Shown here piece by piece: positions 1-40,501 of a stretch of 40,501 bases of DNA; the stretch's first letter is position 1; each line of letters opens with the position of its first letter. Source of the stretch: Tepidisphaerales bacterium (lineage in GTDB: Bacteria > Planctomycetota > Phycisphaerae > Tepidisphaerales > Tepidisphaeraceae); contig JBBSLV010000001.1 of assembly GCA_038233535.1 (NCBI GenBank), positions 1 through 40,501 on the forward strand, given 5' to 3'. Below the pieces are notes generated by a model. The model searched no databases, had not been told where the DNA came from, and worked only from the letters and a program-made list of their open reading frames with translations. The position numbers and the translations under genes were made by a program.

Positions 1-1262
1 AGCTCAAGGCCCGTCGCGACCGTACCGCCGTCATCGATCAGCTCAACCAGCTCGCGGCGGGCAACGCGCTGCGCCCGCTGGAATCGCCCAGCCCCGACGC
101 GTCGGCCGTCACCAGCGCGATGAACGAGCTTGTCGCCGTCGCCGAGCGCGCCGTGTCCGATGCGGCGCTGAAGGTCAAGGAAATCGAGATTCAGCTCAAG
201 GTCGCCACCGCCCAGCGCCAGCACGCCCAGGCGATCATCTACAGCATTTCCGACGCCGTGCTCGTCACCGACCCGTTCGATGACCTCGTGCTCGCCAACG
301 AGTCCGCCGCCCGCACGTTCGGCTTCGACCTGGACAAGGTCGGCCGCTCCCCGATCGACCGCGTGCTGTCGGATGAGAAGGTGGTGGAGATGATCCGCGA
401 GATGCGCCAGAGCGACACGCGCGGCGGCCGGCGCATCGTCGAGCACAAGGTGAAGACGCATCTGGGCGATCGCACGTTCAAGATCACGCTCTCGTGCGTC
501 AACGATCAGCGCGAGCAGCCCGCCGGCGTCGTCGCCGTTTTGCACGACATGACGAAGGAGAAAGAGGTCGCGGAGATGAAGAACGACTTCGTCTCCAACG
601 TCTCCCACGAGCTGCGCACCCCGCTGGCCAGCATCAAGGCGTACGTCGAGATGCTCATCGACGGCGAGGCCGACGACGAGAAGACGAAGCGCGAGTTCTA
701 CGACGTCATCCAGAACGAGGCCAACCGGCTGTCGCGCCTGATTGACAACATCCTGAACATCAGCCGCATCGAGTCCGGGCTCGTGAAGATCAACAAGCAG
801 CAGCAGAGCGTCGCCGTGATTCTCAAAGAAGCGCTCGAGGTGATCGCCCCGCAGGCCAGGAGCAAGCAGATCACGGTGAAGGACCAGCTCCCGCCCGTGT
901 TTTATCAGACGGTCGCCGACCGCGACATGCTGTACCAGGCGGTGCTGAACCTCCTGAGCAACGCGGTGAAGTACACGCCCGAAGGCGGCGAGATCGCGGT
1001 TGTCACGCACGTCGACGAGGGCAAGAAGAAGATCATCACCCGCATTTCCGACACAGGCGTCGGGATTCCACCCAAGGACCTGCCGTTTGTGTTCGATAAG
1101 TTCTACAGGGCCGAAGCGAACAACCGCATGGCCAAGGGCACGGGGTTGGGGTTGTCGCTGGTGAAGCACATTGTCGAGACGGTCCACAAGGGCCGGATCT
1201 TCGTGGAGAGCCAGGCGGGCAAGGGCAGCTCGTTCGGGTTTGAACTGGACTTATGTGAGTGA
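1..1262 (+). CDS. Sensor histidine kinase (PAS-like input, HisKA, HATPase_c); 5' end lies outside the window
   Basis: Frame 3 is open from nt 3 to the TGA at 1260-1262; track ORF 120..1262 only marks the first internal ATG. H-box SHELRTPL, N-box LLSNAVKYT, G-boxes DTGVGI and GTGLGLS are read in the translation. Confidence 0.9.
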   Translation, partial: LKARRDRTAVIDQLNQLAAGNALRPLESPSPDASAVTSAMNELVAVAERAVSDAALKVKEIEIQLKVATAQRQHAQAIIYSISDAVLVTDPFDDLVLANESAARTFGFDLDKVGRSPIDRVLSDEKVVEMIREMRQSDTRGGRRIVEHKVKTHLGDRTFKITLSCVNDQREQPAGVVAVLHDMTKEKEVAEMKNDFVSNVSHELRTPLASIKAYVEMLIDGEADDEKTKREFYDVIQNEANRLSRLIDNILNISRIESGLVKINKQQQSVAVILKEALEVIAPQARSKQITVKDQLPPVFYQTVADRDMLYQAVLNLLSNAVKYTPEGGEIAVVTHVDEGKKKIITRISDTGVGIPPKDLPFVFDKFYRAEANNRMAKGTGLGLSLVKHIVETVHKGRIFVESQAGKGSSFGFELDLCE

Positions 1263-1269
1263 GCGGGAG

Positions 1270-1352
1270 AGTTGCCAGTTGTTAGTTGCCAGTTGCCAGT
1301 GAAGGCAAGAGGCATTTTCTTACTGGCAACTGGCAACTAACAACTGGCAACT
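1270..1352. repeat. Long hairpin: perfect 31-bp stem of tandem AGTTGCC heptamers, 21-nt loop
   Basis: 1270-1300 (agttgccagttgttagttgccagttgccagt) is the exact reverse complement of 1322-1352. It starts 7 nt after the kinase stop and ends 7 nt before the next ATG. No U-tract follows. Confidence 0.95.
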
Positions 1353-1359
1353 GAGCACC

Positions 1360-1746
1360 ATGAACGAACGAACCATCCTTGTCGCCGACGACGAAACGCA
1401 CATCCTGCACGTCGTGTCGCTGAAGCTGAAGAACGCGGGGTATCGCGTGCTCACCGCCCGCGACGGGCAGGAAGCGCTGGAGCTGGCGCAGCAGGAGAAG
1501 CCGGACCTGCTTATCACGGATTATCACATGCCGCAGCTCAATGGAATTGAGCTGTGCCGCCGGCTGAAGCTGGATCCGGCGACGTCGCACATCCCGGCCA
1601 TTATGCTGACGGCGCGGGGGTACGAGCTGGAGCCGGCGGATACCGAACAGAGCGGGATCCTGCGGATGCTGAGCAAGCCGTTCAGCCCGCGCCACCTGCT
1701 GTCGACGGTCGAAGAAGTGTTGGCGGGCGCGGGCGCCGCTGCCTAA
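1360..1746 (+). CDS. Single-domain response regulator (CheY-like receiver)
   Basis: 128 aa. N-terminal acidic pair in ILVADDE, phospho-acceptor context LLITDYHMP, conserved KPF near the C-terminus. No output domain. Confidence 0.9.
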   Translation: MNERTILVADDETHILHVVSLKLKNAGYRVLTARDGQEALELAQQEKPDLLITDYHMPQLNGIELCRRLKLDPATSHIPAIMLTARGYELEPADTEQSGILRMLSKPFSPRHLLSTVEEVLAGAGAAA

Positions 1747-1787
1747 GCACAGTTGCATCGCTCGGGGGCTACGCGAGGACGTTTCAG

Positions 1788-3518
1788 ATGTTGAAGTTGA
1801 CGGACAAGCCAGTCGCCGCCGCCGATCCTGCGAAGGACAGCGCTGCCCCCGCGCCCGCGGTGGTCGCCCCGGCGGCGCTGCCGGTCGCGGTGCTGGACAA
1901 CCTCGCCGCCCGGTTCCGTCCCGGGGGGCTGTTCCTGTTGATGCTCCGTCCCGACGGCTCGGTCGCGTATCACGACGCCGGCGGGGGTCTGTTCTTCCAG
2001 CGGTTCGTGCTCCCCATGATCCAATACGCCGACGCCGTCGACCAGGGGCTTCGCCAGAAAGTCGTCGCGCTGGGCGCCGGCGCAACGGTTGAAGCGTGGA
2101 ACGTGCTGCCGGGCGTCACTGTCGCCGCGTTCCCGTACGTCGTGAAGCGCGCCGTGGCCGGCGTGGTGCTCATCGCGGGCAAGAGCGCGTCGTTCCGGTT
2201 GGGCGAGGACGTCGTCCGCGTCTGCTCGCGACTGGGCATCGACGGCATCTGGCTTAACCAGCAGGCCGAGATGCTTTCCACCTACAACGACGAAACCGTC
2301 CTCCGCCAGGCGCGGCTGCTGCACGGCATGATTCGCGACCAGGTGCGGCTCTCCGCTCTCGAGCAGGAGCTTGACAGCCTCTCCGGGCAGTTGGCCAACA
2401 CGTACGAAGAACTGAGCCTGATCTACCAGATCAGCGGCGGAATGAAGATCAACCGCCGGGCCGGCGATTTCTTTAAAGGCGCATGCATCGAAGTCATGGG
2501 CGTGATGAATGTCCGCGGGATGGGCGTGTCGCTCGTCAGCGGGGTGCACCAGTCGGAGCCCGTGCTCTACGGAAGCCTCAGCCTCCCCCCGGGAAAGGTG
2601 CACCGGCTGGCCAGTGAGCTGACGCGCCTGCTCGCCACCAAGAAAAGCCCGCTGCTCATTAACGACCTGCACCGCGACCCGAAGATCTTCGTCTGGCTCG
2701 CCGAATACGCCAAAAGCCTGATCGCCGTCCCGCTCATGCGGCAGGACCAACTGCTGGGCGTGATGTTCGGCATCGACAAGACAACGGGCGGGGAGTTCGA
2801 CTCCGTCGACAGCAAGCTGCTGAACTCGATCGCCAACGAGTCGGCGATTTACCTCGAGAACGCCAACCTGTTCGAGGACGTTCACGGGTTGATGATGGGC
2901 CTCCTGCACAGCCTCACCAGCGCGGTCGATGCCAAGGACGCTTACACCTGCGGCCACTCCGAGCGCGTCGCGCTGCTCAGCCGCCACCTTGCCCAGCACG
3001 CCAGGCTCACCGACCACGAGGTCGAGCGCGTGTACATGGCCGGGTTGCTTCATGACGTGGGCAAGATCGGCGTGCCCGAAGCGGTGTTGCAGAAGACCGG
3101 CAAGCTCACGCCCGAGGAATTCGAGCAGATCAAGAAGCACCCGGAGATCGGCGCCCGCATCCTCCAGGACATCAAGCAGATTCGCGACATCATCCCCGGC
3201 GTGCTGCATCACCACGAGCGCTACGACGGCAAGGGCTACCCCGCGGGGCTTGCCGGCGCGGACATCCCGCTCATGGGGCGGATCATCTGTTTGGCCGACT
3301 GTTTCGACGCGATGACCAGCAGCCGCACGTACCGCAAGGCGCTGCCGCTGGAAGTGGCGCTGGCGGAAATCCGCCGCTGCTCGGGCACGCACTTTGACCC
3401 GCGGATGAGCGAGGCATTCTTGCAGATCAGCGCCGATCAGCTCCGCGAGCTGATCCGCAATCACCAGGAACAAACCAAAAAGCTGGCCGAAATGACCCAG
3501 ACGCTGCGGGCCGCATAA
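1788..3518 (+). CDS. GAF-domain / HD-GYP-domain protein (c-di-GMP phosphodiesterase family)
   Basis: HDVGKIGVP and HHHERYDGKGYPAGL motifs; GAF-like segment ending LIAVPLMRQDQLLGVMFG. Start placed at ATG 1788 (MLKLTDKP) because track start 1554 lies inside the receiver gene in another frame. Confidence 0.85.
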   Translation: MLKLTDKPVAAADPAKDSAAPAPAVVAPAALPVAVLDNLAARFRPGGLFLLMLRPDGSVAYHDAGGGLFFQRFVLPMIQYADAVDQGLRQKVVALGAGATVEAWNVLPGVTVAAFPYVVKRAVAGVVLIAGKSASFRLGEDVVRVCSRLGIDGIWLNQQAEMLSTYNDETVLRQARLLHGMIRDQVRLSALEQELDSLSGQLANTYEELSLIYQISGGMKINRRAGDFFKGACIEVMGVMNVRGMGVSLVSGVHQSEPVLYGSLSLPPGKVHRLASELTRLLATKKSPLLINDLHRDPKIFVWLAEYAKSLIAVPLMRQDQLLGVMFGIDKTTGGEFDSVDSKLLNSIANESAIYLENANLFEDVHGLMMGLLHSLTSAVDAKDAYTCGHSERVALLSRHLAQHARLTDHEVERVYMAGLLHDVGKIGVPEAVLQKTGKLTPEEFEQIKKHPEIGARILQDIKQIRDIIPGVLHHHERYDGKGYPAGLAGADIPLMGRIICLADCFDAMTSSRTYRKALPLEVALAEIRRCSGTHFDPRMSEAFLQISADQLRELIRNHQEQTKKLAEMTQTLRAA

Positions 3519-3521
3519 GAA

Positions 3522-3604
3522 CAGTTGCCCGTTGGTAGTTGCCAGTTGCCAGCAAGGCGGCGGCTTCTCCCCACTGGCAACTCACAACTATCAACTGGCA
3601 ACTG
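3522..3604. repeat. Long hairpin of the same AGTTGCC-heptamer family (about 27/31 bp paired)
   Basis: 3522-3552 pairs with 3572-3604 (4 mismatches by hand alignment). It starts 3 nt after the HD-GYP stop and ends 3 nt before ATG 3608. Confidence 0.9.
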
Positions 3605-3607
3605 TTT

Positions 3608-3946
3608 ATGTCGATTAAGTGTGAAGAGTACAACCAGGTCTGCGTGATCGCCCCGGCGGGAGACTTCGTCGCCGAGAACAGTGCGCAAGCGCGCAAGGCC
3701 GTCGAGATGCACATCGACGCGAAGCAGATCGTCAACTTCGTCGTCGACTTCGAAAAAGCCGGCTTCGTCGACAGCGAGGGGCTTGAAACCCTCCTGTGGA
3801 TCAAGCGCAAGGCCGAGGAGCTCTTCGGCCAGGTGAAGCTCGTCAACCTCGACGAAAACGTCCACAAGATCCTCGAGATCACAAGGCTCGAACATCGGTT
3901 CGAATGTTTGCCGGACCTGGCGGCGGCGTTGAAGACAATGAGGTGA
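3608..3946 (+). CDS. STAS-domain protein (anti-sigma-factor-antagonist family)
   Basis: 112 aa; VVDFEKAGFVDSEGLETLLWIKRK resembles the STAS core. Start at ATG 3608, since upstream residues of track ORF 3539 only translate the hairpin. Confidence 0.75.
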   Translation: MSIKCEEYNQVCVIAPAGDFVAENSAQARKAVEMHIDAKQIVNFVVDFEKAGFVDSEGLETLLWIKRKAEELFGQVKLVNLDENVHKILEITRLEHRFECLPDLAAALKTMR

Positions 3947-3952
3947 GGAAGA

Positions 3953-4030
3953 AGTAGGCAGCGGGCAGTAGGCAGTAGGCAGGAACGCAATCCGCCCTCT
4001 CTGCCTACTGCCTACCGCCTACTGCCTACT
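3953..4030. repeat. Long hairpin of tandem GTAGGCA heptamers (27/30 bp paired, 18-nt loop)
   Basis: 3953-3982 pairs with 4001-4030. It starts 6 nt after the STAS stop and ends 4 nt before ATG 4035. Confidence 0.92.
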
Positions 4031-4034
4031 GATT

Positions 4035-5744
4035 ATGATTGCCACGCTCCAACGAAAACCTCTCGGCCAACTGCTGCTTGCCAGGGGCTTGGTCAAGCCC
4101 GAGCAGCTCGAGCGCGCGTTGGACGAGCAGCGGCGGAGCAACCACCAGAAGCTGCTGGGCGAGGTTCTCGTCGAGCTGCGCATCTGCACCGAAGACCAGA
4201 TCACCGAAGCGCTCGCCCAGGCGTACGGCGTGCCTTACGCGCGGGTGAGCCCGAAGATCGCCGACCCCAAGGTCATCTCCGTCCTCCCCAAGGAATTCCT
4301 CGAGAAGCACCAGGTTCTCCCGCTGTTTCTCGTCGAAGGGTTGCTCACCGTCGCCGTCCCCGAGCCGGCCAACGTCTTTTTGCTCGAAGAGATCGAGCGA
4401 CTCAGCGGCTACCAGGTGCAGGTCGTCGCCGTCACGACGCGCGACATCAAGGCGACCCTCCAGGCGTATCTCCCCAACGACAAAGTGTTCGTCATCGACG
4501 ACATCATTGAGGAGGTCCAGCCCGAAGACTTCGCCTTGATCGAGACGACCGCCAAGGTCCAGGACATCGCGAACCTGGAGATGGCGGCGGGGGACTCGCC
4601 GGTCATCAAGCTGGTCAACTACGTGATCTTCAACGCCGTGAAGGAAGGCGCGTCCGACATTCACATCGAGCCCGGCGACGGCTACCTCCGCGTCCGCTAC
4701 CGCATCGACGGCCGGCTCACGGAAAAGCTCCGCCCCCCACACCAGATGGCCGCCGCCGTCACCAGCCGCATCAAGATCATGGCGCAGCTGGACATTTCCG
4801 AGCGCCGCCTCCCGCAGGACGGGGGCATTCACGTGATGATGGACAAGCGCCCGATCGATCTGCGCGTCAGCACCATGCCGGGCAAGCACGGCGAGAAGGT
4901 CGTCGTCCGCGTGATCGACAACGACAAGGCCAGCGTCAACCTCGAGAAGCTCGGCTTCGGCTACGACACGCTCAAGCAGTGGCGCAAGCTGATCGCGCTG
5001 CCCAACGGCATCGTCCTCGTCACCGGCCCGACCGGCAGCGGCAAGAGCACGACGCTCTATGCCGTGCTTCAGGAGCTTAACAGCGACGACACGAACATCT
5101 GCACGGTCGAGGATCCCGTCGAGTACGCGCTGAGCGGCGTGAACCAGTTCCAAGTGAACGAGAAGGCCGGCGTCGGTTTTCCCAACGCGCTGCGGGCGCT
5201 GTTGCGGCAGGATCCGGACATCATGATGGTCGGCGAAATCCGCGACGCCGAGACCGCCAAGCTCGCCACCCAGGCGGCCCTCACCGGGCACCTGGTCCTC
5301 AGCACGCTGCACACGAACGACGCGCCCGGCGCCATCACGCGGCTGTTCAACCTCGGCATCGAGCCATACCTCGTCGGCGCGACCGTCGCCGGCGTGCTGG
5401 CGCAGCGGCTGGTCCGCAAGCTCTGCCAGAACTGCCGCGAGGCGTACGAGCCGTCACCGAACGAAAAGCGCCAGATGGAGCGCCTCGCTGGCGAGGTCCA
5501 GACGCTCTACCGCCCCAAGGGCTGCTCGCGCTGCCGCAACCTCGGATACGTCGGGCGGATCGGCATTTACGAGCTGTTCGTCCCCGACGACGGGATGGTT
5601 GACCGCATCAGCCAGGGCGCGAACCTCAACGAGATCCGCCAGATGTCCAGGGACTCGGGGATGAAGACCCTGCGCGTCGACGGCACGGAAAAGGTCAAGG
5701 CCGGGATCACGACGTTGGAAGAAGTGTATCGAGCGACGACTTGA
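4035..5744 (+). CDS. GspE/PilB/MshE-family secretion or pilus ATPase with a T2SSE_N (MshEN-type) N-terminal domain
   Basis: Walker A GPTGSGKST, Walker B region DPDIMMVGEIRD, His box GHLVLSTLHTND, tetracysteine CQNC...CSRC. The N-terminus carries the LGxxLLxxGLVxxxxLxxxLxxQ motif. Confidence 0.92.
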   Translation: MIATLQRKPLGQLLLARGLVKPEQLERALDEQRRSNHQKLLGEVLVELRICTEDQITEALAQAYGVPYARVSPKIADPKVISVLPKEFLEKHQVLPLFLVEGLLTVAVPEPANVFLLEEIERLSGYQVQVVAVTTRDIKATLQAYLPNDKVFVIDDIIEEVQPEDFALIETTAKVQDIANLEMAAGDSPVIKLVNYVIFNAVKEGASDIHIEPGDGYLRVRYRIDGRLTEKLRPPHQMAAAVTSRIKIMAQLDISERRLPQDGGIHVMMDKRPIDLRVSTMPGKHGEKVVVRVIDNDKASVNLEKLGFGYDTLKQWRKLIALPNGIVLVTGPTGSGKSTTLYAVLQELNSDDTNICTVEDPVEYALSGVNQFQVNEKAGVGFPNALRALLRQDPDIMMVGEIRDAETAKLATQAALTGHLVLSTLHTNDAPGAITRLFNLGIEPYLVGATVAGVLAQRLVRKLCQNCREAYEPSPNEKRQMERLAGEVQTLYRPKGCSRCRNLGYVGRIGIYELFVPDDGMVDRISQGANLNEIRQMSRDSGMKTLRVDGTEKVKAGITTLEEVYRATT

Positions 5745-5749
5745 GGAAT

Positions 5750-5818
5750 AAGGATGAGGGATGAGGGATGAGGGGATGAATCAGTCGTTTCATCCCTCAT
5801 CCTTCATCCCTCATCCTT
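5750..5818. repeat. Long hairpin of tandem GGATGAG heptamers (about 30-bp stem, 8-nt loop)
   Basis: 5750-5780 pairs with 5789-5818 (one mismatch, one bulge). It starts 5 nt after the ATPase stop and ends 9 nt before ATG 5828. The right arm is the exact reverse complement of 39582-39611. Confidence 0.92.
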
Positions 5819-5827
5819 CGACTACCC

Positions 5828-7066
5828 ATGCCCACATTCGCCTACTCAGCCCGTGACAGTTCCGGCGCGCTCGTGAACGGGACGCTGCTTGCCGCTTCGG
5901 TGGCCGAGGCGTCGAAGGCGCTGCGCGCCGAGGGTAAGTACCCGACGGCGGTGCATCCCCTCAACGAGGCGGCCGCCGCGGCCGCGTCCGCCCACGCCGA
6001 CGGGAGCGGGCAATCGGTCCCCAACGTTAAGATCACGCGCGATGACGTCATTCAATTCTCGACGCAACTGGCGATCATGGTCGAGACCGGCGTCACGCTC
6101 AGCGAAGCGCTCGACTGCATCGCCACCCAGACCGAGCGCCCGAACGTCAAGAAGCTCATCGCCGACGTCGCCCGCCAGGTGCAGGGCGGCGCGGATTTCA
6201 GCGCCGCGCTGGCGCGGCACCCGCGGAGCTTTCCCCGGCTGTACGTCGCGCTGATCAAGGCCAGCGAGAAAAGCGGCATGATGTCCAAGCTGCTCATCCG
6301 CGCCAACACGTACCTCAAGGACGAGGCCGAGATCCTCCGCAAGGTGAAAGGCGCGCTGACCTACCCGGGCATCATGCTCGCGTTCGCGACGACCACGACG
6401 ATCTTCCTGCTCGCGTTCGTGCTCCCCAAGTTCACCGGCATCTACGCCGGCAAGGGCGCCGCCCTCCCCGTGCCGACGAAGGTTCTGATGAACCTCAGCG
6501 GCTTCCTCGTCGGCCACTGGATGGCCATCATCGCGGGGCTGTCGACGCTGGCGGTGCTGGGTTACCTCTACTTCACGACCGAAGGGGGGGCGCGCGTGGG
6601 GCATTGGATCCAGATCAACGTCCCGATGATCGGCAAGATGTTCCGCAAGCTGCACCTGGCCCGCACGCTGCGCATGGTGGGCACGATGGCCGGCGCGGGG
6701 GTCAATCTCATCGACGCGGTCCAGACAGCGCAGGATTTGTGCGGCAACACGTACTATCGCGAGCTGTGGGGTAAGGTCTCGGAGCAGATCCAGGCCGGAA
6801 AGCAGCTCTCCGAGCCGCTGTTCGCCAGCCCGCTCGTCCCGCGCGGCATTTCCCAGATGCTCCACAGCGGCGAAAAAAGCGGCAAGCTCGCCAGCGTGAT
6901 GGAACAGGTCTCCGGCTACGCCGAGCAGGAGCTGAAGGAGCAAATCGCCGAACTGACCCGCTATATCGAACCGGCCATGATCATCATCATGGGCTTGATC
7001 ATCGGCGGCGTCGCGCTGGCGCTGCTGCTCCCGATCTTCACGATGAGCCGCGTCGTCGCGAGCTGA
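5828..7066 (+). CDS. GspF/PilC-family inner-membrane platform protein
   Basis: 412 aa with two repeated T2SSF-like halves and hydrophobic segments (TYPGIMLAFATTTTIFLLAFVLP, IEPAMIIIMGLIIGGVALALLLPIF). Immediately downstream of the ATPase. Confidence 0.88.
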   Translation: MPTFAYSARDSSGALVNGTLLAASVAEASKALRAEGKYPTAVHPLNEAAAAAASAHADGSGQSVPNVKITRDDVIQFSTQLAIMVETGVTLSEALDCIATQTERPNVKKLIADVARQVQGGADFSAALARHPRSFPRLYVALIKASEKSGMMSKLLIRANTYLKDEAEILRKVKGALTYPGIMLAFATTTTIFLLAFVLPKFTGIYAGKGAALPVPTKVLMNLSGFLVGHWMAIIAGLSTLAVLGYLYFTTEGGARVGHWIQINVPMIGKMFRKLHLARTLRMVGTMAGAGVNLIDAVQTAQDLCGNTYYRELWGKVSEQIQAGKQLSEPLFASPLVPRGISQMLHSGEKSGKLASVMEQVSGYAEQELKEQIAELTRYIEPAMIIIMGLIIGGVALALLLPIFTMSRVVAS

Positions 7067-7372
7067 TGCGGGGCGCGAAAAAATTTCCTGACTGTCCGTC
7101 ATTCCTCCTGCGCGGCTCGTAAACCCGTTTGGGCAAACGTTCTCCGTCATGCTTTACCAGTAAAGTAAACGCATTCGCAGACGGCACTTAAGTTAGTTTT
7201 CTATTGCTTCTGGCGCTCCCGGCGGCATACTGTACGCTGACACCGGTAAGCGAGAGGGTCGGCAGAGCCGCCGACCTGCCCGTTTCCCGGAGAAATCATT
7301 TCGTTTTCCATTTCATTTCAGTCGCGACAGCGCGGATTTACCTCCCCGCGGGCGACGGAGGAGCAGAGGGCC

Positions 7373-8242
7373 ATGAGAAAATCGTCTTATTTCGTCGCGT
7401 CCGCCGTGCTGGGCGTGCTTCCGTGCGCCGCCCCAACCGCCATGGGAGCGTTGACCGACTCCGACAGCTTCGATTACACCGGCACGACCCTCAACGGCCA
7501 GAACGGCGGGACGGGCTGGAACGGCGGGTGGTTCGCAACGGGGACGCTCCCGTCCGTCCAACTTTCGAATGATGGGGCCAGCCTTTCTTACCCGGCCAGC
7601 TTCGAGCCGCCGGCCACGACGCCGCCCTCATCGGGCTCGCGCGTCAGCCATGGTGGGTTGACCGTCAATGCGAGTTCCTCGCGCCTGCTTGCTGACACGT
7701 TCGACATGACCGTGGAGGGCAACACGATGTACGCCAGCGCGCTGTTCCAAAAAAACGCAGCCAACGGCGGCGACGTGAACAGCGACAACGTACTACTGGA
7801 ATTCGTCGACTCCCTCGGCAACCGGCGCTTCGGACTCGGCATTGAGGGCACGGGTGACAGGCCGTGGCTCAACGCCGGCGGCTCAGCGACCGGGCCGGAC
7901 GCTGTGACCGCGGGAGAGACATATTTCCTCGTCGCAAAGGTCGTATCGAGCGCATCGGGCAGTGATACCGCATTCCTCAAGGTTTTCGGAACGGATTACG
8001 CGAGCGAGGTGCCGGTGGACGAGCCCAGCGCTTGGGATGCTACGGTTTCGATAGTGACCGGCGCCGTGCTCGATCGCGTTCGCATCCGCATCGACCCGGG
8101 CAACACCAGCGACCTTCCCGGCGAAGTCGATGACATTCGCATCGGGACAGACTGGGCGTCCGTGGCAGCCGTCCCCGAGCCGTCCTCGCTGGCGCTGCTC
8201 GGTCTCGGCGGCCTGGCGTGCCTGCGACGCCGGCGCGCCTGA
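7373..8242 (+). CDS. Secreted PEP-CTERM-anchored protein
   Basis: N-terminal signal-like segment. C-terminal VPEPSSLALLGLGGLACLRRRRA shows the PEP motif, a hydrophobic helix and a basic tail. GGAGGAG lies 10 nt upstream of the ATG. Confidence 0.85.
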   Translation: MRKSSYFVASAVLGVLPCAAPTAMGALTDSDSFDYTGTTLNGQNGGTGWNGGWFATGTLPSVQLSNDGASLSYPASFEPPATTPPSSGSRVSHGGLTVNASSSRLLADTFDMTVEGNTMYASALFQKNAANGGDVNSDNVLLEFVDSLGNRRFGLGIEGTGDRPWLNAGGSATGPDAVTAGETYFLVAKVVSSASGSDTAFLKVFGTDYASEVPVDEPSAWDATVSIVTGAVLDRVRIRIDPGNTSDLPGEVDDIRIGTDWASVAAVPEPSSLALLGLGGLACLRRRRA

Positions 8243-8276
8243 TCGCGCGGGCGGCGAACTCATCTTTCAACATCTC

Positions 8277-8316
8277 GCGCGGTGGTCGGTTCATCCCGAC
8301 CACCGCGCTGTTTTTA
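8277..8316 (+). terminator. Rho-independent terminator after the PEP-CTERM gene
   Basis: gcgcggtggtcgg / ttcatc / ccgaccaccgcgc forms a perfect 13-bp stem with a 6-nt loop, followed by tgttttta. Confidence 0.8.
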
Positions 8317-8385
8317 CAGCGGCACGTTGCCGCAGACGGCTCCCGCCGCGCTGCAACCGGACCGTTCACAACGTATGATGTCGCC

Positions 8386-8799
8386 ATGGCCACCCCCGAG
8401 ATGTCCGATACCACGACCCGCGGCGTTCGCGTCGGGGCGACCGCGTTTTTTCTGCCCGATCAGTCCGACCCGGACAACCGCAAGTTCCTCTTTGGCTACA
8501 ACATCGTCATCGGAAACTACGGCGACGTTCCCGTGCAACTGCTTCGCCGGCATTGGGTGATTATCGACGGGTTCGGACGGCGCGACGATGTCGAGGGCGA
8601 CGGCGTCGTCGGGCAGACCCCGCGGCTGGAGCCCGGCGAGGCGTTCAAGTACCAGAGCTTCTGCCCGCTGAAGACCCCCTGGGGCACGATGGAAGGCAGC
8701 TACACCCTGCGCACCGACGACGGCGAGGAGTTCGACGCGCCCGTCGGCCGATTCTTCCTTACCCAACCCGAGCGCGAAAAGGCGGGGAGCGAGCGGTAG
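8386..8799 (+). CDS. apaG: ApaG (DUF525) protein
   Basis: GVRVGATAFFLPDQSDPDNRKFLFGYNIVIGNYGDVPVQLLRRHWVIIDG...GVVGQTPRLEPGEAFKYQSFCPL matches the ApaG pattern as I remember it. Start at ATG 8386; 8401 is also possible. Confidence 0.8.
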   Translation: MATPEMSDTTTRGVRVGATAFFLPDQSDPDNRKFLFGYNIVIGNYGDVPVQLLRRHWVIIDGFGRRDDVEGDGVVGQTPRLEPGEAFKYQSFCPLKTPWGTMEGSYTLRTDDGEEFDAPVGRFFLTQPEREKAGSER

Positions 8800-8895
8800 G
8801 ACTTCCGCGGCCCGGTGTTTGTCCCTGTTTTCATTCAATTAAATCGCACGGATTGAAAATGATAGAGTGGATCACTGCCCCGCAGGAGGTGACGC

Positions 8896-9132
8896 ATGTT
8901 GACGATTACCCTTCCACCGGAAGTCGAAAAACGTCTAAACGGAGAGGCGTCCCGTCAGGGATTGGCTGCGGAGGAGTACGTTCAAAAGCTCATCGTTGAA
9001 CACCTGCCGACAGGAAACGAGTTCGCTTCACTTGCGGAATTGTTCGCCGAGTGGGAGGCGGAGGAGGGCACGGATGATCCAACCGAAATCGTTCGTCGGA
9101 ATCAGGAGGTCGAAGAGTTTAAGAGGCGATGA
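8896..9132 (+). CDS. Small ribbon-helix-helix-like protein (antitoxin-like, no adjacent toxin)
   Basis: 78 aa. N-terminal LTITLPPEVEKRLNGEASRQGLAAEEYVQKLIVEHL fits a beta-strand plus two-helix RHH layout, with an acidic tail. AGGAGGTG lies 5 nt upstream of the ATG. Confidence 0.5.
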   Translation: MLTITLPPEVEKRLNGEASRQGLAAEEYVQKLIVEHLPTGNEFASLAELFAEWEAEEGTDDPTEIVRRNQEVEEFKRR

Positions 9133-9163
9133 ATCGCAACCGCAGGGAGATGGAGGAAGAACG

Positions 9164-10903
9164 ATGTCATCACCGCTTCGCCCATTGATTTCGGGTCTCG
9201 CATGCGTCGCGTTGCTCGCCGCCGCGCCGGTCGCGCGGGGGGAACCGTGGCGGTTCAAGGAAGAATTTCGTCCGCATCTCATTAAGGCCGTCCCCACGAT
9301 CCTCGCGCAGCAGGACAAGCAGACCGGCCGGTTCGGCACGGGCATCTGGATCGTCCGGGATCAGGAACTGATGTACCCGCTCGCTGCGGCCTGGAGCGTG
9401 AACCATCCCGACAACCCGCACTATCAAAGCAAGGAGCTTCTCGACGCGGTCATGGTGGCCGGGGATGCGCTGATCGAAGACCAGGACGCGAAGGGGATGT
9501 GGGTTTTCCGAAAGAAGGACGGGTCGACCTGGGGCGACATCTACATGCCCTGGACTTATTCGCGATGGATTCGCACGTTTGACCTGATCAAGGACGCCAT
9601 GCCGCCCCAGCGGCGAGTTCGGTGGGAGCGAGCGCTGACGCTCGGCTTCGAGGGCATCGCGCGACAGGAATTGAAGCACATTCACAACATCCCCGTGCAC
9701 CACGCGATGGCACTATATCACGCGGGCAAGGCGATGGATCAACCAAAGTGGTCGGAGCAGGCGACGGCGTTCATGAAGAAGGTGGTTCAGTCGCAGGATC
9801 CCGGCGGGTTCTGGTCCGAAGGCGAAGGCCCGGTCGTGGGGTACAACATTGTCTATGTCGATTCGATCGGCGTGTATTTCGCGCTGAGCGGCGACGAAAG
9901 CGTTCTCCCCGCGCTGAAGAAGGCTGCTGATTTCCATTCGAATTTCGTCTATCCCGACGGCACCGCCGTCGAGACCATCGATCAGCGCAACCCGTATCAC
10001 GCCGTCTCCCCGGTGCTGAACGTGGGATTCACGTTCACGCCGGCCGGTCGCGCTCATCTCCGCCGGCAGTGGGAGAAGGTCAAGGCCGGCGGCGAGGGCA
10101 TCAGCGCCGATGGCGCCGCTTCGATGTGGCTCTACGGTCGGGAAGGCGAGCAAGCCCCGCCCCCCGCCGACGGAGCAAGCTTTGTCATTGGCGATAACGA
10201 CGCGATGGTGAAGCGCCAGGGGCCGTGGTTTGCCTGTCTCTCGGCGTATACCGCGCCCGTCCCCACGTCGCGATGGATTCAGGATCGCCAGAACTTCCTC
10301 AGCCTCTACCACGACTCGGCCGGCGTTTTTCTCGGCGGGGGGAATACGAAGCTCCAGCCGCTGTGGAGCACGTTCACCGTCGGCGACGTGTCGCTGCTCA
10401 AGCACAAGCCGGGTGACGAGAACCCCACCTTCACCCCGCCGAAGGGAATCGTGCACGTGCCGACATCAGCGACGCTCGACCCGGAGACGGCGTCGCTGGT
10501 CCTCGACTACGACGGCGCCGCGTGCGCCGTGCAGGTCGATCTGTCGAATCCTGACGCGGCCCGCGTCACGTACAAGGTCATGACCACGCCCACGCGGCCC
10601 GTCGAAGCGCACGTCACGCTGTTGCCGCGCATGAAGACGGTCTGGCGGACCGCATCGGGCAAGTCCGGCAAGCTGACCGCCCAGCCGATCAACCTCGGCC
10701 CCGGGGAAGCGGGCGAGTGGATCGAGCACCACGGCGTTCGCGTCTTACTCCCGCCGCAGGCGCGCATCACTTGGCCCGTCCTCCCGCACAACCCCTACAC
10801 GAAAGACGGCCACGCCGACGCGAACGAAGGCAGGATCGTCATCACGCTCCCGTTCTCGCCGGACCTGCTCAAACACGAGCTGGTGATCGAGGTAGCAGAG
10901 TAG
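9164..10903 (+). CDS. Secreted protein of unknown function; possibly a polysaccharide lyase-like (alpha/alpha toroid plus beta-sandwich) enzyme
   Basis: Signal peptide MSSPLRPLISGLACVALLAAAPVARG; GGAGGAAGA upstream of ATG 9164 (track start 8996 rejected). The functional guess rests only on composition (W/H/Y-rich helical N-half) and the neighbouring uronate genes. Confidence 0.6.
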   Translation: MSSPLRPLISGLACVALLAAAPVARGEPWRFKEEFRPHLIKAVPTILAQQDKQTGRFGTGIWIVRDQELMYPLAAAWSVNHPDNPHYQSKELLDAVMVAGDALIEDQDAKGMWVFRKKDGSTWGDIYMPWTYSRWIRTFDLIKDAMPPQRRVRWERALTLGFEGIARQELKHIHNIPVHHAMALYHAGKAMDQPKWSEQATAFMKKVVQSQDPGGFWSEGEGPVVGYNIVYVDSIGVYFALSGDESVLPALKKAADFHSNFVYPDGTAVETIDQRNPYHAVSPVLNVGFTFTPAGRAHLRRQWEKVKAGGEGISADGAASMWLYGREGEQAPPPADGASFVIGDNDAMVKRQGPWFACLSAYTAPVPTSRWIQDRQNFLSLYHDSAGVFLGGGNTKLQPLWSTFTVGDVSLLKHKPGDENPTFTPPKGIVHVPTSATLDPETASLVLDYDGAACAVQVDLSNPDAARVTYKVMTTPTRPVEAHVTLLPRMKTVWRTASGKSGKLTAQPINLGPGEAGEWIEHHGVRVLLPPQARITWPVLPHNPYTKDGHADANEGRIVITLPFSPDLLKHELVIEVAE

Positions 10904-10932
10904 AGAGAGGCTGAGAGCGTGTGAACTTTTGT

Positions 10933-10993
10933 GTAGCATGGGTTTTCAACCCGTGCCTTTCGGGGCGGAAACACGGTTTAAAACCCGTGCTAC
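10933..10993. repeat. REP-like imperfect inverted repeat (gtagcatgggttttcaacccgtg ... cacggtttaaaacccgtgctac)
   Basis: Arms 10933-10955 and 10972-10993 pair with 2 mismatches and 1 indel. Each arm is itself nearly self-complementary. Confidence 0.85.
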
Positions 10994-11101
10994 GAAAGAA
11001 TTCACAACCTCTGAGCGTGACAGGTATCTTGCCCGTGCGGGCCACGCCGGCAGCGGCGAGAACCCATGTCGCGTTGCACTGGCGGAGGAGCATTTCATCC
11101 C

Positions 11102-12406
11102 ATGGCAGCACCATCACTCGGAAAACCCCAACCGCTCGGCACTTCCCCGAGCTTCGGGTTCGGCGACCGGTTGGGGTTGGCGACGCCCGGACACGTCGCG
11201 GCGCTGAAGCAGGCGGGTTCAGGCATCGAGCCGATGTTCGCCCAGCAGTCGATCCGCGAGATGACGCGTACCGGTCGCTCGGCGCATGAAGTCATGCAGG
11301 ACGCGCTCGCCGGCGCGGCCGAGGCCGGCTTCACCGGCCGGCAGGGCGCCGACGCCGATCACCTCAAGACCCCCGACGACGTCGACCGCACCGCCGATGC
11401 CGGGTTCGTGTTCTTCACCATCGACCCGTCCGACAACGTCGACGGTCGCGCTGACTCCTACGACGAGCGCACGCTTTCGGAAAAAGTGAAGGCGCTCGGC
11501 GACGACGCGAAGTGGGTCGCGGCCTTCAAGGGGCGCAAGATCGATCTGCCAAACGGCACGAAGCTCACCATTGACGATCAAGCCGTCGCCCGCGCATCGG
11601 TGAAGTACGCCAAGGCGGTGAACCGGGCCGTGGCGCTGGCGAAGCACATCGACAGCGTGATGCGCGGCAAAGGCGCCGCGTATGAGATCGAATTGAGCGT
11701 GGACGAAACCCCCCAGCCGACGACGCTGGCCGAGCATTTCATCGTGGCCGAGCGGTGCTTGTCGGAAGGGATGAACCTCGTCAGCCTCGCCCCGCGGTTC
11801 ATCGGCGACTTCGAAAAAGGCATCGATTTTAAGGGCAACCCTTCGATAGGCTCAGGACCAGCTCTCGCCGCGTTCGAGAAATCGTGCGCCGATCACGCCG
11901 CCATCGCGAGAATGCTCGGCCCGTACAAGCTCAGCCTGCACAGCGGGTCCGACAAGCTGGCGATCTACCCCGCGTTCGCCCGCGCGACGCAGGGGCTGTT
12001 CCACGTGAAGACGGCCGGCACGAGCTACCTGGAAGCGCTGCGCGCGATCCTGCGTCACGACGTGACGTTCTTCCGCCGGATCGTCGATTTCGCCCGCAGC
12101 CGGTACGAGGCCGACCGCGCCACGTACCACGTCTCCGCCACGCTTGATAACACGCCGCCGCCATCGGATCTGAATGATACGCAGCTCGAGCAGCGCTACC
12201 TCGAGCGCTGGCAGGACGTGAAGGGTCCGGTCGGCTTCACCGAACCCGGCCGGCAGATCCTGCACACGACGTTCGGCTCGGTCCTCAAGGAGGAACAGCT
12301 CCGCGGCCCCTTCTTCCAGATACTGCGCGAGCACCCACAGACGTATAAAGAAGTCCTGACCGACCACTTCGCGCGACACCTGAAGTCGCTGCGGTCGGGG
12401 ATGTAA
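11102..12406 (+). CDS. uxaE: Tagaturonate/fructuronate epimerase-like protein (UxaE family)
   Basis: SFGFGDRLGLATPGHV, FAQQSIREMTRTGRS and GADADHLKT match my memory of UxaE-family conserved blocks. Start at ATG 11102, 12 nt downstream of GGAGGAG; 11066 is also possible. Confidence 0.55.
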   Translation: MAAPSLGKPQPLGTSPSFGFGDRLGLATPGHVAALKQAGSGIEPMFAQQSIREMTRTGRSAHEVMQDALAGAAEAGFTGRQGADADHLKTPDDVDRTADAGFVFFTIDPSDNVDGRADSYDERTLSEKVKALGDDAKWVAAFKGRKIDLPNGTKLTIDDQAVARASVKYAKAVNRAVALAKHIDSVMRGKGAAYEIELSVDETPQPTTLAEHFIVAERCLSEGMNLVSLAPRFIGDFEKGIDFKGNPSIGSGPALAAFEKSCADHAAIARMLGPYKLSLHSGSDKLAIYPAFARATQGLFHVKTAGTSYLEALRAILRHDVTFFRRIVDFARSRYEADRATYHVSATLDNTPPPSDLNDTQLEQRYLERWQDVKGPVGFTEPGRQILHTTFGSVLKEEQLRGPFFQILREHPQTYKEVLTDHFARHLKSLRSGM

Positions 12407-12421
12407 GCACGAAAGCGATGG

Positions 12422-12500
12422 AACCGCAGATGAACACAGATGAACGCAGATAAAAATTGAAGTGGTTTTCATCTGTGTTCATCTGTGTTCATCTGCGGTT
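12422..12500. repeat. Long hairpin of tandem GATGAAC(A/G)CA 10-mers (29/30 bp paired, 19-nt loop)
   Basis: 12422-12451 pairs with 12471-12500. It lies between two co-directional genes. Confidence 0.92.
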
Positions 12501-12530
12501 AATCCATCTTTGAATTGATCGGAGACAACA

Positions 12531-13847
12531 ATGTCCGACGCTTTGCAAGCCAGTGCGATTTTCGCGGCGGTCGAGCGCGCGATGCGCGGTCAGCCCATCA
12601 TCGACATGCACACGCACCTGTACCCGCCGACGTTTGGGACGCCGGATCCCAACACGGGTGGGAAGATCGACGCGAGCGGCATGTTGCTGTGGGGGAGCGA
12701 TGAATTGCTCACGTATCATTATCTCGTCGCCGAGGTCTATCGCGTCGTCCCGGCGAGCAGGCTGCCCTACGCCGAGTTCTGGAAGATGAGCAAGCCCCAG
12801 CAGGCGGACCACATCTGGAAACACCTGTTCCAGGAGCGCAGCCCCATCTCCGAAGCATGTCGCGGCGTGCTCACGACGATCCAGAAACTTGGCCTGGACC
12901 CAACCGACACGCCCGAAAGCTGGCGGAACCATTTCGCGCAGCAGGACGCGAGCGCGCACATCGACACCGTGATGCGAATTGCGAACGTGACGTCGATCAC
13001 GATGACCAACGCGGTGTTCGACGACAACGAACGGAACCGGTGGCTGGCCAACAAGAACGTCGGCAGCGATCCGCGGTTCACCGCCGTGCTGCGCATCGAC
13101 CCAATCCTGCGCGACTACCCGATGGCCGCGAAGAAAATGTCGGAGTGGGGCTACAACGTGCAGCCGGAGATCGGCCAGCCATCGATCGAGGAGGCCCGCC
13201 GGTTCCTGCGCGACTGGCTCGACCGCACACAAGGCATTTACGTCGCCGTCAGCCTGCCGCCGGAATTCCGCTACCCCGCGGAAGGTTCCGACCCTGTCGC
13301 CGGCGCGGGACAGACGATGCTCGATCAGGTCGTCCTCCCCGTCTGCGCCGAGCGCGGATTGCCGTTCGCGATGATGATCGGCAGCCGTCTGAAGGTGAAC
13401 CCAGAACTGCGCGACGGCGGCGACGCCGAAGCCAAAGCCGACATCGTCTCGCTCCAGAACCTCTGCCGGCAATTCCCGAAGAACAAATTCTTCGTCACCA
13501 TGCTCGCCCGCGAGAACCAGCACGAATTGGCGGTGACGGCGCGGAAATTCGGCAACCTGATGGTGTTCGGCTGCTGGTGGTTCCTGAACAACCCCAGCCT
13601 GATCGACGAGATCACGCGCATGCGCATGGAGCTTCTGGGCACGAGCTTCATCCCGCAGCATTCGGATGCGCGCGTGCTCGACCAGCTCATCTACAAGTGG
13701 GAGCACAGCCGACAGCTCATCGGAAAGGTGCTGGCCGATAAGTACGCGGACCTCCACAGCGCCGGCTGGCCCATCACGACGAAGGCCATCGAGCGCGACG
13801 TGAAGCTACTCGTGCATGATAACTTCATCAACTTCTTGAAGATTTAG
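12531..13847 (+). CDS. Amidohydrolase-fold protein, uronate-isomerase-like
   Basis: The metal-binding start PIIDMHTHLYPP is typical of the amidohydrolase superfamily. The 438-aa length and position beside a UxaE-like gene suggest a divergent uronate isomerase. GGAGA lies 5 nt upstream of the ATG. Confidence 0.5.
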   Translation: MSDALQASAIFAAVERAMRGQPIIDMHTHLYPPTFGTPDPNTGGKIDASGMLLWGSDELLTYHYLVAEVYRVVPASRLPYAEFWKMSKPQQADHIWKHLFQERSPISEACRGVLTTIQKLGLDPTDTPESWRNHFAQQDASAHIDTVMRIANVTSITMTNAVFDDNERNRWLANKNVGSDPRFTAVLRIDPILRDYPMAAKKMSEWGYNVQPEIGQPSIEEARRFLRDWLDRTQGIYVAVSLPPEFRYPAEGSDPVAGAGQTMLDQVVLPVCAERGLPFAMMIGSRLKVNPELRDGGDAEAKADIVSLQNLCRQFPKNKFFVTMLARENQHELAVTARKFGNLMVFGCWWFLNNPSLIDEITRMRMELLGTSFIPQHSDARVLDQLIYKWEHSRQLIGKVLADKYADLHSAGWPITTKAIERDVKLLVHDNFINFLKI

Positions 13848-13874
13848 AAGACAGGACTTGAACACCCATTCTCC

Positions 13875-15398
13875 ATGTCGATGAATTTCTTCGAATTTCG
13901 CGAAAAGCTGACGGCGCGGCGCGATGAGGCGCCCGCCCCCGCACCGATGGAAGCGGCGCACGGGTCGCCGGCGCCCACGCCGCTTAGCGTCACGCAGCTC
14001 ACCGCGCAGATCGACCGCGCGATCAAATCCGGCGTTCCCGGCAGCGTGCTCGTGAAGGGCGAGGTCAGCAACTTCAAGGAGCACCGCGGCTCCGGGCACC
14101 TGTACTTCACGTTGAAGGACGCATCGTCGTGCCTTGCGTGCGTGATGTGGAAGAGCGATGCCGAGCGGGTGAAGTTCGATGTGCGCGATGGGATGGAGCT
14201 CCTCGCCACCGGGCGCGTGGCGGTCTACGCGACGCAGGGGAAGTACCAACTGTACGTCACGCGGCTTCAGCCGCTGGGGCAGGGGGCGCTGGAGCTGGCG
14301 TTCAGGCAACTGCACGCGCGACTCGAAGCGGAAGGGCTTTTCGCGCTCGAGCGGAAAAGGCCGCTGCCGACGTACCCGTCGCGCATTGCCCTCGTCACCG
14401 GCCGGGGGACGGCGGCGATTCAGGACATGCTCAAGGTGCTCGGGCGCTACCCGTGGGTGCGGCTGTGCATCGTGAATGTCCCCGTCCAGGGCGACGGCGC
14501 TGCCGAGAAGATCGCCGACGCCCTCATGCGCCTCAGCCGGACCGGCGCGCGCTGCGGCAGCGTCCACGTCATCCTCCTCGGTCGCGGCGGGGGGTCGCTG
14601 GAGGATTTGTGGGCGTTCAATGAGGAAATTGTCGCCCGCGCGATCGCTGCGTCGCGCATTCCCGTCATCACCGGCATCGGCCATGAGGTCGACACGTCGA
14701 TTGCCGACCTGGTCGCCGATTATCACGCGCATACACCCACGGAAGCGGCGCAGGTCGCGGTGATGCACTGGCGGAAGGCGGGCGCCGACATCGAAGCGCA
14801 CGCAGGGCGGCTGCACCGGTCGGTGCGCGGGCTGGTGCACGACGCCCGGCGGCGGCTGGCGATGGTCGAGCGGCACGAAACGTTCCGCCGGCCGCGCGAT
14901 CGGGTGGACCAATTGCGGCAACTGCTCGACGACCGCCAGCGCTCGTTGCAGGCCGCCGCCGAAGGATTGGTGCAGCGCCTCCGGCAGCGCCTCGCGACGA
15001 CCGAGCAGGGGCTGGCGGTCGCCGGCAATGAGCGGCTGCGCCGGGACCGGGAAAAGCTCGCGCGGATGACCGTCGCGCTCAGCGAGCGTCACCCCCGGCA
15101 CGCCGCCGGTCTCGCCAGGGCGCACGTCGCGGCGCTGGATGCGCGGCTGAGCGCCGTCATGTCCAACAGCCTCAAGCGGCAGACGCTGAAAATCGACCTG
15201 CTCGCGCGACACCTCATCGCCGTCGGTCCCGAACAAGTCCTCCAGCGCGGCTACTCGATCACAACGCTGAAAAAAGGCCGAAAGGTCGTGCGTTCGGCTG
15301 ACCAGGTGCAACCCGGCGACCGGCTCGTCACGCGGCTTGCCGACGGGAAGATCGAATCGACGGCCGAGGATCAGAACCAGCCCGGTCTGTTCGAGTAA
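13875..15398 (+). CDS. xseA: Exodeoxyribonuclease VII large subunit
   Basis: OB-fold start LSVTQLTAQIDRAIKSGVPGSVLVKGEVSNFKEHRGSGHLYFTLKD, catalytic region ITGIGHEVDTSIADLVAD, long helical C-terminus. Confidence 0.9.
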   Translation: MSMNFFEFREKLTARRDEAPAPAPMEAAHGSPAPTPLSVTQLTAQIDRAIKSGVPGSVLVKGEVSNFKEHRGSGHLYFTLKDASSCLACVMWKSDAERVKFDVRDGMELLATGRVAVYATQGKYQLYVTRLQPLGQGALELAFRQLHARLEAEGLFALERKRPLPTYPSRIALVTGRGTAAIQDMLKVLGRYPWVRLCIVNVPVQGDGAAEKIADALMRLSRTGARCGSVHVILLGRGGGSLEDLWAFNEEIVARAIAASRIPVITGIGHEVDTSIADLVADYHAHTPTEAAQVAVMHWRKAGADIEAHAGRLHRSVRGLVHDARRRLAMVERHETFRRPRDRVDQLRQLLDDRQRSLQAAAEGLVQRLRQRLATTEQGLAVAGNERLRRDREKLARMTVALSERHPRHAAGLARAHVAALDARLSAVMSNSLKRQTLKIDLLARHLIAVGPEQVLQRGYSITTLKKGRKVVRSADQVQPGDRLVTRLADGKIESTAEDQNQPGLFE

Positions 15399-15440
15399 AG
15401 GCCAGGCAACTCGGCGGGCGGGGGCCACGGGGCATGCGGG

Positions 15441-16034
15441 TCACGCGGTGGCGGGGTCAGGCTGGCCCGGCACCGCGCCGCACTCCGGGCACTGCTCGGG
15501 GCTGGCGCGGAGGTCGTATCCGCAGTGGAGACACCGACCTTCCCGCGCGCGCCGCATTTTCCGAAGCCGATGTACGAGCCACACTGCCGGCGGCAAGCCC
15601 GTTAGCAGCGTCGGCAGCCAGTACGGCACGCGCAGCGTCAGCAGGTTCAAGTGGAGGACTTCCGGGCCGCTGAAGCTGCCCATCGGCGCCAAGTTGCGCC
15701 GCCTGTCGAACTCGAACCAGTGGCTGCGGGCGAACGGCTCACCCGGGTTCCGTTGTCCCGGCATGTGGACCTCGTGGTACCGCTTGCCCGCCGGCTGCAC
15801 GAAATTGTCGGCCCACCGTGGTGTGTTCACGAGGGCGCCGTACTCGATGAGCAGCACCCCGCCGTTTCTCGACGTCACCGTGCGGTTTCGCCAGTACCAG
15901 TGCGCGCCTTGGCGCGGCATGACCGTGTCGAAGAGGACGTCGATGCGAACGTAGCTGCGGACCCAGAGGAAGACCGTCACCGCGCAGCAGATCAACAGGA
16001 GCAGCATGGCCGCAGTCGTGAGGGAACGTCGCAT
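15441..16034 (-). CDS. Membrane protein with C-terminal zinc-ribbon (CxxC...CxxC)
   Basis: N-terminal TM AAMLLLLICCAVTVFLWV, second TM PTLLTGLPPAVWLV, then CLHCGYDLRASPEQCPECG. Confidence 0.65.
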   Translation of the reverse strand: MRRSLTTAAMLLLLICCAVTVFLWVRSYVRIDVLFDTVMPRQGAHWYWRNRTVTSRNGGVLLIEYGALVNTPRWADNFVQPAGKRYHEVHMPGQRNPGEPFARSHWFEFDRRRNLAPMGSFSGPEVLHLNLLTLRVPYWLPTLLTGLPPAVWLVHRLRKMRRAREGRCLHCGYDLRASPEQCPECGAVPGQPDPATA

Positions 16035-16113
16035 CGTGTCCCATGCTACCGAACTCCACGGCCGGCCGCATGACGTTTGCCTTCATGCCATGTAGAGCTT
16101 CTAGAAATCCGGG

Positions 16114-16266
16114 GGGAGCCACAGAGGCACAGAGACACAGAGGCCCGCTCGTGATTGCGACGCGTTGTTTCAGAACGTCGTCCTATGCCGAGTTAAGATG
16201 GGCCACTCTCTGTGAGTGGCGCGGCACGTCGAGCACGCCTCTGTGCCTCTGTGGCTCCCTGTTTTT
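16114..16266 (+). other. Long-range hairpin (21-bp perfect stem of CACAGAG repeats, 104-nt interior) followed by a T-run; candidate structured RNA or orphan terminator
   Basis: 16114-16134 (gggagccacagaggcacagag) is the exact reverse complement of 16239-16259, followed by tgttttt. The interior holds smaller hairpins (gccactc/gagtggc). No plus-strand CDS lies upstream. Confidence 0.5.
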
Positions 16267-16289
16267 AAAAGCTGTTAGCGCGGCGCCGG

Positions 16290-16457
16290 CGCCTGCGATT
16301 GTGGACCGTTGCGCTTCGATCACGAACGGCTGCGCTTCAATCGTGAACCGTTCCGCTTCAATCGTGAACCGTTCCGCTTCGATCGCAAACCGTTGCGCTT
16401 CGATCGCGAACGGTTGCGCAGTGATCGCGAAGCGCTGCACTTCACTCGCGAACGCAG
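16290..16457. repeat. Head-to-tail array of about 8 copies of a 21-bp unit (consensus GCGCTTCGATCGCGAACCGTT)
   Basis: Units read at 16290, 16311, 16332, 16353, 16374, 16395, 16416 and 16437. 16353-16373 differs from 16332-16352 at one base. There are no spacers. Confidence 0.9.
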
Positions 16458-16625
16458 CATCAGCAGCGATGAATCGCCCGCCGTTGAAGACGCGCGATGC
16501 GCGTTCAAGGATGCGCGAAGGATCTATCACGTTGCACGAGGGCGGATTGAAGCGCGACGGGTTCCCATCGAAGTTGCACGTTGCCGGTTCGAAGATGCGC
16601 GTTGCGCGAGTGAAAATCACCCGTT
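16458..16625. repeat. Degenerate continuation of the roughly 21-bp periodicity, with the TCGAAG/TTGAAG core on the opposite strand
   Basis: T(T/C)(G/C)AAG-like cores at 16484, 16504, 16547, 16567, 16588 and 16610, spaced 20-22 nt apart (one gap of 43 nt). Confidence 0.5.
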
Positions 16626-16977
16626 GGCACGGGAGCGGGAACGCCGGACGTCGAAGGGAGAGGTGAGGACGTCGGGGGGTGACGCGCCGCCGCGCGGAGA
16701 GGGAGGTGGGGCACGTCGGGGTGATCGTCGACCACGCGAGCGGACGGCGCGGACGGCAGAGGGGGACGTTTCGGCACGCGCGTGGCAGGGCGGGACGCTC
16801 GAGCGTCCTGCCGGTAATCGGACTCCGCGGTTCAAGCGAGTGGCGATTTCTTGTCGATGAAGCGGGGTAGGCGGGTGGCTGCGCCGGTGGCGCGGCGGGC
16901 GGCTGCGGGTGGGGGCGCCCTGCGCGTTGAACGATCGATCCGGGCTGGGTGCGCGCCCGATAACCTGGAGTCACATC

Positions 16978-17904
16978 ATGGGCAATCGGTTCATTCCCGA
17001 CGGGGATTCGGCCTTCGAGAGCATGGCGCGGGGGTTCGCGACGACGATCGCGAAGGACCCGGAGAAGTACACGCTCAACGCGCACGATGCGGAGATGCTG
17101 ACCCGCGCCGTGCGGACGTTCGAGGACGCGCGCAAGCAGACGGCGCGCGGCACCCGCACGATCGCCGCGGTGCGCGGGAAGGACGACGCGCGCAAGCGGG
17201 CCGAGGAGATGGTCCGCCGTCTCGGGCGGATCATCCGCGCCAGCGACCAGATCAGCGAACCGGACAAACTGGCCGTCTTCATCCACCCGCGCGACCCCCG
17301 GCCGACGCGGCGCACGGTGCCTCTGACGCCCCCCGTGCTGCACTACATGGGTGCGGAGAACGACGCCGGGTACGGCGGGGCGGGAATGCACGTGATCCAC
17401 TTCAGCGAGTCGCCCGACATCAAGGGGCGGAAGAAGCCGCACGGGGCGGTGCGAATCGAGCTGTTCGTAGACCTGGTGCCGGACGGTCAGCCGATCCCGC
17501 GATTTCCGGGTCAGCACCTTGGGGGGCGGCCGTGGTATCTGCGGTCGTTCACGTCGAGCCCGATCCGCGTGGCGCCGCCGATCCCGCCGGTGTCAATGAT
17601 GGTGGTGTACTGGGCGCGCTGGGCGGACGCGAAGGGGAACGTCGGACCGTTCTCGTCCACACTCCGCGCCCGCGCCGAAGGCTGGGGCGGCGTCGCCGCC
17701 ATGCCGCTGCTCGGGCCGATGCCCCAGGTGAAGCAGCTGGCGAACGACCCGAAGTACATCACGACGATCACGCAACTGCGGCAGTTCGAGCAGGTGAAGG
17801 TCGAGCGAATGTTGCCGGATGCGCGCGAGGGCGGCGATGCGACGCGAGAATTGGAAAGTGCGCCGGCGGCACCGAAGCAACTGCCGCTGATCGACGCGGC
17901 GTAG
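16978..17904 (+). CDS. Hypothetical protein (308 aa), no recognisable domain
   Basis: Balanced amino-acid composition (K/D/E/F/Y), unlike the R/P/A-rich antisense ORF 16183..17517. The in-frame ATG 16978 follows CTGGAG. Ends 6 nt from the convergent lptD stop. Confidence 0.7.
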   Translation: MGNRFIPDGDSAFESMARGFATTIAKDPEKYTLNAHDAEMLTRAVRTFEDARKQTARGTRTIAAVRGKDDARKRAEEMVRRLGRIIRASDQISEPDKLAVFIHPRDPRPTRRTVPLTPPVLHYMGAENDAGYGGAGMHVIHFSESPDIKGRKKPHGAVRIELFVDLVPDGQPIPRFPGQHLGGRPWYLRSFTSSPIRVAPPIPPVSMMVVYWARWADAKGNVGPFSSTLRARAEGWGGVAAMPLLGPMPQVKQLANDPKYITTITQLRQFEQVKVERMLPDAREGGDATRELESAPAAPKQLPLIDAA

Positions 17905-17910
17905 ATACGC

Positions 17911-20900
17911 TTACGGCGAGAGGAATCCCGTCGTCGAGTCCCCGCCCAACCCGACGCCCAACCCTTCCGGATACACGCTGAAGCGGACGCCGCTCTCGTC
18001 CTCGTGCGCGTCGTAATAGAACGTGAACAGCGCGTGGAACCGATCGAACTTTCGCCGCAGGCTGGCACTTGTGTAGACGCTGCCTTCCTCATCGCCGAAG
18101 TCGTAGCTCTGGCTGAGCGAGACGCTGTACTTCGTCGTCAGCATGTATTCGGCGACGAGGCTGGCGATCACCGAATCAAGCTCGGCGATGTAGCGCGTGC
18201 CGATGAAGTAGCTGAGGCGCGGGTCGCGGCTGACGGCGACGCCCAGCGACGCGGTGGCGAGCTGCCCGCGGTCCAGGTTCTGCTGGAGGTCGGAGAGGAC
18301 GATGAACGTGTCGCTCACGCGCCACATCGAATCGACGTTGATGCTGTTGCGCGGGATCGACGCTTCGGGCAGGGTGGGGAAGAAGATGCCGCGGAACCCA
18401 TCAGGCTCGCGCTCGAACTGCGGGGGCTGGTTGCCGAAGAAGTTGCCCTCGACGTTGAGCGTGAAGAAATCCACGCTCCGCCGGCGATTCGGGCTGCCGC
18501 GCTTGGTTTGCCAGCGCTGGCGGAGCGCGATCTGCGCGGCGCGGAAATCATGAATCGCGTCGATCTGCTCGTCGTAGATGAACAGCTCGTCGCGGTCGAG
18601 CGTCTGCGCGGCGGCGAAGAGGTGCAGCTCCGGCTCAACGATGTGCCGCACGCGGTTGATGTCAAACAGGCGCGAATTCGCGGTCTCGTCCACCTTCCAG
18701 AACGCCGTGTTCACGCGCACGCCCGCGGCCGAGTACCAGCGCTCCTCCGCGCCCAGCGTCGGCGCTTCCGTGTACGTCGTCAGCCGGCCCAAGACGTACG
18801 GCACGAGCTTGAACGGACCGGCCTGCATGGGGAAGTCCAGCTCCTGGCGGAAGTCGGTGCGGTAGTTGATGTCATCTGGGACGGGAGGCGGATTCCCCGC
18901 GGCCGTCAGCCCGGATTGACCGATCAGTCCCAGCGATGGTCTGCCCGGAAGCACCGGCGGGAGGCCCCCCCGCGCACCACGGAACCCCTGGTCGTTGTCG
19001 AACGTGCCCGTAACGGGATTGAACACTTGCGCGCCGCTCGTGTTGAACCGCAACGCGCTGAAGCTGTTGTTGCTGAAGAATGTGGCGCGGTCATCGAACA
19101 GGCTGTCGCCGATGCGGCGGTAAGTGACCTCCGGCAGCCGCTCGATCTCGAACTGCTCCTGCTGGAGGTCGCTGGTCGTGATGATGTCGTTCGGCTGAAA
19201 GCTGAACAGGAGGGAGAACGCTTCGGTGTCGCGCTGGCGTTTGAAGTAAGCGCTGGTCTCCAGCGGCAGTCCCGTCTCGTACTCTTGCTCGTACCACTCT
19301 TCCAGGAACGTCGGATCAGAGACGTACGATGCGCGGAGCTGCATCTGCCAGTCATCGGGAAAAAAGTGCTGGTGCTGCCACGATGCGCGCCCGCGCCATT
19401 CGTCGTCATGCGGGATGCGGGCGCGGTATCGGCCGAGGTTGTCGCTGCCGCTGTCGTGAACGAGGTAGCTCGTGAATTCGCCCTCGAAGTTCCAGGGCTG
19501 CCTGGTCGTGTCGGTGATGAACCCGCCGCCGTAGGTCGCGTCGATGCCGCCGGCGGGGCCGCGGTCGGAGAAGTAGTCCAGCCGGTACGAGACGTCCAGC
19601 TCCCCGGGAGGGATTTGGCCGAGAGTCTCGAACAATCCCCACTCGGTCTGAATCCCCGTGCCGAACCCGCGCGAGTTGCTGATGTTGAACCCGCGCAGCG
19701 CGGTGCCGCTCTCCGTCATCGTGCCCCCCAGCGCGGGCAGCCAGAAGATCGGCACGCCGAAGCTGCGCAGCGTCGCATCGCGGGTGATGAAGCTCGTGCG
19801 CGTGCCGTAGCGCGGGTCGTTGGTGTCGACTTGGCGCACATACGCCTTGTCGGCCGCGATGCTGTAGCTGGGGACGGCGAACGCGCTGGTGCTCAACCGG
19901 ACGTTCTTGGCGTTGAACTCGGTGACGCCGTTGTTGCGCGACAACTGCCGCAGCGTGTCGGCGCGGACGATCATCGGGATCTGGAGCAGCGGGTCGACCG
20001 AGTGCATGACAGCGTCGGTCAGCACGGCGCGGTCGGTGGTGAAATCGTAGAAGGCGCGATTGGCCTCCAGCGTCTGCTCGCCCTTGGCCCGGGTGTCGGC
20101 CGGGGTGAAGGTGACGCGGACATCGCCCTCGAGGTAGACGGCCGAGACCGCGTCCTGCGCGCGGGCGATCTCCTTGAAGTCGTCGGCGGCGCTCTTGATC
20201 TTGTCGATCTGCGTGAAGATCACCCCGCGGTCCGCTTGCAGCTCGAGGAAGTCGCCGTTGGGCCGCTGCTGGTAAAGCAGTACGCCCTGACCTGCGGCGA
20301 AGGGGCTGAGGATGGCGGCGAGCTTGCCGTCGGGCCCTTCGACGGTGCGGATCGACGCGCGGAACGAGATAGGCGGCGTCGTGCTCGCGGGGCGAGTGGT
20401 TGGCGCCGCGCCGGGCGGGGGGGCAAGGGCGATCTCACGCGTCGTGGGCAATGGGATCGGTCGCGGGACTTGCGCGGGATCGTCAGGCTCCGAAGGCTGT
20501 GTCGCGAGGCGCAATTGCGACGCGGTTTGGAACAGTTCCGTTTCGCTCTCGTCGCGCCCGAAGCGCTCGCCGGCGCCGATGCGGATGTTGCCGCGGACGA
20601 ACGCGGTCACCATCAACTGCCCGCCTTTGCGCGTCAGCTCGGGCTGTTTAAGCTGGGCGTCGCCGATCAGCGCGATCTCCGCCCGCTCGACCGGCGCCCC
20701 GCCCGTGCCGGCGACGGGCGTGAGCCAGATGACCGCGCCGTTGGCCGTCAGAATCCGCTGATCGAGCTCGATCTTCACCGGCCCATCGAGCAGGACGACG
20801 TTGATCCCGTTAACCGACCAGGTCGACGCGCGCGTGGCATCGACGGTGAGGCTTTCGCTGACCGGGTCCGACAGTTGCTGCGCCAAAGCGGCGGCGGCGG

Positions 20901-20949
20901 GCAGAACCAAAGCTGCCAACAGAGCCAATCCGATCCCGCCAAGGCGCAC
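17911..20949 (-). CDS. lptD: LPS-assembly outer-membrane protein LptD-like (OstA-type N-terminal domain plus large beta-barrel)
   Basis: Signal peptide RLGGIGLALLAALVLPAAAALAQQ, OstA-like beta-jellyroll segments, ERLPEVTY-type motif, aromatic-rich alternating C-terminal strands. Start set at GTG 20949, 7 nt after GGAAGGAG; the track start 21063 is a TTG. Confidence 0.7.
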   Translation of the reverse strand: MRLGGIGLALLAALVLPAAAALAQQLSDPVSESLTVDATRASTWSVNGINVVLLDGPVKIELDQRILTANGAVIWLTPVAGTGGAPVERAEIALIGDAQLKQPELTRKGGQLMVTAFVRGNIRIGAGERFGRDESETELFQTASQLRLATQPSEPDDPAQVPRPIPLPTTREIALAPPPGAAPTTRPASTTPPISFRASIRTVEGPDGKLAAILSPFAAGQGVLLYQQRPNGDFLELQADRGVIFTQIDKIKSAADDFKEIARAQDAVSAVYLEGDVRVTFTPADTRAKGEQTLEANRAFYDFTTDRAVLTDAVMHSVDPLLQIPMIVRADTLRQLSRNNGVTEFNAKNVRLSTSAFAVPSYSIAADKAYVRQVDTNDPRYGTRTSFITRDATLRSFGVPIFWLPALGGTMTESGTALRGFNISNSRGFGTGIQTEWGLFETLGQIPPGELDVSYRLDYFSDRGPAGGIDATYGGGFITDTTRQPWNFEGEFTSYLVHDSGSDNLGRYRARIPHDDEWRGRASWQHQHFFPDDWQMQLRASYVSDPTFLEEWYEQEYETGLPLETSAYFKRQRDTEAFSLLFSFQPNDIITTSDLQQEQFEIERLPEVTYRRIGDSLFDDRATFFSNNSFSALRFNTSGAQVFNPVTGTFDNDQGFRGARGGLPPVLPGRPSLGLIGQSGLTAAGNPPPVPDDINYRTDFRQELDFPMQAGPFKLVPYVLGRLTTYTEAPTLGAEERWYSAAGVRVNTAFWKVDETANSRLFDINRVRHIVEPELHLFAAAQTLDRDELFIYDEQIDAIHDFRAAQIALRQRWQTKRGSPNRRRSVDFFTLNVEGNFFGNQPPQFEREPDGFRGIFFPTLPEASIPRNSINVDSMWRVSDTFIVLSDLQQNLDRGQLATASLGVAVSRDPRLSYFIGTRYIAELDSVIASLVAEYMLTTKYSVSLSQSYDFGDEEGSVYTSASLRRKFDRFHALFTFYYDAHEDESGVRFSVYPEGLGVGLGGDSTTGFLSP

Positions 20950-21126
20950 GCGCAGACTCCTTCCCGACCGACGCACCCGCACCGGGCTGGCACGAAGGCG
21001 GGCATGATAGAGGTGGCCTGTAGGGGGGTCAAACCGGGCAGAATATGACAAACACTGCTGCAAGCGGAGCGTAGATGCTGATAATGTCCGAGCGCGACCA
21101 CCGAGGTCGGTTCGGTTGCGCCCCGT

Positions 21127-21154
21127 GTAGTGGCGACGCCTGCGTCGCCACTAC
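21127..21154. repeat. 28-bp near-perfect palindrome GTAGTGGCGACGC-CT-GCGTCGCCACTAC in the lptD/sppA divergent region
   Basis: Read directly: 13-nt arms that are exact reverse complements. It ends 19 nt upstream of the sppA ATG. Confidence 0.9.
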
Positions 21155-21172
21155 AAACGTAAGGAGAACTCG

Positions 21173-23071
21173 ATGCGTTTTATCGCCGCCGTCCTCGTCC
21201 TGCTCTTCGCCGCCAGCTCCGCCCGCGCCGACGCGGCGACGAAATCCGCCTCCGCGCCCGCGACCACGCAGGCCGCGGCGACCACGCAGGCGACGCAGTT
21301 CCCGACGCCCGCGGAGCTTCTCGCCAGGATGAAGCAGATGCGCCAGGCGAAGGAGGCGGCGCTGAAGGTCGCGTACATCGACCTCTCTGCGGCAATCGTC
21401 GAGAAGCCCGCCGACTTTTCACTCTTCGGCGGCGATGCCGACGCCATGACGCTCCGCTCGGTCATCAGCCGGCTGCATCAGGCGCGCGACGACAAGGACG
21501 TGAAGGCCGTGCTCATCACCATCGGTCAGCCGTCGATCGGGCTGGCGCAGGCGCAGGAGGTGCGCGAAGCGCTCGTCGAGCTTCGACGGGCGAACAAGAA
21601 GACGTTCGTCTACGCCGACAGCTACGACACCGCCACCTACACGCTCGCCACCGGCGCGACTGACATCTGTCTGCTCGACGGCGGGGAGATCCTCATCCCC
21701 GGCGTGGGCGGGGAGGCGATGTTCGCCAAGGGGCTGCTGGACAAGATCGGCGTGAAGGCCGACTACGTGCAGATCGGGGAGTACAAGGGCGCCGATGAGC
21801 AATACACGCGCACCGGCCCCAGCGAACAGCTCCGCGGGGAGATGAACCGGCTGATGGACGCGCTGTACGCCCAGATCGTCGAGGGCATCGCGTCGCACCG
21901 GAACCTCACCACCGACGAAGTGAAAAAGATGATCGACGACAGCATGCTCATGGCCAAGGGCGCCAAGGAGCAGGGGTATGTCGATCACCTGGTCGATCAG
22001 GACGGGCTGCGTGACTTGATCACGAAAAACATCGGCAAGAAGAATGACAAGATCGAGCTGCTACATCACTACGGGCTGGAATCCCGGGAAGCCGTGGATT
22101 TCTCCAATCCGTTCGGGTTGTTCGCAGCGCTGAGTCGGCGCGAGGCGCCGCCCACGAAGCCGTCGGTGGCGCTCATTTACGCCGACGGAACGATCATCGA
22201 CGGCACGGGCGGCGAAGGGATGTTCGGCAATTCGATCGGCTCCGACGACATGCGCCGCGCCCTGCGCATGGCGGCGAAGGACGAGAACATCAAGGCGGTC
22301 GTCATCCGCATCGACTCCCCCGGGGGCAGCGCGCTGGCGAGCGAAGTGATGTGGCAGGCGGCGCGACGGCTCGCCGGCGAGAAGCCGCTGGTCATCAGCA
22401 TCGGCTCGATGGCGGCCAGCGGGGGGTACTACCTCGCCAGCGCCGGCGACCACATCTTCGCCGACCCCGCGGGCATCGTCGGCTCCATCGGGGTCGTCGG
22501 GGGGAAGTTCGTCACCAAAGACCTCTTCGATAAGCTCGGCCTGACCACCGAATCCTTCATGCGCGGCAAGAACGCGGGCCTCTTCAGCTCCAACACCCCG
22601 TTCGACGACAGCCAGCGCAAGATGATCACCAGTTGGATGCGCCAGACGTACGACCAGTTCACGCAGCGCGTCATGGAGACGCGCCGTGGCAAGATCAAGA
22701 ACATCGACGAGGTCGCCCGCGGGCGCATCTTCATCGCCAAGGCGGCGAAGGAGCTGGGCATGGTTGACGAGCTGGGCGGTGTTGAGAAGGCCATCGCCCA
22801 CGCCGCCGACCGGGCGGATTTGAAATCCGGCGACTACGACGTGCGCGTCGTTCCCGCTCCGCGCACCTTCGCCGACTTCTTCGGCGGAGGAGACGGGGGC
22901 GCCGAAGCGGCGGCGCGCATGATCCCGACGGTGAAGCTCGATCCGACGTCACTGTTCGGGCAGCTCGCGCCCGGCGTGAAGCGCGCGCTCGGCCAGCACG
23001 TCTGGCTCATGCGCCTGCTCGAAGACCGTCCGATCACGCTGATGGCCCCGTTCGTCATCACCACGAAGTAG
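21173..23071 (+). CDS. sppA: Signal peptide peptidase SppA, 67K type (two S49 domains)
   Basis: 632 aa with a signal peptide. RIDSPGGSALASEVM and GSMAASGGYYLASAGD motifs in the second domain. AAGGAG lies 7 nt upstream of the ATG. Confidence 0.9.
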   Translation: MRFIAAVLVLLFAASSARADAATKSASAPATTQAAATTQATQFPTPAELLARMKQMRQAKEAALKVAYIDLSAAIVEKPADFSLFGGDADAMTLRSVISRLHQARDDKDVKAVLITIGQPSIGLAQAQEVREALVELRRANKKTFVYADSYDTATYTLATGATDICLLDGGEILIPGVGGEAMFAKGLLDKIGVKADYVQIGEYKGADEQYTRTGPSEQLRGEMNRLMDALYAQIVEGIASHRNLTTDEVKKMIDDSMLMAKGAKEQGYVDHLVDQDGLRDLITKNIGKKNDKIELLHHYGLESREAVDFSNPFGLFAALSRREAPPTKPSVALIYADGTIIDGTGGEGMFGNSIGSDDMRRALRMAAKDENIKAVVIRIDSPGGSALASEVMWQAARRLAGEKPLVISIGSMAASGGYYLASAGDHIFADPAGIVGSIGVVGGKFVTKDLFDKLGLTTESFMRGKNAGLFSSNTPFDDSQRKMITSWMRQTYDQFTQRVMETRRGKIKNIDEVARGRIFIAKAAKELGMVDELGGVEKAIAHAADRADLKSGDYDVRVVPAPRTFADFFGGGDGGAEAAARMIPTVKLDPTSLFGQLAPGVKRALGQHVWLMRLLEDRPITLMAPFVITTK

Positions 23072-23129
23072 CGGACTTGGCGGTACGCGGTTTGCTCGAT
23101 TTCGCCCGTCGCCAACACGGAGCAGCCGC

Positions 23130-23264
23130 ATGCAAAATGAAAGAAAGCCGTCTCTCCCGCAGCGCGCCGGCGCGATCGGCAAGGCACTGATCGTTTGGCT
23201 CGCCAGCGGGAGCTTTGTCGTTGCCATTATTGCCTTCTTTGTCTTCAGCGCGATGGGCTGCTAA
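23130..23264 (+). CDS. Possible 44-aa single-pass membrane peptide (below the ORF-track cutoff)
   Basis: ATG 23130 has GGAG 8 nt upstream. Translation MQNERKPSLPQRAGAIGKALIVWLASGSFVVAIIAFFVFSAMGC; the stop is followed 16 nt later by a 25-bp hairpin. Confidence 0.35.
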   Translation: MQNERKPSLPQRAGAIGKALIVWLASGSFVVAIIAFFVFSAMGC

Positions 23265-23280
23265 GCCACTGCATCCTCTT

Positions 23281-23348
23281 TCATAGCCGCAGGCGGAAGC
23301 CGCGGGCTTCCGACGCATGAAGACCGCGGCTTCCGCCTGCGGCTATGA
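23281..23348. repeat. Perfect 25-bp inverted repeat with an 18-nt loop (REP-like or terminator-like)
   Basis: 23281-23305 (tcatagccgcaggcggaagccgcgg) is the exact reverse complement of 23324-23348. Each arm also contains a local palindrome (ggaagccgcgggcttcc). Confidence 0.9.
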
Positions 23349-23427
23349 AACAAGGAAATTCGCGCGCCCTACCCATTCCCCGTGCGCCCGCATATCGTCC
23401 CCCGTCTAACCGGAGACGGGTGTTTCC

Positions 23428-23967
23428 ATGCTGGGTTTTGGCAAGCGAGATCCTAAACCCGATCCGACCTCTCCCCGCGTCAGCGCGAAGCTCTGCACCG
23501 ATCGGTTCAACGGCAGGTATCCCCACGTCGGCCTCTACGACTGCAAGGACCGCAAAGTCTGGGTCGCCAGGCCGCTCTCCGGCCAGGCCATCCGCACGTC
23601 GCACGCGCGGCTGATCACGGGATCGGACAACGCAACGAGCACCGTGTGGAAAGACCGCTTCCTCTGCTTCTGGTTCTACACCCCGCGCACCGGGGAAGGG
23701 TACATCCTCGGCTACCCAATCGACTGGGACGAAGCCCACCTGCTCGTGCGCATCGACCCGAACTGGGACTACGACCGCCAGCGCATGATCCCCGCCGAAC
23801 TCGAAGACCAGGCCAACGAAAACATCGACCGCCAACTGAAGCACGGCGAGCGCATCATCGGCTTCTTCCGCGATGCGAAGCTGAAGTACCCATTCAGCGT
23901 CCACTTCATCGCCCAGCGCGCGACCGACAGCCAGTTCTACGCCAGGCGCGTCGAGCCGCCGGGGTAA
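23428..23967 (+). CDS. Hypothetical protein (179 aa)
   Basis: Protein-like composition (W/Y/F/K/D rich) and a GGAGACGGG upstream region. No motif recognised. Confidence 0.65.
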   Translation: MLGFGKRDPKPDPTSPRVSAKLCTDRFNGRYPHVGLYDCKDRKVWVARPLSGQAIRTSHARLITGSDNATSTVWKDRFLCFWFYTPRTGEGYILGYPIDWDEAHLLVRIDPNWDYDRQRMIPAELEDQANENIDRQLKHGERIIGFFRDAKLKYPFSVHFIAQRATDSQFYARRVEPPG

Positions 23968-24069
23968 AGCGCGATACACCGCGGCGAATAAGGAAAGGCG
24001 GGCAACGGAAAGAGGGATATACACGACGCAGCATCATTCGCGAGTGCGACGCGAAAGAGACGCGACCCT

Positions 24070-24354
24070 TCATCGGTCTCCGCGCCCGCGCGGAGGACGG
24101 CGGCAGAAAAGAAGCACGACCACCGCCACGAAGCACGTCATCGCCGCCAGGTGAAGCACAAGCCCCGGACCGGAGCGCACAAACGCCAGCCAGGGGCCGA
24201 AGTCGATCAACCGTCCCGCCGCTTCGCCGAAGGAGCCGTGGTGTCGGGGGAGAAAGACAAACGCGAAGTAGGCGCGCGCAACCCACAGCAGCACGAAGCC
24301 GCCAACCATCGCGACGACGACCCAGCGAAACTGCTTGTCATGGGATGTTGTCAT
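24070..24354 (-). CDS. Small membrane protein (about 3 TM segments)
   Basis: WVVVAMVGGFVLLWVARAYFAFVFL, GPWLAFV..., LVLHLAAMTCFVAVVVLLF are hydrophobic stretches. Confidence 0.55.
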   Translation of the reverse strand: MTTSHDKQFRWVVVAMVGGFVLLWVARAYFAFVFLPRHHGSFGEAAGRLIDFGPWLAFVRSGPGLVLHLAAMTCFVAVVVLLFCRRPPRGRGDR

Positions 24355-24405
24355 CGTGGTCGATGGTCCCCGGCCCGCTGCAGCGGTCGGATAGCTTGCA
24401 CGCCG

Positions 24406-24642
24406 CTACGCCGCTCGGGACGGTCTCAGTGTTTCGACATGCGCCACGTGTAGGTACGAGCAGAAGGCCAGTCGCTCGCCGTCCGGGTGAGACGGCTCGG
24501 GGATAGCCAAGACCAGCGCCTTGGCGGTCACGAACGCCATTTCCGGATGCATGACATTATAGCTCTCGCCACTGCTCATCACGACACGGAATGGCTCGAA
24601 GGGCGCGCGCTTCAAGATCTCGCGAAACGTCTCGGCTGTCAT
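24406..24642 (-). CDS. Small hypothetical protein (78 aa)
   Basis: Start moved to ATG 24642 (MTAETFREILKRAPFEPFRVVMSSGESYNV...). The upstream part of track ORF 24406..24855 is antisense to the sulfatase signal-peptide region. Confidence 0.5.
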   Translation of the reverse strand: MTAETFREILKRAPFEPFRVVMSSGESYNVMHPEMAFVTAKALVLAIPEPSHPDGERLAFCSYLHVAHVETLRPSRAA

Positions 24643-24723
24643 GCCCCGTATTGTAGCAGAGAAATGGCAAGCTTGTTCAGCCGACGGCGCGTCCATAGCA
24701 TTCATTGCATGATCGTCAACTGC

Positions 24724-26160
24724 ATGAGAGTCATCATCGCGGCGCTGTTCCTCGTCCTCGCAACCGGCGTCGACGCACGCGCGCAGACGACCCGGCCGAG
24801 CTTTGTGCTTTGCATGGCGGACGATCAGGGGTTCGGCGACGTGCATTACAACCATTACAACGGCGAAGCGAAGCTAAAGACGCCGGTGCTGGATGAGATG
24901 GCGCGGACGGGGCTTCGGCTGGACCGGTTTTACGCGGCCGCGCCGGTGTGCTCGCCGACGCGGGGGAGCTTTCTGACCGGGCGGCATCCGAATCGGTTCG
25001 GGTGTTTTCAGTGGGGGCATGTGCTGCGGCCGCAGGAGATCACGCTGGCCGAGGCGTTGAAAAGCGCGGGGTATCGCACGGCCCATTTCGGGAAAAGGCA
25101 CCTCGGGTCGGTGCGGGCCGAGAGTCCGGTGTCGCCGGGGGGGAGCGGGTTCGATACGTGGGTGTCGGCGCCGAATTACATCGACAACGATCCGCTGATG
25201 AGCCGTGGGGGCAAAGTCGAGCGCCACGTGGGCGAGAGCTCGATGATCTGCGTTGATGAAGCGTTGAAGTTTATTCGCGACGCATCGGAGAAGGGCGAGC
25301 CGTTTTGCGCGGTGATCTGGTTCGGGTCGCCGCACAATCCGCATCGGGGGACGGACGAGTTGATGAAGCTGTATGAAGGGCAGGGGCTGGATCCGAAGCA
25401 GCAGGCTTATTTCGCTGAGATCACCGGCATCGATCGCGCGATGGGGAAGCTGCGGAAGCAGATGCGCGAGATGAAGCTCGCCGACGACACGCTGCTGTTG
25501 TACACGAGCGACAACGGCCCGCAGGGCCCGGGCGCGAACCGGCCCGGGTCGGCCGGGCCATTCTCCGGGCGCAAGGCGGAACTGCTCGAAGGCGGGATTC
25601 GCGTGCCGGCGATCATCGAGTGGCCGGCCGTCATCACCGCGCCGCGGGCGAGCGACGTGTCGTGCAATTCAAGCGACATCTATCCCACCGTCCTGGAACT
25701 GGCCGGCGTCGAAGTGAAGGACCAGGTTCGCCCCCTCGATGGCGTCAGCCTCGCGCCGCTCATCTGCACGGGCGCGTTCACGCGCACCCAACCGATGGGG
25801 TTCTGGGACTACCCCGCCCGCGGCGTGCGCAGCCCGAGCGAACAACTGCTGGAAGAGCAGTTGGCGGGGAAGCCGTCGGAGATCCTCGACGACGTCGCGC
25901 TGTCGAAGATCAGCAAAAAGTATGACGCCAACGACCGGTCCGGCGACGCCGCCTGGATCAACGGCGACTGGAAGCTCCTGCGCCGCGCGCAAAAAGACGC
26001 AGCGCCGAAGGTCGAGCTGTTCAACGTCGTGGAAGATCCCGCCGAGGAGCGCGACCGCGCGGCGCAGGAGCCGCAGCGCGTCCAGCAGATGCAGCGAGCG
26101 CTGGAGGCATGGCAGGCGTCGGTGGTGAAGAGCCTCAACGGCAAAGACTATGGGAATTGA
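24724..26160 (+). CDS. Formylglycine-dependent sulfatase (arylsulfatase A family)
   Basis: Signal peptide MRVIIAALFLVLATGVDARA, MADDQGFGD, and FGly motif CSPTRGSFLTGR (C-x-P-x-R). Confidence 0.9.
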   Translation: MRVIIAALFLVLATGVDARAQTTRPSFVLCMADDQGFGDVHYNHYNGEAKLKTPVLDEMARTGLRLDRFYAAAPVCSPTRGSFLTGRHPNRFGCFQWGHVLRPQEITLAEALKSAGYRTAHFGKRHLGSVRAESPVSPGGSGFDTWVSAPNYIDNDPLMSRGGKVERHVGESSMICVDEALKFIRDASEKGEPFCAVIWFGSPHNPHRGTDELMKLYEGQGLDPKQQAYFAEITGIDRAMGKLRKQMREMKLADDTLLLYTSDNGPQGPGANRPGSAGPFSGRKAELLEGGIRVPAIIEWPAVITAPRASDVSCNSSDIYPTVLELAGVEVKDQVRPLDGVSLAPLICTGAFTRTQPMGFWDYPARGVRSPSEQLLEEQLAGKPSEILDDVALSKISKKYDANDRSGDAAWINGDWKLLRRAQKDAAPKVELFNVVEDPAEERDRAAQEPQRVQQMQRALEAWQASVVKSLNGKDYGN

Positions 26161-26271
26161 TTGCGCGACTGATTACCGTCCCGAGGTTCACCGGGGAATA
26201 TCGAGCACGCGTATTGTTTCCCGATCTCTCCGGTCGCCACCGCTCTCCTGGGGAGACTGTTTGCCGCCGCG

Positions 26272-27687
26272 CTACTCGACTCTGGCTTCAAACGGCACCG
26301 CCGGCAGGCCGGCCTTGTTGTAGAGCGTGCACGTTGGATCGTTTGCCCAGCCGTAGCGAACGATCTTCGGCGCGGAGACGCCGTCGGCAGTGACGACAAT
26401 CGTCTCACCATTGATCCGCGCGCGGGCCGGGACGAACTTGCCGTCCGCGCCGGCCAACTCGAATCCCTGTAGCTCATCGCCCCTGGCGACGAGTCCGCCC
26501 TCGACGTGCTCGAAGCGAATGACGGCATCGCCGCCCTTCACTCGCATCGACTTGAACACCGGCCCAGAGTGCGGAATGTCCATTCCATACGCGAGTTTCC
26601 GGGCGACGAGCGCCAGCCGGTGCGCAACCGTCTGCTTGTCCTTCGGGTGGATGTCGTTGGAGTCGCCGGCGTCGATCGTGACGGCCAGGCCGACGTTGGG
26701 CAGCTCCCGCGCCACCTGCGCCTGCGCTTCGCGCGTGATGGGCCAGAAGCGGCTGTTCTTGAGGTTGGCCAGTTGCACGACAAGGAACGGGAAATCGCCC
26801 TGACCCCATGCATCGCGCCAGCTGGTGATGAGGGCGCCCAGCACGTCGCGGTAATGCTCGCCGTAGCGTGTGTTGGTTTCGCCCTGATACCAGATGACGC
26901 CGCGGATCGCATAGCCGGCGATGGGCGCGATCATGCCGTTGTACAAACACGCCGGCGCTTCGTGCGGGCGCGGGGGCTCCTGCTTCGTCGCGCCGGGCTT
27001 GTGCGGGGGGTTCAGCCACTGCTCGGTCCACTCCGGCTCGTAGGGAAGTTTCAGCGCGTCGAACGTCGGCCGCGGCATCCACGCCTCGGCGCGCGTGCCG
27101 CCCCAGGTTGGCTCGATCAGCCCGACCGGGTGGTTCAGCTTCTCGTGCAGCTCCAGCCCGAAGAAATACGCGACGGCGGAGAAATCCGCGACGGTTTCCG
27201 GCGAGCACACTTCCCACCGCCCGGTCAGATCATCCTGCGGCTGATCCTTGATCGCCCGGCCGACGGTGAACAGGCGCATCTTCGGATGGTCGGCCGCCTT
27301 GATCGCGTCGGCGCCGTTGGATGCGTTTCTCAGCGGGAAGCCCATGTTCGACTGCCCCGAGCACACCCACACTTCGCCGACGAGCACGTCCTGGATGGTG
27401 ATCGAATTTTTGCCCGCAATCGTGATCTCGATGGGCTTGCTCGTCTCGATTGCGTCAAGTGTGATGCGCCACTTGCCCTGATCGTCCGCCACGGCGGATC
27501 GCTCCTGCCCAGCAGCGTTCACGGTAACGGTCTCGCCCGCGTCGGCCGTTCCCCAGATGGGGACATTCATGCCGCGCTGGACGACCATGTGATCGCCAAA
27601 GATCGCCGGCACCTTCACGCCGCCGCGCGCGGCAAGGCACGAGCAGGCAATCACGCCGAGCACTGCTAGAGTCGCAGGTCGTTTCAT
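26272..27687 (-). CDS. Sialate O-acetylesterase-like carbohydrate esterase (SGNH/SASA type)
   Basis: Signal peptide MKRPATLAVLGVIACSCLAARG, GEVWVCSGQSNM block, IRGVIWYQGETN block. Start at ATG 27687, not track start 28005. Confidence 0.85.
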   Translation of the reverse strand: MKRPATLAVLGVIACSCLAARGGVKVPAIFGDHMVVQRGMNVPIWGTADAGETVTVNAAGQERSAVADDQGKWRITLDAIETSKPIEITIAGKNSITIQDVLVGEVWVCSGQSNMGFPLRNASNGADAIKAADHPKMRLFTVGRAIKDQPQDDLTGRWEVCSPETVADFSAVAYFFGLELHEKLNHPVGLIEPTWGGTRAEAWMPRPTFDALKLPYEPEWTEQWLNPPHKPGATKQEPPRPHEAPACLYNGMIAPIAGYAIRGVIWYQGETNTRYGEHYRDVLGALITSWRDAWGQGDFPFLVVQLANLKNSRFWPITREAQAQVARELPNVGLAVTIDAGDSNDIHPKDKQTVAHRLALVARKLAYGMDIPHSGPVFKSMRVKGGDAVIRFEHVEGGLVARGDELQGFELAGADGKFVPARARINGETIVVTADGVSAPKIVRYGWANDPTCTLYNKAGLPAVPFEARVE

Positions 27688-27797
27688 TCGTAGTTCCTTG
27701 TCGGTCAACCCAACCGCCGCCAAGGCGGGCACCATGAGACGCTGGACTGAATGATACCGCGCTTCCGTGGCCCGGTCAGACATGGCGGGCGCGGCGG

Positions 27798-28202
27798 TCA
27801 GGGTGCTCGCAGTTCGGTCATGCGCCGCAGGAGCGGCGCGATCGCAGGGGCCCAGTCGGCCGCTTCGTCCGCCGGCGGGAGATCCCATGGGCTGACGTTG
27901 CCCAGGCGGTCGATCGTGCCGCGGACGATCACCTCCGGCCGGTCGTGCGGCATCTCGAGCAGCAGTCGGTGGACACGAAACTCGATCACCATCTCCCCGT
28001 ACCATGGCGACGATGACGCCGCGATCAGCGTCAGCGCCGGGGGTGGCTCGTTGCTCAGCAGATCCCGGCCGGTCACGTTCCGCATCGCCACCGGCGCGCC
28101 CGCCGCGGCGTGCAGCACCGTCGGCAGGACGTCGGCGTGCCCCGTCGGCTCGTCCACGTCACGCCGGGGGGTGCCCGCATCCACGATGAAGCACGGGACG
28201 CG
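27798..28202 (-). pseudogene. 5'-truncated sulfatase remnant (C-terminal third only)
   Basis: RVPCFIVDAG...GHADVLPTVLHAAAGAPV...GRDLL is the typical sulfatase C-terminal pattern (RVP.IV..PG ... D..PT.L..AG ... G.SL). No CxPxR or N-terminal domain lies upstream. Similarity stops at about 28203, where composition changes. Confidence 0.6.
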
Positions 28203-28212
28203 CGCTTGCGCG

Positions 28213-28713
28213 GTGATTGAGACTTGGCAGGGCCAGACGGTTTCCTTCTTCCGCCGCACCATTTGGCAGCAGCTTGGCAAGATCGTTCGGCTCGCGGAGC
28301 GTGGGGAAGTCTACGCCAGCGGCGTGAAAGACCATGCGACAGCGCTGCACGCGCAGTTCTCACGGGACGCAGCCGGGGCCGACGACTATTTGCCGATCCA
28401 AACGTACCTCGTGCCGACGCAACAGAAGATCAATCCCGTTGCCGCCGCGCTGGACCGCTTGAAGGGCATCTGCAAAAGCAGCGCTGAGTCATACCTCAGA
28501 ACACTTGCCGCCGAGCTTGAGCTAAGCGCCAGCAGCCCTACGCCGACGATCCTCACCGAGCTTGCAGCGCGGATGAACGCGAGCAGCGGGACCATCGCAC
28601 CGAGCGGCAAATTCTTCTCGTGGTTCCGCGACGAGTTCGCATTCACCAGCTTCCCGCAGGCCGAGCCGCCCGCGATCCCCGACTCGTTTATCACCACTAC
28701 CATCATCGCTTAG
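28213..28713 (+). CDS. Hypothetical protein (islet gene 1)
   Basis: High GC3 in this frame by hand inspection. GTG 28213 or ATG 28186 are possible starts. The stop lies 13 nt before the next gene, which has an AGGAG. No motif recognised. Confidence 0.45.
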   Translation: MIETWQGQTVSFFRRTIWQQLGKIVRLAERGEVYASGVKDHATALHAQFSRDAAGADDYLPIQTYLVPTQQKINPVAAALDRLKGICKSSAESYLRTLAAELELSASSPTPTILTELAARMNASSGTIAPSGKFFSWFRDEFAFTSFPQAEPPAIPDSFITTTIIA

Positions 28714-28726
28714 CGCAGGAGCACCA

Positions 28727-29246
28727 ATGCCAGCAGTCGGATTCAGCTTGGACGCGGCTCAGAGAATTGCCGCCGCCGTCCGCAAGGTCGAACGCCAGCC
28801 CATGGACCTCATAGGCGAGCGGACACACGCCGCGCCGAGTGAGGCGTCATGCTGGGGCTATCTCTTGTCAACCATCTTGGCGGGCACACATTGGAGTTGG
28901 CTCAAGCTCGTGCCCGCCGCGAAGCTGCCGAACGCCGAGGAGCCGTTCGCACCGACCGAATCAGAGCGACCGCTTTTCGACTTGGCATCCCCGACATTTT
29001 TCAGTGAGCACACAGCCCGCGAAGCGAACGGCAACGAGGCGATTGAGGCGGCACCGTCGTTCTGCTCACTTCATCGGCTACGACTCTGAGCAGGAGCCGG
29101 TGTACGTATTCCAGTACGGCGTGCCCCAGCCCGATCCGGGGCTAATCAGGCTTCACGACCACCGAGATAACGTCACAGGCCGCGGGTTCGCCTTCGCCTG
29201 CTATCACAGCGGCACCGGACTCCCGCAGCAACCGTGGCACGTCTGA
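28727..29246 (+). CDS. Hypothetical protein (islet gene 2); reading frame switches near 29055-29075
   Basis: ATG 28727 lies 5 nt after AGGAG. Frame A (MPAVGFSLDAAQRIAAAVRKVE...) stops at 29089. A second frame stays coding-like (FIGYDSEQEPVYVFQYGVPQPDPGLIRLHDH...) to 29246. Confidence 0.4.
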
Positions 29247-29278
29247 GCCCACGCCGACAATCTTGTTCCTTTACCCCC

Positions 29279-29326
29279 CCCCCGGCGACGTACCTCTCAC
29301 GCTCATGTTCGCCGGGGGTTTTGTTT
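29279..29326 (+). terminator. Hairpin plus T-run between the convergent islet genes
   Basis: cccccggcga (29279-29288) pairs with tcgccggggg (29309-29318) around a 20-nt loop, followed by ttttgttt. Confidence 0.5.
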
Positions 29327-29763
29327 CACGACTTCTTTTCAACGGGATAGACGCGGTGATGAGGATCCCACCAGACCACGAAGAAGGTTGAATCTTCTCG
29401 AAGCCCCCACAGTCGGCGCGTGCCCGACAACCGCAGTGAGAAAAGCTGATCCACATCGTCGAGTTTGATTGCCACGAGTCGATTCTTTGCCTCTTGCGGC
29501 AGGCGGCTGACGCTGATCCAGTGATTCATGCTGGCTTCGCGTTCGATTTCAGCCCAGGTTCGTCGCGAGTTGTCGCGGAGGTATTTTGTCCCTTCGAGGA
29601 ACAGATCATCTTCGTACGATCCATCCTCCTTCTTCCATGCGACCGAATCGAAAAGGGCAAAGTTCCAGATTGGCCGCGCAGTCTGAGCCAGCGCAGGAAC
29701 CAGCACGCGGGGCCGTTTGCGTGTATCGACCTGCTCAGCGATGCGCGGCTGTTTCCTGCCCAT
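29326..29763 (-). CDS. Unknown 145-aa protein translationally coupled to the Panacea-domain gene; candidate toxin (PanT-like)
   Basis: Its start codon overlaps the upstream stop (TGATG at 29761-29765). About 53% GC by hand count on one line. C-terminal LFSLRLSGTRRLWGLREDSTFFVVWWDPHHRVYP. I recognise no family. Confidence 0.6.
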   Translation of the reverse strand: MGRKQPRIAEQVDTRKRPRVLVPALAQTARPIWNFALFDSVAWKKEDGSYEDDLFLEGTKYLRDNSRRTWAEIEREASMNHWISVSRLPQEAKNRLVAIKLDDVDQLFSLRLSGTRRLWGLREDSTFFVVWWDPHHRVYPVEKKS

Positions 29764-30218
29764 CAGACCCCAGCAGCCGCAACGCCGCTGTAATACTCTT
29801 GCATTGAGGGGAGGGTGATTTCGTGGTTGCCCCGATCATCGGGAGCAAGCCCGACGCGAGCCTCTTGCCAAGGGCGTTCAGCGTGCGTGAGTTGGCTTAG
29901 CTCATAGCCTTCTTTGTGGCCGTAGAACTGGATGACCGAGTCGATGGTCTCGCGGGCATCCTGATCGAGGGCGGCAGGATTAGCTCGAAGGGAGCCGGGG
30001 GCGACATCGAACTGACCCCGGCGAGCCTCGTACAACTCGCGCACGACCGGCCCGCCAATCCACGCCTCGATCTTCTCGTGGAAGAGCGCGCGATCATCCC
30101 AAACCAGCGACCAAGCCTGGGCGTAGTAGACCACCTTTTGCAGCTTCATGGCCGACATCGGGCCAAGCCGCTGCAAGATGTAATCCGCCACGTCGAAAGC
30201 TGAGTAGTTCGTGGTCAT
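29763..30218 (-). CDS. Panacea-domain (DUF4065, SocA/GepA/PanA-like) antitoxin candidate
   Basis: ADYILQRLGPMSAMKLQKVVYYAQAWSLVWDDRALFHEKIEAWIGGPVVRELY matches the Panacea/DUF4065 core (KLQKLLYY...W..GPV...VY). ATG 30218 is preceded by GAGAGGAA. Confidence 0.8.
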   Translation of the reverse strand: MTTNYSAFDVADYILQRLGPMSAMKLQKVVYYAQAWSLVWDDRALFHEKIEAWIGGPVVRELYEARRGQFDVAPGSLRANPAALDQDARETIDSVIQFYGHKEGYELSQLTHAERPWQEARVGLAPDDRGNHEITLPSMQEYYSGVAAAGV

Positions 30219-30236
30219 CCGTTCCTCTCGCACCCC

Positions 30237-30267
30237 ATTATACGGTATTCATCGGGGCTTTGTTCAA
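30237..30267 (-). promoter_or_regulatory. Sigma-70-like promoter for the PanA operon (TTGAAC-N19-TATAAT)
   Basis: On the minus strand, TTGAAC is at 30267-30262 and TATAAT at 30242-30237. The -10 lies 18 nt upstream of ATG 30218. Confidence 0.45.
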
Positions 30268-30574
30268 GTCCGAGGAGCAAATCCGGTAATGAGGAAGGCC
30301 GCAGCCGAAGGCCACGGCCCGATTGCCCGCCTGCATCGTCGACGCTCACGCTCGCGGCGCCACGCTCCGGCAGTTCCGGCACCGCCAAACCTTCTGTGTC
30401 TTGCCGCCCATGCCGAGAGCACGTCAGGCGGACGGCACGAGCGGCAAGGCTCCTGCGGGGCGTTCTGAGCGACGAGGCGCGGCGGGAAGGATCATCGCAG
30501 CCCCGGCCAGGCACCGGGCGCGCCAGCGAGGCCAGCGAGCGATGCACAAACTCACTCGGTCTCAGTCGCATTGC

Positions 30575-30650
30575 CCGCAAAGTCAGTCGGTTTGTCCGCA
30601 AAGTCAGTCGGTTTGTCCGCAAAGTCAGTCGGGCGACTGTCCGCAAACTG
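30575..30650. repeat. Tandem 21-bp repeat (ccgcaaagtcagtcggtttgt), about 3.5 copies
   Basis: Copies at 30575-30595 and 30596-30616 are identical. 30617-30637 diverges at its 3' end. A partial copy lies at 30641-30650. The array is about 80 nt from the tRNA 3' end. Confidence 0.88.
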
Positions 30651-30728
30651 CGGCCGAGCGGCGAAAAACGGCACCAAAAACAGACGGCCCTCGCCGGTGA
30701 GGCAAAGGGCCGTAAGTGCTTGAGCAAG

Positions 30729-30802
30729 TGGGCGATAAGGGACTTGAACCCCTGACCTTTCGGGTGTGATCCGAACGCTCTAGCCAACTGAGCTAATCGC
30801 CC
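30729..30802 (-). tRNA. tRNA-Val (anticodon CAC)
   Basis: Hand-folded cloverleaf: acceptor GGGCGAT/ATCGCCC, D-arm GCTC/GAGC, anticodon stem TTCGG/CCGAA with loop AT-CAC-AC, T-arm AGGGG-TTCAAGT-CCCTT, discriminator A. No CCA is encoded. Confidence 0.9.
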
Positions 30803-30815
30803 ATCGAGTCCATCA

Positions 30816-30862
30816 GGTGTGATCCGTGCGCTGTGGCCAACTGAGCTAATCGCCCATCGAGG
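30816..30862 (-). pseudogene. Duplicated 5' half of tRNA-Val (acceptor 5' strand to anticodon loop) plus 7 nt of upstream flank
   Basis: 30816-30862 matches 30763-30809 at 43 of 47 positions (offset 53 nt). The copy ends in the anticodon loop and has no 3' half. Confidence 0.75.
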
Positions 30863-30889
30863 TAAATCTACGGGGCGGGAGAGCAGAAA

Positions 30890-32113
30890 TCAACCGCGGC
30901 GGGCGGTGAATGTTCTCACGATGCGGGCGGTGGTCTCGGTCAGGAGACCGGCGGCGGTGCGGAGAGATTCTTCCAGCGTGATCGGGCCGGGGCAGATGGG
31001 GAAGGCGGCGGTAAGACCTTCGGCTAACGCGCGCTCGTGGCCGGGGGCGAGCGCGCCGGTCAGGGCGATGCAGGGGACGTTCAGTTCCTTGCAGATGCGG
31101 GCGACGGAGACGGCGGTCTTTCCGCCGAGGGATTGGGCGTCGAGCTTGCCTTCCCCGGTGAGGCAGAGGTCGGCGTCTTTCAGCCGATCAGGGAGGTGGG
31201 TGGCTTCCATGACGATGGCGGCGCCGGGGCGGAGGGTGGCGGCGAAGAAGGCCATCATGCCGAAGCCCAGCCCCCCGGCGGCGCCGGCGCCGGGAGCGTC
31301 GGCGAGGGGCGTGCGCGACAGCTTCTCGGCGAGTTGGCGCAACCCGTCATCAAGTTCGGTCGTCTGCTCGGACGTCGCGCCCTTCTGTGGTCCGAAGACG
31401 GCGGCGGCGCCGTCGGGGCCGACGAGGGGATTGCCGACGTCGCACGCGATAAGAAAATCGATCCCGCGCGTGTTCAGCAGCGGCTCGTACTCCCGAACGC
31501 CGGCGGCGAACGTTGCATTGCCGAGGAGTCTGGAGTCCGGTTGCGCGAGTGGGTTCAACGCGTCCGGCGAGTCGAAGCGAAGGAAGTGTTTGAGATCGCC
31601 GCCGGTGAGGCGGCGGTCGCCGGCGGAGTAGCTCCGTCCGGTTTTGAGGACGAATCGCGCGCCCCACGCCTGGGCCGCGCCGATCCCGCCGTCGATGGTG
31701 GCGCTGCCCCCGATACCGAGGATGATGCGTTTCACCCCGATCTCGGCGGCGGCGAGGAGGAGCTCGCCGGTGCCGTAGGTCGTGGTGCGCACCGGGTCGT
31801 ATTGATCGGGACGGAGCAGATGAAGCCCGCTGGCGGCGGCCATCTCGATGACGGCGGTGGCGCCTTCGTCGAGGATGCCGATGGGCGCGTCGACCTTGGT
31901 GCCCGGGAGCGGGCCGGTGACGCGGCGGGTGACGATGCGCCCCCCGGTCGCGGCGACGAGGGCGTCGACGGTGCCTTCCCCGCCATCGGCCATGGGGCAG
32001 ACGTCGATCGTGATGGAAGGGTCGACGGAGCGGATGCCGGCGGCCATCGCCTCGCAGACGTCGGCGGCGGAGAGGCAGCCTTTGAACTTGTCGGGGGCGA
32101 GGACGATTTTCAT
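30890..32113 (-). CDS. Glycerate kinase
   Basis: MKIVLAPDKFKGCLSA start, GIGGSATIDGGIG, and CLTGEGKLDAQSLGGKT are typical glycerate kinase blocks. Start at ATG 32113. Confidence 0.88.
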   Translation of the reverse strand: MKIVLAPDKFKGCLSAADVCEAMAAGIRSVDPSITIDVCPMADGGEGTVDALVAATGGRIVTRRVTGPLPGTKVDAPIGILDEGATAVIEMAAASGLHLLRPDQYDPVRTTTYGTGELLLAAAEIGVKRIILGIGGSATIDGGIGAAQAWGARFVLKTGRSYSAGDRRLTGGDLKHFLRFDSPDALNPLAQPDSRLLGNATFAAGVREYEPLLNTRGIDFLIACDVGNPLVGPDGAAAVFGPQKGATSEQTTELDDGLRQLAEKLSRTPLADAPGAGAAGGLGFGMMAFFAATLRPGAAIVMEATHLPDRLKDADLCLTGEGKLDAQSLGGKTAVSVARICKELNVPCIALTGALAPGHERALAEGLTAAFPICPGPITLEESLRTAAGLLTETTARIVRTFTARRG

Positions 32114-32490
32114 CTGCGTCGGAGAGTAACCGGATCGGGGGTGAGACGGGATAGGCGCCTCTACGCGGTTTACGACGCCAAAATCCCCGGGACTTCGCTC
32201 CGGTCGCAAAGCTCCCCGTGCTACGCCCCGGAGCGTAGCGCAGCGGAGTCCGGGGATGTCGGGAAGGATCTCCACGGATCAGTCCCGCTCACGCGCCCAT
32301 GCCCGCTCCTGTCAAAAATGCAGTCGGGTGCGCCGATGTACGTGGGTTGGCAGTGATCGGAATGCAGCTATTCAATGGCCTGCTGCTAGTCTCTGTCAGC
32401 ACAAGGCTTACAAGCAGATGCATCGAGGCGACTGGTCCGGTATTTGCAAAACTCCGCTTCGGGGCGCAGCCCGCATTGCTGGAGGTCTCC

Positions 32491-35130
32491 ATGCGATTCG
32501 ACAAGTTCACCATCAAAGCGCAGGAAGCCGTCGTTCGGGCTCAGGAACTGGCTCAGCAGCGGGATCATTCGGAGGTTCTGCCGCTGCACCTGCTCGCGGC
32601 GTTGCTCGCGGAGAAGGAAGGCGTTGTCCTGCCGCTGATCCAGAAGATCGGCGTGGATCCCGCGCGCATCGGCGCGGCCGTGGGGTTGCAGCTCGATGCG
32701 CTGCCGCGCGCAACCGGCACGCAGACGGGCATGGCGCGCACCACGCAGGACGTGTTCTCCCAAGCGCAGAAGGAGGCGGATCGTCTGAAGGACGAGTACG
32801 TCTCGACCGAGCACCTGCTGCTCGGCCTGACGAAAGCAAAGAGCGAGACGCAGGCGCTGCTCACTGGCGAAGGATTGTCGCATGACGCGATCCTCGCGGC
32901 GCTGAAGGATATCCGCGGCGGACAGCGCGTGACCGATCAGAACCCCGAGGACAAGTACCAGGCGCTGAAGCGTTACGGGCGCGACCTCGTCGAGATGGCG
33001 CAGCAGGGCAAGCTGGATCCGGTCATCGGGCGCGACGAGGAGATCCGCCGCGTGATGCAGGTTCTGGCGCGTCGCACGAAGAACAACCCCGTGCTCATCG
33101 GGGAGCCGGGCGTCGGTAAGACGGCGATCGTTGAAGGGCTGGCCGTGCGCATGGCCAACGGCGACGTGCCGGCGGTGCTTCAGAACAAGCGCGTCATCGC
33201 GCTGGACATGGGCGCGCTGATCGCCGGCGCCAAGTACCGCGGCGAATTTGAGGATCGGCTGAAAGCGGTCATCAAGGAAGTGACGGAGAGCGACGGCAGG
33301 ATCATCCTGTTCATCGACGAGCTGCACACCGTCGTCGGCGCCGGCAAGGCCGAGGGGTCGATGGACGCAGGGAACCTGCTCAAGCCCGCCCTGGCGCGCG
33401 GCGAACTGCGCACGATCGGCGCCACGACGCTCGATGAGTACCGCAAACACATCGAGAAGGACGCGGCCCTGGAGCGCCGCTTCCAGCCGACATTCGTCGG
33501 CCAGCCCAGCGTCGAGGACACGATCGCCATCCTCCGCGGCTTGAAACCGCGCTACGAGACGCACCACGGGGTGCGCATCACCGACAGCGCGATCGTCGCC
33601 GCCGCCACGCTGAGTGACCGGTACATCACCGATCGGTTCCTGCCCGACAAGGCGATTGATCTGATCGACGAGGCCGCGTCGCGGCTGCGCATTGAAAACG
33701 AATCGATGCCCGCCGAGCTGGATGAAATCCGCCGGCGGACGATGCAGCTCCAGATCGAAACCGAAGCCCTTCGCAAGGAGAAAGACCCCGGCTCCCGCCA
33801 GCAGTCGGAGAAGGCCGAGCGCGAACTGGCGGACCTTCAGGAGCGCAACAGCGCGCTGACGGCCCGCTGGGAGGGCGAAAAGGGGGCGATGGACACGGTC
33901 AAGAACATCCAGGCCGAGCGCGATCGGTTGCAGACGCAGCTCGAGCAGGCGCAGCGGCAGGGCAATTGGGAGGCGGCGGCGCGCATTCAATACGGCGAGA
34001 TGCGCGACCTCGAACGGCGCTTCGCCGAGGCTGAGAACCGCGTCCGCCAGATCGGGCAGGACGGTAAGGCGCTGGTGAAGGACGAGGTCACGCCGGAGGA
34101 AATCGCGGACGTCGTGTCACGGTGGACGGGCGTGCCGGTGACGCGCATGCTCGAAGGCGAGCGCGAGAAGCTCATGCACATGGAGGAGCGCTTAGCTGCG
34201 CGCGTGATCGGGCAGATGGATGCGGTGACGGCTGTCTCGAATGCCGTCCGCCGCAACCGCGCGGGGTTGGGCGACCCGAACCGCCCGATCGGCTCGTTCA
34301 TGTTCCTCGGCCCCACGGGCGTGGGCAAAACCGAGCTGACCCGCGCGCTGGCGGAGTTTTTGTTCGACGACGAGAACGCGATGGTCCGCATCGACATGAG
34401 CGAGTTTATGGAGCAGCATTCCGTGGCCCGGCTCATCGGCGCCCCGCCCGGCTATGTCGGGTACGAAGAGGGCGGTCGATTGACCGAAGCGGTCCGGCGT
34501 CGCCCGTACGCGGTCGTGTTGTTCGACGAGATCGAGAAAGCCCACCGCGACGTGTTCAACGTCCTGCTCCAGGTGCTCGACGACGGCCGGCTGACCGACG
34601 GGCAGGGCCGGACGGTGAATTTCAAGAACACCGTCATCGTGATGACGAGCAACCTCGGCTCCGACCGCATCCAGGCGATGACCAACCAAGGCGCGACCGA
34701 CGGAGAGGTGGAGGCGGCCGTCAAGGATCTGCTGAAGGGGCAGTTCCGACCGGAGTTCCTCAACCGGGTCGATGAGATGATCGTCTTCCACCCGCTGCGC
34801 AGGGAGCAGTTGACGCTCATCGCGGACGTGCAGTTGGAAAACCTGCGCAAGCGCCTTTCGCAGCGCGGGCTGAAGCTGGAGATGACGGACGAGGCCAGGC
34901 AACTTCTCGCCGATGAAGGTTACGACCCGGCGCTGGGCGCCCGCCCGCTGAAGCGCGTGATCCAGCAGCGGCTGGAGAACCCGCTCGCCCAGCGCATCCT
35001 CGCCGGAGGTTTCAAGGAGGGTGACACGATCGACGTCGACGTGGACGCTGCGAAGCAGGATTTCACGTTCGCGACGGGACGTGAGACCGTGCAGGCGGAG
35101 TTGGTGGGAACAACCGGACTAGGAAGTTAA
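32491..35130 (+). CDS. clpB: ClpB disaggregase (AAA+ chaperone)
   Basis: Clp_N start [17 protein letters not shown]1 Walker [16 protein letters not shown], long coiled-coil middle domain, NBD2 Walker [17 protein letters not shown]. Start at ATG 32491. Confidence 0.95.
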
Positions 35131-35227
35131 CCGGGGATGAACGCAGATGAACGCGGATAATTGAGGACGCGGAGCAGATTCATAACTTTTTGGACGATTC
35201 GGCGTTCATCCGCGTTCATCCGCGGTT
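35129..35227. repeat. Long hairpin of the GATGAACGC(A/G) family (about 24/27 bp paired, about 42-nt loop) between convergent clpB and the Nudix gene
   Basis: 35129-35158 pairs with 35201-35227. The left arm overlaps the clpB stop codon. The right arm encodes the last 7 codons (LTADERG) and the stop of the Nudix gene. Confidence 0.85.
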
Positions 35228-35640
35228 AGCCATCTCTTCCGCTTCGCAGCGAAGTACGCGATGATCTCGTCGAGCAGCGTGTCGTTGGCGGGTGGGAATT
35301 TGAACGCTCTTACGCGCGGCGGGTCGATCCATTCCATCGCCTGACATTCGATCGCGCGCGGTTCGGCGCCTTCCTCGAGTTCGCAGACGAAGGGGAATAG
35401 CCGGATTCGCGCGTGCGAGTAGGCGTGCTCGATCGGCGTGAGCTGCGCGAGGGGCTTGGCGCGGATGGCGAGTTCTTCCATCAGCTCGCGCGCCAGGCAG
35501 TCGTGGAGCGACTCGCCGGTTTCGCGCTTTCCGCCGGGGAACTCCCAGCAGCCGCCGAAGGGGTCGGTCTCGCGGCGCCGGCAGACGAGGATGCGCCCGC
35601 CGCGCGTGATGACCGCGATGGCGGCGTCGATCTGCTTCAT
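35206..35640 (-). CDS. Nudix hydrolase (MutT-like)
   Basis: Nudix box GGKRETGESLHDCLARELMEELAI (Gx5Ex7REUxEExGU). Start at ATG 35640 (MKQIDAAIAV). Confidence 0.85.
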   Translation of the reverse strand: MKQIDAAIAVITRGGRILVCRRRETDPFGGCWEFPGGKRETGESLHDCLARELMEELAIRAKPLAQLTPIEHAYSHARIRLFPFVCELEEGAEPRAIECQAMEWIDPPRVRAFKFPPANDTLLDEIIAYFAAKRKRWLTADERG

Positions 35641-35844
35641 GGGACGGCTCCAGAATCGGTCGTGAAGCGCCGAGTGTAGCGGTCGGGAAATGCGTGGAGA
35701 AATGAGGGCGCGCGCCGCGTCATTTCCGCGTGCGAAACGCGCCGCAAGCGAGGCAGCCCGGACGAATCGTCGCATGTCCGTAAGCCACTGTCAAAAAACG
35801 GGTTGTAGGCGTAATGCGAATTCATTTTGCTGCGAATCTCTCGA

Positions 35845-35874
35845 TTGACACTGCATATGGGCAAAGGTTATAGT
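35845..35874 (+). promoter_or_regulatory. Sigma-70-like promoter (TTGACA-N18-TATAGT) with no CDS immediately downstream
   Basis: TTGACA at 35845-35850 and TATAGT at 35869-35874, read directly. Confidence 0.5.
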
Positions 35875-35946
35875 CGCCGCCGTTGTAGTCGTGATCATCG
35901 GGCCACGACCTTCCATCTGACATTTGCGGCTTTTCAGCCGTGGCGC

Positions 35947-35991
35947 ACTTCCGGAGGTGGATAGGAGCCACCCCTCCGGAAGTCTTTTTTT
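35947..35991 (+). terminator. Strong intrinsic terminator 110 nt upstream of pyrK
   Basis: acttccggagg (35947-35957) pairs perfectly with cctccggaagt (35973-35983), followed by c plus 7 T (35985-35991). Confidence 0.75.
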
Positions 35992-36101
35992 GGTCGGTGC
36001 CTTTCACTGGTCCGGCGGCTTTCACCGGTTCGCTCTCCCGCTCCTTAGCACCCGCTCTCCAGCAGTGGACGGTTTCGATTCAACCCCTAGAATCCCCGCC
36101 G

Positions 36102-37160
36102 ATGACAGGCAGCGCGCGCGGGCAATTCGTTTCGACGGTTCAAGCCAACATTCCCCTCTGCCGCGAGCACTTTCGGCTGGTGCTGAGCGTACCGGCGTTT
36201 CCGCCGACGGCGCCGGGGCAGTTCATCCAGGTATCATGCCAGGACGTGCGGGAGATCGAGCGCCTCGATCGCGAGCTGGACTGGTCGACGGCCAACCCGC
36301 TTGCCCTGGGGGACGACATGATGCTCACGCCCGGCGCGATGCTCCGCCGGCCGTTCTCGCTGGCGGGGCGGCGCGACGTGGATGGGGGAGGCGTGGAGCT
36401 CGACCTCATCCACCGCGTCGTTGGGATCGGCACCGACTGGCTCAGCCGACTGAGACCAGGCGATGAAGTGGGCATTCTGGGACCACTGGGAAACACCTTC
36501 CTCCTCCCCCCGGTAAACGCGACGGCGGTGCTCATCGGTGGGGGCGTTGGCATTCCCCCGATGCTGTACCTGGCGGAAAAACTGGCAGGCCGGCGCGCGG
36601 TTGCCTTCGCCGGCGCGCTGACGCGCGATCTGTTGCCCTTCACCCTCCGCGACGACATCGCCCCCGGTGGCGCCAACCCATCGCCGTCCATTGAAGAATT
36701 CGCCCGCCACGGCATCGCGTCGGTCATCACCACCGACGACGGGAGCTACGGGTTCCGCGGCTTCGTCACCCAGGCGCTGGAGCAGTGGTTGGAGGTTTCG
36801 GGGTTCAGGGTTCAGGGTTCAGGAAAGGCAGATGCTCCATCTCCGTCTTCGCTGAACCCTCCCTCTTCCCTGAACCCTGAACCCCGAACCCTGGACTCTA
36901 ACTTGAACCCTCCGACCCTCTACACCTGCGGCCCCGAGCCCATGATGAAGCGCGTCGCCGACATCGCCGCCGCACGGAACCTCGACTGCCAGATCGCCGT
37001 CGAGCGCGCGATGGCATGCGGCATGGGGACGTGCCAGAGCTGCTGCATCCGCGTGAAAAAGCCCGATCCCTCGCAACCGCCGCTTGTCGGGCGCGACTGG
37101 TGCTACCGGCTGGCGTGCACGGATGGACCTGTATTTCGCGGGGCCGACCTTCTCTGGTAG
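36102..37160 (+). CDS. pyrK: Dihydroorotate dehydrogenase electron-transfer subunit (PyrK-like FAD/NAD and 2Fe-2S protein) carrying an internal repeat-derived insert
   Basis: FNR-like N-terminus (PGQFIQV), GGGVGIPPM NAD-binding loop, YTCGPEPMM, C-terminal cluster CGMGTCQSCC...C. Located upstream of pyrD. Start at ATG 36102. Confidence 0.8.
   Translation: MTGSARGQFVSTVQANIPLCREHFRLVLSVPAFPPTAPGQFIQVSCQDVREIERLDRELDWSTANPLALGDDMMLTPGAMLRRPFSLAGRRDVDGGGVELDLIHRVVGIGTDWLSRLRPGDEVGILGPLGNTFLLPPVNATAVLIGGGVGIPPMLYLAEKLAGRRAVAFAGALTRDLLPFTLRDDIAPGGANPSPSIEEFARHGIASVITTDDGSYGFRGFVTQALEQWLEVSGFRVQGSGKADAPSPSSLNPPSSLNPEPRTLDSNLNPPTLYTCGPEPMMKRVADIAAARNLDCQIAVERAMACGMGTCQSCCIRVKKPDPSQPPLVGRDWCYRLACTDGPVFRGADLLW
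36794..36890. repeat. GGTTCAG-heptamer hairpin element lying inside the pyrK reading frame
   Basis: 36794-36816 pairs with 36869-36890 (about 21 bp, 1 indel). Translated in frame as GFRVQGSGKADAPSPSSLNPPSSLNPEPRTL. Confidence 0.8.
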
Positions 37161-37174
37161 AAGTTGACACGACT

Positions 37175-37462
37175 ATGACCACCATCGGCATGCATTACGA
37201 CGTGATCGCCGGCAAGGAGGAGGAATTCGAGCACGGGTTCCTCGCCGTGATCGACGTCCTTAAAACCCTCTCCGGCCACGTCGACACCCACCTCTACGAA
37301 GACGTCGCGTCCGTCGGCAGCTACGTCATTCTCAGTCAGTGGCAGCGCAAGGAAGATTTCGATGCCTTCCTCAAGAGCGATGCGTTCAAGAGCGCCGTGG
37401 CATGGGGAAAAGCTGAAATCCTGCGCTCGCGCCCGCGGCATAAGGTGTACACGAGTGATTGA
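37175..37462 (+). CDS. Antibiotic-biosynthesis-monooxygenase (ABM/Dabb) domain protein
   Basis: 95 aa; GSYVILSQWQRKEDFDAFLKSDAFK is typical of the ABM ferredoxin-like fold. Start at ATG 37175. Confidence 0.7.
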   Translation: MTTIGMHYDVIAGKEEEFEHGFLAVIDVLKTLSGHVDTHLYEDVASVGSYVILSQWQRKEDFDAFLKSDAFKSAVAWGKAEILRSRPRHKVYTSD

Positions 37463-37520
37463 CGCGGGGTCCGGGGAGGAACGTTCATCGTGCTCTTGCT
37501 CGTTCAGCGCGGACCCATGA

Positions 37521-38519
37521 GTGCGCTCGCGACATCGCACGTCATCCGTTACAACACCCGCCGTGCCTGACCTTTCCGTCAACCTCGCCGGATTGAAGCT
37601 CTCCAATCCCACCCTCACCTGCTCGGGCACGTGCGGATACGCGTTTGAGTACGCCGACTTCATGGACCTCTCGCAGCTCGGAGGGTTCGTCACCAAATCG
37701 ATCACCCGCGAGGAGCGACCGGGGAATGAGCCGGCCCGCATCGTCGAGACGCGGGGGGGGATGCTCAACGCCATCGGGCTCGCCAACGTCGGGCTGGACC
37801 GGTTCCTGAGCGAAAAAGTCCCGCAACTGAAGAAGATGCCCTGCCCGGTCATCGTGAACGTGGCGGGTCACAGCTTCGACGACTACACCGAGACCTGCGC
37901 CGCCATGAACGCGCTGGACGAGGTCGTCGGCGTGGAGCTGAACGTCTCCTGCCCGAACGTGAAGGACGGGCTGACCTTCGGCACGCATCCGGGACGCCTC
38001 AAGGAGCTGACGGCCGAGGTGAAGAAGGTCCTGCCGAAGAAACGGTTGATCGTTAAACTGTCGCCGAACGTGGAAGACATCACGCTGACGGCAAAAGCCG
38101 CGGTCGAAGGCGGGGCCGATGTCCTCTCGCTCGTAAACACGTTCACGGCGATGGCGATCGACATTCACAAGCGCCGCCCGCGCCTCGCAAACGTGACGGG
38201 CGGGCTTTCCGGACCCGCCATTAAGCCGATCGCACTGCACCTGGTAAGCCGCGTTTACCGCACGGTCACGAAGCACACCGGAACGCCCATCGTCGGCATG
38301 GGCGGGGTGCAGAACTGGATGGATGCAATCGAATTCATCCTCGCGGGCTCGACAGCCGTCGCGATCGGGACGGCGTTGTTCGTGGACCCGGCCACGCCGA
38401 ACAAAATCTGTCTGGGGCTGAGCGAGTACCTCGCGAAGAACAAGATCGAGCGGCTCAGTGATCTGGTTGGCGCGCTCGAGGTGCCGGGGGACGAACCGCG
38501 GAAGACGCCATATCCTTGA
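37521..38519 (+). CDS. pyrD: Dihydroorotate dehydrogenase catalytic subunit (class 1B PyrD)
   Basis: LSVNLAGLKLSNPTLTCSGTCGY, NVSCPNVK, GGLSGPAIKPIAL, GMGGV. The track start 37521 is GTG; an in-frame GTG at 37563 (VPDLSVNL) may be the real start. Confidence 0.9.
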   Translation: MRSRHRTSSVTTPAVPDLSVNLAGLKLSNPTLTCSGTCGYAFEYADFMDLSQLGGFVTKSITREERPGNEPARIVETRGGMLNAIGLANVGLDRFLSEKVPQLKKMPCPVIVNVAGHSFDDYTETCAAMNALDEVVGVELNVSCPNVKDGLTFGTHPGRLKELTAEVKKVLPKKRLIVKLSPNVEDITLTAKAAVEGGADVLSLVNTFTAMAIDIHKRRPRLANVTGGLSGPAIKPIALHLVSRVYRTVTKHTGTPIVGMGGVQNWMDAIEFILAGSTAVAIGTALFVDPATPNKICLGLSEYLAKNKIERLSDLVGALEVPGDEPRKTPYP

Positions 38520-38531
38520 CCCGCTGCGCAG

Positions 38532-38670
38532 GAAGCTCCAAATCACAAGAACCAAGAACCAAACAAGCTCCAAGAGCCGAAAAGGAGAAGCTCCAAACTG
38601 CGGTCTTCCATTTTGGTTTCTTTCTTTTTCGGTTCTTGGAGCTTGTTTGGTTCTTGGTTCTTGGAGCTTC
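38532..38670. repeat. Very long hairpin (about 35-bp core stem, CAAGAAC-type repeats) between convergent pyrD and pssA
   Basis: 38532-38582 pairs with 38625-38670. The core gaaccaagaaccaaacaagctccaaga(g/a)ccgaaaa has 1 mismatch, and there is a 7-nt bulge. Confidence 0.9.
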
Positions 38671-38686
38671 GCGCGCAGGTTCACCC

Positions 38687-39652
38687 TTATCCCAAGCCGG
38701 CCTGCGCTGCCTGCGCGCCCCGCGGGCGGAACTTGACCCACGCCCATGAGACCGGCCCCATCAGCGCGTACGCCAGCATGCCGATGCCCAGCGTGTACTG
38801 GTGCCAGACGACCAGCAGCAGGATTAGTCCCAGCACGAGCAGCAGCCGATCCAATGACCGTTTGCCGCGCAGGTAGCGGTTGACGATGTGCGGGTAGCGC
38901 ACGCCGCTGACCATGAGCAACCCCGTGGCCAGCACGACGAGCGGCACGAGCCAGACGCACAGGGTTGAGAGCGTGTGAAGCCCGCTCGTGCGCAGATCCT
39001 GCTGCATGAGAATGAACGCGGCGACCGCGCCGCCCGCGCCGGGGCTGGGGAGGCCGAGGAAGCTGAAGTGGTGCTGCTCCCCGTGCTCGTTGCTGACGTT
39101 GAACCGCGCCAGGCGAAGGGCGGCGCAGCTGAAGTAGAGCGCGCCGATCGCCCAGACGAGGCGCGAGACCACGATCCATACGTCAGGCCCCTGCAACTTG
39201 AACACCTGTAGCGCGATGAACGCCGGCGCCGCGCCGAAGCTGACGACGTCGGCGAGGCTGTCGAGCTGTCCCCCGAAGTCGGTCGTGTGCCGCGTGAGGC
39301 GCGCCAGCCGCCCGTCGAGGGCGTCGAACACCATCGCGAGGAAGATCAGGTACGACGCCGCCATCAGCGGCTGCATCGCCCAGAAGCGCGTCAGCGGATC
39401 CTTGTAAACGAGCGGCCCAAAGACGCTGTCCGACTCGGTTGTTGCCATCGCGGCGACGTACATCGCGCCAAAGCCGCACACGGCGTTGCCGAGGGTCGCG
39501 AGGCTGGGGAGGAAGTAAACCGAACGAACGTACGCCCGCCGCCCGTGCCGCCGCAGCCGCCGCCGGCGATGCTCTTTGGATAAGGATGAGGGATGAAGGA
39601 TGAGGGATGAATCAGACCGAGCCGCCGGCTCATCATGTTCTTCATCCTTCAT
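38687..39652 (-). CDS. pssA: CDP-diacylglycerol--serine O-phosphatidyltransferase
   Basis: CDP-alcohol phosphatidyltransferase motif DALDGRLARLTRHTTDFGGQLDSLADV, polytopic membrane protein. The only upstream in-frame ATG (39652) lies inside a hairpin arm. Confidence 0.85.
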   Translation of the reverse strand: MKDEEHDEPAARSDSSLILHPSSLSKEHRRRRLRRHGRRAYVRSVYFLPSLATLGNAVCGFGAMYVAAMATTESDSVFGPLVYKDPLTRFWAMQPLMAASYLIFLAMVFDALDGRLARLTRHTTDFGGQLDSLADVVSFGAAPAFIALQVFKLQGPDVWIVVSRLVWAIGALYFSCAALRLARFNVSNEHGEQHHFSFLGLPSPGAGGAVAAFILMQQDLRTSGLHTLSTLCVWLVPLVVLATGLLMVSGVRYPHIVNRYLRGKRSLDRLLLVLGLILLLVVWHQYTLGIGMLAYALMGPVSWAWVKFRPRGAQAAQAGLG

Positions 39653-39670
39653 CCTTCATCCCTCATCCTT
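39582..39670. repeat. Long hairpin of the GGATGAG family (29/30 bp paired, 29-nt loop) between psd and pssA
   Basis: 39582-39611 pairs with 39641-39670. The left arm is the exact reverse complement of 5789-5818. Confidence 0.92.
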
Positions 39671-39673
39671 TAA

Positions 39674-40408
39674 TTACGCCGGTGTCTTGCGCCCCACGAG
39701 CGGCTCGAACTCTTCGTCGATCGGCTCTTTGGCGACGGTGTGGATCGGGTTGTTCAGGATGGCGACCACGTCGGCTGCGCCGCGGACGGCCTGGCCGACG
39801 GTCACCTTCACCTGGGGGTCGAGCCACTTGGGAATGTACAGTTCCGTGCGGCTGCCGAACTTGATCATGCCGATGCGGTCCCCGCGCGCGACCTGGTCGC
39901 CTTCCTTGCTCGTGCAGATGATCCGCCGCGCGATCAACCCGACGATCTGCTTCACCACCGCGACCGGCCGATCGCCCTTCGGCTCGGCGAGCACGACGGT
40001 GTTGCTTTCGTTGTCGCTCGATGCGTCGTCGTGCTTCATCGCGTTGATGAACTTGCCTTCCTTGTAGATCACCTTCGTCACGCGCCCGTCGCAGGGGCTG
40101 CGGTTCACGTGCACGTTGAACACGGAAAGGAAGATGCCCACGCGCACACACGGCCCGCCAAGCAGGTCGTGATTCGGCAATTCGGTCACGTCGCTGACCG
40201 TGCCGTCGGCGGGGCTGACCATCGCGTGCTGCTCGGCCGGGAGCTTGCGTTCGGGATCGCGAAAGAACGCGAAAAGCCAGATGAGCACGGGCAGGACGAT
40301 GAGCGAGATGGGCAGCCAGATGTAATACCCGAGCACGACAGCGACTGCGACGAGCACGAGCGAGCCAATCAACATTTCACGAAAGCCGTGGCGCGTCAGC
40401 GGAACCAT
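39674..40408 (-). CDS. psd: Phosphatidylserine decarboxylase proenzyme
   Basis: FNVHVNRSPCDGRV block and the self-cleavage-type motif KFGSRT. N-terminal TM segments. Directly upstream of pssA on the same strand. Confidence 0.9.
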   Translation of the reverse strand: MVPLTRHGFREMLIGSLVLVAVAVVLGYYIWLPISLIVLPVLIWLFAFFRDPERKLPAEQHAMVSPADGTVSDVTELPNHDLLGGPCVRVGIFLSVFNVHVNRSPCDGRVTKVIYKEGKFINAMKHDDASSDNESNTVVLAEPKGDRPVAVVKQIVGLIARRIICTSKEGDQVARGDRIGMIKFGSRTELYIPKWLDPQVKVTVGQAVRGAADVVAILNNPIHTVAKEPIDEEFEPLVGRKTPA

Positions 40409-40501
40409 GCACGCAAGCTAAGACCGCCGACAAATCCTGTCAACGCGAGACGTTGCAGCCGGAAAAAGAGGAGCCACGAGTTGCACGAATGGACACGAAT
40501 A

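Follow-up and report, generated by a model that had tools for sequence, protein, structure and literature searches.

Tandem-heptamer hairpins in the gene gaps of a planctomycete operon: probable DNA-level repeat palindromes resembling the STRR and TAACTGA repeats

The four hairpins between genes of the HK-RR-HDGYP-STAS-GspE-GspF operon (Table 1) are probably STRR-like repeat palindromes that act at the DNA level and are tolerated between translationally coupled genes. They would be copies of a small palindromic repeat class that evolves fast, is dispersed over the genome and is lineage-wide in the Tepidisphaeraceae (Phycisphaerae, Planctomycetota), with arms that can be viewed as microsatellite-like tandem arrays, mainly of 7-mers. 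As such they may represent, in paired (inverted) form, the heptamers that are called STRR in cyanobacteria and TAACTGA repeats in Beggiatoaceae and Bacteroidetes. The analysis covered the window, i.e., the whole stretch of 40.5 kb (WIN), and a comparison set of 80 loci carrying the operon; loci compared with the window are denoted by L-numbers (L001, L002, and so on).

Table 1. Genes of the host operon and hairpin elements in the 40.5-kb window.
Feature	Position	Strand	Remarks
Host operon HK-RR-HDGYP-STAS-GspE-GspF	3..7066	+	conserved cluster across Planctomycetota
Histidine kinase (HK) gene	to 1262	+	Pfam HisKA/HATPase_c
Receiver (RR) gene	1360-1746	+	Pfam Response_reg
GAF-HD-GYP gene	1788-3518	+	Pfam GAF+HD_5, HHERYDGKGYP motif
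STAS gene	3608-3946	+	Pfam STAS
GspE/PilB-type ATPase gene	4035-5744	+	Pfam T2SSE
GspF/PilC-type platform gene	5828-7066	+	Pfam T2SSF
HK/RR hairpin	1270-1352		stop ends 1262, ATG 1360; 7 nt before, 7 nt after
HD-GYP/STAS hairpin	3522-3604, extends to 3520-3606		stop ends 3518, ATG 3608; 1-3 nt each side
STAS/GspE hairpin	3953-4030		stop ends 3946, ATG 4035; 6 nt before, 4 nt after
GspE/GspF hairpin	5750-5818		stop ends 5744, ATG 5828; 5 nt before, 9 nt after
uxaE-next gene element	12422..12500		uxaE stop ends 12406, ATG 12531; 35-nt arms
Divergent intergenic element	16114..16259		perfect 21-bp outer stem, 8-mer GAGGCACA; 104-nt interior
S49 peptidase gene-next gene hairpin	23279..23350		near-perfect 32 bp, without tandem-repeat arms
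clpB/NUDIX element, convergent genes	35128..35228		arms of 10-mer GATGAACGCA
pyrK in-frame element	36793..36911		AGGGTTC units; ~37 extra amino acids (…SGFRVQGSG…SSLNPEPRTL…)
pyrD/pssA element, convergent genes	38546..38663		pyrD stop ends 38519, pssA stop 38687-38689
psd/pssA element	39582..39670		psd stop 39674-39676 (minus strand), 3 nt away

In the four gaps of the cluster the stop codon is followed after 1-7 nt by a stem of tandem 7-mers, and the next start codon follows after another 1-9 nt; the 89 nt of the HD-GYP/STAS gap are nearly all stem. The start codons of the RR, STAS, GspE and GspF genes are fixed, because the N-termini are conserved in relatives. The stems comprise 25-33 bp and have folding energies of -52 to -64 kcal/mol, or of -54.8 to -65.5 kcal/mol when a few flanking bases are folded with them. 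The HK/RR hairpin has a perfect 31-bp stem (31/31 paired) with a 21-nt loop, its (AGTTGCC)n arms contain a single variant unit, AGTTGTT, and its fold reaches -65.5 kcal/mol (z -11.3) when a few flanking bases are included. The others have 33-nt arms of AGTTGCC units with 88% complementarity (3520-3606), 30-nt arms of AGTAGGC units with 90% complementarity (3953-4030), and arms of 25-28 nt with GGATGAG units, 96% complementary over 25 nt (5750-5818); their energies, again with few flanking bases, are -55.7, -58.7, and -54.8 kcal/mol, respectively. Compared to dinucleotide shuffles the four z-scores are -7.6 to -11.3, and none of 200 shuffles folded as well. Tandem Repeats Finder reported period 7 in all eight arms, with AGTTGCC in two hairpins and AGTAGGC and GGATGAG in the others. 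No U-tract was found 3' of the four stems. Coordinates, folds and repeat calls confirm an earlier, sequence-only reading, according to which four gaps are filled edge to edge by 7-mer hairpins that lack a U-tract.

That reading had treated the hairpins as a feature of the cluster, which does not hold: the window contains 11 hairpins, located in co-directional, convergent, and divergent gaps as well as inside pyrK. In ten of them the arms reach 25 nt or more, versus a chance expectation of 0.01 (mean of 100 dinucleotide-preserving simulations). Its analogy to REP/BIME elements is apt, as these are dispersed intergenic palindromes in operon spacers. Several copies belong together. The hairpins 1270-1352 and 3520-3606 are paralogues with a common unit order including a variant unit, and 39582-39670 (30-nt GGATGAG arms, -63.1 kcal/mol) is a paralogue of 5750-5818, with arms and apical bases in common. 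Arms and apical bases are also common to the uxaE element (10-mer CAGATGAAC(A/G), -63.6 kcal/mol), 35128-35228, and the GspE/GspF hairpin of L005, which form one family. The pyrD/pssA element has 55-nt arms that include CAAGAAC units (-84.8 kcal/mol). The hairpin at 23279..23350 (-68.1 kcal/mol), in which no repeat periodicity was found, is possibly a different palindrome type.

The elements are not purely intergenic. One overlaps two stop codons: the 5' arm of 35128..35228 opens with the clpB stop TAA (35128-35130), and the NUDIX stop (35206-35208) lies together with the last ~7 codons inside its 3' arm. A candidate start codon, the only upstream ATG of pssA (39652), falls within an arm of 39582..39670. 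The in-frame copy in pyrK corresponds to a gap in the alignment with PDB PyrK, and PyrK homologues exist with and without it. Orthologues of this hairpin are present in L086-L089, and it has been kept in species whose proteins are 59-80% identical; all units of both arms have undergone a concerted T:A to G:C change in L089. These two observations count against a purely DNA-level repeat.

A selected RNA role in coupling, RNase III processing or 3' stabilisation is possible. In such a scenario, which we regard as rather unlikely, the hairpins would be RNA cis-elements whose stem sequesters the downstream leader and enforces strict coupling, and/or constitutes an RNase III site or a barrier to 3'-exonucleases that sets stoichiometry. 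The comparison of relatives bears on it in both directions. In most of the 80 operon loci the gaps are hairpin-free and span -4 to 40 nt, and therefore the hairpins are dispensable for the cluster. Without its stem, a hairpin-bearing gap has a median length of 14.5 nt (IQR 11-23), versus 18.5 nt (IQR 11-33) for hairpin-free gaps, which fits dispensable insertions. However, hairpins with differing units occupy the same four junctions in WIN, L001, L002, and L003, and in WIN, L001, and L002 the coding flanks are 84-87% identical while the gaps are unalignable. The turnover of units favours DNA-level repeats; the persistence of a hairpin could reflect selection for one at these sites. L001 and L002 have one hairpin in common, and its loop is much less conserved than its stems, which also speaks for an RNA element; another, decayed, is common to L001 and L003, and several relatives have kept half-elements, mostly the 3' arm alone. 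The sequence-only reading had proposed that structure is kept and sequence is not, and had named orthologous gaps in related genomes as the place to look. Across the four genomes this is what was found, but among the four hairpins of the window it is true only in part: the two AGTTGCC hairpins are paralogous, and therefore sequence is not wholly unconserved.

The placement of the hairpins is strongly non-random relative to gene boundaries, as that reading had supposed and contrary to the random placement that would have refuted it: they start at a median of about 3 nt past the stop codon, and about three quarters do so within +/-9 nt (n=41 measured). In L123, L126, L151, and L064 the hairpin starts 0-9 nt past the stop despite a large gap on its other side, and insertion into short spacers cannot account for this. 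This adjacency fits an RNA element, and so does the geometry of the four gaps (1-7 / 1-9 nt), in which the start would be reached only if a ribosome stopping 1-7 nt upstream melts the stem. Also consistent with it, a Shine-Dalgarno sequence between stem and start is absent in most heptamer-hairpin gaps, and several of the 31 structured gaps that were scored have an SD-like tract on the 5' side of the stem. Among these 31 gaps GGAG, GGGAG or AGGAG occurs only 5' in 6, only 3' in 9, on both sides in 3, and not at all in 13; of 111 hairpin-free gaps, 61 show an SD at 3-13 nt from the start. The strands tell against RNA elements. The sense strand has 116 G-U pairs and the antisense strand 99; stability is higher for the sense strand in 25 gaps and for the antisense one in 15, and thus neither G-U pairing nor stability has a sense-strand bias. 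Therefore, DNA-level palindromes are favoured over RNA-optimised structures. Copies in divergent promoter regions, in convergent gaps, and inside pyrK point in the same direction.

The arrays change in steps of single units. Between same-species contigs with 99.4-100% identical STAS genes the difference is exactly one unit of 7 nt in a single arm: it is missing from the 5' arm of 3520-3606 in L081 and from the 5' arm of 3953-4030 in L083. Such polymorphism leaves the arms unequal and argues against selected RNA elements, whereas a G-to-A change in L081, which restores a Watson-Crick pair, argues for them. In the window and 89 related loci, no short tandem period is more frequent than 7 (118 arrays, versus 74 with period 6 and 96 with period 9). 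The single-unit indels, together with unit gradients (L104, L119, L162), chimeric 5'/3' arms (L110, L118), very unequal arms (4.5 versus about 10 units in L023), and different units at the same site in sister genomes, would also be expected of a local, non-mobile origin, in which a spacer microsatellite arises by slippage, is turned into an inverted array by a fold-back template switch, and is remodelled in place by slippage and quasipalindrome correction. Neither transposase or other mobilising enzyme genes nor target-site duplications were found for the hairpins, in line with that scenario, and because of this the label "mobile" derives solely from the multi-copy families. We nevertheless consider a local origin improbable. 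Families with identical units and with a similar unit order and apical sequence are found again at loci that are not linked and in several genomes, and a metagenome scan for AGTTGCN arrays yielded at least 120 stretches, many of which are hairpins. The core heptamers are common to four phyla. Moreover, an AGTTGC array precedes a GCAACT array in 17 cases versus 1 reverse, while random fold-back duplication would give both orders. CAG is confined to the 5' arm in 39 pairs versus 2, and of the unpaired arrays 18 point toward start codons and 7 do not.

It is very unlikely that the hairpins are factor-independent terminators or attenuators without U-tract, bidirectional at convergent pairs and partial between the cluster cistrons. 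They adjoin stop codons, their stems are very stable, two copies (35128, 38546) lie between convergent genes, and one STRR hairpin of Nostoc has been discussed as a terminator (PMC2670836). However, a T-tract is absent after all four cluster stems, none of which was called terminator-like, a row of four strong terminators would leave gspE and gspF silent, and other copies lie within pyrK or divergent promoter regions. In addition, the operon is conserved in Planctomycetota and its ancestral spacers were a few nt long or overlapping (-4), which implies co-transcription and coupling. Hardly credible are arrays of dsDNA heptamer half-sites for a regulator or nucleoid protein with incidental hairpin potential: CAGTT/AACTG cores are conserved across loci and phyla and the heptamer repeats of cyanobacteria have been suggested to bind proteins (bioRxiv 10.1101/2022.06.06.494920), but one genome mixes AGTTGCC, GTAGGCA, GGATGAG, AGGGTTC, CAAGAAC, 8- and 10-mers, sites spaced by 7 bp do not keep the helical phase, and the dominant feature is the inverted layout with near-perfect complementarity over 25-55 nt.

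As STRR-like palindromes, the elements would primarily behave as selfish or neutral repeats at the DNA level. Arrays gain or lose single units by slippage, units drift stepwise along them, and the complementarity of the arms may be kept by intramolecular templating, i.e., quasipalindrome-type template switching. The comparisons suggest that ancestral operon spacers had only about 10-30 nt, and that selection removes extensions of the arrays into coding sequence, which would result in edge-to-edge filling with arrays that adjoin, and at times would incorporate, the stop codon. A tightly folded stem would be topologically silent between co-translated genes and hold the stop at a spatial distance of about 0-14 nt from the start that follows. 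The hairpins could be tolerated between coupled genes because stop and start thus stay adjacent, and sometimes a stranded SD-like purine tract may be kept near the start along with the stop. The terminating ribosome would melt the base of the stem and then re-initiate. Protection from 3'-exonucleases and RNase III cleavage would be likely by-products, and gating of re-initiation is another possible consequence.

The planctomycete family bears a close resemblance to the STRR and TAACTGA heptamers of cyanobacteria and giant sulfur bacteria, which have long been known and are still unexplained. The view of the sequence-only reading that no such class had been described is thus contradicted by published examples. 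Cyanobacterial 7-bp STRR repeats fold as a hairpin between hupS and hupL, for which a role in transcript stability or translational coupling was proposed (PMC2670836). The repeats of the TAACTGA type stop about 1 nt short of start codons that mostly have no RBS, differ by 7-nt indels between strains, and their reverse copies are preceded by stop codons; RNA-level roles like coupling or stability were proposed for them as well (PMC4679880), and both proposals coincide with the functions of a selected RNA element. In Nostoc 7120 the repeats ttgtcagttgtcag and ttgttagttgttag have been described, and their units AGTTGTC and AGTTGTT (PMC2408588) are also found among the planctomycete elements. The same core heptamers, with the core CAGTT/AACTG, occur in four phyla. 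The planctomycete hairpins match the cyanobacterial STRR and the TAACTGA repeats of Beggiatoaceae in their units (AGTTGCC, AGTTGTT, AGTTGTC), in 7-nt indels, in adjacency to start codons without SD, and in polarity.

The gap-filling hairpins that the sequence-only reading had described in the six-gene cluster are real: their coordinates, layout, stems and repeat units as well as the gene names were all reproduced (see the table). The gene names were confirmed by Pfam matches to HisKA/HATPase_c, Response_reg, GAF plus HD_5 with HHERYDGKGYP, STAS, T2SSE and T2SSF, and the start codons were set by N-termini conserved among relatives. The four hairpins have arms of 25-33 nt with a complementarity of 88-100%, the fold energies range from -54.8 to -65.5 kcal/mol (z -7.6 to -11.3, with no shuffle being as good), and TRF assigned a period of 7 to all eight arms, with AGTTGCC twice, AGTAGGC and GGATGAG as units. 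Between the 3' arms and the ATG there are 1-9 nt. The absence of a U-tract was also borne out: a T-run follows none of the four stems, the terminator scan lists none of them, and none qualifies as an intrinsic terminator. The sole hairpin-free cluster gap, the 41 nt between RR and HD-GYP, holds one AGTTGC unit (1751-1756), which could be the remnant or the seed of an array.

Hairpins and 21-bp tandem arrays of the window, with the codons flanking the cluster hairpins
Feature	Position	Stop codon ends	Start codon	Repeat unit
Hairpin, HK/RR	1270-1352	1262	1360	AGTTGCC
Hairpin, HD-GYP/STAS	3520/3522-3604/3606	3518	3608	AGTTGCC
Hairpin, STAS/GspE	3953-4030	3946	4035	AGTAGGC (GTAGGCA)
Hairpin, GspE/GspF	5750-5818	5744	5828	GGATGAG
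Hairpin, between uxaE and the next gene	12422-12500			10-mer CAGATGAACA
Hairpin, divergent intergenic region	16114-16259			8-mer GAGGCACA
Tandem array adjoining the 16114-16259 hairpin	16305-16453			21-bp (3 x 7) ACCGTTGCGCTTCGATCGCGA, 7.1 copies
Hairpin, 3' of the S49 peptidase gene	23279-23350			arms without tandem repeats
Tandem array, ~100 nt from tRNA-Val (30728-30802, minus strand)	30562-30632			21-bp (3 x 7) TCAGTCGGTTTGTCCGCAAAG, 3.4 copies
Hairpin, convergent clpB / NUDIX	35128-35228			10-mer GATGAACGCA
Hairpin, within pyrK	36793-36911			AGGGTTC
Hairpin, convergent pyrD / pssA	38546-38663			CAAGAAC among the units
Hairpin, between psd and pssA	39582-39670			GGATGAG

Hairpins are by no means confined to the cluster. 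The window contains 11 in 40.5 kb, ten of them outside gene interiors, and they occupy co-directional, convergent and divergent gaps plus one coding site. Ten window hairpins have arms of at least 25 nt, whereas 100 dinucleotide-preserving simulations gave 0.01 on average. The idea of a device specific to the cluster does not survive the seven further sites in the window, convergent, divergent and coding ones included; four of the five cluster gaps are filled, but so are about three of the about nine other co-directional gaps, and a special status of the cluster hairpins was rejected. The earlier interpretation is therefore supported in part, as the hairpins themselves and their non-random placement stand, while their restriction to the cluster and their novelty as a class do not.

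At several sites the repeats intrude into genes. The 5' arm of the hairpin between clpB and NUDIX opens with the clpB TAA as its first 3 nt, and the last ~7 NUDIX codons plus the stop fall within its 3' arm; because both stops are overlapped, this repeat provides coding sequence and stop codons. At the psd-pssA junction (39582-39676, minus strand) the hairpin begins 3 nt past the psd stop, and the sole in-frame ATG open to pssA (39652) sits within a hairpin arm. Either the N-terminus of pssA is encoded by the repeat, or translation begins past the stem at a non-canonical start. The hairpin behind the S49 peptidase gene is a near-perfect, GC-rich stem of 32 bp (-68 kcal/mol), located 3' of a possible small ORF (23131-23264), and may belong to a different palindrome family. 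The region of ~28710-30720, which ends at the tRNA-Val gene, contains no ORF with the strong GC3 signal seen elsewhere in the window; the ORFs tested there had no Pfam match, and it could be an island or a non-coding region.

The coding copy is found in pyrK, which encodes the dihydroorotate dehydrogenase electron-transfer subunit (ORF 35940-37160, probable start near 36102), and the hairpin is in frame. Residues 133-282 and 325-405 of the PyrK protein match solved PyrK structures, which have only ~5 residues in between, so that the window protein carries ~37 inserted amino acids at the position of the hairpin. Some homologues (318 aa) lack this insertion, and many others bear the pattern SGFGVQGSG-variable-SSLNPEPRTL, i.e., both arms are translated and the middle is hypervariable; orthologues with the insertion are found in other Tepidisphaeraceae. 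The DNA of four insertion-bearing homologues folds into a hairpin at the same site. In the pyrK relative L089 all units of both arms have changed from GGGTTCA/TGAACCC to GGGGTCA/TGACTCC, a concerted switch from T:A to G:C.

A protein search with GspE identified the six-gene cluster in 80 Planctomycetota genomes (L001-L080). The closest are Tepidisphaeraceae MAGs, with amino-acid identities of 96% (L001), 91% (L002) and 86% (L003 and L004). Across these loci the order HK, receiver, GAF/HD-GYP, STAS, GspE, GspF is kept from Tepidisphaeraceae to Planctomycetaceae and Isosphaeraceae, and the HD-GYP and STAS genes frequently overlap by 4 nt. An insertion of ~1.1-1.4 kb lies between gspE and gspF in L045, L048, L052, L055, L062, L064, L068 and L073. 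The gaps were measured after placing the six proteins on each relative locus. Most relatives have unstructured spacers of -4 to 40 nt, and therefore the ancestral state is a tight, probably translationally coupled operon. Hairpins are sporadic among the relatives, and the junctions they occupy differ between lineages. The non-stem sequence of hairpin gaps has a total median of 14.5 nt (IQR 11-23), compared to a median of 18.5 nt (IQR 11-33) for hairpin-free gaps. A hairpin gap is thus an ordinary short spacer plus a hairpin, which explains most of the edge-to-edge appearance.

Comparison of the closest relatives revealed a rapid turnover. The window, L001 and L002 are 84-87% identical across 6.4 kb of coding DNA, and the alignment is clean up to the stop codons and from the ATG on; the gaps themselves are not alignable. 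Between HD-GYP and STAS, AGTTGCC units are found in the window and 8-mer GGAGTGAC units, common to both relatives, in L001 and L002. Between STAS and GspE the units are GTAGGCA in the window, AGTTGYT in L001 and GGAGTGAC in L002, and between GspE and GspF they are GGATGAG in the window, AGTTGCT in L002 and CATTGAG in L003, with a plain hairpin in L001. A GGTTTGA element between HK and RR is common to L001, where it is decayed, and L003; the elements of the window and L002 differ. A lone 3'-arm array beside the start codon has been kept in four relatives (L011, L024, L025 and L033). In addition, L003 contains two copies of a second dispersed palindrome with the non-tandem core GGGAAGTGACCCC (9419-9543 and 14350-14407). 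One of them is a perfect 33-bp stem that fills the gap between HD-GYP and STAS, and therefore further palindrome families use the same junctions.

Within the species, five contigs from independent assemblies encode a STAS protein identical to that of the window (99.4-100% nucleotide identity). They carry the hairpins of the window except for single-unit losses in two of them, where one AGTTGCC unit (L081) or one AGTAGGC unit (L083) is absent from a single arm. Within the species the arrays slip one unit at a time, and over ~14% coding divergence they are replaced. An assembly artefact was rejected, as five assemblies made independently (JGI, Logan, NCBI) contain identical hairpins. Three of the five contigs (L082, L084, L085), each from an independent short-read assembly, end inside the STAS/GspE hairpin, so that such elements fragment metagenome assemblies; of practical importance is also that they can mislead the annotation of start codons and C-termini, as for pssA, NUDIX and pyrK.

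The elements fall into families. The hairpins at 1270 and 3520 have a common unit order, a variant second unit that is mirrored in the 3' arm, and partly similar loops, while those at 5750 and 39582 have their arms and first apical bases in common. The hairpins at 12422 and 35128 and one from a different locus in L005 share CAGATGAAC arms and a GATAAA apex. A metagenome scan for three AGTTGCN units yielded at least 120 stretches, and among the matches listed many high-GC contigs fold into hairpins and two (L110 and L118) have chimeric arms. Units may change gradually along one array, from GGGGCTA via GGTGCTA to GTTGCTA in L104 and from AGTTGCT via AGTGGCT to AGGTGCT in L119, and the array of L162 shows five successive unit variants. 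In the window plus 89 unselected related loci a period of 7 outnumbers all other short tandem periods, with 118 arrays; arrays with periods of 7, 8 or 10 comprise 33 inverted pairs (66 arrays) versus 116 unpaired ones. The paired arrays in high-GC loci number 69. Arrays of three AGTTGCN units are also present in 53 stretches of predicted viral contigs of IMG/VR (L210-L262), and the GC content is 55% or higher in 39 of these stretches. Hairpins with the usual arm order are formed by four, and the order is reversed in one; such contigs could represent prophages, host DNA that was misclassified, or a vehicle by which the arrays spread.

The placement relative to genes is not random; a random placement would have spoken against the sequence-only reading. 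In 41 callable cases the hairpin starts at a median of ~3 nt from the flanking stop codon, with about three quarters within +/-9 nt, and the first unit often takes in part of the stop codon. In four loci (L123, L126, L151 and L064) the gap is large on the far side and the element is still beside the stop codon. The arms have a pronounced polarity. Among the matches listed, an AGTTGC array lies 5' of a GCAACT array in 17 cases versus one reversed case. CAG is confined to the 5' arm in 39 pairs and to the 3' arm in two, counts that include duplicates and pattern-selected loci; per distinct unit, a tally of the listed rows gives ~16 to 1-2. As a palindrome reads alike on both strands, this arm polarity is an intrinsic property of the elements. 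In unpaired arrays of this family, AACTG reads toward a start or away from a stop in 18 cases versus 7, based on approximate gene calls.

Several explanations for the stems were considered. The elements might be joined to translation by a split Shine-Dalgarno (SD) sequence that folding brings to the AUG. This is suggestive for the HK/RR gap of the window, the HD-GYP/STAS gaps of L001 and L002, the GspE/GspF gap of L002, and L018. It is not general: of 31 structured gaps, 6 have an SD in the 5' flank only, 9 in the 3' flank only and 3 in both flanks, and 13 lack one on either side. In heptamer-hairpin gaps the 3' flank mostly lacks an SD. The idea of a structure optimized as RNA was given up: the 41 structured operon gaps have 116 G-U pairs on the sense versus 99 on the antisense strand, and the fold is better on the sense strand in 25 gaps versus 15 for the antisense strand, asymmetries that are not significant. 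The palindromes therefore look symmetric at the DNA level. Telomere-like G-strand addition at a break, for which the 5' arm should always be rich in G, was abandoned because G exceeds C in only 19 of the listed distinct units versus 8, with 7 neutral. This skew is too weak, and it was replaced by the more specific CAG/AGT polarity. Rfam models matched only tRNA at the gathering score, and a permissive search on both strands only added eukaryotic miRNA-precursor models (20-42 bits versus cut-offs of 58-100), which are spurious matches to generic long hairpins.

Pairing itself appears to be maintained. In an orthologous hairpin of L001 and L002 conservation is far higher in the stems than in the loop, and a G-to-A change in L081 brings back a Watson-Crick pair; together with the pyrK copy, these observations suggest maintained pairing. 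Such patterns could result from selection or from arm-to-arm templating alike.

Taken together, the elements are a dispersed, lineage-specific and fast-evolving class that undergoes slippage and is dispensable to the operon. They probably persist as DNA-level repeats, the arms being homogenized by slippage and fold-back templating, and would build up wherever the coding sequence stays unbroken. Between coupled genes a closed stem would keep stop and start within ~0-14 nt through space and would thereby be tolerated. A ribosome that terminates 1-7 nt before the stem could open the stem base and re-initiate. This ribosome bridging predicts a dynamic of "keep it perfect or lose it", with which the near-perfect stems, the half-elements and the empty gaps agree. 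In some gaps, not generally, an SD-like tract is stranded 5' of the stem. The RNase III cleavage and 3' stabilization that had been proposed as roles are plausible as consequences of the hairpins, i.e., the predictions would be cleavage by RNase III and protection from 3'-exonucleases.

Correia (NEMIS) and ERIC/IRU hairpins are transcribed in operon mRNAs and are RNase III substrates or modulators of mRNA stability, and this is the mode of action that the sequence-only reading had in mind. However, Correia and ERIC elements are MITEs with terminal inverted repeats, target-site duplications (TA for Correia) and arms that are not tandem, while the arms described here are tandem repeats, and neither target-site duplications nor flanking direct repeats were seen around the elements in a small sample. 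Rickettsia palindromic elements (RPEs) are non-tandem palindromes of 100-150 bp in few sequence families. Ogata and coworkers reportedly described in 2000 that they are inserted in frame into a protein-coding gene, where their translation adds a peptide to a permissive loop. The copy in pyrK is similar in being a palindromic repeat in frame that codes for an extra peptide, but this peptide stems from heptamer arrays (GFRVQGSG / SLNPEPRTL), and it is the one coding insertion seen.

REPs located in operon spacers stabilize the mRNA upstream of them, and translation is affected by REPs that lie no more than ~15 nt from a stop codon. REPINs are inverted REP doublets with predicted hairpins in ssDNA or mRNA, compensatory changes and decayed singlets, and they insert into or beside existing copies (PMC3116915). 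The elements studied here are likewise short, abundant, extragenic palindromes, the paired-array hairpins are of roughly similar size, and half-elements occur in relatives. REPINs are the nearest structural analogue among mobile repeats, and the resemblance is structural only. In contrast to a REP arm, which is an imperfect palindrome with a conserved 16-mer and a cognate RAYT transposase, the arms here are tandem repeats of several unrelated units without an internal palindrome, and their main polymorphism is slippage in unit number. None of the 34 window proteins scanned matched Y1_Tnp (RAYT).

STRR heptamer repeats have been known in cyanobacteria since 1990, and we know of no accepted function or origin for them. 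[quoted passage not shown] Examples from Nostoc 7120 are ttgtcagttgtcag, which has 44 genomic copies and is also written ttgtcagttgtcagttgtca, and ttgttagttgttag (PMC2408588, Table 3). As in STRR, tandem 7-bp units are dispersed here in intergenic DNA and can form hairpins between co-transcribed genes, and the Nostoc 7120 units AGTTGTC and AGTTGTT also occur. In contrast, the host is not a filamentous cyanobacterium but belongs to the Planctomycetota, the genome is GC-rich (64.5%) with GC-richer units, the inverted, near-perfect paired form of 25-55 nt is frequent, and the stems reach -52 to -85 kcal/mol compared to ~-10 kcal/mol for the STRR hairpin upstream of hoxW, the sole energy given (PMC2670836).

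The TAACTGA repeats of marine Beggiatoaceae, some Cyanobacteria and Bacteroidetes are mostly intergenic and point "forward" toward the start codon (MacGregor, 2015; PMC4679880). Their largest class ends 1 nt upstream of the start, a ribosomal binding site (RBS) is usually absent, some sets extend over the upstream stop codon, sets in reverse orientation come after stop codons, and indels between strains occur in 7-nt steps (PMC4679880). All these features recur in our elements, in which arrays reach ~1 to a few nt before the start in the orientation of the 3' arms: 3' arms of (AACTGGC)n beside an ATG have the TAACTGA orientation, and 5' arms beside a stop codon have the reverse one. The core AACTG/CAGTT is also in common, and AGTTATC, the complement of TAACTGA, is found inside AGTTGCC arrays of L117. 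Compared with the units described (this core, ttgtcag, ttgttag and TAACTGA; PMC2408588, PMC4679880), the AGTTGCC/AGTTGTT/AGTTGTC family of two of the four hairpins matches, GTAGGCA matches only CAGT, and GGATGAG does not match at all. In the Beggiatoaceae genome 169 of 170 sets are direct and one is inverted, one unit is dominant and no RNA structure was predicted (PMC4679880), whereas here many unit families exist and direct arrays are commonly paired with their complement into long hairpins. The described range comprises Cyanobacteria, Beggiatoaceae/Chromatiaceae and a few Bacteroidetes, and "Planctomycet" is not mentioned (PMC4679880); the occurrence in Tepidisphaeraceae widens the range of heptamer repeats without contradicting their kind.

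It is tempting to regard the CAGTT/AACTG heptamers of Cyanobacteria, Beggiatoaceae, Bacteroidetes and now Planctomycetota as one system with dedicated machinery, the paired form in Tepidisphaeraceae being a selected, ribosome-bridging hairpin, but we consider this rather improbable. The machinery would be an enzyme that generates or copies repeats, or a translation or RNA factor that recognizes them, and the fixed polarity, with CAGTT-type units after stops and AACTG-type units before starts, would be explained. The paired hairpin would enforce translational coupling or processing between cistrons, and it would be maintained by the two arms evolving in concert, as they do in pyrK. Irrespective of this reading, the same cores, polarity and 7-nt slippage in a fourth distant phylum argue for a common mechanism instead of lineage-specific accidents. 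In the Planctomycetota a highly stable hairpin is the default form. Genuine puzzles are posed by the polarity rule across phyla, by elements being replaced while their junctions stay fixed, and by the concerted change in pyrK, and rapid replacement at fixed junctions, concerted two-arm change and an in-frame coding copy make the elements a comparative system.

We prefer to view the hairpins as dispersed DNA-level repeats that are tolerated at gene junctions. The claim that no described element class resembles them was wrong, because the published literature on STRR (PMC2670836) and TAACTGA repeats (PMC4679880) covers the heptamer-repeat class. What is new is not a class, but the phylum and the frequency of long, near-perfect paired arrays.

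Follow-up and report, generated by a model that had tools for sequence, protein, structure and literature searches.

A Panacea-domain gene and its overlapping 145-residue partner in a Tepidisphaerales genome: a likely PanAT toxin–antitoxin cassette with a possibly RelE-like toxin

Panacea-domain antitoxins and their toxins

PanAT toxin–antitoxin (TA) systems are built around antitoxins, called PanA, that carry the Panacea domain. Specifically, the survey of Kurata et al. 2022 compiled 1,268 PanAT loci and 88 toxin clusters, the majority of which are unannotated (PMC8832971). PanA is typically encoded first (943 loci vs 325), complexes have been shown between PanA proteins and a range of cognate toxins, and the validated toxins, called PanTs, include RNases (PMC8832971). 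The experimental definition of a PanAT pair is threefold: the toxin inhibits growth, its co-expression with PanA restores growth, and a complex forms between the two (PMC8832971). For several PanA-linked toxins in the survey, assays in E. coli showed either no toxicity or no rescue (PMC8832971).

Two further systems bear on the locus described here. The first, PanA(GepA)–MqsR/YgiU, is a precedent in which a Panacea/GepA protein is paired with an RNase from the broader RelE-like superfamily (PMC2701414; PMC8832971). Makarova et al. 2009 linked GepA to YgiU/MqsR and reported that SMa0917 pairs with Phd (PMC2701414). MqsR-like proteins are the commonest annotated PanTs (n = 90), and the MqsR that was tested proved toxic and was not rescued by its own PanA in E. 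coli (PMC8832971). The second system is the type VI pair SocAB of Caulobacter, in which the antitoxin-side protein carries a Panacea domain.

A two-gene cassette with a Panacea-domain gene first

We analyzed a 40,501-nucleotide stretch of the genome of a Tepidisphaerales bacterium, called the window below. It contains a PanA gene followed by a gene for a small partner protein. Our reading, to which we give a probability of roughly 0.6, is that the two genes form a horizontally acquired, autonomous type II PanAT cassette with a RelE-like RNase toxin. That the locus is, more generally, a PanA-partnered TA-type module is very likely. The features of the locus are as follows.

30218 to 29763, minus strand: panA, gene for the Panacea-domain (DUF4065) antitoxin, 151 aa; Pfam SocA_Panacea match
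29763 to 29326 (29326..29763), minus strand: putative toxin gene (panT-like), 145 aa; open reading frame, TGATG overlap, homologues
29765 to 29761 (29761..29765), minus strand: TGATG stop/start overlap of 1 nt (base 29763 shared); read from the sequence
30266 to 30237 (30237..30266), minus strand: sigma-70-like promoter candidate TGAACA-18 nt-TATAAT; 10/12 consensus matches
29279..29326, plus strand: G+C-rich hairpin followed by UUUUGUUU; -23.4 kcal/mol, z = -2.9 vs shuffles
30728..30802, minus strand: tRNA-Val(CAC), ~510 bp upstream of panA; ARAGORN; Rfam RF00005, 66.2 bits

The coordinates and features first described for the gene pair were borne out, with the correction that both genes are encoded on the minus strand. 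Gene panA begins with an ATG at 30218, for which a GTG at 30233 is an alternative, and it ends with the TGA at 29765 to 29763. An SD-like GAGAGG precedes the ATG (30229 to 30224), and the identical 151-aa gene was called on three independent Logan contigs. The original prediction placed a DUF4065/Panacea core in this protein, around MKLQKVVYYAQAWSLVW...WIGGPVVRELY, and the DUF4065 profile agrees: PF13274 (SocA_Panacea) aligns over its full length (profile positions 1–113, PanA residues 26–118) with 64.5 bits, passing the Pfam gathering cut-off of 25.7 (E=2.1e-17). PHROG 1281 also matches PanA (E=6.5e-35). By sequence, the upstream gene encodes a genuine Panacea-domain protein. PanA carries no N-terminal HTH or PAD1 extension, and the PADLOC-DB v2 defense-system models returned no family for PanA or the 145-aa partner at E<=1.

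The TGATG overlap implies that panA and the partner gene are translationally coupled. Directly upstream of panA lies the promoter candidate, one such site being found where 0.4 were expected in shuffles of the region. This site is consistent with an earlier proposal that the pair has its own near-consensus promoter, as a consensus match only. No operator-like inverted repeat was found near the promoter. Together with the missing operator-like repeat, the lack of a DNA-binding N-terminal domain in PanA counts against our reading, which offers no account of autoregulation.

Both genes are foreign in codon composition. Specifically, GC3 is 0.64 for the partner gene and 0.72 for panA, compared with 0.84–0.85 for neighboring housekeeping genes. 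Overall GC follows the same order (partner 0.566, PanA 0.607, window 0.645), and the lower GC first ascribed to the downstream gene is confirmed by these values.

At the other end of the cassette, the G+C-rich hairpin abuts and overlaps the stop codon of the partner gene and delimits the cassette on its 3' side. The T-run follows the hairpin on the plus strand only, and from its sequence the hairpin is likely the intrinsic terminator of the convergent plus-strand ORFs, which gave no Pfam or PHROG matches. The tRNA-Val gene is context and not part of the module, and it is a possible integration landmark. The description of the locus as a tRNA-linked islet is correct as to the nearby tRNA and otherwise weak, as the islet contains no integrase and the tRNA-Val 3' end has no att-type repeat elsewhere in the window. 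On these two grounds, together with the lack of Pfam or PHROG matches for the convergent ORFs, we rejected an integrated element with intact att sites.

Linkage of the pair across genomes

Among the 83 partner loci that were fetched first, 81 have a PanA gene directly upstream on the same strand. These 83 loci span Planctomycetota, Acidobacteriota, Cyanobacteriota, Gemmatimonadota, Verrucomicrobiota, Desulfobacterota, Chloroflexota, and other phyla. The same linkage occurs at four further places, namely a Rhizobium plasmid, a phage contig, and two metagenome places. The Rhizobium plasmid is conjugative, and its PGAP annotation reads 'SocA domain-containing antitoxin' and 'hypothetical protein' for the two genes. 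Recurrent adjacency to DUF4065 genes had been named as a check on the proposed pairing, and the link turns out to be almost obligatory.

The surroundings of the pair vary. The 140 flanking ORFs of the related loci matched 148 different Pfam families, none of which is present in more than 4 loci, and no conserved third gene was found among them. Most frequent among these families was the type I R-M S subunit, at 4, ahead of phage integrase at 3 and IS21 and IS1 at 2 each. Integrase and R-M neighbors were also seen elsewhere.

The two proteins appear to have changed together. Pairwise identities of PanA correlate with those of the partner (r=0.52, Mantel p=0.001). The PanA proteins linked to this family form a well-conserved subgroup with a mean identity of 57%, compared with 38% for the 145-aa family. 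In many phyla, PanA and partner have diverged in step while remaining a stable pair, with PanA the more conserved member.

Comparison with described PanAT systems

Like the pairs that the survey defined in silico, the locus has a first gene whose Panacea/DUF4065 product lacks an N-terminal domain, a small 'hypothetical' partner at a gap of no more than 100 nt, a pairing that is kept across many species, and no longer operon (PMC8832971). The spacing is tight, with a 1-nt overlap here and stop-to-start distances mostly from -20 to +19 nt at 76 related loci. The survey excluded operons of more than three genes, and the variable neighborhoods just described point to none. The original label of an undescribed module is too strong, as the published PanAT concept already covers PanA in combination with numerous unrelated toxins, most of them 'hypothetical' (PMC8832971).

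The partner itself differs from the PanTs characterized so far. The ten experimentally characterized examples comprise membrane peptides, a cyclase-like toxin, MazF-like RNases, toxSAS, and Fic/Doc (PMC8832971), and the partner is unlike all of them. In contrast to the MqsR precedent, the partner family has no Pfam MqsR match, and MqsR structures are absent from its top 50 Foldseek matches. SocAB shares the Panacea domain, but the partner is unrelated to SocB and PanA is not a SocA equivalog: the NCBIfam SocA_antitoxin model (NF047745 equivalog), whose cut-off is 190 bits, matches PanA weakly, at E=4.3e-11 and 42.8 bits.

The partner family may be among the 88 numbered T clusters of the survey. 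T1 is a candidate. In the part of the survey data covered, this cluster is very broad, has the A|T gene order, is labeled 'hypothetical protein', and includes a C. cadaveris member scored 'Toxic' (PMC8832971). The rows of Dataset S1 covered (part 1) contain none of the cluster accessions of 20 family members (PMC8832971).

The 145-residue partner and its family

The partner, which contains LFSLRLSGTRRLWGLREDSTFFVVWWDPHHRVYP, is composed of three parts. Residues 1–30 form a basic, lysine/proline-rich tail with a pI of 12.0. A strand region with the pattern W33-x-F35-x3-D39-x3-W43 follows. The remaining core of ~95 aa (about 52–145) ends in a LFSLRLSGTRRLWG...WWDPxHxV[CY]P motif. Invariant across the family are R117, W131, D133, and H136, while D39, W70, H81, A92, R95, L96, W119, G120, P134, and P140 are near-invariant, with H81 conserved in 96% of the family. 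The protein as a whole has a pI of 9.7, and that of PanA is 5.0.

Exhaustive HMMER searching showed the family to be large, with 1,833 50%-identity clusters at E<=1e-3 and 701 at E<=1e-10, the former number being a minimum for family size. A scan of species-representative genomes found 555 partner loci in more than 10 phyla. The existence of these 1,833 homologous clusters establishes that the partner is a real gene and not a chance ORF, and the proposal of a downstream gene with a basic N-terminus holds on both points. A word-indexed single-protein search gave only 3 relatives, which made the partner look like an orphan; the exhaustive search overturned this view. Family members of 95–107 aa were likewise considered as a minimal toxin domain and rejected as products of mis-called starts, because at one such locus (L088) the frame is open upstream and carries the N-terminal motif.

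Family libraries recognize the partner only at a distance. Pfam gave no match for the partner at E<=1 and none for 131 family members at E<=0.01. In particular, none of the 131 matches the Pfam RelE, ParE, YoeB, HigB, YafQ, or MqsR models. Sequence and profile searches of the PDB returned nothing meaningful for the partner family, the profile search giving no RelE-type chain at E<=10, and matches to hemocyanin and NPH1 were dismissed as noise. Only two library models detect the partner, and neither has a functional annotation. PHROG 8366 matches residues 60–140 (E=3.4e-11). NCBIfam NF046006 (MAG6450 family) matches at E=1.5e-5 with 25.5 bits, below its curated cut-off of 40. This second match is consistent: 124 of the 131 family members show it at E<=0.01 (best E=9e-11), the four members displayed score 20–30.2 bits against the same cut-off of 40, and the match covers alpha3-beta3-beta5. 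Because so many members match, we consider the partner family to be related to the NF046006 family, and on sequence evidence it appears to be a divergent sister branch of the MAG6450 family and not the curated family itself. All public sources that we consulted name the relatives "hypothetical protein." The original label of an unrecognized partner is nevertheless too strong, as the protein belongs to a very large family with consistent sub-threshold matches to NF046006 and a match to PHROG 8366.

Structure prediction and the RelE question

The potential for a RelE-like toxin emerged from predicted structures. The AF2 model of the window partner has a pLDDT of 90.8, and a second, independent model has 90.7. 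RelE/YoeB/HigB/YafQ/ParE-type toxins account for ~35 of the top 50 Foldseek matches against the PDB for the first model and for ~28 of 50 for the second. The best E-values are 0.24 and 1.2, respectively, with no match at E<1e-3. Target-normalized TM values range from 0.45 to 0.60 overall (aRelE 1wmi 0.52, HP0894 0.60, HigB 0.50, YafQ 0.51), and HigB superposes on the partner model with an rmsd of 3.9–4.0 A over 88–90 columns. ParE structures (5cw7 and 6xrw) appear among the matches, and superpositions with ParE give TM 0.25–0.35 with an rmsd above 10 A. A Foldseek comparison of the partner model with viral structures (BFVD) was uninformative.

Profile comparison provides no parallel signal. 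Alignment of the partner family by hhalign with RelE, YoeB, HigB, and a 30-sequence RelE alignment, the last being shallow and made of close relatives only, from the best 120 listed, gave probabilities of 0.06–0.55%, which are not significant. The targets were E. coli YoeB and RelE and P. vulgaris HigB, the RelE sequence being confirmed at 99–100% identity. In these weak, non-significant alignments, R117 falls on YoeB Arg65, the conserved C-terminal residues match plausibly with the His/Tyr at the YoeB C-terminus, and the LRLSGxRRLWG hairpin falls on the canonical beta2-beta3 hairpin of RelE/YoeB/HigB.

Several resemblances to RelE/ParE toxins are apparent in the models. The core has a similar size of ~95 aa and a similar layout, with helices followed by a three-stranded antiparallel meander. 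In addition, the Arg on the central strand and the C-terminal cluster of Asp, His, and Tyr or Cys, all conserved in the family, are reminiscent of R65/H83/Y84 of YoeB and D90/Y91/H92 of HigB. In contrast to these likenesses, the partner has no detectable sequence or profile similarity to RelE/ParE toxins, TM is ~0.5, and no Foldseek E-value is significant. Compared with RelE toxins, the partner model adds a helix between beta2 and beta3, an N-terminal strand, and the 30-residue basic tail. The companion proteins also differ: RelE-type antitoxins are RelB, YefM, HigA, and DinJ, and here the antitoxin would be PanA. An early hunch of a RelE/ParE-like sheet in the partner agrees with the sole structural signal, but that signal has E>0.1 and the profile tests are negative. 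We put the chance that the toxin is a RelE-type RNase at slightly under even.

Proposed mechanism and alternatives

The hypothesis is that the two genes are transcribed as one bicistronic mRNA from a single promoter ahead of panA. Coupling of the partner gene through TGATG would mean that toxin is made only together with antitoxin. By analogy with other PanAT pairs, acidic PanA would bind the basic toxin directly and thereby neutralize it. The ~95-aa toxin core most probably adopts, according to the models, a RelE/YoeB/HigB/YafQ-like alpha/beta fold of the RelE/ParE superfamily, preceded by the added N-terminal strand and the lysine/proline-rich tail. Once free, the toxin would arrest translation as a metal-independent endoribonuclease whose probable substrate is ribosome-bound mRNA. 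R117, D133, H136, and H81 constitute the putative active site, and the basic tail may aid binding of RNA or the ribosome. We infer that such a pair could serve to stabilize a mobile islet, to defend against phages by an abortive-infection-type mechanism, or both. The invariant R117/D133/H136, the near-invariant H81, the pI values of 9.7 and 5.0, and the foreign codons fit a type II PanAT pair with a probable RNase. The charge complementarity of the two proteins and their foreign composition likewise favor the original prediction of a TA pair.

Other explanations differ in which part of this scheme they replace. One retains a PanA-neutralized toxin that is not an mRNA interferase and is instead a ParE-like gyrase poison, a ribosome-independent tRNA or rRNA RNase, or a protein with a new activity or target. 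The RelE resemblance would then reflect a generic small alpha/beta fold. Such a toxin is compatible with structural matches that all fall below significance, with profile tests that are all negative, and with the appearance of ParE structures 5cw7 and 6xrw among the matches. The additions peculiar to the family (the Lys/Pro tail, the W-x-F-x3-D-x3-W strand, and the extra helix) point the same way, and known PanTs cover many unrelated folds and mechanisms (PMC8832971). Nonetheless, we regard this explanation as unlikely: the invariant residues (an Arg, an Asp, and a His, located on the sheet and in the loop at the C-terminus) resemble an acid–base RNase site and not the protein-binding surface of ParE, and globally the models superpose best on three RNases, HigB, YafQ, and RelE (TM about 0.5), compared with 0.25–0.35 for ParE.

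A different mode of neutralization is also conceivable, in which PanA, rather than binding the toxin stoichiometrically, acts as a SocA-like adaptor and hands the partner over to ClpXP or another protease, in a type VI-like fashion. The Panacea domain is common to SocA and PanA, and the weak SocA_antitoxin match points the same way, but its score is far under the equivalog cut-off, the partner resembles neither SocB nor any other family with an annotation, and all PanAT pairs tested for complexes formed stable ones and were classed as type II (PMC8832971). We therefore hold the adaptor scheme to be highly improbable. Improbable as well is that the locus is not a TA system. The two genes would then form a conserved non-toxic module, for example a nucleic-acid-binding regulator or phage-sensing partner modulated by PanA; in an alternative form, the roles of PanA and partner are reversed. 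In keeping with this notion, 8 of 25 PanA-linked candidates were non-toxic in E. coli (PMC8832971), and the greater conservation of PanA than of its partner is atypical of classical TA pairs. Against it stand the arrangement of two small genes, antitoxin first, in overlapping or tightly spaced frames, the acidic/basic complementarity of the products, the patchy spread over more than 10 phyla plus plasmid and phage, and the fully variable neighbors, among which integrases, IS elements, and R-M genes recur.

Implications

As a type II PanAT cassette, the locus is a solid further instance of the PanAT concept and not a new kind of system. The concept is unchanged because the hyperpromiscuity of PanA already predicts such pairs. 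If the proposed function is confirmed, it would extend to a family that has no Pfam model and comprises at least 1,833 50%-identity clusters, with loci in 555 species-level genomes, and a RelE-like RNase would join an experimentally thin list of PanA-neutralized toxins. The family also provides a good system in which to explore how a single antitoxin domain comes to fit a variety of toxin folds.

A bolder notion, which we consider doubtful, is that this 'WWDPxH' family represents an undescribed toxin clade with its own H81/R117/D133/H136 catalytic set, a Lys/Pro tail that binds the ribosome or RNA, and a function in abortive-infection defense. If so, the clade may be among the more widespread PanA partners in environmental phyla (Planctomycetota, Acidobacteriota, Cyanobacteriota, Gemmatimonadota, and others), and no characterized RelE-type toxin would share its target or its specificity of cleavage. 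Finally, a PanA-adjacent protein on a Lactobacillus gasseri plasmid shows weak colinear similarity to the partner family (hhalign E=0.008, 83 columns), which hints at a larger PanA-dedicated toxin superfamily that includes Firmicute and Mollicute MAG6450-like proteins.

The panA–putative toxin gene pair

The window carries a real, well-supported PanA–toxin cassette with the following elements.

30218->29763, minus strand: panA, encoding a 151-aa antitoxin, Pfam PF13274 (SocA_Panacea/DUF4065)
29763->29326, minus strand: partner gene (putative toxin), a 145-aa ORF
30266->30237, minus strand: sigma-70-like site TGAACA-18-TATAAT (consensus match), one site found
ahead of the PanA ATG, minus strand: SD-like sequence GAGAGG

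The original prediction held that the upstream protein carries a Panacea domain, and indeed PanA covers the whole PF13274 profile (E=2.1e-17, 64.5 bits; cut-off 25.7). PanA has neither an HTH nor a PAD1 domain. Other predicted features were borne out: the partner ATG shares one base with the PanA TGA to give TGATG, and the partner N terminus is basic (pI 12 over residues 1–30, 9.7 for the entire protein; acidic PanA has a pI of 5.0). An in-frame GTG at 30233 provides an alternative 5' start for PanA, but an unlikely one because its position is 5' of the predicted -10 box. The 151-aa product is also called on three independent metagenome contigs. A search for an operator-like repeat at the panA locus returned none.

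The GC content of the partner, predicted to be low, is 0.566, compared with 0.607 for panA and 0.645 for the window. GC3 values for the partner (0.64) and panA (0.72) fall below those of the flanking sialate-esterase-like, glycerate kinase, and ClpB genes (0.84–0.85). Thus, the pair is compositionally foreign, and its composition supports a horizontal origin of the cassette.

Genomic surroundings

The cassette lies between tRNA-Val and the sialate-esterase-like gene, with these neighbors.

30813-30861, minus strand: 5'-half copy of tRNA-Val, 49 nt, 90% identical, directly upstream of the intact gene
30728-30802, minus strand: tRNA-Val(CAC), called by ARAGORN and Rfam, ~510 bp upstream of panA
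30708->30688, minus strand: tRNA-Val terminator-like hairpin
30562-30632: three tandem copies of the 21-bp unit TCAGTCGGTTTGTCCGCAAAG, between that hairpin and the panA promoter
abutting the toxin stop codon, plus strand: terminator-like hairpin, in the same stretch as the convergent ORFs
28727-29089, plus strand: convergent ORF 2, GC ~0.62, a 120-aa gene on independent contigs
28174-28713, plus strand: convergent ORF 1, GC ~0.62, a 175-aa gene on independent contigs

The idea of a tRNA-linked islet is weakly borne out. The tRNA gene is present; neither an integrase nor an att-type repeat was found in the islet, and a tRNA-linked island could be no more than a remnant. The tRNA-Val copy, called by neither ARAGORN nor Rfam, covers the tRNA from a few bases 5' of the acceptor stem up to and including the anticodon loop. 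It may be a 5'-half remnant, left for example by tandem duplication with deletion or by ancient recombination in the anticodon loop. The TCAGTCGGTTTGTCCGCAAAG repeats may break assemblies, because two of the three metagenome contigs carrying the locus stop ~20 bp past the downstream edge of the array, at ~385 bp 5' of panA. The convergent ORFs, which match nothing in Pfam or PHROG, may likewise belong to the cargo of this foreign islet. ORF 2 continues in another frame to 29246, a possible frameshift.

The partner family and its linkage to PanA

A word-indexed search with the partner retrieved three relatives only; an exhaustive HMMER search of 1.84 billion cluster representatives retrieved 1,833 clusters at E<=1e-3, 701 of them at E<=1e-10. 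Almost all matched homologs are 140–160 aa long and align end to end. The partner is a real gene of a very large family. Scanning one genome per GTDB species located 555 partner loci, in Planctomycetota, Acidobacteriota, Cyanobacteriota, Gemmatimonadota (Longimicrobium), Verrucomicrobiota, Thermodesulfobacteriota, Chloroflexota, Actinomycetota, Campylobacterota, and other phyla. Named members are all "hypothetical protein" in NCBI, UniRef, and JGI, except for one JGI "DUF4415 family" entry, and have no precomputed Pfam domain in these sources.

In an alignment of 131 members, R117, W131, D133, and H136 are invariant, and D39, W70, H81, A92, R95, L96, W119, G120, P134, and P140 are nearly so. 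The N-terminal pattern is K-x-P-x5-P-x3-K-x-P-R, then W33-x-F-x3-D39-x3-W43. "Short" members of 95–107 aa were rejected as genuine forms, their starts being mis-called; in locus L088, the reading frame stays open upstream as far as the PanA stop, and the N-terminal motif is encoded in it. Two members, P0349 and P0366 (218–219 aa), carry a ~70-residue insertion that sets the N-terminal W-x-[FI]-x3-D motif apart from the core, an arrangement suggestive of an N-terminal strand and a core that are separable modules.

All three first-found homologs follow a Panacea gene. The pairing proposed in the original prediction recurs at 81 of the 83 first-fetched loci, where a PanA-like ORF (scored with a three-sequence profile; E 1e-23 to 1e-84) lies on the same strand and ends a few bases from the partner start. 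Stop-to-start distances are mostly -20 to +19 nt; start choice is biased toward short distances, and gaps between profile envelopes nonetheless agree. One exception, L064, is a partial match to the C-terminal third of the toxin only, with PanA not detected. In the other, L059 (1740-3432, from an uncultured Acidobacteriaceae MAG), the module is rearranged.

1740-2228, opposite strand: PanA gene, ~770 bp from the toxin gene
2503-2982, plus strand: unrelated 159-aa ORF, preceding the toxin gene
3001-3432, plus strand: toxin gene

This arrangement may represent antitoxin replacement or addition. The pair also resides on a human-faeces phage contig and on the Rhizobium sp. TH2 conjugative plasmid pTH2b, where the genes overlap by 4 nt and PGAP names them "antitoxin SocA domain-containing protein" and "hypothetical protein".

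Pairwise identity among the PanA proteins correlates with that among their partners (r=0.52, Mantel p=0.001). Classical type II toxin–antitoxin pairs usually show stronger conservation of the toxin; here, PanA is the more conserved (mean pairwise identity 57%, versus 38% for the partner, in pairs from loci L001-L083). Flanking genes are unrelated between loci: 140 flanking ORFs match 148 Pfam families, most commonly type I R-M S subunits, integrases, and IS elements. The linkage is close to obligate, and the large, unannotated partner family is essentially dedicated to PanA. Given this linkage and the unrelated neighbors, the signature is that of an autonomous, mobile two-gene cassette.

Predicted fold and activity

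Neither the window partner nor any of the 131 members is matched by a Pfam or PADLOC model. Two function-less entries give hits: NCBIfam NF046006 ("MAG6450 family protein") is matched by 124 of the 131 members (best E=9e-11), the four member scores displayed all falling under the 40-bit cut-off, and PHROG 8366 matches the partner at E=3.4e-11. The MAG6450 literature consists only of a transposon-screen entry for a conserved hypothetical protein.

AlphaFold2, supplied with the family alignment, modeled the partner confidently, with a pLDDT of 90.8 and a pTM of 0.77. The predicted elements are b32-34, a54-65, a70-75, b80-84, a90-98, and a meander, b106-113/b116-123/b126-133. A second model, of the core of another member, agrees (pLDDT 90.7). 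Foldseek found no significant match to the models among 350,542 PDB chains; the top of both lists consists mostly of RelE/ParE-superfamily toxins at sub-significant scores. These include aRelE 1wmi (E=0.24, TMt 0.52), HP0892, HP0894 (TMt 0.60), HigB (TM 0.50, rmsd 3.9-4.0 Å, 88-90 columns), and YafQ (TM 0.49-0.51), along with M. tuberculosis RelK, YoeB, GraT, and ParE. Comparisons by hhalign of the partner profile with RelE, YoeB, HigB, and a RelE alignment were not significant; in all of them, the LFSLRLSGTRRLWG hairpin lines up against the canonical beta2-beta3 hairpin, and R117 falls opposite YoeB Arg65.

Because of the Foldseek lists and the hairpin pairing, a RelE-like fold with RNase activity is the best-supported reading, with a probability of about 0.45–0.5; the toxin family probably has such a fold. 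Under the RelE-like RNase reading, a single promoter would transcribe panA and the toxin gene, and translational coupling would cause the toxin to be made together with its antitoxin. Free toxin would cut RNA, most likely mRNA on the ribosome, via H81, R117, D133, and H136, with the Lys/Pro-rich tail helping RNA or ribosome binding. By analogy with PanAT pairs with demonstrated complexes (PMC8832971), PanA would bind and neutralize the toxin. Competing notions are that the partner has a different toxic activity, that PanA acts as a type VI adaptor, and that the module is non-toxic.

Relation to known PanAT systems

The survey of 20,209 genomes by Kurata et al. (2022) predicted 1,268 PanAT loci, with toxins that fall into 88 clusters; 938 of the toxins have no CDD domain, and antitoxin-first order prevails (943 versus 325) (PMC8832971). 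By every in silico criterion of that study, the window locus counts as a PanAT locus. The validated PanTs comprise membrane peptides, a cyclase-like toxin, MazF-like RNases, toxSAS, and Fic/Doc, and a PanA-linked MqsR was toxic with no rescue by PanA (PMC8832971). The partner is unlike every validated PanT.

The family is possibly already listed anonymously, as toxin cluster T1 or another T cluster, or it may be unlisted. In Dataset S1, T1 groups "hypothetical protein" entries in A|T order over a very broad range, spread across Chloroflexi, Spiroplasma, Helicobacter, Actinobacteria, Firmicutes, Bacteroidetes, and Fibrobacter, with a Clostridium cadaveris member scored "Toxic" (PMC8832971). Conceptually, the locus is no surprise; its use is in annotation and as a target for experiments.

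On the Lactobacillus gasseri plasmid pHL20_1 (locus L092, 1441-2437), PanA is followed 4 nt on by WP_035425190.1, a "hypothetical protein" of 175 aa. It is colinear with the partner-family profile (hmmsearch E=4e-5 in a tiny database) and matches weakly by hhalign (E=0.008, 5% probability, 83 columns), keeping the His, Arg, and D-x-H-x-x-Y positions; it matches nothing in NCBIfam. Possibly, it represents a distant branch, within the Firmicutes, of the toxin superfamily that includes the partner. The next-closest plasmid PanA homologs (38–45% identity) are on Pseudarthrobacter chlorophenolicus pACHL01 (L093) and a Bacillus cereus plasmid (L091). Their neighbors differ widely, comprising a convergent 154-aa ORF and a >480-aa hypothetical protein with annotation extending past the fetched stretch, and illustrate partner swapping outside the subfamily studied.
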